DNA of 64,000 nt. Origin: Ascidiella aspersa (lineage: Eukaryota). The stretch spans positions 26,102,001 to 26,166,000 of the forward strand of contig OZ004612.1 in NCBI GenBank assembly GCA_963924565.1, given 5' to 3'. A program made the position numbers and the translations under genes. Below the pieces are notes generated by a model. It saw only the letters and a program-made list of their open reading frames with translations. It ran no database searches and was not told where the DNA came from. Shown here in pieces: positions 1 to 64,000 of this stretch (the first letter of the stretch is position 1; each line of letters starts with the position of its first letter).

Positions 1-1464
1 TTTGTCCAAACACAAGAAGCAAACGAATTGTCCATCAACGAAACATAGATCTGACCTGTCAGCACACTGAGGTTCATCGTCATAGATATTTATCTGGGGT
101 AAAACGCAAATTCCAGTTCTGACTGTTCCTGAGCATTTAAAACCCAGCCCGGTTTCGATTTCATCATCATTGCAACGAATATGTTGGTTGTCGCAATATT
201 CATGAGTCGAAATGAGATTACCGTTACTGCATCGTGTCAAACTTGTGTGTGTTCCCTGCTCACACACCCACTGTCCATTACAAACCCTGTCTCTCCTCCC
301 TTCACACGGCCCCATAAGTTGTCGGCAAGTCGTGTTGTGGATCGCTTGATACTTGCTTTTGCTTGTCTCGTTGAAGCAATAAGTTACGCTAACCCACTTA
401 CCGCGAACAAATACCCTCCGATCATCGCAAGGCTCCATTCGTCCGACGCACTGGATTCTACCGTCAGCCACTTGTTGCTGGCAAGCCCCGCAAAACCACT
501 TGTCGCTAACGTCTAAGCAACGGGGCGGCCCACTGTCACATAAATGCTGCTCGCGAACACACTGAAGCCCATCGTTGCAATGTACCAAACCACTTCCACA
601 GCTGCTGCAGTTCGTTTCATCACTCCAATCGTTACAATTCTGCAACCCATCGCACAACGAACATGCGCGAAGGCACCTCCTCTCATTATCGCACTTCTTC
701 ACTCCTGGTTTGCAAGTTGTGCAGTTTATCTCATCACTCCAGTCGTAACAATTATTCCACCCATTGCACCACAAACTCTCAGAAACACACTGCTTCCCAT
801 CATCGCACTTCTTTTCTCCTGATTTGCAAGTTGTTGTGCAGTTAGTCTCATCGCTCCAATCGTTACAACCCTTCCACCCATCGCACCACCAACTTGTAAG
901 AATACACTGCTTTCCATCATCGCACTTCTTCGCTCCTGGTTTGCAAGTTGTACAGTTCGTCTCATCGCTGAAATCAATACAACCCCTTCTCCCATTGCAC
1001 CATATGCTTGCGTGAACACATTGCCTCCCATCATCGCACTTCTGTGCTCCTGGTTTGCAAGTTGTACAGTTCGTCTCATCGCTTAAATCATCACAGGTCT
1101 GCCACCCATTGCACCTCAAACTTGCGGGAACACACTTGCTCCTATCATCGCACATCTTTGCTCCTGGTTTACAAGTTGTGCAGTTTGCCTCATCACTCTT
1201 ATCGGAACAATTCCACCACCCGTCACACCACGTACTTTCAATAACACACTGCTTCCCATTATCACACTTCTTCGCTCCTGGTTTGCAAGTTGTACAGTTT
1301 GTCTCATCACTCTTATCGTCACAATTCTTCAACCCATCACAAACATCAGTTTGGTTGATACATTTCCCATCTGGCCTGCTACATTCGAACTGATCTCTGG
1401 CGCATCTTGCTTTAGCTCCTATACACAAGGCAAGCAGAGCAGAAACAAAAATTTGCAACTGCAT
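1..1464 (-). CDS. Secreted/membrane protein with signal peptide and about 8 tandem LDLa repeats; likely N-terminus of a GRL101-like / tunicate LDLa-GPCR (3' part outside window)
   Basis: ATG at 1464 opens a frame with no stop through position 1 (488 codons; not listed in the ORF track). It starts MQLQIFVSALLALCIGAKARCARDQFEC. Then come 38-aa repeats such as TTCKPGAKKCDNGKQCVIESTWCDGWWNCSDKSDEANC (CDG..C.D.SDE.NC LDLa signature), then degenerate Cys-rich units ending GFKC..CVLPQINIYDDEPQCADRSDLCF..CFLCLDK. The GPCR assignment is inference. Confidence 0.9.
   Translation of the reverse strand, partial: MQLQIFVSALLALCIGAKARCARDQFECSRPDGKCINQTDVCDGLKNCDDKSDETNCTTCKPGAKKCDNGKQCVIESTWCDGWWNCSDKSDEANCTTCKPGAKMCDDRSKCVPASLRCNGWQTCDDLSDETNCTTCKPGAQKCDDGRQCVHASIWCNGRRGCIDFSDETNCTTCKPGAKKCDDGKQCILTSWWCDGWKGCNDWSDETNCTTTCKSGEKKCDDGKQCVSESLWCNGWNNCYDWSDEINCTTCKPGVKKCDNERRCLRACSLCDGLQNCNDWSDETNCSSCGSGLVHCNDGLQCVREQHLCDSGPPRCLDVSDKWFCGACQQQVADGRIQCVGRMEPCDDRRVFVRGKWVSVTYCFNETSKSKYQAIHNTTCRQLMGPCEGRRDRVCNGQWVCEQGTHTSLTRCSNGNLISTHEYCDNQHIRCNDDEIETGLGFKCSGTVRTGICVLPQINIYDDEPQCADRSDLCFVDGQFVCFLCLDK
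600..1395 (-). repeat. 114-bp coding tandem repeat (about 7 near-identical LDLa units)
   Basis: SDE codons recur at about 1303, 1189, 1075, 961, 847, 731 and 617; the motif ctcctggtttgcaagttgt recurs with the same period. Confidence 0.9.
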
Positions 1465-2479
1465 GTTATCAGTTTCCAAAATCTCGTGTTAAACTTCTAG
1501 TGAAAATATAACGGTTTAATCGTTAACGAATTTCCACGACTAAAGGTCAACAACAATATGGCAAGAAAACCCATATATTTTGTGTCTCGTATTTTGTTTG
1601 TACCAAACGTATTCAATAATGTTGGAAATTTGTTTTAAAATGTATATAAATGAAACATGTTTAGTCTAAACCTTGCACTCCGCAAATAATGGAGTAGCAG
1701 TCTCTTATCGTATTTGTTATTTGTAAACAAGTTGCTAAATTTAGTGATTGGTAAATCATAGAACTTAATTTTTAACAGAACATGAAATACAAGGACGTCG
1801 AAACGTCGATTGATTATAAAAAACTGCTGGATAAGCAACACTCGAATATACATTATGCCTGGCAGCAATAGCTTATTTCATAAAATACAATGTTAACCTA
1901 TAACACCTCAGCTAATCACATACATTGCTATGAAACAATTTAAACTTCACTGAAATGCTGCGCTAATGAGAAAAAGGTAAACAAAACCATAGCTAACGTC
2001 ATGTTCAAATCCACAGCTACAACAACATAACTCTGTATATATTTTTCCACATTTATCTCGTTTTGTGAATATTCACTCCTGACTGCAACTTTCAATATTT
2101 TAAATAACAAAATCCCCGCAAAGTGAAAACAAAGACTAAAATAATTAAACAAAAGCAGAAAATTTAAGCACACACCTATTACTATACGAACTTTGTTGAA
2201 AAACTACAAACCTAAGATAACTATTTATTTCAACAATTGCACGGTTAGCAACATTATATTAGAACACTGCTTAAATATATACAAAGCGTTTTTGAGAGCA
2301 AATTATCTCATTTCTTGCTACTACTGTTTTACGTTTGTAAGATATCAACAATAAACACCAGTCGCCGCGTGAAAATCATGAAAAAAATGTTCTTCATTGT
2401 GACGTAACACGGATGTACACCTGTTGTTCCTGTCGCGTTTTGGGTCAGGCACAAGCAAACGTCTTTCAATCACTTAAAG

Positions 2480-2805
2480 CAGTGGTTCTTAACCTTTGGC
2501 AACCTGTCGAACCCCTATGTTAATCTGCAAGCTTTCGTCGAACCCCAAATTTCGCTTAGTTTTTGTTTCTTCCTCCTAGCAGCTGAAACTGGGCATAATC
2601 AAATTATAAACTTTTATTATAGGTTAATTGGCCAAACTTTCATTTATATAGGTTAATTGGCCAAACTTTCAATTTATAACGTTACATGCCACACCTAGGC
2701 ACATACAAGAGATTCGAATTTAGCTTGAACTAATAGCATTTATGTTTCAGAGGACGTTCTCGTAGAACCCCAAGGGTTCGATTGAAACCTGGTTAAAAAC
2801 CATTG
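2480..2805. mobile_element. hAT-type MITE (CAGTGGTTCTTAACC family)
   Basis: Imperfect TIRs cagtggttcttaacc / ggttaaaaaccattg; exact 8-bp TSD acttaaag (2472-2479, 2806-2813). Confidence 0.85.
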
Positions 2806-3319
2806 ACTTAAAGGAAATGTTGCAATGTCGGTCACGTAATGGATTAACTCAGCCGTTTGGCTTATGAAAAACGACTAAGGAAGTTAGTAACAAATTCCAA
2901 GGTTAATCTATGAAGAATAACCACGTAATATGGTAGAATAGTTAAAAGAAATATTGGAAACAAGTTACGTTTATCCAGAGACGCAAGTCGAATTTTGTGT
3001 ATATGTTAAAATTAACATATTGCTGTGTTTCGATGTTGATATTTCCAGTATTCTTTTTCCCTGAAACATTCATTCACATGTGTGTTCGACTGCGAACTGG
3101 CCCTTCTGAAGTCGTATTAACCTACGATGACGACACACTTTTCGTATTTATTTGTTCTAATTTTAATACATATTTGTTGTACCTAAAGGACAAAAAATAC
3201 ACGGAGAGCCTTCTGAGGCGCTAACCGAAATCGGTTGATTGAAAAGGTCCACGTATGGCCGGAGTTCGTGAGTTCGAACCTTACCAGAGCCTAGAGGTTT
3301 TTCTTGCCTAGCTTTAAAT

Positions 3320-3633
3320 CGGTGGTTCTTAACCTTTGGTAACCTGTCGAACCCCTATGTTATTCTACAAGCTTTCGTCAAACCCCAAATTTTGGCTAAG
3401 AATTCTTTTCTTCCTCTTAGCAGCTGAAACTGGGCATAATCAAATTATAAACTTGTACTTATATATAGGTTAAATTGGCCAAACTTTCAATTTATTTCGT
3501 TACATGACACCTTGGCACATAAAAAATAGCTTGAACTAACAACATTTATGTTCCAGAAAACGTTCTCGCCGAATCCTTGAAACAGCTGTGTCGAACCCCA
3601 AGGGTTCGATCGAACCCTGGTTAAGAACCACTG
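3320..3633. mobile_element. Second copy of the same hAT-type MITE
   Basis: Body closely similar to 2480-2805; TSD ctttaaat / ccttaaat (1 mismatch). Confidence 0.8.
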
Positions 3634-4368
3634 CCTTAAATCCTTAATTAATTAACTTATTTCGGCCATTGTCTTAAGTTAACAAAATTCTACCTACTTT
3701 CTTATGAGCTTTGACATTCATTATACGTCTAACTACAACCTTCAGCCATTATCTTTTATCAATTTATTCGAAACATACGTTTAAACGACATAGATTGGCG
3801 CGTTTCTAAAGATACTTCGTCGAGTGACAACTACTCCTCTATTACTCGGTTACCTATAGTTCATTAGGTTCAAAATAAGTTATGCACTCGCCGACTGTAA
3901 TATTTATGATATTAAAAAGCATTTAATTTCATATTGAAATTTTTTTAATTTTTTTACGTGCATTAAATTTCTTTTTTAATATTACCCATAAAAACCTAAA
4001 AACTGGAGAAAATATTTACTAATTCCATTTCGTTGAATGGATAATTCATCTATTATATAAACACTATGAAATAAATATCATTTACCTATAATTTGCACAA
4101 TAGTTGACTTTAATTTAAAAGGCGATGCTAAACACATTTTTTTTTCATTAAATTCTAGATAAGTATTCGCTAGTGGTCGGCAAAGAGCCGGTGCTGTCGG
4201 ATGACTTCACATCGGTTGATGTAAGGGTCAATGGGGAGTGCGTTCAGTTTTCACGACCCGATGTGAGGATTCTGCTGACGTTTGCATTAAATACAATGGA
4301 GTATATATTTTTTGCTATATTCAGTTCTACATCCAGTTCCAACCACAAGGTGTTGTGTGAGTTTAAAC

Positions 4369-4670
4369 CAGGGCTGCGTAGTCGGTTAAAAATAACCCGA
4401 GTCCGACTCCGGCCAAAAAAATGAACCCGAGTCCAACTCCGGTCAAATGTGCGATTTCGTCCAGTCCCGAGTTCGGCCCTGACTCTACAGCTTGTATTTT
4501 CGCTGATTTAAAATAACGTGGATATATTCAGCATTCCACTTATAGGGGTGTCGTATAATTCATCCACTCACAATAAATGGTCGGAAAATATTCTACCATA
4601 CGCCATTACACCTTTACAATTTCCAGTTGGCGGCCATATCAGTTTTAAACTTTGATACTGCGCAAGTTTT
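4369..4670. mobile_element. Partial copy of the GAGTCG-repeat hAT MITE
   Basis: Begins cagggctgcgtagtcggttaaaa; reverse-complement homologue of 25921-26340. Confidence 0.75.
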
Positions 4671-4770
4671 CCAGGTGCGTCGCACGATACAAAGCGGAAG
4701 TATCGGTACTCGTCCGATATTGGTGCCGATCCGATTTTTCATCCATGAGGATTCTAACTATAGTATAGGT

Positions 4771-5078
4771 CAGGGATGTCCAACATTTTATTATAGTGGG
4801 CCGCATTGACACCTGAAATAATTTAATGGGCCGCAGAACCTATTATGTTTCAAGATTAAGTATTGCTCTTTAGAGTTATAACGGGCCTTTAGAGTTATAC
4901 ATATATATTTTTACCAATACTATACGATTAGTGCGCCCCTAAAGCTGACTGGTACATTTTAATTAGGCTAATATTGAACGTTTAAAATACTACTTGGGAG
5001 TCAAAATGACTAGCGGGCCGCACAAAAATTTCAGGCGGGCCGCAATGTGGCCCGCGGGCCGCAGGTTGGACATCCCTG
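4771..5078. mobile_element. hAT-type MITE (CAGGGATGTCCAAC)
   Basis: Perfect 14-bp TIR cagggatgtccaac / gttggacatccctg; 8-bp TSD gtataggt; subterminal gcgggccgc repeats. Confidence 0.9.
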
Positions 5079-5198
5079 GTATAGGTTAACAATTTTACTA
5101 AACTTCCTAACGCTAAGGGAAAATTTAGTCTAATAACTTGAAAACGTTGGGCGTATTAGCAGCACCTGGTGTCGGATAGCGATACATTTTGTCTAAAG

Positions 5199-5609
5199 CA
5201 GGGGTGTCCAACTCAAAGATACCGGCGTGCCAATTTTTATCCTATAACTTCTTCCCGTGCCAAAGTTAGTGAATAATTGTTTCTGCTAATAAAAGCGTTG
5301 TTTACAAATGATTAAAACTTGTAGTAGCAGTGCGCATTTTACTGCATCTAAATGTCCGTCGGTGAGCTGACTTTATGTTTCTTCACACCAAACTTTATAG
5401 TTATGTAAATGCTAGCCTCCACTACAGTATAGTCTTGTAATATGAGAAGTAATTGTTAGTTGTCGTGATTGCCGCGATTGTTTTATATTGTAAATAAACA
5501 ATCCCATTTTACTGTATAAAAAATTAAGTATTTTAGGGGGGCTTGCGTGCCATTTGTTATTAGGTGGCGTGCCACATTTGGCACGCGTGCCGCTTGTTGG
5601 ACACCCCTG
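5199..5609. mobile_element. hAT-type MITE (CAGGGGTGTCCAAC)
   Basis: Perfect TIR caggggtgtccaac / gttggacacccctg; 8-bp TSD gtctaaag; subterminal gcgtgcc repeats. Confidence 0.9.
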
Positions 5610-7434
5610 GTCTAAAGCATCGTATCCCTGGTTCAGAATAAAATGTCAAGTATCGCACATCGCTCGACTAAATCACTAAGTTTGAAAAACACGTTGTAAT
5701 ATAATTTTAAAAAGAATAGTGCAGAATATTGGACATTGGCCAGACACTAAAAGCAATGGTAAGGCACAAAATGCGATAAAAAGCAGTTATGCTATGCGTA
5801 TGTTAAGTAAGGGTTGCGCAGCCTGCGACCTATGACCAAGTGCTATCCGCAGAGTGAAGATATATGGCTCTTTAAACAAGACGGGTTTTACTGTTTTGGT
5901 TTGTTGTACAGTGTCTTTGGCCTGCCGCAAATTTGAAAAAAAAACGCTTACTAACCGACTAAAAGTGTACAGCGCTACCTAGCGGATAAACGCCGCTTAA
6001 CGTTATCCCATTAGAGGCGCTACGACATCTTAAAATCTTTTTTGTTACAGCTGGCAAAAATTTAACATAAAAGTATAAAAAATATAAAATTAACATAAAA
6101 CTATAAACATATAGTACGACTTAGGCCTTCTAGGGTGATCTTAGTTATAAGCATTGTGCAAAGTTGCACGATGTTATTACCTCTACACGTTAATGTGTTA
6201 AATTCTTTAAATTTGCTAGTCGTTTGACCAGAGTTGTATCGACTCTAACCCGATCCCAATTACGGATCCACATCGTTCTTCCTTTAAGAGCAAGATAAGG
6301 TTTATTGCGGTGGAAAACTTCAATACTTTCATATTCCCTTGCTTTGTTCAGCTCACTAAACGCGAAGCTACTGGCAGCATGCTGGGCGTTTTATTGCAAC
6401 TTGGAGTTGTCCTTCAGAAAGAGGCTTCTTCTATAGTAAAATAACTTATTGCTATTACAAAACAATACATTTTACCGCCGCAAATTTAATTGCGAAATCT
6501 GGAGGCAGTGTACACCTCTTGGTTAGCACCTGTTTCACGTGATACTCCAACCATACATATCAACACCAGGCTTGCACAATTTAAAATTCTACAGAGCCGC
6601 CGCAAGCCAAAAACAAAATTATTCCGCAAACTGAAGTTGAATGCATGACGGTTCTCAAAGCTTCCATTTGTGAGTTTATTTATCAATTTCGACGATAACA
6701 GATTTAAAGTACTAAAATGGCAAAGATTAGTACCTTAAGCTAATATACTTTTACCAGCTGTACAAGTCAGCTTATTAATACAAGTAATAAAATAAAATAT
6801 TATGTATTTATTATTATTGAATGGATTTTTAGATTGACCCAAAATGAAACAAGGCAGAAAATCGAAAAAAAATCTATCTTTGTTTAACGTCAAAGGGACG
6901 GCAACAAAACTGTGTTTTAAAATCAGTAATTATAATGACGGTAAAACAGTTATATAGTTTCAAGACAGCTCTTTATGCAAGGTTTGTCAACAAATTAGAT
7001 TTTTTTTTTAAATAAACTAAACATGTTTAAAATATTTTTAGACCACAATTTTAGTGATTTGTTCTCCTTTTGACTAATTTTGTGCAAAAAAATTCCCAAA
7101 ACTTTAAACAGGATTTTTTTTGCGTCATTAATTGAAATTTAGACCAAATATGAATTAATGTTGACGTCAATTTAAATTAACTCAGGAATTTCTCTCTTTA
7201 TTGGCGCTGTTGCATTATTTTATTAATTTTTTAGTATCCGCGAACCTTAAAATTGAATAATGTCGATATGCCATTGTTGTGACCAATGTGCCTTAAGAAT
7301 CCGATATTGATGTCAACAAAAATCATAAAAGAAATCAAAAATAAATAAAGATTAGCAAAGTTGTGTAAACATATACTTGTTGTGTTCAGTCAATCATTGG
7401 ACATCAACCCACGAAATATTGACAAATGGCAATG

Positions 7435-8262
7435 TTAGAACAGGCGTATATGAGTATAAACAGAAAAATTGAATGCATTCTTATTTTGCAAACCTTTTGT
7501 AAGGGATGACAACAATTTAAATAGATGGAAAAACTGTACGAGCATATACATTTTGTTAGTTGTTTGTCTTCTTGGATGAATAGCTCTGTACACCAACTGG
7601 CAAGAAGTGTGGATAGGTGACAAGTTTAGATCTGGCTTCAATCCAGTTTCGGGGTCGACGTATTCAGCATATTTCACTTCCCTTAACACTTTAAAACCAC
7701 AACCTTTTAAGGCACGTTGTGCAAAAAACGAACTTGGTATCGCCACAACATATTTGCAGCCTTCCATTCTGGCTATGCTCAATCCGAAGTCAACCATAGC
7801 TGCACTGATTCCCTTTGAACGATACTCCACTTTTACACATGCCATTGACCAATACATGTACCGGTTGGTGTTCAAATCGGCGAATATGTCGCCTGATACC
7901 ATATTTACAAATCTGGCAACCGTTGCATTTTTCTCTCTGACAGCATGGTTGATCTTGCCTTCAGCGATGTCATGGATGGTGTTCATTAAAACAGCAATGA
8001 GTTCTCCGGTTTGTTTTTCAAAAGTCCCAAAACAAATTTTGCTCGTCAGCATTTTTTTGGCTGCCAGGGTGTCTTTCACTTCGAGATTTTCTTTGCAGAG
8101 CTTGAATGTTGTGCAGATAGCGTGTTGATAACTGTAGTTGTGAGTAATGAGACTTTCAACGTCCGGTAAATCCTTTTCGGTCAACAGTCTACAAATGAAA
8201 CCAGGTAAGGTTCCCAATGCTTTACTTGAAAACCCAAGTTTTTCATTTACTGGTTGCGCCAT
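7435..8262 (-). CDS. GNAT-family N-acetyltransferase, insect-type arylalkylamine N-acetyltransferase (AANAT)-like; intronless
   Basis: 275-aa ORF. Acetyl-CoA-binding motif A (ACVKVEYRSKGISAAMV), followed by GCKYVVAIPSSFFAQRALKGCGFKVLREVKYAEY and a C-terminal HTSCQLVYR, a layout typical of insect AANAT-like proteins. Confidence 0.8.
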   Translation of the reverse strand: MAQPVNEKLGFSSKALGTLPGFICRLLTEKDLPDVESLITHNYSYQHAICTTFKLCKENLEVKDTLAAKKMLTSKICFGTFEKQTGELIAVLMNTIHDIAEGKINHAVREKNATVARFVNMVSGDIFADLNTNRYMYWSMACVKVEYRSKGISAAMVDFGLSIARMEGCKYVVAIPSSFFAQRALKGCGFKVLREVKYAEYVDPETGLKPDLNLSPIHTSCQLVYRAIHPRRQTTNKMYMLVQFFHLFKLLSSLTKGLQNKNAFNFSVYTHIRLF

Positions 8263-9589
8263 ATTTAACTATTGAGGTACTGTCAGTACAAATAAATGAA
8301 CACATAACATGGCGCATAATGGTTAGAGCTTGTAGAAAGACGTACAGTGACTGTATCAAACCATACAGAAGTGGTAGCATTTTGAACGTCGAATACCGAA
8401 TAATAATATTAATAGAGTTAGAATAATAATAAAGAGCTTTGCGCCCATTAAGAACGGTATATATTATACGCTTTATTTGGGAAGTTATATGTGCTTTAGG
8501 GCCATTAACTGATTGTCTGTGTATTTGTAAAATTTGATGTGCAATGCAAATGGCCATTAACAGTAAATTTCACATATTACTCGAGAGTTTCCGAGACTAA
8601 CTATATGCAACGTTAGGCAAATATCTATTTTCACTGTTCACCATCTTACACTAATCTGTCAACTCGTATATATCATTTGCAGTTTCAAAGTATGTAAATG
8701 TTACAGCCCTGTACTAGAGAAACGTGTCTCGTGAAAAAGTCTCAGAAATGCCTCGTTACAGGAAATAAACATCAGACCAACCAAGCGAATCGCAAATGCG
8801 CTTGATTGAAAGCAGCCTTGAACTTGCCGTTTTTGTCAAAGCGCGATGTTTGCATTTTTCCTATTTGTTTCATTTGTTTATAACCCGTTTTTGTGTGGCC
8901 TTTTTCTCTTCGCGCGGTTAAAAAAAGACTTGTCAATCAGTTAAGTACAAATAATTTTTGTTTTGTATGGCAAGGGGCGGATCCAGAAGGGTAACAGAAT
9001 GACTTGGCCACGCCCCCAAATTATATTTTTGCGATTTTTTATGTAAACACAATTTTATGTTTTATCTTGCTTCACGGAAATCTATCTTTACTTGAAAGGC
9101 GCCATGTAAAGCGGTAAAACAACTGTTAAAGGAAGCGTTCCAGTACGCCTAATAGAATGTAAGCAGGTAGCCCGTAGCTAGAAAACAACCCCCCCCACGT
9201 AAATTTTTCATCAGCCATTTCTGCAATTTTTAGTTAAGTATTTAAACTAAGATTCCAGCGGAATATCCATGCACTGCATCGAACGAAAGCCTCGCGCTTC
9301 GCTGCACTTAAATGGTAACAGATTTTCGTTTAAAGTGAAGTCGTCTTGTTACGCCAATTCAGCGGCTTTTGGCTATTATGCTTCTCCCCCTTAGTTATTT
9401 TTACTCACTCTAACTATGTAAGTTAAGTCATTGACTTAAGTCATTACAACACTTAGCTGTTGCCTTGTATGTTATGGCGGGTTTGGATCTGTGCTACATT
9501 TTAGGCTCTACCAGTGTTGTAATGACTTAATTAACTCTTTTCAAATGACTTGACTATAGGACTTGAGTTATTAACTTAAATGACCTAGG

Positions 9590-10120
9590 TTGAAACTAAA
9601 AATAGAGGAAGTAGCTTCCCCTCGTTGTCAATAGAGACGCCAGTTAATATGAAGAAGGGCTGTACACCAAGTTCAGATAAATCATTTACTCTAGTAACGA
9701 TGCTTTTTGTAGTCTTGGTCCTGGCGGAATCAAACAAATTTGCGATGTTGGAATCGGGGAATATTGTTTTGAACAGTAGCGATGTGCAATCGTTGGTGAG
9801 GAATGATTGCTGGTTTTTAACAGTATGGAATGCCCAGGTACCCTCAGCAGCAGCTGCCTCGTAGTCTGTGGTTGTTTGTGCTGGTCGACTTGTAAAAAAC
9901 GTATTCATTGACTGGTTTGAGTTAATCATCATGACACACTTCTTGTGTTTTTAGGTATCAATGTTAATTGAAATAGCGCTCATTTCTTTGGCGTCTAGAT
10001 TAGTGTCGCATTTGCAGATATTGCAATGTGCGAAACACTTGCGCTTCAAGCTTCGTTTAATAGGCTACTTTAGAATTCCCGCTCACAATCGTCACGAAAA
10101 ATGTTTTTACGCTTGCCCAT
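9590..10120 (-). pseudogene. Degraded hAT transposase N-terminal fragment (zinc-finger plus adjacent helix region)
   Basis: Reads MGKRK... CFAHCNICKCD... (stop)KHKK... AAAAEGTWAFHTVKNQQSFLTNDCTSLLFKTIFPDSNIANLFDSARTKT, with stops and frameshifts. It resembles hAT/ZNF862-like transposases. Confidence 0.7.
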
Positions 10121-10487
10121 TTTAACTTATCAGATTTACAGATTTAACTTTATGCGCAACGTAATTCAGATAAATTTATCAATCATTTAAAGCTTTACTG
10201 CTTTAATCCAAGCGTCGACTGCATTCCAACCATTTTCCCTTTAACAACCACTTCGCAATGAATGCTGCTTCGCGCAGCCTATTATGTTGTAACCTAAACA
10301 ACATTAACCTTGTACTGCTGTTTACTGCCATAATGACGCCAGCTGCTGGATCCTGGTACAGCAGCCTTGACTGCTGTACCATTGCACTAGCTATCTCACC
10401 ACTTAAAAGTCAAATCTTGTGACGTGTTAGCCACGGGAGCACCTTTCATTTAGGATGTCCAAAATGTCGGAGCAAAAGCAGTTTTCA

Positions 10488-10900
10488 GAAGTTTTCCGTC
10501 TAATGTACGCAAACGTTGACGCCGTTACCAACGTGCCGGCTTGTGTGTTTTGGCAGCAAATCCACGAAGCCTTTCCTGAATCTAAGGTAATGCGCACATT
10601 TAAATGATTGTTTTCACTAGTTAAAAATGTTTGACTGCCGAAAACACACTTCATGGCTTTAGGTCCAAATATGAATGCTAGTTTCCTTGCGGGATTAGGA
10701 CTTTTGTTTGAGGGGCATTACATTTTTTTAGAGACGACGTTACAAAGTTTCGTCAAAATGTAAGTAACATCTAAACATGAAGACATAAAAGTCAACTTTA
10801 AGTCACAGAGTTAAATTACTTTATAGGATAGTGAGGTTTTACTTTCAAAACAAAAGCTACATTAAAAGATAATGTCGAGACACACAAAGTGCAAAACGCC
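10488..10900 (+). pseudogene. Inverted partial duplicate of sulfotransferase exon 1 (3' part) plus intron 1
   Basis: Encodes EVFRLMYANVDAVTNVPACVFWQQIHEAFPESK|gtaatg, versus EDFRRMYTNVDAVTDVPACAFWQQIHEAFPESK|gtaatg at 18334-18430. Similarity continues into the intron (about 17960-18330). Confidence 0.85.
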
Positions 10901-11279
10901 TTTAAATTAAATTGCCTAAACTTGTGTTTTTGTGGGTGCGATGCACAGTGTTTTAATGAATGAAGTCAATGACTTTACTAAAACGATTAGATTTCTAAAT
11001 GTTGTTTTTGGTATTTCCTGAATGATGTTTATAGTTTTAATATTAAATTAGTGGTTTGACTTGGAGATGACTTGCTCTAATAATGACTTGACTGGGACTT
11101 GAGGACTAAAGGCACACGAATGTTTAGCGTTTGTCAAAAGTCAATTCCGGTAAACACTGCTGCAGGGAACACACAATAAGACCTAAAAAGCAACAAAACC
11201 TGAAGCAGAATAAACTATAAAACCATAGTATTAAGACCAACGATATATCACAGCGAAATACACAGTAATATTCAGTACA

Positions 11280-11690
11280 GCATAAGAACAAAATCGTCTG
11301 AATAAGACCTAAATCTGATAAGGCTTAAATTTATCGGAATAAGGCCCAAATTCATTGGAATTGGTCCTAAATTTATCGGAATAAGGTCTAATTGGCCAAA
11401 ATAACCCCTGAACCTGCGGGTAGAGGGTATGGGACGTTTGCGGGCCATCGGTCTGGCATCGGCCGTATTACTGACTAAGTTTGGACGCCCTAGTCTGACC
11501 GGCGCCGTCAGGGCGCCCCTGTTTTGGCACCGGATTTTTGGTCCTGTTTGGGGTTATTGGTGGGTAATAGGGGGGGTTACAAAATGGGTTAGTGTTGAAA
11601 TTATTATGGGAGTTAGTAATGTACTTAGGGGTGGGGTTTGGGGTTAGTTGAAGTGTTGTTTAGGCCTCATTCTGACTGTTGTTCTTTTTT
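11280..11690. repeat. Repeat with aataag(a/g)cctaaat tandem motifs and ggggttag-like tracts (Helitron/HINE-like non-autonomous element)
   Basis: About 5 degenerate aataagacctaaa units at 11300-11395, gggttag-like tracts at 11570-11650, and ttaggcctcattctgac at 11660. Family assignment is inference. Confidence 0.45.
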
Positions 11691-12143
11691 CAGTCTTATG
11701 GCTGGAGTCCCTGCTGCAATTTGGTAAGTTATGTGTTTTCAAAAAAAAAACGAGCATAGTCGTGACCCATGAACAGGGAACCATGGGGAGGGGCCATAAC
11801 CCAAACTGTTTTTTTGCCTTTTTTACCTACCTAAAAAAACTTTCGCGCTCCAAAATATTCTGGATTATGTTTCCACAATGTTTCATTCGATTTTGTATAT
11901 ATTATCTGCATCTTAAAATTAGGTGGGACTGGTAAAACGCAAATTGTATTGTATTTTCGACGTAGAACTGGACAAACACTGCTATTTACAAATTATGTAC
12001 AATACGTTTAGGACTGTTCAAAAATGTCTGTCTCATATTTTAAGAAACTTAGGTCATTGGACTGTACTTAAGTGCAACTTAAGTCACAATTTTCAAATGA
12101 CTTGATTTTTTGACAAAATGATTGACTTGACTTTAGTGTTGTG

Positions 12144-12670
12144 CAGTGTTGTAATGACTTAAGTCAATGACTTGACTTAAGTGCACTTAAGTCACTGTTT
12201 TCAAATGACTTGACTTGACTTAAGTCTTTTGGCCAAAACGACTTGACTTGACTTAAGTCTTTTGGGCAAATGACTTGACTTGACTTAAGTCATGTGGTCT
12301 AATCACTTGGGTTAAAATAAATTGTTTTAATTAAGCATTTAATTATAAAATTGCGTTATTTAGCCCAATCTTTGCACATAAAAGAATTTGCTTGTTACAT
12401 GCTGCTTTTATGTTATTTGTGACTTGAGTTGCTCATAATAATCGGAGGAGTTTGCCAGTTTTCATAATTTTTTATTTTTTTGACAAGCGCTGGGCTTGAA
12501 GTTGACTTGCTCTAATTATGACTTGACTGGGACTTGACTTGGGCAACCGATGACTTGGACTGGGACTTGACTTGTTATTTATTCAAAAAGACTTGACTTG
12601 TACTTAAGTTATTTTACGAATGACTTGACTGGGACTTAAGTCATTTCAAAATGACTTGTTTACAACACTG
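12144..12670. mobile_element. Intact GACTT-pentamer hAT MITE nested in an older copy of the same family
   Basis: TIR cagtgttgtaa / ttacaacactg; exact 8-bp TSD gtgttgtg (12136-12143, 12671-12678). Host copy continues at about 12050-12135 and 12679-12978. Confidence 0.92.
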
Positions 12671-13066
12671 GTGTTGTGGACAAATGACTTGGTTGACTTA
12701 TATCTTTTGGACAAATTACTTGGGTTGAAGTAGAGCGTTTTAACTAAGAATTTTTTAGCATAAAATTCAGTTATTTATGTTAAATTTTCCACGTAAAAGA
12801 TTTTGCTTGCACTATGGGTTTTTGTAATTTTTTAATAGAGCTCATATTTGGATTGTTCTAGAGTATTAATAGTTTAGCGTATAATTTTTATGATAAGAAC
12901 TTGACATAAATTGACTTGCTCTAATTATGACTTGACTGAGTATTTGAGTCATTTCCAAATGACTTGTCTACAATACTGGGGAGACTGGAGACTTCATCTA
13001 TAAAATAACAAAAACAAAATGTACCGGTAGCAATATAATCGTATACTGGGTTTTAAAATTCTGCTT

Positions 13067-13240
13067 CTATGGTTGAATAGCTTTGTACACCAACTGACAT
13101 AAATTATGGTTTGGAGACAAATTTTCGCAGTCGGCATATTTCACCTTCCCCAAAGCTTTGAAGCCTTTGCTTTTCAAAGCCTTTCGTGTATAATAGAACT
13201 GGAATTGGCAACAACGTATACGCATTGTTCTGTTTACCTT
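13067..13240 (-). pseudogene. 3' fragment of a paralogue of the AANAT-like GNAT gene
   Basis: KALKSKGFKALGKVKYADCENLSPNHNLCQLVYKAIQP* aligns with RALKGCGFKVLREVKYAEY..NLSPIHTSCQLVYRAIHP of 7435-8262; frameshifted upstream. Confidence 0.8.
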
Positions 13241-14098
13241 CAGTGTACAAATCATGCTTTGCAAAACGCAGTACTGGTTTATTTCAATTATTTCGATTTC
13301 GTTCACAACAGCAGCGTACAATTACGCTCAGCACAAGGCAATACTAATGTAGAAGCGGTGCACGTTTTATGTAAGACGAAAATAAGGATTTCAGCACATA
13401 ATACGTCATTCACAAACAAAGTTTACCAAAATAAAAAAAACACCACAGTTTGGGGTGGTACGCAAACGCACGCCCCGCTAACAAAAATTATACCGCCGAG
13501 CTACCCGCATTTGAGTTAATCGCAAGCCAAGCCAAAGTGCATGCTAGGGTAAGACCTTGGGCCCACCGCCTACGTGATCACGGTGAAAATGGCGTTTGAA
13601 GAAGCGACTTCGTGTTGGTTCTGGTGCCGACTGCACTATACGCCGCAAAATGCAATCATTACAAAGATAGCAATTGGCCTCACAGAATAGAAAGCAACTG
13701 CCTTTAACGGGGAAGCGCTTAATTAATTGAGTGCACATGCGATGCCGAGCGCAATTATGCGTGGCAAGACCAAAAAGTGTAGCAATAACGAACGGAGGAA
13801 AACTTAGATTACAAGCTTAGAAAGAAGTTCAGTAAAACTAATTTGGTAGGAAAGATTCACTGTTATACGCTCAGTATTTGACAGAACAAAAGGCTGAAAA
13901 ATACTTGTATATAGGTAGTTTAGAGTTGTTTTACCAGTAAATACCACAGGTAGTTTTAACTGATAGCCTTTCTGTAGAATTAGGTCTAAAGTCCCACAAA
14001 CTATCACTTTCAACAAACAGAAAATTAGAAGAGTTTAATTATTTACCAACTTGTTTAGTTTATAGCGATTCGTAGAATCAGATAAAAGGTAAAAAACG

Positions 14099-17000
14099 TC
14101 AGTAAATATTATTCAGTCCGACAAATTCTAAGGATCTGCTTCCAGCAGAAATCCAGCACTTTACCCAGTCGAGCGGCTTCGAACCAGTCGCTAACTTGTA
14201 CGCGCCGAACAAACCAAGCACAGAAAGGATCGCGTAGGAACAATAAATTTCCCGACGTGCCCTGGCCATGGTAGGGTCTTGTTTAAACATCTCGTCGGTA
14301 AATTCGCCGCCCTTGTTTTTATGCGGGAAAGGTTTGGAGGGAACTTCTTTGCCCAGAAAGCTACACAGCGGGCCCCAGCCCTCTTTCACCGAGAAATGGA
14401 GAAACTTGTCTTTGGGCGCGTTCTAAGAAATGTAAACAACCTTAAGTTGACTAAATTTGATTCTACCAAAATCCTATCCACCGACTTTGGATAGTTTCGG
14501 TATAGCTTTATATTTTTAATACCGGTTTAAAGTTTACACCGCTGTTGTTCAAATCTAACAGTATTGTATGAATACAAACTCTGGTTTAAAATCAAGAAGT
14601 ATGGTCGCTTGGCTTGCTACATATGTTTTGTGTCGCAACACAAGTTTAAAACTGTCGTTTTGTAATTCACAATGTCAAAGACAAAATTTAATCACTGTTT
14701 TTACAAGTATACAGTCTTAATTTGCGTTTCTTTGTTTGCATTCGTCAACTTTTCATTGGTCGTTTACACTTTTGACAAAGCTTGTATTAAAATAAAATAA
14801 AAATTGATGCATCCAGGGCTGTTGGGCCGGAGTCAGACTGGGGACTCGACGGAGTCCGTTTATTCCGCTGGTGTCGGACTCTTGACTCAAGCTACAAGTA
14901 AGACTGCTCGTCAGACTACTCGACGGGGTTGGACTAATAGAGATGTTTTGACCGACTTTCCAGTACTGGATGCAGCAGTAGTGATATGGTAGGCTGTGTA
15001 AATGGTTCAATTTATTGTTTTTAGTGCCGTGTAATGTAATATTATTAATATTTATGCAGCCATTCGCGGCTCCATAGTAGGACTGGATAAATTACAAAAG
15101 AGGTGCTACACTTGGAAGTAAGGAACGTTTGTCAAAAGTTACGACAACTTTAGAGTGGTTCAATATTTAAAAGGTGTAGCTTTAACATGGTTATACAGTT
15201 ACGTTGTTTGTTCACATATAGTGACGATTTCTTTGATGGCGAAACATATAATATATTATATGTAAGATCTTTTAATAGTGTCTGACCTGAATTGCTAGCT
15301 TTACTGGAGTATTCTGCGACATAAATCTTACAAGGGTCAAGGTGATTTCCAACATCACATATTCACTACAACTTTAACTATGGCATAATCGGATTCACCG
15401 ACGACCGCTATTGCATTCACACTTAACCCTAAGGGAAGCAAATACAAAATGTTTATTTTTTTGTAAGTTATCGTTTGGTTAAAAAATTCGTGAAAATTGC
15501 ATTGTAATTTTTTGAAAATTGCATTGTAATTGATTAGACCAGTGGTTCCCAAACTGTTGGCCATGGCCCATGAGTGGGCCACAAGACTATTTTCGTTGGG
15601 CCATAGAGCTATTTTAAACATAATCCAACTAATAAGAATATCAAAGCCCATACAGAAGTAGGTATCATCAGATGTTGAAAATGAATAGAGAGTTATTTGA
15701 AACGTTCAAAATGCTACTTACTTCTGTATGGGCTTTGATATTCTTATTACGTCTTACTACAACCTCCAACCATTATGCTCCATAATCCAACTAAATATGT
15801 TATGTTTTACGAAAATAGTTGTTAGCATATTTTAAACTTATAATAGGAACGAGGCCATTTTTTGGATTATTTGGATGTTGTTAGAATCAATGTATTTATT
15901 GGGAAATTGTCCGACTATATGTAGGCGTAAATTGGGAATACAAAAAGGTAACGGCACATGTTGGGCCACAAACTGTTTTAAGAAAACAAATTAGGCCACG
16001 GAATAAAAAAGTTTGGGAACCATTGGTTTAGAGTTTAGACACTATTGCAGTGTAAACAATATTGAGGAGGTTCGGATGAACATTAAGTTCGATTTCGGCC
16101 ATAGAGAAATAATCACGACTCGTTTGGTTATTTGCCAGAGGGGACCGATTAAGTACTTTCCACAAATAGATGCCTGAAGTAAGTCAAACGTTTATTTCAT
16201 TATTGTTTGTTTCAGTCGAGGTAATCGGTTTATTGTGCTGGAGCCGGACTGAACACTGGAGTACGTAAAACTACCCAGTTCCAGAGTCGCACGCGCGCAT
16301 GCGCATAACCAAATTTCGTAACTGATAAACCTCAAACGGTAAATTGTGAATGTTGTGGAACGCAACCGCGCCATTCCCGAGCACGCGGCTCGAGGCATTC
16401 TTGTGTTATTTTAATTGCTATGCGTTGTTTGTGTGTACGCGCTTGATTTGTCCCTACTGCAGGAATGTAATTGGTGTGTTTGCAATTACTTCGTGAGCCT
16501 ATAAAAGGCTGTTCACTTACTACTACGTTACCATTCCATTTTACTGATTTCGACTGAATACAACCTAAGTTACAACAAAATGTGCTTATTTGGACTCTGT
16601 AAAGAAGCAAGGCGCAAACGTGATTGAAAACACAACAGTGAAGGTGGAATAGCATTTGATGGAATTTTCCAAAATAACTATTTTGGATGTGTGAGTTCAT
16701 TTTATCGACGTCCATAGCCTCGCTTTGTTTAATAGTATTCATTTTTTTGTAAGTTTACCGCAGTGAAATATGCGACATTCTCAGAGGCTGAATATTTTAG
16801 TCCATTTTTGTTTTAAATGGTAAATTATAGTAGTTGTTACGTCTTAAAAATAGACTTACCTGTATAACGTTAGCGTTGTGACTCCTGTACGCTAATTTGC
16901 ACACGAGCTCATTGAAGCGATTTTTTCCGAACCAGGCAGCCGTCGTTTCGTCCCAAAGAAACGTACACATCACTAAATCAAGAACGCGTTTTGTTAACTT

Positions 17001-18585
17001 TAAAGTGATTTGAAATGATTTAAAACCATTTTGTTTATTTCTATTCAAAGTTAACAGTTACATTTTTGGTCTAACATTGATTTTCTAGATTAAGATCCCG
17101 ATTTTACCATAAGTAGGCTACAGCTTTTAGTTATTACTATAGGGTTATTCGATACGTGTTTTTTAATTTCCATATAGCTGTTACGTTAGGTTGAAATTAC
17201 TGCTATCCGATACCAAATGACGTCATTACAATGGTAATTTAAGAAAAATTATTCATAATGATAAGTAGGCTACAATGGTAATGGTTTTTGTAGCCTACTT
17301 AATTTTGCCATCACCCAACTCATTTGTCTAAAGGACTTTAGTCAAGTCAATTCATTTGTCCAATAGATTTACATCAAGTCATTTTGTCCAGAAACTTAAG
17401 TCAAGTAAATCATTTGAAAACAGTGACTAAAGTGCACTTCAGGTCAAGTTGTTGCAAATAACCTGACTTAGTGGGACTTAAGTCATTTTAAAAGACTTCT
17501 TTACAACACTGGTATACAGTTTTGTTGCAATGAAAAAATGTAAAGATGTTGGAGAATAAATTTTGTCATTACCAGGCCTTAGTATAACCTACTTAATTTT
17601 CCCATAAAACGGTAATAACGCCTCAGGGTCGGCGACAAATAAGTGTACATCCTCATCGTGAACGTTTGTTCAGTTTCCATCTGCTTTTCCATACTCTTCC
17701 ACCAGATTTCCTCGTTTTCCCTCGTCATCAGAATAATCTACAGTGCAAAAACTATATTTAAACAAGTTTTGTACAGAAAATATATTAGGTATATCCATTA
17801 CAAGGGTGTGATTGGTAAGTTGTGAACTTGTGAACCGCGATTCGTATCAGGACCACTAATGGTATGAATGCAGCAAATGGTTCACTGGTGCTGGTGGCCA
17901 TGACCCCCAGGGTATAAAATTTGCCCATTTTAAGTTCGTAAATAAAAACGTTTTCGCAAATCTAATTTGCGCTTTGTGCTACTCGGTATCATCTTTCTAA
18001 TGAAGCTTTTGTTTTGAAAGTAAATTCTGTCTAATCTATAACTTTAACAAACTAATTTAACTGTGTAACGTTCCTAAGGTTTACTTTTGATGACTCCGCG
18101 TTTCAATGTTACTGTGTGATGTCACATGTGACGTAACTTTGTAACGTCACATTTAGACGTAACTTTATGACGTCGCCTCTAAAAAAAAGTCATGATCCCA
18201 AAAAACTAACGCCCTTTAGATCCACGCCTAAAGCTATAGCATTCATATTTGGACGTAAAACACTGTATAGTTTTCGCAGTCAAACATTTAACTGCTGGAA
18301 ATATCCTTCGAACTAGTTAAACGTGCGCATTACCTTCGATTCAGGAAAGGCTTCGTGGATTTGCTGCCAAAACGCACACGCAGGTACGTCGGTAACGGCG
18401 TCAACGTTTGTGTACATTCGACGGAAATCTTCTGTACTTCCACCAGTCTCAAAAATCCGCTCCCACTGGGCTCCATGATTGTTGTAATGGTCCATGTAGT
18501 CGTACACGTTGTATCCCAGTTCCTGTAGAGCGGCCGCCATCGTTTTGGTGCCTGTTTTGCAAGTCCCGGCGTATATCACCTTCAT
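14099..18585 (-). CDS. Sulfotransferase-like P-loop protein (Sulfotransfer_4 family) with C-terminal hydrophobic segment; 4 exons
   Basis: Exons 18585-18334, 17737-17593, 16972-16860, 14422-14099; all GT-AG, phases 0/1/0 consistent. Motifs: MKVIYAGTCKTGTKTMAAALQELGY; VDAVTDVPACAFWQQIHEAFPESKIILMTRE..WW.S; YRSHNANVIQNAPKDK; EGWGPLCSFLGKEVPSKPFPHKN. Confidence 0.9.
14814..14960. mobile_element. Truncated GAGTCG-repeat MITE in sulfotransferase intron 3
   Basis: cagggctgttgggccggagtcagactgggactcgacggagtcc matches the left end of 25921-26340. Confidence 0.65.
15540..16025. mobile_element. hAT-type MITE (CAGTGGTTCCCAAAC) hosting a hairpin element
   Basis: TIR cagtggttcccaaac / gtttgggaaccattg; approximate TSD gattagac / gtttagag. 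Confidence 0.75.
15630..15780 (-). mobile_element. About 150-bp hairpin element (31-bp perfect inverted repeat) flanked by a 14-bp direct repeat
   Basis: Arms 15630-15660 and 15719-15749 (taataagaatatcaaagcccatacagaagta); flanks cataatccaactaa at 15619-15632 and 15781-15794. Confidence 0.75.
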
Positions 18586-20627
18586 TCTTCCTATAGGTTG
18601 TCAACCTGCAAACTATCCAAATTATGCGTTATGCCAACCTATGGCTCGCGAGCCTTATATGGCTCTTTTAATGAAAGAATCTTGTTGGCAAATAAATCTA
18701 AGCTATCATTTTACAGCATGATCTTAATAAAATTGCAAGCGGCCACTACCGCTCTTCTCACTTTATATTTCCTTATTTATTACGCATGGTAGCAAATTTT
18801 AGGCGCTTCGCGCGAATTTCTTTATATCCATAATGCTCTATTCTTACCACGGAACTCCGTAATCAAAGTTGTGCAAACTTGGCTTATTAATTTTTGGTGC
18901 ATATTATATTATGTTCTGTCCTTCAAATGAGAACAAAATAAACGTTTCTGCTCTGTTTACTATTTTTTGCCACTCTATAACTAGATGTTAAAAATATTGT
19001 ATGGCTCTCATGGAAATACAACACTAATATTTGACTTTTAGGGCTTCCTTAGCTAAAAACGTCAACGAGCCCTGCGTTATTCCAAAGGTTTGTAACGTAG
19101 GCCCACATTCTTATGGCCCGGACAATTTTGTTTAAGTAGTCTATTTAATCGCTATATTGACTGTTTTTGTTGTTTCTTGCGGGGTCTTTGGTAGTTTAAA
19201 CTGGGCATCCCGTTACAGCAGTGTAGGAGTATACTAGCAGCAATGTTCGAATATATATACATACTAACATCACTGATCACATCGACGTTACTATTAGCAT
19301 CACATTGTAGCGACCCCGATTATTCCTGTATAACATGCATTTTGCTTTTGGTCATGAAATAAGTGTTTATTATTTTAAAATTTAAACAAGTGCTGATAAA
19401 TGTTTTCCTTCTCTCTGTAAAAGTTGCACCCTGTGCAGTTCATTTTCACTTTGCATGTCTGTTGTATAGCCTACCAGTGTTGTAATGGCTAAAGTGCACT
19501 TATGTTACTGTTTGCGAAGACTTATTTTAGATCTATCAGGTTTTACAAAACTGACTTGACATTTTAAAGCTAAAATTTTTTTTAATTGTTTTTTAAAATT
19601 ATCACTTCTATAATGAATGGATCTTACTATTTGTTTCGTTTTGTGTGTATAGCCTGCTTTGCAAAATATAGGCTAGGTCAGAAATGGAATGTGCTTGTTT
19701 ACAACACTGCTTATTCCCTATGAATGGTATGGGTACAAATTGCTTGCAATTTCCCATAAATTGTGCAGCTATTTGTGTTTTTCACAAACTGTGCAGTAAT
19801 GGTTTTGCTACTAAATGCGTTTCTTACAAAACCATTGTGGTATGCCTCAATCTTACATTCAATTTTCCTGACATTACAAACTGTTGCGCACCCTGTGGTA
19901 AAGTATATTAACAGCGGTAGACTGTAGAAGTAGTACTCAAAACTACACCGTTTAGCTGACTGTTCAATATCTTCGACAACTGTAAATGGTTTTCAGTACG
20001 ACAACTGTAAAACTTACAAGCTAAAACACTTTGTTAAAAACATTTCTACAAGCTAGTTTAGCACTTCGTTAAAAACATGCAGCTCCATTTGGCTAACCCC
20101 TGTCTTAAGAAGGTAGGCTACTTGGGCCATGCGATGTTTGCTGAGCCCTTTATTAATAATTGTCAGGGGCTGGCGGTTTTCATTAGTGTTTACTTTACAG
20201 TTTGACATGTATGCTGGATTTAGTGAAACATTGTACGCACATGTTGAAAATATTATTACGTTGAAGATGTTAAGGCCTAAAATGACAAATATTTGCTTTT
20301 AAAGGTTTTTTCTACCTGCTGTACAAGTTAACAACATTGTATGTAATGAAATAATTAAAACAACTATCTACCAATGAACAAGTATGTTTTGTTGCAGACT
20401 GGACAAAATCAGAACAAAACTACCAAAATGTAAAGAAATCTTTTGGGCTGAAAGTCAACGGAACAAAGAGTCGAGGCTAATCTTTACTTGTCTACGTTTC
20501 AATAGCCCGACTTAACAAAGGTTTTGGAACAGCCTTTGTTATAATATATTCTATTGCTATGTTTGTCGCTCATGCAACAAATAAGGTTGCGAAGTAAGAT
20601 ATGCTGCGCCTTCCTAAGTAACTAGCC

Positions 20628-20927
20628 CAGTGGTTCTCAACCTTTTTTCTTTGGTGGCCCATTTTCGTTGCATAAAAATTATGTGGCTCAATAAATTTTC
20701 ATGAAGGGACAAACTATAAAAAGGTTTAGAACAAAATACAGCGGAGCATATAACAATAAATTACATTTCATTTACATTCCCACTCAATTCGTCCCCAAGC
20801 TATTATTCCTGTAAAATTAGGTATAGTAACACAAATGAAACTAAATTCTTCAATAAATCTAGCTTTTTTAAAATTGGTCTGTGGCCCATCTAGAAAGTTT
20901 CCATGGCCCAGTGGTTGAGAACCGCTG
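20628..20927. mobile_element. hAT-type MITE (CAGTGGTTCTCAACC)
   Basis: TIR cagtggttctcaacc / ggttgagaaccgctg; exact TSD aactagcc; homologue at 51830-52175. Confidence 0.88.
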
Positions 20928-21526
20928 AACTAGCCTAACTATTGGAATTTGTGTTTAGCAAAACTAAGATAATTAAGGATAACTGTGAAAAACTGAACGT
21001 TAAATGAATAGACCTGCGTCGCTAAAATAATTGGTGAGTTTAATCTACTTTGTGAATACGTTTCTGTTGGTTGTTTAGCAGTTGGATTTCTTGTTTAGAA
21101 AGCGTGCTTCGTCCTATCGTTCTGTCATCGTGCTACATGAAAAGACTTCGTTGCCGTGATACGCTCTTGAATTTCGCGTCATTCCACCAGGATTTGGAGA
21201 CTGTCGTCATTGTATGTTAGGGCAGTGGTTCTCAACCTTTTTTTATCTTACGGACCGGTAAAATTTCAAAACAAATTTTGCGGACCGGTGGACCTTCAAA
21301 AATCAAAATCAACCCAAAAAAAGTATGCAACTTAAAAGCAAAGAATGGAAACTTAAATTCATTGAGCAATTTGCTGGTGTCTCTTTGATATCATACGTGT
21401 TATACGTGGTTCTATCAAAGATTTTCACATATAACTGGTCCTAAAATTTAAGACTTAAACAATCTGTAGACTACTTTTAAACAGTTGGCGCGTTTTATTC
21501 AAACAACCCCATTGTTGAGCCTTTTT

Positions 21527-21730
21527 GGTGCTGGTCTAGAATTACATATTTAGTTTAACACTAACGGAAACGAGTTAAAAATTGCAAGGAAAGCATAAAT
21601 ATGTAAGAATATATATATAATAATGATACACGACCCAACCAAACCTAAACGCTAACTCTCACCTTAACCCAAATATGGTTAACAATATAAACACCCGGAC
21701 GAAAATGTGGTAGGATTCTAGACCAGCGCC
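21527..21730. mobile_element. Short inverted-repeat element with taaccc-like internal tract
   Basis: IR ggtgctggtctagaat / attctagaccagcgcc; related partial copy at about 31530-31660. Confidence 0.55.
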
Positions 21731-22266
21731 GACTTTTGTATGTCGGCTATTCTTAGTCTACGCTAACTTTTTATACGAAACCGGTAATAAAAATACAATA
21801 GTAACCTCTCTCGTAGAAAACCGTTTTTTACAAATCTAAAAAAGCTACGGTAAGAGAATCATCAAGCTCTGTCAGTACGCATCTGTAGGAAATACCCACC
21901 TCATGAAATACATGCCCCTTCGAAATCTTTTAACTCCTAAACACGACTATTTTTGTTGAAAATAGTTTACGTCGCGTTTTATTTGCGGAAACCCTACTTC
22001 CATTTGTGTTATTATTGTTCACACCAGGACACTGTAACTACCGGAACGTTACGAATAGCTTGGAACAAACAAATAAATCATAGTACGCAATCTGAAGAGG
22101 CTGCTTCAGTCTGTTGACAACTATATCTGCGAGGTAATATTGTGTCAACACCGTCACCCATCCCAAGAAAATTGCTAAAATTTCGCCACAAATGCTGCGC
22201 AAGGAAAATTAACAACTATGCCCAGTTTGTAATCCCACGACTATCAACAGTATATTCGATCAATTG

Positions 22267-22424
22267 CAAAGCCAAAAAGTTCGAGTAAATCAACATCATT
22301 TTGATTTCAACGTTTTGATACGAGCTTGAATGATCAACAGGTAACAATAACGGTTAACGTATGACAATATAAGTTCGTATCTGTAATAAAGATGATGTCG
22401 ATCTACTCGACCTTTTTGGCTTTG
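22267..22424. repeat. About 36-bp imperfect inverted repeat (small MITE or foldback)
   Basis: caaagccaaaaagttcgagtaaatcaacatcatttt versus aaagatgatgtcgatctactcgacctttttggctttg. Confidence 0.6.
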
Positions 22425-25144
22425 TAATTTATTATCAAGCTACATTACAGATCCGTGCATAGGTGTAAACCAATATTCCATCAAGATCACCAAAAAGATT
22501 ACAGCATTCTCAGTAAAGTCGAAAGATTGAAACCGCCATCAAATTGCTCTCAATAACACAGACTTCGAATTTTATGCGAAATGAACTGCAAAATTTAAGT
22601 GCGCAAACGACTGCACAAGCAAACAACGTGTGTATATATTTTTCTGGCTAAGAGCGGTCTATTTAGTACCCTGGATAACATAATTTAACTAAATGTCAAA
22701 TCAGAATTGTAACGTTAGCTAAACTTTTATAATTTCACACGAGGTTGTTGCGAGATAATTGAATCACTTTGACTCTGGGGTTCTTAAATTTTTTACGCCG
22801 ACCTCTAAAATGTTTTTGGTTTACGGCATTGAACTTTGAGAGATGACGTCAGAAACTGCGTCATAATTTGAGTAGACTTTAGGAAACCTGACGTTTCGGT
22901 CAAAAAAAAATGAAACGGATATAATCTATAAATTACGTTTTTTTTCTTTTGAAAATTTTAATTTACTTTTTTTTTGTTTGAAACAAATTATTTAACTTTT
23001 TTGATTTCACGTTTATTTGACGTTAGCTTTCAACGCACCAATAATAGCACTTGCGTATTTTGACAAATATTATTGCCATTGGGCAACTATAAATTCCTTG
23101 CCAACAATTGCAGCGTAAATATTTATATAAATTGTCCAGTTTGCCTGTTTAAATTAGAGAATACCGGTTTAAACCACCAATCAGAGGTTTGTTTATTTTT
23201 CTCGTGGAATGTAATTATGTTGTCGCTGACACTCGAACGACACACAACGCATGCACACAAGGATGAATAGGCGAGGATATAGTGCCACAGGAGGCAATTA
23301 AAATTTCACAAAGGGGCCCTAACACAATAGCTTATTGACATTTGTCAATTAGCAAATTAGACACGTGAAAAATCAGGGATCGCCAAATCTATATAATTTA
23401 ATACTTTTAAATTGCCTGTCACACTTCTATAGCAAAGAGTATTAATTTATAACTAGTATTAACTGCATGGTTGAATTACTTACAAGCATTTATCGAAACG
23501 AGAAAAGGTAAATGAAACAATTAATTTTCCAAAGGATGCCTTTTTCTTCGTGATTGGGACGAACTCAATGCTACCAATCTCTAGATTCTGTTAAGAAAGA
23601 AAATACCTTTGTTTGGTAAATTGGTTATTGACAGTACATAGAAAGTTCTCCCCTGCTTGAATAACACCTTGAAAAAGTTTTGACTGCGGAGCAAAACAAC
23701 TTTACAACTTAAATTTGATGTCTAGTGTATTTTTTGTTTAACATATTGGTAGGCGACGTTTTTATCTATGATTTACAAAAAGGCCAAACAATATAGACAA
23801 TAAATACAATATGCAAATTGATGTATGTAATTAATATATTCCTTTATGGTTTTGCTTCGATCTTTTACGATATGGAGAAAAGATCAACAACTAGAAATGT
23901 CGGAGCAGACTTGATCCCAAAATTAACAAAAATAGTTAAAATATTATTATTATTATTATTTCATCAATTATTAATATATTATTTGTTTCTACAGTGCGGA
24001 CAAGTATGCAAAATAACTGTAGATATTTGTTTTTAAAATTGAGCCTAATAGTCTTGGCTTTACAGAGAGAGGGGTCACAGGGCCAGGACGTTATATCTAA
24101 CGTGACAAAATAGTTTTGATCGAAAAATTTGGAAAATAAATCGGTGGTAAACTATTTTCCATTTTCGATATGCAAAGGATTTAAAAGGAAAATGGAATTT
24201 AAAGATTTGCCCTCTCTACTGTTGATATGGGATCCATAAAGCAGCTTTAACAAGTTTAAGCCGCATCTGGTTGTTCAAACATTGCGACCGGTAGTAAAAC
24301 GATAGCAATGTTCTTTACGTGCAACCAAAAATGATTTTTCTACGTCATTCTTTTTTAACTGTTACATTATTACTCACGAAATGTTATCTCGACCTCAATT
24401 TGGCCAGTGTTAAAATTTTGGTTCGATGGTTTTAAAATGAAACTAAGAAAGTACGGTCAATGATTCTTTGCCACGGTCTCAGACTATCTTGGGTCTTGTT
24501 AGTTATTGCGCATAAACTTACATCTACAGCAGATCGTTAAACTGCCGATTCACAAAAAAAAACTAGGAAATACTCCGATTCGCGAAATTTGAAACGATTG
24601 TAACAGCTTCGTCACTATTTTTGGACAACAAATATATTGTTGCTACGAGCATAGTATAAGAGGAAGCTCTTGTTGTACATCCTGGAGTATTAAATAAGCG
24701 AATTTGATAGTCTTTTTTACATTTTGCTTAACTATACGTTATATTATGGCCGGAAAAAGATGCTATATACGGTTTAGGCGATGCACAGTACAAAAATGTG
24801 TGACCCTTGATCTATAAACATCTGATGTATCTTGAAGTTTATTTGCAGGCGGGGCTATTGGCCATTTAGTTGAAACGCGTAGGGAGGCTATACATAGTTA
24901 CAAAACTTTTAAAAATATAGAATTATGAACGCTTAAAAGGATCAATCATGGCCTGTCTTTAGACTGTTTTATAGAAGTTTTAACAAGTAGTAGCACGCCG
25001 ACTTCCCTATCATAAAAACGGGCAACACTTAAGATCTTAAAAAATGTAGAACCTAAGGCAAGACACAGTTGTGTTGAAATTCGATACTTTAATGTGCAAC
25101 ACGGAGGCCTACAGGCAAATGCAATAACAACAGCATTGTTTTAC

Positions 25145-28100
25145 CTTTTAGACTCTCACAGTAGTCTCCCGTCACGAATTTGATGCAGTCGCACTTGCTT
25201 GTCCCATCAGGTCGTATTTTACAAACGCCGGCTTTTAAGCCAAATATTTCGTGGCACGATTTCCGGCCCACCTCACAGTTTTCGCGATCAGCGCAGCAAA
25301 ACACGGTGCCTGGCAAGGCTGAAAAGCACAACAATACCAAACATACTCTGAAAACAACACGATAAAATTTTTAGTCAAATTAAAGTTTTGCTTGTAAGGG
25401 ATTGACTTGGGTAAACGTTGTTTAAATTGTCTAGTTAATGTGTTTTGATGTGTTAACTTAATAAACGTTTTTTGGCAGTAATGTAATGACTAAATTAAAT
25501 GGTTTGACATGTGTACTACTTATTTTTCGGCTGAACCTATTTTTTTGCGAAATTACTCGGCATGACTAAAATCATTTTGGAAAGAAACTTGAGTTACATA
25601 TTTTCAAGTGTTTTCACTTTTTTCTAAAAATGCACTGAGGAAGAAAGGTTAACAAACTTATTTTGGGAAGTATTGTAATGACTTAAATCAATGGCTTGAT
25701 CTAATGGTTTCAAATGACAGAATTATACTAAGTTTTTGGCAAATTACGCAACACATTTGGCTTATGCTCGGTTATCGGTATCGGGGTATTGGACATCCCT
25801 ACCAAAGAACTAACTTGACATTTACTGACAATTGTAATAACTTTGCCTGAAACTTAAACGTCGATAACTATAAGTAAGACTTTCAGTGACTTGGTAGTCA
25901 TTGTTTAGTATGGTGTTAACCAGGGCTGCGGAGTCGGAGTCGGACTCGGGACTCGACGGAGTCGGTTTGTTTTGCCGGAGTCGGACTCGGGACTCGAGTA
26001 AGACCGCGTAAAACTACCCGAGTCCCGAGTCCGACGTGCGCATGCGCAGTATCAAATTTTTCAACTGTTAAGGCGGCAAATGTAAGTTGTAAAAGTGTAA
26101 TAGCAAATGGTGAAATAGTTTTCAACCATGTCATGGGGGTTGATCAATTATGACACCAATATGAGTGGATTGCAGAAAATCCACCTTAATTTAGTTGCGT
26201 AAATGGGTAAAATACAGGCTGTAGAGTCGGAGCTGGACTCAGGACTCGGGACTCGGGAGTTGGACTCGGGTGTATTTTTTTGGCCGGAGTCGGACTCGGG
26301 AGTCGGACTCGGGTTGTTTTTAACCGACTCCGCAGCCCTGGTGTTAACCTAGTAATCCTATAGGGTTATCAGTTGTGTGGTTATTATACTAAATGACCAT
26401 ACTGTATGCCTTGGGGCTAATGAAAGTGTTACTTCAATTGTACGTGTTGTTAATACTCGAACAAAGAATAAGTGAACCATAAATAATTAGTATAGTTCAG
26501 TGAACAAGTTGTTGTTGAAATTGAAGATCACCAATGATTTTTATAGTCATTCAAAAGACTTGACTTAATTCAAGTCTTGTGAGCAAAATAACACAATTTG
26601 GATAAAAAAAGTTGTTTGGGGAAAATTAATTGACTAATCTTGAAGTGCTATAACTGAAAATGTTTCAGTAAATTGAACTACTTAAATGTCAATTAGAAGT
26701 TCTTATCTTGCTACTAATTGTATGGTCCTTGGAGTTTTATTATGCAAAATGTTCAGAATAGAGCGTGTTCACCGAATTTCGTAAGGTCATTAGTTATTCT
26801 GGATGCAAATGACTTAAACTGCTATTTGTTAAAAGTGACTTGACTTGGACTTGATATGTTTTGCGAATGACATGACTGGAACTGTAGTCATTTAAAAATG
26901 ACTTCTTGGCAACACTCACTTTCTCTATTGGTAAATGTAAGGTTAGTCAGAGTTCTACAAAAATTTGTTTACTGATAAGTACATTGTGTTTTGAACGATT
27001 TAATACAACGAACATGGCAGTTCGCTGTAACTTCCATAATGCTTTCAATTAGAAGTTACATTATATAGGAACGAGCGAAAATGAATTGATAGAAGTCGTC
27101 TCACCGATTTCACAATCCCTGCCGGTGTACCCCAGCTTGCAGACACATTGGTGGTCGTTGTAGTAATTATCACACATTAAGATATTGTTGTTAAGAAAAG
27201 TTTGAGTCTGATCAACGTTGCAGGTCATCTCGGCGCATTGATCTGAATAGTACGAAATGCGATTTAAAAATAGGCCTTCGCAACGCTGTGATCAAGAGCG
27301 TTTTTTGTACAGATTAATCCAAATACTTTTCTATATAAACACTTACAAAATGAACAACTTAAGATTAACCGAAACATGCATGTTCAGTTTCTACAAAGCA
27401 AAACACCCTAACAGCAAAGTCCAAAAAATAATTGAAAATGTAAAATAGGTATATTACAGGTCAAACCTCGACAAATACCAATAGACGCACATTTGAAAGC
27501 TTATCATAACGTTTCAGTGATAACAAGCAATTTCTGTTGAACAAAAAAATTTTTATTGCTGTGTTTAAGAAATAGTCTAAAGATTTAATAGATTTGAGTA
27601 AAGAATCTTTCTTTTGCAATCAATTGTCGTCGTGAGATTTACATAAAAGGTATGTTTCGTTAAACGTTTATAGCGTTTTATTATTATTACTTTTACTGTA
27701 ACTTTACCAATATTTATTTAGACTAAAAATATCAAATTAAACTGTGCAATTGAATAGTATATTAGCGAATAAGTCAACTGACACTTCACATATGCAAAAT
27801 TATGACACGTTTGGCATGTAAAATCTTAAGTCACGTTGAGAGTTTTTAAAGGCAAAGTCATTTTTAGTGGTTCCTGCTTTGTCTAGGCGGCCCCAGGTAT
27901 CTTTAGCGGACACTTACGATGTGGTGATATTTTTTCGTTTCGTGACATCTAGAAACTGGCTGTATGCAAACATTTACATGACCCTGGGTTGGTGTAATTA
28001 TTTACCAATTCTGTAAGGGTTTGCCTACATATATTTCCTTAAACCTAATTATGAAGGATAAACGTGAAGTAGTGCATCTCATGATGGTGCAAAATGATAC

Positions 28101-30118
28101 AGCGTTGAAATACCGTTCATTTCACTTCTATTAAAGCCAGTGTATAGATATTTCATACTTTTGCTTTTTAAAATTTTGAAAAACGTGACTTGATTAAAAC
28201 TGTACAGAAAGCCATCGCAGACCCACCGAATCTGTCTATCAGGGATGCAAGCAAATTAGGCTAGGAACCAACAAGCCTGCAGTGAGGTTCGAACTCACGA
28301 CCTCCAGCCTTGCCCATACCAGGACGGTTCGGCACGCTAATGTAGTATTTTAGGCTGCCGTGCTTGTATCATTGCTACAGATTCGGTGAGTCTGCAATGG
28401 CTTTCGGTGTACTAATGATATGTAAGCCGTAATCGTTGGTCAACAAGCAGCTTCAGAAGGGCTACAGATAATAGTTGTTGAACACATATGTGTGTGTATC
28501 TTTCATTGTATATTAATTATTAAAACATATTTTAATTTCAGTATTTTAAAAGTTTTTGCCTTTAAAACGCAGCGTGCTTTAACGTTGCGCCATAAAGAAC
28601 TTAGAGGCAAATGGAAAAATATTCGACATATTTCTTTTTTATAATTTTGTTTATTTTTTCGTTCGTTTTTGCGCATTAAGCTTACAGTACTTTATAAATA
28701 TTATTCAAATGTGAGGCCTATGTAATAAATAGTTGCACGGAATCCGAAATAAATGCCAGTAAAAGAAAAAAATCGCGTCATAACGCCTAGAGTGGTCTTT
28801 GTGTGCGCACAGTCTTTTAAAAAGGGCAATGCAACAGTAACACTGCTTTAATTTGTAGCAAAAGAAAAACATTTTTTCGTTCATTCTCGGACAATTACCG
28901 GGTTAAAGCAATTATACGCACATTTTAAGTTCGAATCTTGTTTTGAACATGAAACTTTTTGTTACGTAGTATGGCGTAAATTCTTGTGATGTCATGTCGG
29001 AATAATTGTGTAAAATAATACTTGGCAAAGCCAGTAAAATTGATTTCAATATTCGCGATGAAACTCACCCTTCAAATGATTCCACTTCGCCGTCTGAAAA
29101 ACAAAAACAACAAGAGTTAGCTTCATATAATTATTATTTAATTATGGTTTTACAACTTGTAATTTTTTATTTGTGGTTTCACAACCATCAAAGATAACCT
29201 TAAAGTCAAGCTGACGTCCGTAAAACTGGTCTATAACAGGGAACTATACGCTTAATTCACTATACGGCAGCTAACTTTGCACTCATTACGTTAATTATAA
29301 CAATTTTGTAACTATTTAATTGTTCGCCAAGAGTATTAGGATCTCTTCAAGGGTTCCTGAAAAGAGGGTTATTAGTGTTGTAACTAACTATGTCAATTAC
29401 TTGACTTGACTTAAGTGCACTTAGGTCACTGTTTCCAAATGACTTGACTTCATTTGAAGTCTTTTGAGCACAATGATCTGAAATTTTGGATTTTGGACAA
29501 ATGACTTGGGTTGAAATGAGGTGTTTTTCCATTTAACATTATTTCATAAAATTGGTTATTTATCTCAAATTTTGTACAAATTATTTGCTTGCTCTTTGTT
29601 GGGTTTGGATTATTTTTTACCTGAGTTAACGCTCATAATGGGACGATCTTATCAATTTTAATAGTATATCGTTTAATTTGTATGACAACGACTAATTTTG
29701 ACTTGAAATTGACTTGCTCTAATTATGACTTGACTGGGGCTTGACTTGTTATGGAATAAAAATTACTTGACTTGGACTTAAGTTATTTTGCAAATGACTT
29801 GACTGGGACTTAATTACAGATTGCTTGTACTAATATAAATACAAATTGTCAACGGTGTCACGCTATGTTTAAGATTTGAATTGCAGCTTTTTTAATGTAA
29901 AAAGTGTCCGACAAATAAATGACAGCGCACAGATGATAAAACTACTGTCTTATTTCTTACAACTGTCGCGCTGTCTTCTGGCCATATTTCCTTAATTTCC
30001 TCCTTGTCGCATTGTTCTGTGATGCACTCGGATTTGAATGAAGCCTCATTTGCAGCATCAACGTTTCTCTTTGCGCGAGGAAAGAACTGAGAAGCTTCAC
30101 GCTTGCTGAGAAAAACGC
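25145..30118 (-). CDS. Vitamin K-dependent Gla-domain protein: propeptide-Gla, aromatic stack, EGF, EGF (partial model; first and last exons unresolved)
   Basis: Exon 30118-29961: VFLSKREASQFFPRAKR/NVDAANEASFKSECITEQCDKEEIKEIWPEDSATV (phase 1 to 0). Exon 29093-29069: 25 bp, TAKWNHLK (0 to 1). Exon 27242-27105: DQCAEMTC..MCDNYYNDHQCVCKLGYTGRDCEI (1 to 1). Exon 25318-25145: ..NCEVGRKSC..VCKIRPDGTSKCDCIKFVTGDYCESLK (1 to 1). All GT-AG and in frame. Confidence 0.88.
25921..26340. mobile_element. Intact GAGTCG/GGACTC-repeat hAT MITE
   Basis: TIR cagggctgcggagtcgg / ccgactccgcagccctg; exact TSD gtgttaac; lies in the intron between the two EGF exons. Confidence 0.92.
28208..28405. repeat. 28-bp inverted repeat enclosing a tRNA-derived (B-box-like) segment; SINE-like
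   Basis: aaagccatcgcagacccaccgaatctgt / acagattcggtgagtctgcaatggcttt. The core reads gaggtcgtgagttcgaacctcac on the minus strand; a similar core is at about 3262-3290, and a homologue of the right flank at about 50576-50700. Confidence 0.5.
29390..29812. mobile_element. Degenerate GACTT-family MITE in a Gla gene intron
   Basis: gacttgacttaagtgcacttaggtcac...gacttgactgggacttaa, colinear with 12144-12670. Confidence 0.75.
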
Positions 30119-31961
30119 CTGTGAACGAGACGAAATTTTCCCGAAAACAACTTTAAAATATAATAGGTTGAACACGAAACATATTTAAAACGTTCAAAAT
30201 GCTACATACTTTTGTATGGGCATTGAAATTTTTACAACAACCATCAACCATTATGAGCTAAACTTTAAAATAAAAGTTGATTTTAAATGGTCGAAATTGG
30301 ATCGAGATTAAAGACGCGTTTCCTAGGTTTAAGTTTCAATCATACATTAAAACATAAAATTCCAAGTTTCTTATGAACCGGTTAAACATTTATCTTGCCA
30401 AATTTTCGACACGAAAACCTGTCCCAATTTAACTTTTGTTATTTTTATTACTGACATAAGAAAGCGATTTGAAACATAGTGTCTGGTTTTCGTTTAATTA
30501 ATTGTACGCAATCTGAAGAGGCTGCCTCAGCGTTTTGTCAGCTATCTGCGAGGTCATTTTGTGTCAACACTGTGTCCCGTCCCAAGTAAGCGAATTGCAC
30601 AGTTTGCAAAAACGCAAGCACCATTTATGCAGAATGGATGGGCAAGCAAATATTTGTCTCGTGTTGGTAATCTCACGGCAAGAACGGGGTATGAGCACAT
30701 CTCATCGAAAATCATATAACATTCTTGTAGAAATTTGGAGATCTCTAATAACTAGCCACAATGAAGTCAACGTGGATGTAAGCAAGAATAAAACCTGCTT
30801 TAAATAATACTATAGATGTTTTAATGCAATGTTCATAATATTAGTTAATGTGATTTTTTGTGCACTACATACTTTCTGGGCAAACTGTTTATTTCCAAAA
30901 CGCTTTGTGCAGTCCGCAAAACCAATGTTTTGCCAACTAGACTAAATTGAAGTAGCTTTTTTGCATATTGAAGTTATGGTGTTCTTAATAATATTATGAA
31001 TTTTTTTTTCATTTGCAATGACCCCTGCAACTGACTGTTCGTTCTAGCTTGGACCAGTTTGTGTAGTGCTGTGTAATGATATCATTTAGGTGAATGTCAC
31101 GCAGAATCGTAATGTCTTTTGTCATTCAAGTTTATTTTGGATGTGTATGGTGGCCCATGATTGTCATCCTGTTTTTTTTTAATTGTTTTAACTACACAAA
31201 ACAATAATATTAAAAAAATGGTTTACAAAACTAATGTTAAAAAATCGACGTGGCCCAGGATTGCCATTCCCATATAAAACGCATTACGATCGGACAACCA
31301 CTATCCACTGCCATAATAAAATACTTAAATATATATGCAAGTATTCCATAGTGTTCTGTTCAAAGCAAGCGCTATAGATTTGCCACTTTGGCCGGTTGGC
31401 CTTCTGGCAGAATTTGTAACCTTGCAAAGTTGACGGTTTTTGTTTTTTATATAAAGATAGACTGTGTAAGTTATTCTAAAAATGCATAATATTATAACTG
31501 TTCAGTGTTTGACATAGTAGTATGTGGGCTCTGGTCTAGAATCCTACCACAACGCACATTATAGTCTTTGAGATGGGGTAGGTCAAGTAGTATTCTTAAA
31601 TAATAAATATAATAATACTTCTAAATGCTAACACGCACCCTAACCCAAATATTGTGCGTTGATTTAATAATTGTTTCAACGCTGTCTATATAGTATATTT
31701 TTATTAGTTTTATTTCCCCCTGGCTATTTCAATTTTTAAAGTCGTTTCGTTACTGTAAAAAAGTGGCTAAAATGTGAAGTTAGTTTGTGACCAGTTTTTA
31801 TTGGCAAACCCTGAATAATGCAATGCTATGAATTGTTTTTTTTTTTTTTAATTTCTGCTATAGAAACTAAAAATGAACGACTGGAAGAATAATGAAAGCC
31901 TAAAGGCTAGTCTAAATAAATAAGTAAGTAAAATCTTAGTAGAAGTGAGTTGTTAGATTTT

Positions 31962-32431
31962 ATGATGAGGGATTTCTCATGCTATCGTTGGAGTCTTAGG
32001 ACCTTGGGTCAAAGATTAGACCCTTTAATATTTTTGTGCAAGGTCAACAGCAACCATTGAAGAAGTAAGAACAGCACTTATTGAGAAATTGAATGGACCA
32101 GGACAGTGGTTGGATTACCGGGCAATGCATAAAAGGATGCGGCAGATATACAAATTTAGCATTCCAAGAGGATTAATTTATGAACTGGATTCTCAAGGTA
32201 TTAAACAAAGAACACCATGTTATAAGAAAAAATAAGATAATACCATTTACGTCATGTGGACCCAACTGGGTTCATTCTTTCGATGGCCATGACAAACTTA
32301 TGGACTATTAAGATATCGCATTTCCTATCGCTATTGATGGCTGCCTTGATTCGTGCAGCAGGAACCTATTGTGGGCTAATGTGTGGACAGCTAACAGCAA
32401 TCCAAAATTGATAGCAAGGTTTTACCTAGAT
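31962..32431 (+). pseudogene. Relic of an integrase-core (DDE) transposable-element ORF
   Basis: WSLRTL..RL..F; EKLNGPGQWLDYRAMHKRMRQ; GPNWVHSFDGHDKL; FPIAIDGCLDSCSRNLLW..VWTANSNPKLIARFYLD. Interrupted by stops and frameshifts. Confidence 0.75.
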
Positions 32432-33577
32432 TCCCCCGTGGGGGCGCCCATGCCTAACATGTTAGTTCTTAATATACTAAAGAGTTTTAAACACAGCTTT
32501 TAAAAAACACTAAATAAATAAATAAACAAAAATCTAAACAAAAATAGTTTATATATTCTCGATTAACGAATGCATGTGCGGATCCTTTTGTTTTATTATA
32601 AGCTAGATATTTTACATTAAAACTGGCAATACAAGGTCTTTTATTGTGCGATTTACCAGTTGTACAGCTGTAGTTGCCTCTTTCTGCTGAAGATATTCAG
32701 GTCGCCACCAAAATCATTTTATTTTGTGGTATCACGGAATGGATGTCCGGCACTTGGGGGCGCTGTATAGCCTGCAATTGTCCGATAGTTGTTGCACTCC
32801 ACAAGAAAACCATTTCTCCAACTTAATAGTATGCTTAGGGCTATTCAGAAACTGATTTAACAACAGGTAACCCAGCGATCGACAAAATTACTTTGGTTTA
32901 GGTAAGTGCTTCTATACCATTTTCGCTGCGACCAAAATACTAACCTAAAAAACAAAAAAAAAATAAATAAGCGAGGTATAATCAACAAGGATTTGGCCAC
33001 CCATATTACTTTACTTGAAGAATTTTTTTAAGCTTAAAAGGGAACAAAGTAGAAATCTGGCAATTACATCAATACGATTCAAAACCGATAGTAAAAAGCA
33101 ACGGTTCTGAACCTTTTGAGAGGTCAACATGTTTGATGGATGACAATGCTTAGCTGTATATATGGCAGTCTGATACATGGCAATTTTTTTTGATTCTGTA
33201 ACCTGATAGTTTTGCCAAAATGTATCTTGTTCCGATGCCATACCAAATTACGTCTGTCAAATAGGAAAATAATATAACAACAACTACATTTTCGGAAAAA
33301 TCATATTTGCAACATTTGCAACAATATTCAGTGACGAAGGCACTTAAATATCGAGCTCACCTTACTGTAATGTAGGTCTGTTGTTGGCCCCTTCGTCGGC
33401 TTGCAAAAAAGGTCGTCCAAAATAAGACGTCAAACGAGTGAAGGATACGGTGTCGCGTTTCGATTGCCCACAATAACTGCAGCTAAGTGGCAAGGTTCCC
33501 ACACTGAAACGACTTTGTGTGGCCAGTTTTCGCTTTGGGGCAGCTGTTTGTATTTATGCATATAGTTAGGTGGATAT

Positions 33578-33961
33578 CAGTGACGTAATGACTTAAGTCC
33601 ATGACTTGATAATTGCACGTAAGTCACTGTTTCAAATAGACTTGACTTGACTTAAGTCTTTTGGAGAATCAGTCAGGTTAAAATTAAATCCTTTCATTGA
33701 GCATTTTTCGTTATAAAATTGGGACATTTATACCAAGTTTTGTATTATGAAACAATTTGCTTTCTATATGTTGCGTTTTGTGTTATTTTTTAGGTAAGTT
33801 GTTGCTCATAAACGGACAAGTTCACCAATTTTAATAGTTTAACCTTCATTGTTTATGACAATGATGTGTGACTTGAAATTCACTGAAGTTCTTTGAAAAG
33901 TGACTTGACTTAGACTTGAAATGTGACTAAGTTCATTTCAAAATGACCTGTTCATAACACT
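33578..33961. mobile_element. Degenerate GACTT-family MITE
   Basis: cagtgacgtaatgacttaagtc ... aaatgacctgttcataacact. Confidence 0.7.
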
Positions 33962-36900
33962 AATCGATATTTTTTCATTAGAAAAAAATACTTCTTAGTA
34001 TCTGAGATGGTCAATAATAAAATTTTAAACAGAGACCGACACCCTAAAATCAGTACTCGCCCGATACTAAACGTTTCCAAGTGCCGATTCGATATTCAAT
34101 TACCAGTGTTGTAAACGAGTCATTGAAAAATGACTTGAGTCCCAGTCCAAGTCATTGGTGTACCGAGTCACGTCCCAGTCAAATCATTATTGGAGCTAGT
34201 CATCTCCAAGTCAATTACGACTTTTAAGGTATTTTTTGTTCAGGGAATATAAGACAAATTTATTCTTACGGTTATCGTGTTTTGTCAACTTACTGTTCGT
34301 TTGTAAAACGTTTACTTTGACTATTACGTGACTACCTACTTGTGATAAATCGTTGTGGATTGAAAAGCGAGCCTGAAAATTATCGTTATAATTCGATATT
34401 GAATTGGCAGAAAAAAATGGAATATCGGACGACCACCGATACTACCACTTGTTATCGGGTAAGGGCAACGATCCGATATTATCGGACATCCAAGGTAGAA
34501 AACAATCTAACAACACACACCAAATACGATCTAATGTTAACAGAAAAGTCAAAGGCGGTTGCCAAGCGATAAATAAGCGCGAAAAAAGCGCAAATGTGTT
34601 CTGAAATGGGCGAAAAAGTGCAAATGGGTTCGAAAATGGGCGAAAAAGTGCGAAAAAACGCGAGAAAGAGGAGTAGTTCCTTGCACAAGAGCGACAAGAA
34701 AAAGCGCCAACAATCGCGCCTGACAGACGATTGGCCATTGTTACCCTGGTTTCCTGTCGGACAGACGCTTTGGACTGGAGGGGCTTGCAAAATAGTCACG
34801 GGGACAATCGGGGAAGTGATCCGGGCCACAGTGAACAGCGAAAAGTCTCTCAGGAGCCCTAAACAAAACGAAAAAGAGCGCCCTGCCTTCCTCCGCCTTT
34901 CTTGGAAGCCACCCCTCCCCCCGTGAACACCCTACAATCGCTCTAAGCAGCGCGATGGAGTTTTGAGGTTGATGGACTGCCGAGTCGGGAATAGGGCCTG
35001 CTGTACGTCGCCCACGAGGCAATTGAAACCCGAGATGTATCGCCTATTCCTCTCTTATCCCTGATCCAGTGCCAGACGCAAGCCTGACTGAAAAAGCGAC
35101 TGTCTAAGGCCATCTGTACGCGCTCTTGACTTTCGGCAAAGTCTGTAGGCTGGAATACGGCGTAAAATGGGCCCATTTGCAGTTGTTTTTGTGTGATGGA
35201 TTCCCTGATTTGCGCATAGTTTGTAGAATTAACAAAGCACTTATATGTCGTCCATGTATGTCCACTCAACTTACGCACTTTGCCCAAGGTAATGTGAGAA
35301 GCAATATAAAAACTTGTTGGAGTGATTTATGTAGTGGCATTTTGTTGCTATTATTCGAAACTGAGTTTTATAAACGAACTTTATGACGTAGTACATTGCA
35401 GTCCTCGTCACCATAATATATTGACCGCGTAAAGTAACAACGAGATGTTATTCCCTTTCGTTAACTTACCTCTGCTAAGATATTGTATTTGAACAGCGAT
35501 GTGTTCACAAGGTTGGCATAAAGCCAATGTAACTCAACTGGACAAATGGCTCAACTCACTCAACTAACAAAATGTAACAAACAGGCTGTTATGCTGACCG
35601 TTAATAGTGGGCTAGGCTATTCCTGTAAATTAATTGCCGTTCAGTTGTCATTCAATAAACTCAGATACGTTTAGCATAATGCTGTGGCTAAGCTGTTTGA
35701 ACACGCAACAATTAACAAATGGAGCTGATTCAATCTAGCGTAACCAGATTCAACACTCATTCAAACAGAGTTTAGCCCTGCAGGTGTACTCACCATAATA
35801 AACTATACTGCCATAGGTATTTTTCGTTTGGCAACCATCAAATAACTCTATTCATTCATGATTTTAAACTGTATTTTACGGTATTGTGTTTTTGTAGATT
35901 CATCTGTTCAACATATGACTTTTTTTGTATATCATTGTGCACTGTTATGGTTTAAGATGATTTGCTATTAAAAATCTAAAACATATAGGAGAGTCATTTG
36001 CAATAGGAAGTTTATTGGTTGTCATATTCGACAAGTTAGGACGTATAACGTAAAAGAAAGATGCAAGTATAGGTACATTGGTATACTGTAGGAAAACAAT
36101 GATGAGAACTGCAGGCATGTGTATACAGTGCTAGAACGTTTCAGGACTGCATAGAGGACTTGGAGGTGTCTGTCAGCTTTCTTTGACTAAAAGGTGTGAA
36201 AAAAAATTTACCTATCCGCAGTTAGGGTATCACGGTAGAAAATGATACAAATGCAAAAATAAAAGAACGTACTTCGTTGTGTTAAGCGTTGAAGTTTGAA
36301 AACGTGCATCCAAGAAGCAAAACTGGAGAATGTTGGACTTTAACAACAAACCGAATGAATCACTTAAAGCCATTAAATGAAAAACGACTAGACTAGATAA
36401 TTGGAACTGTAAACTGAGTTTTGTCTTAAAACGGGCGAAATAAAAATGTACCGAGAATAAATGCGTTTAAATAGAGCAGTGTTTCTCAACCTAATGTTCG
36501 CGACGCACAATTGGGTCGCGGTATGATTCGTTTTGGCCGATGTTGGCAGTATATGAGTGGCTATACTTTATATATGGTTGGATTTTTTTAAATTTTTTCC
36601 GAGCAAAAATTCTCTAAAACTTGAGACGATTACGGAAGCATTAGGGAGACATGATTCAAATAATAATAAATTCGCACTTTTTTGTGCTCACATCTCACAA
36701 TCTGTTCGCTCACGAACCGTTAAGTAAAGATAATTCAGAAGCAACACTTCGCCATTATACTCCCTCTCTAAATAATTAGGGCTCCGCGAATGAAGGTTGA
36801 AAAACGATGCTAACAAGCAATAAGTACCGCAAATGATGGAATGGATAGCAGCGGCTATACAAAGTCCGCATGGAATGCACAAAAACAAAAAAAAATATAG

Positions 36901-38155
36901 ATTTGCTACCGCGCGCTCCAGAAGAATCATACATAGGCTATGCAAAATGCAATTATGACAAGAGCAACAAAACGAATTTGAAACGAGATTCATACAATGC
37001 TGAAAAGTTCAATATGGCGTGCGCAAAAAATAAAACAACTATGATGCCGCTGATTTTGGAAAGATTAAACAAAACCGCTGAGATATATGCTGGAAATTAT
37101 CATGAATAAGAAACTATTTAAGACTTAAGGAATTTGCTAAATAAATGGCAATTCAAAATGAGGAATCATGTTTTAATTAAGTGGTTTTGGTTGTTTAGCT
37201 ATAGCCTACGACTCTCTTTTATCTTTATTATTTATACTTTAATTTTAACCCTACCTTGATGGAAGTGATTTTATCATGAAAACAGTCCTTTTAAGTACCA
37301 ATAAAAGTGAACTCAGATGTTGGTAACTTTACATTTTTTTTAACTATTGCCGAGCTTTCTTTTGATCAGGTCAGAGTCTGAAAGCTGGTCAACAGTTAAC
37401 TAAAATTTATCAACAGCGACACTAGTTTTTAGTTTTTCAATATGACAAATACTGTTAACAACCAAGCTTGGTTTTCTTGTGCATGAATTTCATGTCACAA
37501 AAATCGTTTTTGACGTTGTTTATCATTTGGTAAACCAAACAGTTGTAGTAAATACGGAAAACAGCCGCCACTTGATAAAGTGGTCGACCAAGCTAACTTT
37601 ATATAGGTTCTATTAACAGCGTTCGATGTAACTCACCATGAAGAAGGCGACTTGTGCAGGTCGTCAAAACTTTGGATAACAGTTATAATTACGAAATAAG
37701 CCTTTTTCTTGTCATTATATCTGGTAGCAAGCAAGTTTATATAAATCTTTACATGGACTCATATTCTGCTTAACTACCGGTGGAAAGCTAGGAAAAATAG
37801 TATTTTTGTTGAATTAAGCAAGTTGGAGCGGTAGATCCTAATCTAGTAAATGTGCTATGTAGACTAAAACACAGCAAACAACAGCCACATTGTCGTCCAG
37901 GCGAAATGGAAAACGCAATACTTGCAATGGGCGAATAAGGGCTGCAATTTAATGGCGAAACTGCACCAAGGTTTTTTTGCCGAAGCACCGCAACACAGGG
38001 CGTTGCTTTTGGATTTGCTACAAACAAGATCACAGTTAATGATTGCTTTCAAGATCTGGCAAGTCAAAAGTACCAGATGACTGACGAGAAGGATTAAGAG
38101 CACCTTTATAGACCAAAACACCAACAACGTACCTTTAAAAAACGAAATCGAATCG

Positions 38156-41100
38156 CTAACCGCGAAGATGCGACGCGGTGCCGTTTCCACTACTGTTCAA
38201 CCGCGGCGCGTTTTCATCCTGCTGCACACAGCCGGCGGCCAGGAGAACATACTGTTCGGGCCCGGAAAACTCTCCGGTTTCAGGCCCCTGACCCTGTGAG
38301 AGCCCGCCAACGGGGCCAAGGTCGAATTGGCGCCGGTTCAGGGCCTGACACGCGGCCAAGGCGCCCGCGTTCCCGCGAAAACTTCCGGCGGGCGCTGGTT
38401 TCGATAACAGCGACTGGTTGTTGGCGTGGGTGTGCTGTAAATTGATCTGTGGCGATCCTGGAAACGCGTTTGACTTGATTTCCGGGTCTTTTGGCGGCAT
38501 TACGGAACCAGAAGGCCCGCCAAAGCCAGTAAACGATCTGCTAAAGTCCGTATCTGCTTGTACGGCTTGTTGTGAAGGCATGGCCTGACCGCTCCGTCGG
38601 TGATCGGAAGACGGAAAGAAAAGGTTGTGTGCCGTGCTAATGGTGCTGCTACTTCTGCTATTAACCGAGGGGCTGCAGCTCGTGGGGCTTGTGTAAGGAA
38701 AGCAGAATGGCGAGGTGTCACGGGTACAACTTTCGCCGATGCCTGCCACGCCTCCGCTGCTGTTATCCACTTTGGAAGCCTGAGGAAGGAATAGGTACGT
38801 TAATACGAGTTTGTCGGTGTATTCAATTTTAAAGCAGCCTTAACTTATTTTTTATTTGTTATGTCATCTAGATTGAATCGTTATCAGACATTGTTTTTCG
38901 TTCGCGCTGAAATTATAATACATAAAGTGTAACACGAAATAGAACCATGTGCAAAACTGTGGAGCGGCAATGGGTCCAATGCATCTTTTAGTCAGCTGCC
39001 CGGTAAAGGTAAAATTAAATTAAATTATGGAAAACGTTTTACAAATGAATAGAGCACAAGGGAAATTTTAAGGGAGTTTAAAGCGGTCATCGAACTGTAC
39101 AGTGTCAACTAGTTCAGTGCGCCATAATACAAGTGTCTAATAAATGGCTTAGTTAAGGGCTCATAAAACAATGACGCAGGTTGTGTCTTTAAAATGGCAC
39201 TGATCGCCAAAATCACAAAATAATATTCGTCATATACGTAAAATTCAGTACCACACTCCCAGATTTGATTAAATCTAAATTATGTTACGTACTATGTGTA
39301 TCACCTGAAAGCCTTCGAAAGGCGAAAAGTCCAGCTTGTTGTGACCAAGTTGAGTCGACCCCGGCAGAGACTCGTTCCGATGCTGCGTCAGACTGGTAAC
39401 TGCCATCTGACAAATATTGTAACTTCAGTAAATTGACTCGGTCGCAGTGTTGTAAACAAGTCCATTTGAAATAACTTAAATCCCAGTTAAGTCGTTCAAA
39501 AAGTAACTTAAATCCAAGTAAATTAATGTCGCATAAATAACAAGTCCCAGTCTAGTCAAATCTAGAGCAAGTCAACTTCAAGTCAAGTCTTTCTCATAAA
39601 AGTAAAACGTGAAATCAAATTGTTTTAATTAGAAAAAACGCTTAATGAAAAAACTTTATATCAGCCCAAGTCGTTTGTCGGAAAGACTTAAGTCAAGTCA
39701 ATTCACTTTCATAAAAGAGAAGTCATTTGAAAACAATGACTTAAATGCACAATTCATTGACTTAAGTCATTGCAACACCCGATCGATTCTTTTTTTTTTC
39801 AATACAGGGCAAAGTCATATATCGTTACGTCTCCCATACTTCTTATACGTGAACAAAACGTAAGGCAATTATCATGAATAAAACTGAATTGAATTAGTTT
39901 AACCAATCATATTTTTAAGACATCTTGCACTAGGAACATTTTAATTATATCTAAACATGTTAAGTACTGCAGTGCGGGCCCCAGACAGAATAAACGCGCC
40001 TAATTTTATACCGCCACCCATAGTTTGCGAAACACCGCGCTAGCTTAACTTGAAGAATCATTGGAATTGCGGTAAACCAATATATATAGGTTTTGCGCCA
40101 CTGAGAGTAATTCAATTTTATGTTTTTCATTGGTGATACCGTTTGGCAACCCGCGTATGCTTATACCTGGTTGGCGATGTCGTTAAACGGAAACTGGACT
40201 TCAGAACTTGGTCCCATAGGTCTTCCATCTTTAAAGTCGCCATCTTCCGTCGGACTGTAACCGTCGTTCGACATCGGTCTGTGGACAACAGAGTTGTTTT
40301 TTAGAAGGACTGCAGACCAGGGCTGCGGTGTCGGACTCGGGACTCGGGACTCGACGGTGTCGGTTTGTTTTGCTGGAGTTGGAATCGGGACTTGGAACTC
40401 GATTAAGACCACGTAAGACTACCCGAGTCCCGAGTCCGACGTGCGCATGCGCAGTTCCAAATTTTAAAACTGATATTGCCGCCAACTGCAAATCGTAAAA
40501 GTGTGATATTTTCCAACCATGTGTTGTGAGTAAATGATTTATATGACACCCTTATGCGGGGATTGTTGAACATCCACCTTAAATAGATTTGATGAAAATA
40601 AATTGCTGAAATACATGCTGTAGAGTCAAAGCCGGATTCTGGGCTCGACGAAATAACACATTTAGCCGGGTTCGGACTCGAGACTCGGGAGTCGGACTCG
40701 GGTTTATTTTATTGGTCGGAGTCGGAAAAAACTGATTTTTGAGCGCCGATCAGAAGCACTATGTTTTCTTTGGACTATGTACGTCTGTTAAACATATTTT
40801 GGTGTAGTGTAAGGTATAAGACATTGGCCAAATATCATGAGTTTTGATCTTTTTGGTGGTGAATTGCAAGCGCCGCAGATATTAATCAATCACCAAAGGA
40901 GAATAGGCGTCAAAGCATGCGACAGTCAACCTAATTTTGCGCACATATTTACAGGGAAATAAAGTGGCGTCTCTGTGTTGTCCGTACTCAGAACTCAGAA
41001 CGACGCTGAAAGCTATTCAACTTGACGTTTCCCATGCATATATAGATTCAAAATAGCTGAACACAACGGGCTATTGGGGGAAATGATCATTAAATGCCAG

Positions 41101-44100
41101 TTCAGCTTAAACTTTGTCTGACTAATTTTCGAAAAGAATCTGGAAGCGGTTTTGCCGTTTAACGGGAAATGGTATTTATAGGCAAATGTAGTTTAAACAA
41201 TATCGCTATAATTTCCGAAAAACAAGGACATTGTTGAATGGGGAATGATGTATAATATTTGTCAGAAGACTGCACGCGTCGTTCACAGCTTAACAAAACA
41301 GCAGATAACTAGTTTTTTGCGGTAATGTCGTTACCTGTTCTTATCATTGAAATAAGACCTCACCCTTATAATATATAAGACTTTAGAGTCAAAACAATAC
41401 TTTTCACGCACCCGAAACGTTTAAGCTCAAGGTAAAGATATTTTTGGGGTCGGTGACTTACTTTGTTCGTTGCAAAATGTCCATTTTTTTTAACTTTGGC
41501 CAATGTTTGGAAACAGTTATTTTAAAGTTTGTTTTTCGATATTGGAATAGCACAGTGTAAATATATGATGCAAGTTTGAGTTATAATTTGGATTTCACGC
41601 GTGATGTCAAATTATGGAAATGGTCGAGCGACAGGTCATCTGTTAAAAGATTAACCATTGCTGCAGTTTTAAGTAACCTCATTTTGAAGTAATTCAAAGG
41701 TAGATGTTACCTTACCGTTTTTACACATTCTGTACATTTGGGCTATACGTGTTTTTTAACTTGAATGGGCTAAACTGGAGTTTGCCAACTACTGAAAAAA
41801 CGTCAGACTCAATATTAAAAGAAAATACATTTTCATTGACAGTTGGACAAACAGCGTTAGTCCAGAGGTAAACCGATTGATACCATCAGGATTCCATGCT
41901 GAGAAATAAGTCTGTGACCCCAATTAATCTATTATAGTTAATCATAACCATTTATCCGCAATCGGTGTGCCGCTACATTCCCGAAGGTGCGTTAGTTGCG
42001 ATTTCAAGGCTACTTTCTTGTGAGGAGTCGAATTAACACGAAAAATGTATATGTCATCAAGGAAGGTGTTTTGATCTTATGCAATAAGTAAGGTGTAGTT
42101 TTATGAACTTTCAATAATATTTAAAACTTTTCTAAAACCTACATTACCTGTTATCACCCGAATTCATGTATTAAAACTGTTTGTTTCATGACTTAACTAC
42201 CAGCATCTACAACCAGTACTAACATTAAGTGTCGTAACACCGTTAAAATTCATATCACTATACGTGTAGCAAAGTTGCGCTCACATACGTATCGGGAAAA
42301 TATCGTTGTCCTGTCAAGCCTCACTTACCTGGGGTTCATGCCGCTCTTGAAGTACATGAAAGGGTCGTTCCTCACTGCTCGCATAGACCGTGCATAGTTG
42401 GCCGCCCTAAACACAGGGAAAAACGGTGTTCAGTTACACAGCAAAACAAGCAGCCATAGCAGCCCTTTCTGTGGATGGTGTATACCAGTGGTTCTCAATT
42501 TTTTTTATATTCTTCAATTACAAGCCTAAACACCGACAATTCCTCCCCAGCAATAACCACGAAATATACTAGTTTTTTTATTGATACTTCGATGTATACT
42601 GCGGACAATCATATTTTTGCAAAAAAGGTTATTTTGATATTGAAATTGGAGTTACCAGAGTGGCCATGAAAATTCTACTAAAATATAAAGGCTGTAGCAG
42701 CCCTTTATATGAATGGTACAGACTACAAGGTTTTTGTCCAGAATCCGAAAACTAATTTTTGTTTCAGCTTTTCCTAGTCGCATAGCAATCAAAAGTGGGT
42801 CCCAATCATTTTTTTACACAAATGGAATTTTTATATTGAAATTGGAGTTACCAAAGTTGTAAAAAATAATTCTGCTGAAAAGCTGATCAGCAACATGTTA
42901 AATAAAATTCCACGTTTTCCCGTAAAAACATAAATTACAAAAATAGGCACGCCAAGATTGTCAATCGTCGGATTGGAAACAGCAAAGCGTTAGACAATAG
43001 TACATTAATTATAATTATCGGTAAAATAGGAAATTATATCAACTAAAATTTAACACACAGATCATCAACGATTGAGATTGGATTTGATTCAATTTCAAAT
43101 GGCACTAATTGGTTGAATTAAAAAGTTGGATTATCTTGTCAAGTTTTTACAATCAAATCGATAAAGTTGGAATTTAGGATAAACAGTTATATTGTTGGAT
43201 TAAGTGCCCAGTTTCTACTTAGTCGCTAGTATCACAGTAATCCAGTGAAGTACTCAATATAGTATAAGGCAGTTCATAAAGATGCCAATTATTCCTCTAC
43301 CAAACTGAAATAAAGTTGTTAATATCGAAATTTAAACTTAACATTACACACCAAGCCACTTGTAAGCTACTGCGGGGAAATAGTGCCCTAATCCCGGCGT
43401 AAAATGTTTTCTTGGCGACGCACGACAAAAAACAAAATGGCGGTCAACGATGTTGATCCACGAGACTGCCCTAGACATCGAATTTTAAAATTCTACACAC
43501 TATTTTCTCCGACACTTGTTTTTCATCATTGAAGAAGGTTATGAGAAAAGGGTAAGAACCATTACCGTATAGAAATCCCCTGTTGATTATGTTTTTTGTT
43601 TTTTTTAATTTTTTTACTGCGCTTACAACAACGTTATTTCATTTGTGTGTCACATTTATTAAATTAGGTTTTAAATGAAAAAAAAATGAATTTGTGCAAT
43701 GAATATTTCTTTTATTATTTAAAATTTCGATGTCTTCTAACAACCAAACTATTGAAATGAGCTAACACTTTGGAGCATAATGGTTGGAGGTTGTAGTAAG
43801 ACGTAATAAGAATATCAAAGCCCATACAGAAGTAGGTATCATTTTGGACGTTTCGAATAACTCTTTATTCATTTTCAACATCATGTTACTTCTGTATGGG
43901 CTTTGATATTCTTATTACAGCTAACACTTAAGTAGCCAAACTATGGTAACCTATAGTAGCCTACGCGACGAGTTTTTAGCACAGGCTTGGATTATTGTAT
44001 ATTCATTTTACTTTAAGTCCAGCATACAGCCATTATGGTCCAGAACTCCATACTACATTAGTCGGCAAACTTTATTAATCGCGGCCTAAAATTATCTTTT

Positions 44101-47100
44101 AAGTTCTATTAAAGGCCCATTCTACCTAAAAATTCTACGACAATAGGGGGGTAGGTCCAGGATTTGGGGGGCGAGGGCATAAAACAAAATTACGTCATAA
44201 AACAATTAATCCTAAAAAACCTGTTGTTCTCGAGCGAAATCGCGAATGTGCAGCTGGACTTTGTAGCGTTTACAGGTCACATGTGCAACATGCCTTAGTA
44301 AGCATCTGACTTTTGGGAAGAATAGATTTATTTAAACACTAAAATGTTCATAAGTATGAAACTAAACAAACACCTTTAGGCACGCCATTTTAAAATTCCA
44401 GTATATCAAATTTGCGGTATTTATTATGCGGCCCCCAACTACATGACATTATAAAGGTGAACATTAAAAATTACCCTTCCCACAAAAAGTGTCAGAAGGG
44501 CTCACATTTGGGCCGCGGCCCACAGTTTGCCGAGCTGACAATTAAGTTGACGAATTACTGATAGCCTAGAACGCGACGGGTAACTGCGTACAGGCTTGCA
44601 AACTAGGATATTCAATCTACCTTCAAATCCAACCTTCCAAAACTCCCCATATACTTATTTTCCGCCTGGGGCTATCGCTCGCACAGGACTTGACATTGAA
44701 TTGCTATAACTATGACTTGACTGGGACTTGAATTGCGACTTATTGAAAAAGACTTGACTTAGACTTAAGTTATTTTACAAAAGACTTGACTGGAACTTAA
44801 TTCATTTTAAACGGACTCGTTTACAACACGTCGGTATATATACTTACTTTTTCGACTGCGGCGATCTGTCGCGCTGCCTGCGGTTCTTGAACCAGTTGCT
44901 GACCTGCAGTACACTGAGGCCGGTAATCTTGGCCAGCTGTCGCTTGTCGTCGGGGTTCGGGTACTTCTGTTTCTTGTAGCACTCCTTGAGCGCGTTACGC
45001 GACTTCTCCTTGAAGCAGTACACCATCTCCTCGCCGTCCCAGATGGTGCGAGGCAGCGGCTTCTTGCGTCGGATGCGGTACTTGTCCACCGCGCCCAGCC
45101 GCCTACCGCGCACCTTCTCCGCTTCGGCGTAGTGCGCGCCGTACCACAGGCCCTGCAGCAGCTGGAAATTCCAAAGTTGTGAGGTTAGTCTGAAAGGTTC
45201 CAACACTGTGCTTAGCATTTTTGAAACCGTATAGACCAGGGATGTGCTAGCTTTTTAACCCAAGGGCCAAGCAAATGGGCTTTGCCTGGTCAGATCACGG
45301 GTCAAATACGTGTATGCGGGTTGGACAGCGGCTCAAACGCATTGCTAATCGACCAGATATTGGTTAAGCAAAGTGCTGACCACTAAGGGCAATTCACCTG
45401 TGTTTTCATTAACGTTTTTAATTTAAGTGGGCATGAAACTACTATAGTTTGAGGATCCGTATATAACTTTTAGTGCTTCTCAGCGTTGGGAAACTAACTT
45501 TTATTGAACATATACGGTAATTCAAAATAAGTCATGTATTGCACTAAAGGCAAAGGGCTGAAAAGGCTCATCACAGCATGCTGCGCACCTATAAAGCATT
45601 AGAAGACTAAACAAATAGATCATATCTTTGATTGCTTTTAGCTTGCAGTTTTCATTCAAAATTCATTTTGTTACGTCACAGTGGTAGCAGCATAACTACT
45701 GTCGGCGTCTTCGCGTATAGCTTTTATTGTTTAAAGTCTAATGCTTTTTTGTGAAAGGAAACAGTGCTCCTGAAAGCCTGGGCTCAGAGATCAGAAACCT
45801 GACCCTTTAATTACCACCCAATGAACTGCCATTTTCATGGTTTGGCGATGCCCTGTTTTCAGAGGCTCTAATTTCAAAAACGCAATGTCACCGCAAGTAT
45901 TATAGGTTGTGGTACGTCGTAATTACAACACCACTTCATAATAAATGGCAAAATGTTTGTTGAAATCATAAAATAACTTTTATCCGATAAAAATATCAAT
46001 CGTCTTAGATCTTTTAACTGAAAGACAGGTTATAAATCAATATTAAACTTCTAATTAAACCAGTTTATGCCAAAGGTTGCTGGCCAGTAGAAAAACTACA
46101 CAAAAAAGAAAAAAATCCTTATTCCTTGAATTCGTTCATGGTTACCAATTTACGTGAATAAACTTTCGTTTTTTTTTTAGCCTAACAAAAATATGTTTTT
46201 TTGTTACTCGACTTTTCTCAAGTTCCTAAAACTTGCTGGCAACAGCCGGACTGAGAATTCGGCAAATCTGTTGATTTGACTGAAACACTTTATCGCAAGT
46301 GGATTGCTTAAAATGCACCAGATTTTACGAATAAATAAAAACACAGGGCTATTGAGACTCGGAGATGAACTCGGGACTTAGCGAGTCGGTTATTTGACTT
46401 AAGTCGAACTCGTGACACCGGAGCCGGACTGGACTTCACGATTTCGGTCGTAGTCGGATTCTTGCTGTATTGAAGCCCAGTGTTTCGCAAACTTTTTTCG
46501 CGGCGGTCCGAATTCTAAGCGTAAGTAACAACTAATCTCTGGCGACCCAGTTGTTTTCAAAGCATTTTTTTTAATCGGACAAAAAAGAAAATAACATTAA
46601 TAAGTTCCAATATTATTTTATAATAATCAATGTATCCTTATGGCTTCCGCAATTTGCTCAAATTCACAGAGAAATTTCAGAATTAGTTCAAACGAAGAGA
46701 ACTACCGCAGTCGGCGAGCCAAATTGGGTGGTGATCAATGAGTTGAGGAACACTGTATTAAACTGACCCCGCAACCCTGCTGGTACCCCGCGTTATTTTC
46801 CAAGCAGCTGTCCAAGTCATTCACATGAACGTTTCGCGAAGTAAAAACATTATTGCATAACACCTTTTGTTCGCTTTAAAAGTTTTATACGGGACGCAAA
46901 GTCTATAGGAATTTTATATCAGGTGATGTGTTTTTGTTTGATTTACTTAAACCTATTGCCTATACATTGTGAAAGCCAAAAGGCTCTAGTCCCCATTCCT
47001 TTCGAGGCTAATTATGCCTAATTGCCGCATTGGTCTATTTTATATATCCTCACAATAAAAAAACCTTTTCAGGATAAAAACAGATAGGATATGATTAGTA

Positions 47101-50100
47101 GACCAGATATTTTTGAACCACATGAGAAGTCAGCAATGCTGCACGAACCTTATGGTTTGAAGAGTCAAAGGTGTGTCCCTCCAGTAATCGGTAGAGTTCC
47201 TGGAAGCGCTGTTGGTTGTAGGCCACCATTGCTCGAGCCTTCAGCATGTGTTCGTCAGTACCACAAAGCAGGTGCTTGGGCAATGAGCTGATCAGCACGT
47301 TGAGACGGTCAAGTTCTCGTCGCTGCAGAAGGTCGTGACACATGCACGACACCTGTCGGCCCCAAGAAAGATCAGATTTGCTCGTCTTTTGGTGTTTTTT
47401 TTAATTATTATTGGGAAACACTTTTTCGTGACATTTTGATTTGGATGACTCCGCGGCGTTACAGCTTATCGCTTACTTCAGCGACGTCTAGAATTATTAA
47501 TTTTAATCTACGTTCTTTCAATTTTTTACTTCTCAGTATATAAGATGGCTAACTCACTCTCGTTTTAATTATTAACCCTGATGAGGTCAGCTGGTATCTG
47601 CTGCCGAAACGTCGGTTTATAATTCGTTTACACCAGAAGAGCGATTTCTATCTATTGATATGTTGCCTGGTGGAGCTAACTCTATTTTAAAGTTGACAAG
47701 TTGGATTTATGTTATATATTGGTGCTGTGAAAGCTGAACTAAGTTACATTAATTGTTAATGCATATTTTTAAATCTCCGTTTAAAGAAGATAACCTCAGT
47801 GAGATCGCAAACCAGGTCTGACAAATTTATTTTTGGATCGGCAACGCTGTTGTAATGAGTCAAGTCAATGACTTCACTTAAGAACACTTAAGCCAATATT
47901 TTCAAGTGAATTGACTTGGTCGTTTTGTTAAAATGGCTTGATGTGACTTAAGTCATTGAGTCAAGTGACTTCGGTCAAAATAAGGCGCCTTTAATTAACA
48001 TCTTATGTCAAGTTATTTGTCTCTTGAGCTATTTAGCTAAATGATTAGATGTAAAACGATTAGACTGCTACGTGTTATTTTGTTATTTTTTATTTAAATT
48101 ATTTCTTGTAATCAGACTAATTTACCAATTTCAATACATTTTATATTAATTTTTATATCGGTGAATTTACTTGAAGACTTGCTCTATAATGGCTTGACAT
48201 CGGCAATTATTAACTTTCAGTGGGACTTGGCCTGAAGTTTATGAAAATAACTTGAATTGGACTTGAGCTTCTCACAAATAACTTTGCTGGGAATTAAGTC
48301 ATTCAAAAATTATTTGCTTGCAACACTGTGGCACCAATGCCAGCGCAATACAGGAAAAAATGTCGACGCTACAAATTGGCATCGCGTATATACTCCGAAG
48401 AAGACCCTGTTCATGCGACACCATACTTTTATTGCAGTGGCTTTATGCAAAGTAAGTGGGTTTACATGACCCTAGACCAGTTAAGTCGTCAAGTGTGTTT
48501 CACACTCGGCCTATAGGCACCAGGAAAACCACCCACATGCCATTGGCGTCAGGGAAGCTACAAAAGGTGTAATACGATCTTATATATACGCAGGCAAGCT
48601 AAAAAGGGCGAAAAGCCATTCATACCCTTGAAGGGCGAGATCGCGAAAACATTGATCGTTGACCGGGCTCGCACAAAAAAATAACCACCATCAGTTGGTC
48701 GGTCATAGAACGTTAAACTCATGTTTGCCGTGATGTAAAGAAGCATTTGTTTTGTTTAGTGTTCTGGGAAAAAATACCTGGACAAATAATGTGGCGGCAC
48801 GTTTAGACCAAAATCAATTGGGATTAGGCATATGTGAAGATCCTCTGTAATTGTGCTGCTAATTAAGGTGTCCCGTACTCAGTGTTATAATGACTTAAAT
48901 CAATGACTTGACCTAAGTGCACTTTTGTCACTATTGTTTAATGACTTGACTTGACTTAAGTCTATTTGAAAAATGAATTGAGTTGAAAAGAAGTATTTTC
49001 GATGAGCATTTTTTAATTAAAATCGATTAATGATCTTAGTTTTCGCATAACACTATTTGCCTGCTATATTTTGCGCTTTGTGATGTTTTTATTTGAGATA
49101 TTTCTCATAGTAATCGATTGAGTTTACGAATCCTAATAATTTAACGTTTAATTTTTGACAAGGACTTGAGGTGGAATTAACTTTCTCTAATTGACTAGTT
49201 TTTCTCTAATTGTACTTGGACGGGACTCGACTTTCTATTTATTCAAAAATATATGACTTGTACTTACGTTTTTACAAATTGTTTTGTCTGGGACGTAAAA
49301 TATTTCAAGATGTCTTGTTTACAACACTGCCGATATTTGAAATTTGATTCCTATACCGATCCCAGGTGTTTTTGACAAAATTATGATGACCCGAAAACCG
49401 ACCTCGTTGTCCCGAAAGCTTCCAGTTTCCAATTGAGTCACTGTTCTACAACGACCCATCTCATTTCCAATATACAGGAGCGCGATTGGTCCGGGCTGAT
49501 TTAAATACAGCTCAGGTTATATGGAGATAGGTACATCCGCCCTTTTCGGTTTACATCCAAAGTTGCCAATCTTCAAGAGACTAATTACAATCTCCCGTTT
49601 CCCGAGTAAAGCGAAAGCAGCGAAATTCAAAGCACATCGAATTATGTTGAAAACAGTGGTTCTCAACCTTTCTTGTCGCATACCACTTATTGGCCTATTT
49701 AACTGTCCCTACGTATCTGTTTTAAAAAGAAACTATTTTGCTTCAATTAACTTCCATTAGTTAATTAAACCCAAATCGTCGCTATAATTAGCCGTGTATT
49801 ATGGGACGATCTTATGGAACTGAATTACGCGACTGACGATTACAGTTTGGGCGAAATATATACTGTATTCCTTCAAAAAAAGGTATGATCCTGGCTTCAC
49901 TCGGGCCTGGCTTCACTTACAAACTGAGTTTTATTGGTGTTTTACGCGTCAGGGGAACAGAAATCTTCTGCCAATCGTTTTGGGTTCTATGGAAATAGGC
50001 CTTTTTTAGAACGATTTAACGGAGCAAGAACATTTCTGGTAACGTTCGTCATGCGAAAACTTGCGTAATTTATGATCCTCACGGAATACTCAAGGTTTCG

Positions 50101-51271
50101 CTTATGCTTCTCATTTTTTTCGCCACGACCCGAATGCCATCGTAAATATGGCAGCGAATTTTTGCGACCTATAGTTCTATTCACAAAACTTTTCATAAGT
50201 GAGCAAAACATATATTCTAATTTAATTAATATGTGGCATTTCTCCGTATTTAAGCCAAAGTTTTGTCAATTTTTGCATGAATCTTGCCCTGAACCTATCT
50301 TAATAAATCTAACCATATAGTTGCGTTTAAGTATAGAAAATACGCTGCACATGCGAACAACTGTAGTCGGCGACCAGACCTAACTAAACGGCGACAAAAT
50401 TTCGGGTCTCGACACATAGGTTGAGAAAGACTTGCGAACCACTAGTACGTGTGTTATTTTTTGGACAAAAGTGATCTCTTAAATTACCTAAACGGTCTTT
50501 TAAAATATAGCTTAATTCAGTACAGTGGGAAAATTAATTATTTATCCAGGAACTATAGCAGGATTATTTTATATTTGTCTGCGATGGCTTTCAGGGTACT
50601 AATGCTATGTTAGCCGTAATCGTTGATCAGAGAACAGCAAGAGCTACATCACAATTGTTGAACATATATGTGTTTGAATCTTTCATATTTATATTAGGCC
50701 TAAGAAATATTTGCTCTTTCACCAAAAACCTTCTTTGAAAAAATATTGTCCTTGCAAAAGTTACCGGTTACCATAGTCAAACTTTAAAATGCCCGCGTAT
50801 ATTAGACAACTTATATATTCTATTTTAGATGGACACATCACCAACCTGTTCTGCGTTAAATATTGTGCTCCTTTCTACGTTGCTCGGCTGCGGGACAGCC
50901 CCCGATGCTTCGAGACCCATCTGGGGCTGAATCCGATGCAGAAAGGGGCTCGAACTCGCGGCCCCCTGACCCACGATCTGCTGCTGTTGCAGGCTGTTGT
51001 TGTTGCTTACGTTTCTCGACAGTAGCGAGCAGTCGCTCTGGCAGCTCGCAAACGCACTTTTACCGTCATAAAGGGGCTTTGCGATAAAGTCAACTGAAAC
51101 ATTGTAGTTGTTGCTGCTGCCGCTGCTGCTTCCGTTGCCATGGAGCCCAAACGCCCCGGGGCTGTCCGGCGCCCCGTCGCCGCCGTGGCCTCTTAAATGG
51201 GGAAATTCCTTGCCCGGGGCGCTGGCCACTTGCCCCCCTAGGACCGCTGTCGGGGCGGCTAGGGCGGTCAT
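38156..51271 (-). CDS. Six4/5: SIX-class homeobox transcription factor, Six4/5 subfamily; 7 coding exons
   Basis: Exons 51271-50846, 47352-47149, 45161-44848, 42406-42329, 40278-40167, 39406-39305, 38779-38156; GT-AG, phases 0/0/2/2/0/0. SIX domain FNAEQ|[50 protein letters not shown]. Homeodomain [32 protein letters not shown] is closest to the Six4/5 (ETVY) type. Confidence 0.93.
39445..39779. mobile_element. GACTT-family MITE (reverse orientation) in a Six4/5 intron
   Basis: cagtgttgtaaacaagtc ... gacttaagtcattgcaacac. Confidence 0.78.
40318..40725. mobile_element. GAGTCG-repeat MITE copy with truncated right end
   Basis: Colinear with 25921-26290; inserted about 40 bp upstream of a Six4/5 splice acceptor. 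Confidence 0.82.
43771..43918 (+). mobile_element. Second copy of the hairpin element, flanked by an 11-bp direct repeat
   Basis: Arms 43804-43834 and 43887-43917; flanks agctaacactt at 43760-43770 and 43919-43929; near reverse complement of 15630-15780. Confidence 0.78.
47567..47624 (+). ncRNA. Minimal type I hammerhead ribozyme, Penelope-like-element type
   Basis: Core CUGAUGA (47578-47584); stem II gg(t)cagc/gctgcc; GAAA (47606-47609); CG-UC with predicted cleavage after C47613; stem I aattattaacc/ggtttataatt (10 of 11 pairs). Confidence 0.72.
47845..48328. mobile_element. Degenerate GACTT-family MITE
   Basis: cgctgttgtaatgagtcaagtcaatgactt ... ttgcaacactg. Confidence 0.72.
48880..49329. 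mobile_element. GACTT-family MITE
   Basis: cagtgttataatgacttaa ... ttgtttacaacactg. Confidence 0.8.
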
Positions 51272-51349
51272 CGCTGGTGCTGGTCGAAGGTACGTTGAGG
51301 TAGTTTACATCTTCTTTCGGTCTCTGATGACTGTGCGAGACGCAATCTA

Positions 51350-51727
51350 ATTTAGGTTCAGCAAGTTTATTTGCAAACTGCAGGGCTAAATTGTTCTCTG
51401 CAATCAAAATGATGTTTTTGTTACACAAATTAAAGTTTAGGCGTCTAATATAAAAGAAATCTCCAATACACAGCAAGAAAATATAAGTTCAGCACGTTTA
51501 TTTACGAGGTGCAGGGCTTAAGTGTTATCTTCAAGCAAAATAGTCTTTTCACAACAATCAAATTTTAGAGGTCTAATTTAAAAAATAACCTCTAATACAC
51601 AGACAATAAATATAACTCCAGCGCGTTTATTAGTATGAGGTACAGGTTTTGTTCTCTGCATAAATAACGGTTTTGTGTTACAAGAAATAAAGTTAACAGG
51701 TTTAATAAAAAAAGGCTTGAATACACT
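51350..51727. repeat. Three degenerate tandem units of about 130 bp
   Basis: ttcagcaagtttatt / ttcagcacgtttatt / tccagcgcgtttatt at about 51357, 51488 and 51617, each followed by a caggg/caggt, a t(c/t)taat and an aatacac motif. Confidence 0.65.
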
Positions 51728-51829
51728 TTCTGACCGCTGAAACAGAAATAAACTGAATGTTTGTGCGGCTAACTTTAGAGATTGCACTACAAAACCTACC
51801 ACTTCTATAAACTGTACCTTACTATAGTA

Positions 51830-52175
51830 CAGTGGTTCTCAACCTTTTTTCTTTGGTGGCCCATTTACGTTGCAAAAAAATTCTGTGGCCCCATAACTTT
51901 TTTGAAAGAAAAAAATGTAAAATAGGTTTACAACAAAACACAGCAGGACATATTCCAAAACAGATTATTTATTCAACCGTGCATTAGTGAGATACTTGCT
52001 GCTGAACAATAAAGTTACATTCCTTTTTAATTCCTCCCCAAGCCATTATTCCTGTACAATTAAATATAATGACACAAATGAAACTAAATCTTGCGTTTTT
52101 AAATTGGTCTGTGGCCCACCTCAAATGTTCTTATGGCCCACCAGTGAGCCATGGCCCACTGGTTGGGAACCGCTG
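51830..52175. mobile_element. hAT-type MITE (CAGTGGTTCTCAACC), homologue of 20628-20927
   Basis: cagtggttctcaaccttttt ... ggttgggaaccgctg; an extra right-end fragment lies at about 52646-52676. Confidence 0.8.
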
Positions 52176-54429
52176 GTCTAGACCAAATAACCATAAAATA
52201 GACTGTTCAAAAGCTTGTCAGTGTTATCAAATCAACCCATTTTTCAGGTGAATAACTTAATAGTATTTTGGTTCTGAATAAGATTCCTTTTATAAAACAG
52301 ACCGCTAGGTTGATTTAAAATGGATGACTGTTTCCAACAGGCTTGTTGATGGAGTAACTCTTCATAATCGCTGTTTTTAGGCCCGACTAGATTCCATAAC
52401 TTGTGGCCGCCAACGATGCGTTTCAAGAAATATTTTTGTCAATATCTTCACCTAAAATTGTGCCACATCCCAAAATGGTATAAACCTTATTTTAAATTTA
52501 TCAGGCCCGGCACATTTACGCCGAATAACGTCAGTGCAAGGTTTTGCGCAAGTGTACCACGCTAAAGATTTCGGTGGGAAGGCTAAGAATGCAATAGGGT
52601 TTGGGCAGTTGGCTTCGAGAACTTATGTGATAGTTTACTAGTTTCGAGCCATGGCCCACTGGTTGAGAACCGCTGCTATTAACCTATTTGTAGGTTCAAA
52701 CAATTTCAAAATTACTGTCGAAATTTTTCCTATACGTAAAGTATACGTAATTACTATAGTTAATATACTTATTTGTTGGTTGAAATTTGTTTCTTGTTTG
52801 TCCATTTAATTGACGACACTCGTTTTGTCCTGACAGATTTATAACTCAGCTGGTATTTTTTAATTAAGGCGATTTTCCAGTCTTAGAAAAAAGGGCCAGT
52901 TTTTTTTAATTCGGATGGGTCACGACGAAATAATTCTTAATTCCTAGGAGTAACTTTTTTACGCTTTAACCTTTTTATTTGCACGCTTAAATTTTCATAA
53001 CACAAATTTATGAGTGATCCGTAAAATGTCGTAGGACCACTCCTGGTACTTTTTGGACCATCTTTTATGTTGCTCCGGAGGTATTAAAGCTAAACGAGTC
53101 GATAAATTATCCAAATTTAACTTGATAACATATGATTTTTCTAGAAAACTGCAGTTTCACATTTAGCGAAAAGCGTGCGGTAATTTTCCACTGATGCGTT
53201 TCCAGTAATCGGCAATACGTAACGCGGCATTTTCGCCAAAACCGGCTCTTCTGCGCAATTTTAGAAGCAACATTTTGCGCGATAGAAAATACTTCCACGA
53301 AAATTACCGGGCCCGTTGGCCCGTTCTACTGGATGCAGATCATCCGACGACATGCGCGCGCTACGGCAATTATGCTCCATCCATCAAAGTTGCGTTAACT
53401 AATAGCTTTTTCAGTCTGCGCTTCCTTTTCGTATTTTCACGTCGCGTAGCCGACATAGGCACGATATAGTTTGGCATTTTTGCCCCTCATTTTTTTAAAA
53501 CATTTTATTAGGACTATACTTCACCTTGACGATAGCGATTTGAACTGGTTGCACAAACGTTGGTTAACGATTACAAACAATTGTTTATATCCGCGTCAGC
53601 GGAACTGTGATCGACAAGCAGAAACCTGCTGCCAATGGTTTTGGATTCCATAAAAATACGCCCTTCTATGTATTAACGATTACAATTACCGGAGGACCAG
53701 TTTTCTTGATTATTAGTACTGTACCTGGTAGCAACAGTATATATATATATATATTCCATTGTTGCGTGGACAAATCGACTGCTTACAGTTCGGTAAACCA
53801 GATTTTACACTTTTCGCAAAATTGCAAGCAGTACTGCTGCATCTATTGCTTTCGCAATAAGCTATTTTCTTGTCCTTTTCTTGGCAAAATAACATATCTG
53901 TTCTTTTTGCATTCCATATGCAAAAATCCCACATGCTACCTTTTGTATAAAATAAATGAGCCAACAAGAGATACTTAGTAGAATTAATTCACATAACTGA
54001 ACGCACATGCGTGTTGTTGCGCCAATGACTGAACCTCATTTCTCATAACAAAGTAAAGTAAAAACACAACAAACCTATCACTTCAGTTCAGGGGTAAAGC
54101 AAGTACTTTCAGTTAATTGTCTGGATTCTTTTTACTTTTTAAATCAGAATAATTAGAGTATTTGCTGTTATTATTTGTGCATTAATCCATCAAAACGCTT
54201 TCCTTGTCGAACAACTTTGCTAGACCTGACTCGAACTATGTTGCTGATATTCTATTAAAAAACTGATACCATCACATTATGCATGGTTCGCTTCAACCTT
54301 GCTGCATTTTTAGCTTATCAGGACTAAAACATAACTTCTCTATTATATTTCTGCGTGCTTAACAGATGGAAAATACTCTCTACGAGGTCGTCACAAGACT
54401 CCAAGACTATATATACACATATATATACG

Positions 54430-54930
54430 CACGTGTAAGCAGCTATTTAGTAAGCCGAAGGTGAGTCGCTCGAACGGCCGTCCCAATTCAGGCGCTCGTC
54501 TCTGGGGTAATCCTACAAGCAGAGTCTATAGGCGCAATCGAAAAGGCAATAAAGAGTGGGATTCCTGTCGCCGCCGCGGACAGCCCAGATCCCCAACACA
54601 CGCGACTGCAACACAGCGCCGCGTTGTCCGACGAACTCCAGCTCTGAGTCGTACCTGCGTCTTTCTGGAGGCAGCAAGCGGCTTGATTGACTCGCACCCA
54701 CCCCTCCCTTGAAAAAACCTAACGCGGCTACTGTTGCCGCTGCTCGAAAAAAGGGGGCCCTAACATCGCGAATAGTTTCCTTTTGCCCGTATCGAATTTC
54801 TAGCCGAAATGGCTTGCTCACGCCAGCACACCAGCCCTATGATGCAAATATCCCTGCTGTAGGCTTTAGAATACGACAGCGGCACGGTTCTTGCTGTTTG
54901 CGCCACTGCATTGTCCATCGCAGGGTTTCC
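54430..54930 (-). promoter_or_regulatory. GC/CpG-rich island; candidate Six4/5 non-coding first exon or promoter between divergent Six4/5 and NPHP1
   Basis: Local GC/CpG enrichment and a minus-strand donor-like cgcag|gtacga near 54654. The Six4/5 ATG exon has an upstream acceptor (51347-51348) and an in-frame upstream stop, implying a 5' UTR intron or trans-splicing. Confidence 0.4.
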
Positions 54931-56961
54931 TAAACTTTTCTTACCGTAGAACTTTTTGTTTGTTTAGCGTGAGCCAGGGTCAGATTGAATTTTTTAGAAA
55001 TGGTGTCATAAAATGACCTCATAAGACGAATATAGACTTAAAAAAAATGTGCTGTTTTCAGTCCAAAAAATGACTAACTTAAATGGTGTCCAAATACATT
55101 CAACAAGATAAGGCCAAAGCGTTTTCAATAAAACTATGTTCTGCTAAAATTGTAATTCTATTTTTTTAATTGGAGAGACATATATCAATTAGGCTTTCTT
55201 GTTACCCTAAAGATTTTCCACCATAACAATTTAAGAACCCCTGGTCGAACGCGAATACATTTCAATGTTACTTCACTATGCAGTATGGCTTCATGTTGTA
55301 CAAACATTTGTGAATTGTATGCATTCATTTATATCTATTAATGAAAATATGTCGAAAGTGCCCCGACTGCTGTGATGTGCTTTTTTGCAATGCTATCTTC
55401 TGTGCGAACTTCCGAGCAATATTCGGCTTTAAAATGATGAAGTATGGCGATACAAAAAAGTAAATGGTCGTTAGCTGCATCATGAGAGCTTTTCTATTAT
55501 AATTTGTTTTTCTTATGCTTTTTTGCCAACTTATTTATCAAACAAACAAAAACACACTTTTGAACAATTAATGCTGCTATATTTCACCCAGCGTAAAAAA
55601 TTATGAGCAACTCGGGGGTGAAAAACTCGCGGCCTGGTTGACGTTTTGATCGGTTAACCGAGCGACCAAGCTATGACTTCCATCTCATTTAACCCTTATT
55701 ATAACAGCATTTTAAATGCTTAAAGTCTTCAGTTAAGTGTTCGTCACACGATGACAAAGTTCAGGTTAAAAATCAATTTATTTACGTGTTGGATCTACGG
55801 TTGCTTGCGATATGCTCAGTTTAGAGCGTTTGTGGCCTATTTAGGATATTGAAGCTATTTTTAATTGGTTACTGTTTATGGAAGTATTTTCCTATACGAA
55901 ATGGTTTAACATGACCTACTTATCAACACTGTACGATGTTTTTCGTCTTGTATAGGCTATATGCTGGTTGGACAATTACATTCGCAGGAAACGACTCTTT
56001 TTTAATTGCGAAACAGGCTGGGTAGGTTAATGGTAGCACATCGAGAAAAGCATTTAAGTTCACAAAGCGTTTTCGTTTCACTTAAATTGACAGTAAATGT
56101 TGGGCTACTCGACATATCATAGGGCAAAATCACTTGACTTAGACTTAAATATTTCCTATGAATATATTTGGTAGTGTGGGTTAGTCTTTCACCTCAATTT
56201 CTTCTTGTACAACAATTTGCTCGTTAAATGTTACGTTTTCGTTGTTATCTAACCAAAACATCGCCAGGATCAGGCGAATTCACCACTTTTATAAATCAAT
56301 ATTTTTTTGGTGCCAATAACTTGACTTGGACTTTTTACTTGAAGTTCGTTTTTTCTCAGAAAGGCGCAAAAGGTTTAGTGCGACCGTCTGCAGAGGTCCT
56401 CCGTTCTCTACGGTAACTATAGATTTTTTGGCCATTTTGTTTTTCTTTATGGTCGTATTGCAAATTAATTTGTGAATATTATCTTTTCAGCATGTTCAAT
56501 AACAGCAGTGTTGTATTTAAAAATTTTTTTTTAAACTGATGTCATTGATGAATTATTTTTTTACATCGTAATATTCGAAAACAATTGCGCGATTTAAAAG
56601 GTGTATGACTGAATGGATAATTAATTTGTCAGTGTTTGTTATCCACTCGATAAACAATAACTACCTGAAAATAGAACCATTGCACAATACATTGTATTAG
56701 ACACTGTTTTTCGGTTTAAACTGTTCTGATGCATAAACATTCATGTTTGTATTATCAATTTCGTAAACTACAATAACCTTACCAAACGAAGTATAATTTA
56801 ATAGCTTCACGCTTCGGTGCCCTTGGTTGCACCGTACGCTAAATTCCAAACAGTTTAATATTTTCAAACTGTTTGTTAAATCCTTTTGTAAAACGGCGTT
56901 TTCATATTTTGACAACAAACTGGTTTCAAATATGTGGTTATGGTTTAATTAAGGATTAGAA

Positions 56962-59900
56962 ATGTCATTAGCTCCGAAGAGAAGTGATGGTCCGTTGGGC
57001 CAACTCCAAAAAGAAGGCGACGTTTTAAAAACTAAAGTAAGTCCAATCTAAACGAAAATTAAAATATTCTTTACTTTAATAAGTTTAAAATACAGCATTA
57101 TAACAGGTTCCAAATTCTCCCGTTGTGTTTTAAATGCTCCCGGTATATATAAAGTAAACTTATTAGTAAACATTTTAATAATGTAAACCGAATATATCAT
57201 AAATTGACTTAATAATTTGCCATTTACTGATGCTGGTTAAACGATTTAGATATTTAAATAATGGTCTGATAAGCCTGTTTGCATTAATTGGCAGGTGCAC
57301 ATTCGAGATTTAAAAAAAAAAGTTGTGTGCACACTTGAATTAGTAACTTGCATACCTAAATTTGGTGCATTATTCACAAGATATTGGCGTGAAATGACAT
57401 GAAATGCAGACTGGCAGTTGAGTATGGCAAGTGTATCCATAAGTTTTTGAACAGACCAAACCTGTATCCCCAAAAGTCATGGAACACAGATTGAACAGAA
57501 TTCCATTTACATGCCATCCCTACTGTTTTTCAATTCACCCTCTAGATCAGAGGTTGCCAACGTGGGCGTTACTGCCCCCCCCCCTGTGGGTGTTGGCGAG
57601 TTCTAAGGGGGCGTTTTGAGTCTTTTCATGATTTGGGGGGCGCTGAACGCACATAAGGGGGCGTTACATGAAAGTACTTATATCAAAATTTTATAAAAAG
57701 TTCACATACAAATAGTAACAAACAGCACTGTAGGACGTAGGTAACTTTTAACCTTAAATGGCAACTTCCGTACTGCGAACTTGTAGTAGTTTCTCGACCA
57801 TTGTTACGTAATAATTGGCTTTCTTATGTAAAGCTGTTGATTGTTGTTGCGTTTCACCGTTTTATACTCGTCAAAATGTTTGTATATTTAAAGCAGGGGT
57901 CGCCAATCTATGGCCCTCTACCCGCCGACTCTTTGACAACTAGACACGAGTCCATTTTAAATACTTTTTGACTATTTTAACTTAGTACGGGAGAAAATTT
58001 TTCGCGCTGCGCGAATAATCTTTCTACGTCCTGTTTGTTTACGTTTTGATGCTGTTTTTGGACTAGATCAGCGCTTCTTTACCGTTGGGACGTGGAAGGC
58101 AGCAAAGTGTGTCGCGGACAAACGGAAAACTTATTCAAAATTATTAGACATATATTTTTTAACATTTTTTATTTTTTCGCCAATGTAATAAAAACTAGCA
58201 GGAAATTTAAAAGAAATGCCGTTATACCCCCAAAAAATCGCGCTCGCTTCGCACGACAGGTGCGCCCGGACTTCAAAACATTAACAAACACTATTACACT
58301 TTTCATTATTAGAATGGATAAAAAAAAATGCGAGGCCCGCCTGATTCACAGTTGTTGTAACATTTTTCTTATTTAACATTTTGCGCGGCCCACAGAGACA
58401 TTTATGAGTATGGTTGCGGCCCGCGACTAGAAAAGGATTTAAAGTCTTGGTGCAGAAAGGTATGAATTTTTCCAGGTAATGACATAACCTGGTGAAATAA
58501 TGTATGTATAAATTCCAATAGTGAATGTATGTTAGGCAACCTAAAATATCACTGACAGCTTATCGAAACGAAAGTGAAGACAATATGATGTTAGACAAAG
58601 ATTAATATAATACTTTACTGTAAAGCAAGATGAGGGGGGCGATATGAAATAATACTGCGCCCAAGGGGGCACTAGTGTAAAAAAGGTTGGGAAACACTGC
58701 TCTAGATCGTATCTTAATCATCCATAATTGCCAGAATGATATTTTCATGTTTCTGCATTAAGCTGGGGTCACCAAAATTTTTTCCTTAAGGGCTGGATAG
58801 CTGTAAGGCCTGACCATCGCAGAACTAAGTCTGTATTATTTAAAAAAATGCATATTACGAGGAGGAAATGTTTATGCAGCCTAAAGTTGCGCAGCTGCAA
58901 TGAAGTTTTGCGCGACTGTAATAACATTCTTACTAAAATTTGCACTGAATTAAGTACTATACTGCAAACCGATAACTTGAACTTGTTCTCTCAAGCTATT
59001 TTTCATAGGTGAACAATTTAGGGCGATTTTTCACCGCAACTTATTTTTCCAACCTATGATTTATCTGATTCTCTAAATTGCACACCTAAAATCATTGTGC
59101 CGTGTTGGCATAAAACACCCCAGGTTGTGCATAAAATTCACCGCGACTTAACTTTCCAACCTCTGATTTATCTGATTCTCTAAATTGCACACCTAAAATC
59201 ATTGTGCCGTGTTGGCATAAAACACCCCAGGTTGTGCATAAAACACTAATTACTAACTACAACCTTAAAAATGTTGTACTTCCATACCAGTCCGAAATGC
59301 AGACTGGGGTCAAGCCTGTCTGTAAAGTATGTAATATATCAAAAAGATCTTAAAAATTCATAACTGAAAAGTCAAAAAGACTAGTTGTACTTAAGATACA
59401 AAAAGTTAACTTCATTAAAATTAATATGGAAAAGTCAGGCTACATGTGTAACTTTTCAAAGTGCTGGTTTGGTCTGTTAGAAAAACACTTGCAAGTTGCA
59501 ATGCTTATCTGAGTTGAAATCATTAAACTTCACACGCATGAGGGATTAATTTATTTGCCATCAAAGTATTAAGTTTATGTAAAGGCCTTTTTAAAACCAA
59601 TTGGCTTGTTTTGTATTTCAGATAGATGAAATAACGGGAATCAGCAGCAAATGGTCCCCCCAAAATGCTTCGGACCCTGATGTGGTATCTGCCCATAAAA
59701 ATTGTGTGACATTCAAGATCGAGGCGTCTTCACTGCTTTTACGAGCAAATAATTTGCAACAGGTGAAAAAACCAAAAAAATAACTCCTGCGTAACATGAA
59801 AAAAATTGCTACAACTCTTATGTAAAAGTGTTTCGACAAATTATTCAAATTTCTAATTATAAACTGGATTTATGACAGGTTTTGGTTTGGTGTCCAAGTG

Positions 59901-62900
59901 TTTTTTAACCTGTATTTGTATAAATGTGCATGATGCCTTTCGATTATATTTAAAACAAAATATGGTGCAAATGTTTTAAAACTGAGTCAGAATTTTCTCA
60001 ATAATGTTGTCTCAAGGAATTTGAAGTACTAATTTACTAATTCGGTTTGTTACATATAATTGGATGCTACCCTCTTTCATGTTTGTCTCAAAATCTTTGA
60101 ATCTTTTTAAGTCTTTAAATGTTGAAAGACCATTATGTTTTTTTCCCAAGTCTTCGAGTTTTTAATATCCAGCTTAACTCGGGTGTCTAGAAAGTGGCAG
60201 CTGTTAAAACCCTTTTTAAGTATTTGTTATCATGATACCATTTAATGTTTGGTATTATCAATATTGTTTTTAAGTTTTTGAATGTCATTAATTATTTTTG
60301 ATGAATTTGTTTGACAAATCAAACCTGAACTTTACATTAGTACCTATAGTGCGACATTCTCTTTGAATTCTGTGAAAGCAGTTAGTTCTTCATAGCAGTT
60401 ATAATAAAAAGATATAAATAACAGGGTAAAACAGTGTATAAAAATATTTTTTCTGTTTTTTAATTTAGCATGAAGAGCCAGATGGGATAACGAATTTCAA
60501 ACAAAAGAAAAGCGATGAGATTAAAAGACTGGAATTGTTTCAGGTAGGCATCTAATGGTTTCATTGCCTAGTGATGTGTGCTCGCATTTTGAAAAGGAAC
60601 CAAATAGATTTGAATCATATCAATTTAAAATTTTTGTAGCAAAATAAGTTTGTCAGTCATGGTAATAATGTGTTTTGAAAATCTTTTTGGTTTAAAGAAT
60701 ACATTTGAGTTATCGTATTTTGGGCTGTCAGAAAACACACAAAACAAACAATAGTTCTCCACTGTATGTATAGCCATATTTAAAGTTTTGATTTAAATTT
60801 TGATTACCAGATATCATATGTGCAATATATATACATAAACAAAGATATGCATGATTATATATATGATTGCTGGAAATAACTAAATATTGAATCAGTTAAG
60901 AAACAAACTATTTCTAACTGGTTTATTTAAAATATTTTACTATAAAGTACCTATACCTCATGCCTTAGGAAACTATATTGTTTCCTAATACCTGTTTTGC
61001 AGTTGCACCTTGGTCAACTAATAAACAGCATGGAAAAAAAATTCAACTGGGGTCGCCTTTAAATGCTGATTTTTTTTGTTTAATTTACGGTTAATAAAAT
61101 AAAAGGTTTGTTAGTAAAAAGGTTGGAGATCACTGCCTTAAGAAACTGTATTTTTTCATTGTACCTGTTTTGCAGTCACGTCTTGGTCGACTGATCAACA
61201 GCATGGAAGAACTGGATGAGGGCGATGAGCTCAGAAGTACACGGAGATCTCTACTCGACGAAAAGAGTCCAGATGATGGCGCCGATGAGGATTTAAGGTA
61301 TCCGGCTTTGTTGCTTATCTTAGTGCTATTCAACCTTTGCCAGTGTATCGTAATCAATAAACTTTGTATAATATACCCAGTGTTGTTGTGAATTAAGTCA
61401 CTAACTGTTATTAAATGACTTGACTTGACTTAAGTCATTTGGGCAAAATGACTTGACTTGACTTAGTCATTTAGACAAATGACTTGGATTGAAATGAAGT
61501 GTTATATATTTTTTGTATAAAATTAAGTTATTTATCATAATTTTTGCACATAAAAATTGTTTGTAATGTTTTTTTTCAGTTAAGTTATTGCTCATTTTCG
61601 AATGAGATTTAAAATTCTGATAGTTTAACGTTTATTTTTATGACAAGGCATGACTTGAAGTTAATTTGCTCTATTAATAACTTTACTGACCACTTGACTT
61701 GGGCAATTGAGGACTTGGACAGTACAAATTGTTCTTCTTTGTTGTGCCCAAGAAGTAAAAACTATTAATTAGTTGTTAGATGGTTACATCTGTCTGCGAA
61801 AACCGAACGATTTCAAATAGCTGTTCTTTCCTAAAAGCTTCGAAAAAATGTACAACATAGAGAATAAATAAATAAAAATTTTCTCTCGCAGTTGTGGCAT
61901 GCACTAATGCTGACCTAATTTGTATGACTTTTGTCAGTTGTATACCCTAGCTTCGATCTGGCATACACTTTGGTATACAGAATACCCAGTTGTATAGCAT
62001 TGGGTTATGATTCTTGGAAATCCTAAGCATTTGTTTAACGAGTAAAAGCTGTTGTTATTAGCCTATCTGTATATTTTTCTTAACCTCGTCTAAGGGCCGG
62101 AGTATGAATGCTTCGTAGCAAGAACCAGGGCTGCTAGTTGGTTAAAATAATCCTAGTATGCCTCTCGAGTCTGACTCTGGCCAGAAAAAAGAACCTTAGT
62201 CCAACTCCCGAGTCCGACAGCGGCGAAATGTGCGATTTTGTTGAGTCCTGACTCCGACTCTACAGCTTGTATTTGACCCATTTACCAAACTGAAATAAGT
62301 TTGATTTTCAGAAATTCCCTTATAGGAATGTTATATAACTCATTATGTATTTGAATTAGCAAGAAATAGTAACATATGGAGAAAATAGTGTTTCAGGCAG
62401 CCGAAGCCTGGATCAGGCATGGCACTGAATGATGATGATGATATGACTCAACCACTCACAATACATGGTAGAAAATTTTCCCACAATATGCTTTTCCCCC
62501 TTAACAATTCACAGTTTGCAGTCTTCTCTGTTTCAAAATTTGGTGAATTTGGTACTGCACGTCATACTCTGGAATCGAGTAGTTTTACGGGGTCTTACTC
62601 AAGTTCCGGAGCCGATTCCAGCAAAACAAACCGGCGAGTCCTGAGTCCGACTTCGCAGCTCTGGCAAGAACACTCACTATTGATTTACAGTTGAAGTTTT
62701 TTTATTTTAATCTAATTTTCTGTTTATTCAGTGAAGATGAAGAGGATTCGTTGGGTTACGAAGAGGATGAAGAAGACATGGAAGAAAACGACAACTTCTT
62801 TGTTGTGATCCATCCCTTCGCCAAACAGGAAGAGGGTGACATGAGTCTGAGAGTCGGAGATGTTCTAGAAGTTATTGATAAAAAGTAAAGCTATCTCTAA

Positions 62901-63648
62901 TGTTTATATGTTTTGTGTGTGTTGGTATGACACAAGCATAATCATATGTCAAAAATGATTTTATTTTTATGATCCAGAATAAAGTGGGTCGTCCCACCAA
63001 ATATCTGAATTTTTATTTTGTAAAAAAAATTTGGGGGGCGGGGGGGGAATTATGATTACATGCTACACAACGAAAAATCTATTTTAATTAGCAGCTGATA
63101 ATTTTTAATAATAATAAATACTATTTGTTGTCAATTTTTTATTTTTTTATTATGAAACATCATTATTTATTTTTAAAAAACTATGATTCGTTTGATAAAT
63201 GTTTTTTTTGTAATATTTGAAATAGCGCTGGGTACCATGCAAAATAACGTACCTCATACCACTGACAAAAACTTATTTTCGAAATCACAGTTTTAACTGA
63301 CATTTCATTCAAACATAATTTTGTCCGTAACAATTGATGTTACATAATAATTATCTTTAAAATGGTGTTACGTTGCATGCTCGGAAATAACAAGAAAATG
63401 TTTTGCAGCGAAAATGGCTGGTGGAAGGCGAGAGATGAGGACGGTTTGGAAGGTTTGGTCCCTTCCAATCACCTCAAGATTTACGAGGACGAAGAAGAAG
63501 AGGAAGAAGAAGAAGAGGATCAGGTTGAGAAGACAGATGTTCCTCCGTTGAAGACGGACACTGTAGCGAGAGTTTCGCCGGATCATCAAAACGAAGATCA
63601 GGATGAATCTGCAGCTGGCGAGTCCGAAGCCAGGAAATCCCCTCGAAG
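56962..63648 (+). CDS. NPHP1: Nephrocystin-1 (coiled coil, acidic tract, SH3, acidic tract); first 6 exons, continues beyond window
   Basis: Exons 56962-57036, 59622-59762, 60469-60543, 61176-61297, 62732-62884, 63409-63648; phases 0/0/0/2/2. MSLAPKRSDGPLGQLQKEGDVLKTK.., ITNFKQKKSDEIKRL, then an SH3 domain FVVIHPFAKQEEGDMSLRVGDVLEVIDKNENGWWKARDEDGLEGLVPSNHLKIY flanked by two E-rich tracts, as in vertebrate NPHP1. Confidence 0.88.
57548..58699. mobile_element. hAT-type non-autonomous element containing a second nested MITE (about 57894-58436)
   Basis: Outer ends cagaggttgccaac / gttgggaaacactg with exact TSD ctctagat. The inner element starts caggggtcgccaat and is flanked by atttaaag on both sides. 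Confidence 0.82.
59030..59243. repeat. Tandem duplication of about 107 bp in NPHP1 intron 1
   Basis: tgatttatctgattctctaaattgcacacctaaaatcattgtgccgtgttggcataaaacaccccaggttgtgcataaaa is present twice, identically. Confidence 0.9.
61378..61720. mobile_element. Truncated GACTT-family MITE in an NPHP1 intron
   Basis: cagtgttgttgtgaattaagtcac ... gacttgacttgacttaagtc ... gacttgggcaattgaggacttggac. Confidence 0.72.
62126..62663. mobile_element. Degenerate GAGTCG-repeat MITE (reverse orientation)
   Basis: cagggctgctagttggttaaaa ... gagtccgacttcgcagctctg; approximate TSD gcaagaac on both sides. Confidence 0.78.
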
Positions 63649-64000
63649 GTGAACTTTTTTTTCTAAAAAAGGGCGATCTTTTGTGGAATTTGAAACCAAT
63701 GGCAGAAGGTTTCTGCTTGTCGATCATGGTTTGGCAGACGCGTATATAAACAATAAAACTTAAAAAGACTTCATTAAACACTATTTTATGACGTCATTCC
63801 CGTCACTATTTAAAGACGTCAGTATTCATTAACGTCGGACGGAAAAAAAGGGACCTTTTTTAGGATTTATGGATACCCTCCTGTATTACTGAAATGTGTT
63901 CCATGCTGAAAAAATATGCCATGGGCGGACAAGAAAAAAAATATGTGTGCCTTTGGAAGACAGAAAACATAGACATGTCCTGAGCAGATAAAAACAGTTG

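Follow-up and report, generated by a model that had tools for sequence, protein, structure and literature searches.

Do four short exons on the minus strand of the analysed DNA (a stretch of 64,000 nucleotides of Ascidiella aspersa, hereafter the window) form a vitamin K-dependent gene, and does such a gene say anything about the origin of the blood clotting factors? To our knowledge, Gla proteins are few outside vertebrates, and invertebrate chordates with propeptide-Gla proteins, GGCX and VKOR have no clotting cascade. The first-pass annotation had described the exons as a hidden Gla-EGF-EGF gene with the exon architecture of coagulation factors. The explanation favoured here, which we regard as probable, is that the window holds a member of a lineage-specific, five-exon family of small Gla-EGF-EGF genes that has been kept by selection and lacks its first exon.

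Exons, propeptide and Gla module

The four exons have AG/GT borders, and all eight splice sites and all reading frames are intact (Table 1). These borders, together with the conservation of the same exons in the paralogue described below, bear out the four in-frame minus-strand exons called in the first-pass annotation. The Gla exon lies in a stop-to-stop frame of 86 amino acids and, as had been stated, is missing from the list of open reading frames, because its frame contains no start codon. The conserved block upstream of the Gla exon occurs in two copies only in the genome and has stops in all frames, and further copies of the dispersed repeat were located at positions 15694-15777 and 43776-43859.

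Table 1. Features of the Gla-EGF-EGF locus in the window (a slash marks an exon border)
Feature	Position	Strand	Description
Non-coding conserved block, immediately upstream of exon A	30265..30432	-	73% identity to intron 1 of the paralogue
Insertion of a dispersed repeat, conserved block to exon A acceptor	30182..30255	-	alignment gap; absent from the paralogue
Exon A, propeptide and short Gla	29961..30118	-	158 bp; acceptor cag/GC, donor GTT/gtaaga; phase 1 to 0; family exon 2
Exon B, aromatic-stack Trp exon	29069..29093	-	exactly 25 bp; TAKWNHLK plus 1 base; phase 0 to 1
Exon C, EGF1	27105..27242	-	138 bp; 6 Cys; starts D/QC; phase 1 to 1
Exon D, EGF2-like, most likely the terminal coding exon	25089..25319	-	8 Cys and a 20-codon tail; TAA at 25091-25089
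ATTAAA, possible polyadenylation signal overlapping the stop codon	25088..25093	-	putative, from reading of the sequence

The propeptide of the window copy carries V-17, F-16, A-10, F-7 and F-6, with R-A-K-R directly before the Gla module. The residues that had been pointed out earlier (F-16, A-10, a hydrophobic residue at -6 and RAKR) were all recovered, and positions F2, A8 and F11 of the propeptide (alignment numbering) are invariant in six of six family members, as are the cleavage-site residues R14, K16 and R17 across the family. Propeptide anchor positions of the same -17/-16/-10/-7/-6 type are named in the GGCX-factor IX structure (PMC12647623). The Gla loop of the window copy, E-C-I-T-E-Q-C, follows the E-x-x-x-E-x-C motif with its two-Cys loop; E30, C31, E34 and C36 of this motif are invariant across the family, and a Thr takes the place of one family-conserved Glu. 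The Trp exon was likewise found as annotated, in length and in phase.

A Pfam search with the Gla exon matched Gla (PF00594) as the sole family. This HMM search, which had been suggested as a check, gave 23.6 bits (E 5.8e-5) for exon A alone, under the curated cut-off of 27 bits; profile positions 8-33 of 41 were covered, and the last profile positions fall on the 25-bp exon B. All nine matches of a PDB search with the Gla exon were Gla proteins. The family profile found the propeptide and Gla of factor IX, protein C and factor X as its best matches in the PDB (factor IX at E 2.6e-6), and comparison of the family with the genome's canonical Gla exons by hhalign gave 98.5% (E 3.5e-15). The full N-terminal Gla loop, with the first paired Gla positions and the membrane-inserting hydrophobic residues, was not found in the module, which shows a gap of 4-5 residues when aligned with factor IX, protein C or the canonical Gla exons of this genome. 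The profile matches support the Gla-like domain of the first-pass annotation, with an N-terminus 4-5 residues short. Compared with vertebrate Gla modules and the canonical ones of this genome, the Gla module of the family is derived, having lost N-terminal residues. The reading of the window exons as a candidate unit of propeptide, Gla-like, aromatic-stack, EGF and EGF-like modules, homologous to vitamin K-dependent proteins, is supported.

GGCX is present in the genome, with HTTM and VKGC lumenal-domain exons at 705-711 kb of C3, and VKOR was located at 34.53 Mb of C1 (C6 is the contig carrying the window; C1, C2 and C3 are other contigs of the genome). In the proposed mechanism, the signal peptide would carry the family precursor into the ER, and the propeptide, with V-17, F-16, A-10 and the hydrophobic residues at -7/-6, would dock on gamma-glutamyl carboxylase. 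The carboxylase is predicted to turn some of the approximately seven Glu of the short Gla module into Gla, and a furin-type protease would cleave after R-x-K-R. The predicted product is a secreted calcium-binding protein of about 150 residues, with an EGF pair that may serve protein contacts and with no protease, kinase or membrane part.

A family of small Gla-EGF-EGF genes

A paralogue is located at 6.20 Mb of C6, 20 Mb from the window, and is alignable with the window copy only at the four exons and one upstream block. Exon sizes are equal (158, 25 and 138 bp), all 16 Cys are kept, and the amino acid identity amounts to 88% in the Gla exon and 67% in EGF1. At least six loci follow the family plan, two on C6 and four on C2 (C2a, C2b, C2c and C2d), and C2 also carries, arranged in tandem, at least seven Gla-like exons of still smaller size. 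The plan comprises five exons, namely a signal peptide exon of 73 nt, the propeptide and short Gla exon of 158 bp, the 25-bp Trp exon (which the paralogue and all four C2 members share), EGF1, and a last exon that holds EGF2 and the stop codon. The 73-nt signal exon (MN[NS]F...) is conserved in all five other members, and in four of them a stop closes the EGF2 exon. By its appearance, the family has expanded recently and locally.

Since the single-exon Pfam scores are all under the curated cut-offs, one might suspect open frames that arose by chance and resemble Gla fortuitously. This reading is refuted by the colinear conservation of the same four exons in the paralogue, by the family-wide conservation and by the profile matches, and is left with next to no probability. 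As far as sequence comparison goes, the window exons are not a product of chance, and their assignment as exons 2-5 of one member of a small Gla-EGF-EGF gene family is confirmed.

For EGF1, Pfam returned EGF-type families only, all below cut-off, and a calcium-binding EGF match was absent; the best PDB matches were Notch EGFs at E 3e-5, with EGF1 of factor IX at E 0.057. EGF2 of the window copy had no match in Pfam, where three of five members match EGF families weakly. The EGF2 profile gave weak PDB matches to EGF-fold chains only (epiregulin, betacellulin, Notch), and the fold model of EGF2 was poor (pLDDT 64) and had no structural match. Overall, the EGF modules resemble those of Notch (EGF1) and of EGF ligands (EGF2), not the EGFs of the clotting factors.

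The 3' end of the gene depends on exon D, in which a good phase-1 donor (AAAG/gtaaaa) is located at 25145. If this donor were used, the gene would be longer, with further exons coding for a domain, a membrane anchor or a protease downstream, and the lack of conservation of the 20-residue read-through tail would be in keeping with this. However, the paralogue, C2b, C2c and C2d have their stop codon within the EGF2 exon, 4-23 codons past GDYC, and C2a, in which EGF2 is split over two frames, still ends 9 codons past GDYC. The neighbouring gene on that side is a sulfotransferase with its start at 18600, and between it and 25144 no frame was found that is Cys-rich or hydrophobic or has a protease motif. 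The protease motifs GDSGG, TAAHC and DIAL are absent in every frame of the window, and conservation of a coding kind between window and paralogue does not extend downstream of the exons. The eight EGF2 Cys are all kept in the paralogue, C2b and C2c, the second being missing in C2d, and the ancestral stop is out of frame in the window copy. A longer gene is judged to be distinctly unlikely, and exon D most likely reads on to its TAA codon and not through the donor. Because the EGF2 exon is terminal in the family, use of the donor is unlikely and phase 1-1 of the second EGF exon is not established. Of the two phase 1-1 EGF exons that had been annotated, EGF1, starting DQC, is retained as such, and the phase 1 end of EGF2 is doubtful.

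Conservation and completeness of the window copy

No homologue of the family signal-peptide exon was detected anywhere in the window, and the region from 30119 to about 38000 held no convincing signal exon candidate with an ATG, a hydrophobic stretch and a phase-1 donor. RNA-seq, which had been proposed as a check of the exon junctions, brought no support: in the single run that was sampled, to about 6% and from an unspecified tissue, zero reads fell on the four exons. The dN/dS ratio of the window copy versus the paralogue was 0.21 for the Gla exon, 0.33 for EGF1, 0.89 for EGF2 and 0.47 overall, at a dS of 0.53. With C2 as outgroup, the lineage-specific changes in window and paralogue numbered 4 versus 4 amino acids and 23 versus 30 nucleotides.

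A copy that was dead on arrival would have originated by partial duplication from the middle of intron 1, without promoter and signal exon, and would have been a neutral unprocessed pseudogene ever since. The homology to the paralogue does begin inside intron 1, at 30432, which is weak evidence because introns are generally unalignable between the copies; the lack of a signal exon and of RNA reads and the frame-shifted C-terminus point the same way, and the overall dN/dS is numerically equal to that of one neutral and one constrained copy. At the observed dS, however, loss of about half of the Cys codons as well as stops and indels would be predicted, whereas the 16 Cys, the frames and the eight splice sites are intact. 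The probability of keeping 16 Cys codons under neutrality since duplication was estimated at about 1e-5, and the window lineage has no excess of polarised changes over the complete paralogue. Death on arrival is considered unlikely. As a part of the favoured explanation, and with the same confidence as the whole, selection probably maintained the window copy during most of its history after the duplication. From the lack of the family first exon and the shift of the ancestral stop by indels it follows that the copy either has an unrecognised 5' exon or was recently disabled, and the chances of the two are about even. For annotation, the lesson is that a gene copy with four clean exons may still be without a first exon, and the complete paralogue on C6 is a better gene for study than the window copy.

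Relation to clotting factors and other Gla proteins

The exon plan of F7, F9, F10 and PROC consists of a propeptide/Gla exon (phase 1 to 0), a 25-bp exon (0 to 1) and two EGF exons (1 to 1 each). As first annotated, the window exons equal this plan in domain order and intron phases, a search of representative proteins gave a vertebrate 'coagulation factor X-like' protein as its best match, and the propeptides and Gla modules of factor IX, protein C and factor X lead the PDB profile matches. On such grounds, the locus could be a surviving relative of the Gla-EGF-EGF module behind the light chain of factors VII, IX, X and protein C. In this genome, however, the layout of 158 bp and 25 bp is common to at least four other Gla genes, multi-EGF types included (the canonical L001, L003 and L004, and L019), and is generic for that reason. 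The vertebrate-factor exon order noted in the first-pass annotation fits for the first three exons but is no signature of coagulation factors. Compared with factor EGFs, Notch EGFs are closer to EGF1 and EGF-ligand folds closer to EGF2, and the Gla module is derived in a family of apparently recent, local origin. The suggested kinship with the module behind the factor light chain was left without specific evidence and is very unlikely, and its stronger version, direct descent of the family from a pre-protease Gla-EGF-EGF clotting-factor ancestor, has no specific support. Lineage-specific expansion is the simpler reading. The locus adds little on the origin of clotting factors, since the shared exon layout belongs to the Gla module as such and the EGFs show no special kinship to those of the factors.

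It is suggested only tentatively that the genome has expanded very small, secreted 'light-chain-only' vitamin K-dependent proteins, at a minimum of six loci plus the C2 array. If carboxylated and secreted, these proteins would represent an undescribed vitamin K branch that is not part of clotting, with haemolymph, tunic or immune recognition as examples of its setting. Such a multi-copy minimal Gla-EGF-EGF family would add to the known substrates of the carboxylase in a chordate without clotting. The family would then also constitute a natural experiment on Gla module function without the membrane-inserting loop, and would supply simple substrates for finding the extent of the Gla module that carboxylation and calcium binding require.

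Like the light chains of factors VII, IX, X, protein C and protein Z, the window exons combine the propeptide anchors and a dibasic site with the two-Cys Gla loop, a Trp on a 25-bp exon and two EGF-type modules. The Gla exon of 158 bp compares with 161-167 bp for human Gla exons, and the EGF exons of 138 and at least 175 bp compare with 114 and about 130 bp in the factors. Unlike the vertebrate factors, the family has no activation peptide or protease exons and ends after EGF2; the Gla module of the window copy is shorter by the N-terminal-loop residues, paired Gla positions included, EGF1 has no calcium-binding EGF match and EGF2 has two extra Cys.

Among 1.84 billion representative proteins, the sole match at E <= 0.001, and the closest annotated protein in that search, was XP_072886986.1 (P0001), 'coagulation factor X-like' of the stingray Hemitrygon akajei, with 43% identity over 39 residues. 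This vertebrate protein is Gla-EGF modular without a protease domain, as is the family, but its modules follow the order Gla-EGF-Gla-EGF-EGF-EGF and both of its Gla domains are full-length (97 bits). It does not belong to the same family.

The PRRG proteins, GAS6 and protein S share with the family a propeptide and a Gla module in a non-protease vitamin K-dependent protein, and PRRG2 and protein S were among the PDB matches. PRRGs have a transmembrane segment and no EGF, whereas the family has no transmembrane segment, and the four EGFs and laminin-G of GAS6 and protein S have no counterpart in it.

Kulman and co-workers reportedly described in 2006 the ascidian Gla proteins Ci-Gla1 to Ci-Gla4 of Ciona and Gla-RTK of Halocynthia. 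The genome contains four canonical Gla genes, including one with Gla, transmembrane and tyrosine-kinase parts and multi-EGF types, which fit this set. Their Gla exons are full-length and score 52-57 bits, compared with 22-32 bits for the shortened Gla of the family, the window copy included. In the canonical genes a full-length Gla is followed by many EGFs or a kinase, whereas the family, with its six or more copies, has a short Gla and only two EGFs before the stop.

Exon structure and conservation in a paralogue

The minus strand was read from 25000 to 30300 and four stretches were translated, by which the four exons of the first-pass annotation, described there as a hidden vitamin K-dependent Gla-EGF-EGF gene, were recovered (exons A to D in the table). 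Exon A encodes the propeptide V-17 F-16 L S K R E A-10 S Q F-7 F-6 P R A K R and 35 further residues including E-C-I-T-E-Q-C and K-E-E-I-K-E-I-W. The Gla frame was missing from the ORF list, as had been stated, because it contains no start codon; it was seen as a stop-to-stop frame. The window sequence contains no N, and the locus was present in two DNA runs from the same species. By our own count, the exons of the second DNA sample carried 0 differences over 258 bases and its flanks 26 over about 3.7 kb, which is not significant.

Features of the window and of related loci (positions are those of the window unless a contig is named)
Feature	Position	Strand	Description
Exon A, propeptide and short Gla, 158 bp	30118-29961	minus	pyrimidine-rich cag acceptor; donor GTT/gtaaga; phase 1 in, phase 0 out
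Exon B, Trp exon, exactly 25 bp	29093-29069	minus	TAKWNHLK plus one base; excellent splice sites
Exon C, EGF1, 138 bp	27242-27105	minus	six-Cys EGF; split Asp codon, then Q-C at start
Exon D, EGF2-like	25319-25145	minus	eight Cys, then AAAG/gtaaaa
MITE, 420 bp	25921-26340		intron 3; 17-bp terminal inverted repeats CAGGGCTGCGGAGTCGG; 8-bp target duplication GTTAACAC
High-copy transcribed repeat	~28229-28445		tRNA-like B box gagttcgaacc
LDL-receptor class A ORF	1-1488	minus	signal peptide start; at least 7 repeats; single exon; Pfam 168 bits
275-aa single-exon ORF	7435-8262	minus	sole homologue with acetyltransferase domain (PF00583)
Sulfotransfer_4 gene	18316-18600, 14102-14422	minus	two exons seen
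SIX-class homeobox gene	44847-45254, 47098-47400	minus	SIX1_SD and homeodomain exons
Split SH3 domain	62583-62885, 63338-63649	plus
Signal exon of paralogue	C6:6201960-6202032		donor CAG/gtatat
Gla-kinase gene (L002/L034)	C9:11,721,500-11,731,500		Gla exon 52 bits, then transmembrane segment and tyrosine-kinase start
Canonical Gla gene	C1		25-bp exon GQKWEQLT; continues with EGF and calcium-binding EGFs
Multi-EGF Gla gene	C4		25-bp exon QTFWLKYK
Multi-EGF Gla gene	C3		25-bp exon DEYWRRYI
Divergent Gla gene (L019)	C1:33.0 Mb (33,009,898-33,009,990)		Gla 16.6 bits; own 25-bp exon TEMWNSLH, 736 bp downstream
Carboxylase, HTTM exons	C3:708-711 kb	same as lumenal exons
Carboxylase, lumenal-domain exons	C3:705-706 kb	same as HTTM exons

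The neighbour of the Gla gene on its upstream side is the SIX-class gene, which has the same orientation; the LDL-receptor class A frame extends beyond the window end. In both DNA runs the copy number of the MITE was very high, and RNA reads contained it as well. The second repeat is probably a tRNA-derived SINE; ARAGORN called no tRNA at its position.

The window corresponds to C6:26,102,001-26,166,000. A six-frame search of the 308.6 Mb genome with the Pfam Gla model revealed a near-identical Gla exon (L006) on the same contig, 20 Mb from the window. The 30 kb around this paralogue were compared with the window by blastn and tblastx, and colinear similarity was confined to the four exons and one 170-bp upstream block, with no alignable similarity between the introns. 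Nucleotide identities for exons A to D were 84, 72, 77 and 70%, and amino acid identities 88, about 50, 67 and 53%; the exon sizes of 158, 25 and 138 bp, all splice sites and 16 of 16 cysteines were retained. With similarity restricted in this way and every cysteine kept, a chance origin of the exons is excluded. Nei-Gojobori counts gave dN/dS values of 0.21 for the Gla exon, 0.33 for EGF1, 0.89 for EGF2 and 0.47 overall (dS 0.53).

The non-coding block (30265-30432) is located 5′ of the Gla exon, is 73% identical to intron 1 of the paralogue, carries CCAAT and TTTAAAA motifs and has no further copy in the genome. It is possibly a regulatory or splicing element; a coding function was rejected, as every frame contains stops and the conserved core lacks an ATG. 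A further block colinear with the paralogue (21660-21731) was discarded as an exon since it contains stops.

A family of short-Gla genes

Exon A (52-residue query) was searched with phmmer against 1.84 billion representative proteins, where relatives below about 45% identity would escape, and the sole match (43% identity) was a stingray 'coagulation factor X-like' protein that carries two full Gla domains but lacks a protease. Within this reach, nothing like the short-Gla family is therefore annotated among the representative proteins. The genome encodes four canonical Gla genes, which presumably fit the four described for Ciona and the Halocynthia Gla-RTK; one of them, the Gla-kinase gene, has what we take to be the architecture of ascidian Gla-RTK/Ci-Gla1 and makes an ascidian source of the genome probable. 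The short-Gla family comes on top of these four.

Two further observations concern other Gla-type loci. At C2:8,683,000-8,797,000 (L007, L008, L013-L017), at least seven Gla-like exons that are nearly identical and lie about 7-20 kb apart form a tandem array. Its exons encode the propeptide VFVNKRDASKFLVRKKR, just five residues and then E-C-Y-E-E-V-C, and reached 26 bits against Pfam Gla for one exon by hmmscan (L007) and 21.8-26.7 bits across the array in the genome search; this is a second Gla-type family, shorter still than that of the window. L019 is a further Gla-type gene with a divergent propeptide and Gla-like exon.

The peptides of the EGF1 and EGF2 exons were searched against the genome and the loci were read, which identified four further members of the window's family at C2:7.14-7.20 Mb (C2a to C2d). 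In all five other members the first exon, 73 nt long, codes for a signal peptide with MNNF or MNSF at its start and closes with a phase-1 donor; the 25-bp Trp exon is likewise present in all five. The EGF2 exon of the paralogue, C2b, C2c and C2d starts [LI]PGTVFC, with a stop codon 4-23 codons past G-D-Y-C; in C2a EGF2 is split across two frames and ends 9 codons past this motif. C2c (L031, C2:7,165,000-7,175,000) may be a decaying copy, having lost the last EGF1 cysteine (E-D-G-N-N) and, at the start of the propeptide, K-R. Because of the signal exon, the Trp exon and the early stop in the other members, the family product is predicted to be a small secreted protein composed of signal peptide, propeptide, short Gla, Trp stack and two EGF domains. 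The object of interest is this family with its complete paralogue rather than the window copy.

State of the window copy

The family signal exon was sought across all 64 kb of the window with blastn-short, tblastn, a motif search and a family HMM, and no counterpart was detected. Generic scans for an ATG, a hydrophobic core and a phase-1 donor, run from 30119 to the SIX gene upstream, gave nothing credible; the candidates 35340-35271, 34738-34687 and 33130-33076 were rejected as weak, with poor donors. Trans-splicing to the exon A acceptor would be of no help because exon A has no in-frame ATG. At the position of the paralogue's signal exon the window consists of unrelated sequence and dispersed repeats. 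The paralogue ends in G-D-Y-C-E-V-R-C-D-A-stop; its TAA-containing motif is still recognisable in the window, out of frame through indels, and the EGF2 frame continues for 20 codons to a TAA (25091-25089) overlapping ATTAAA. One Glu kept in all other family members is Thr in the window copy.

The RNA-seq check proposed earlier gave no support for the exons: 622 reads were placed on 24500-30499, all on repeats, with zero depth on four of four exons, but this comes from about 6% of a single run (X3) and is no evidence of silence. The intact state of every cysteine, frame and splice site speaks against reading the window copy as a long-dead pseudogene. Moreover, with the C2 genes as outgroup, private changes amount to 4 amino acids in the window copy versus 4 in the paralogue and to 23 versus 30 nucleotides. 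At about 0.27 substitutions per site on its branch, a neutral copy would have a probability of about 0.49 of keeping any one cysteine codon, which falls to about 1e-5 for all sixteen (own estimate). Together these points argue for a window copy that was probably under selection during most of its history, with either an unrecognised 5′ exon or a recent disabling, neither of which is favoured.

Gla homology and relation to clotting factors

All searches and folds were run exon by exon. In the HMMER check against Pfam Gla (PF00594), exon A matched Gla alone (profile positions 8-33), but at 23.6 bits the single exon stayed under the cut-off of 27. When the open frames around them were run through hmmscan, other family members reached 24.7-24.8 bits and the genome's canonical Gla exons 52-56 bits. 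Searched against the PDB, exon A matched nine chains by phmmer, all of them Gla proteins, and a six-exon family profile matched 36 chains, all vitamin K-dependent proteins, led by the propeptide and Gla substrates of factor IX (E 2.6e-6) and protein C (E 6.7e-6) in complexes with gamma-glutamyl carboxylase (GGCX). When the family was aligned by hhalign with the genome's four canonical Gla exons, the probability was 98.5% (E 3.5e-15). The profile alignment to the PDB chains begins at propeptide residue -17, and in both alignments the family shows a gap of 4-5 residues right after the cleavage site, which indicates that it is missing part of the Gla N-terminal loop and with it the first paired Gla positions.

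The propeptide anchors (Val -17, Phe -16, hydrophobic residues at -7/-6 and Ala -10) agree with the positions through which factor IX contacts GGCX in their complex (PMC12647623). The genome encodes both the carboxylase and the epoxide reductase VKOR. The family proteins are putative substrates for carboxylation.

The exon order had been read as coagulation-factor architecture. The exons were indeed seen, but the 158-bp/25-bp layout is a property of the Gla module rather than a coagulation-factor signature, because in at least four other Gla genes of the genome the Gla exon is likewise followed by a 25-bp Trp exon; in the same scan neither the C9 Gla-kinase gene nor the C2:8.7 Mb array yielded one. 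Phase 1-1 is a general rule for EGF exons. In the PDB, EGF1 matched Notch EGF repeats best (E 3e-5); for factor IX EGF1 the E-value was 0.057. The EGF2 family profile matched only epiregulin, betacellulin, neuregulin and Notch, all weakly. EGF2 of the window had no Pfam match, and its relatives matched EGF families alone, weakly; an AlphaFold model from a five-sequence alignment reached pLDDT 63.9, and Foldseek against the PDB returned nothing below E 0.5. Between 25144 and the sulfotransferase start at 18600, no protease motif, transmembrane segment or further EGF or Cys-rich exon was found. The proposed kinship with the module behind the coagulation-factor light chain thus gained nothing specific in its support; the observation of the first-pass annotation is confirmed and its interpretation partly supported. 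Compared with the vertebrate clotting factors, the window gene has no protease motif downstream, and its EGF1 and EGF2 are not factor-like but nearer to Notch and the EGF ligands.
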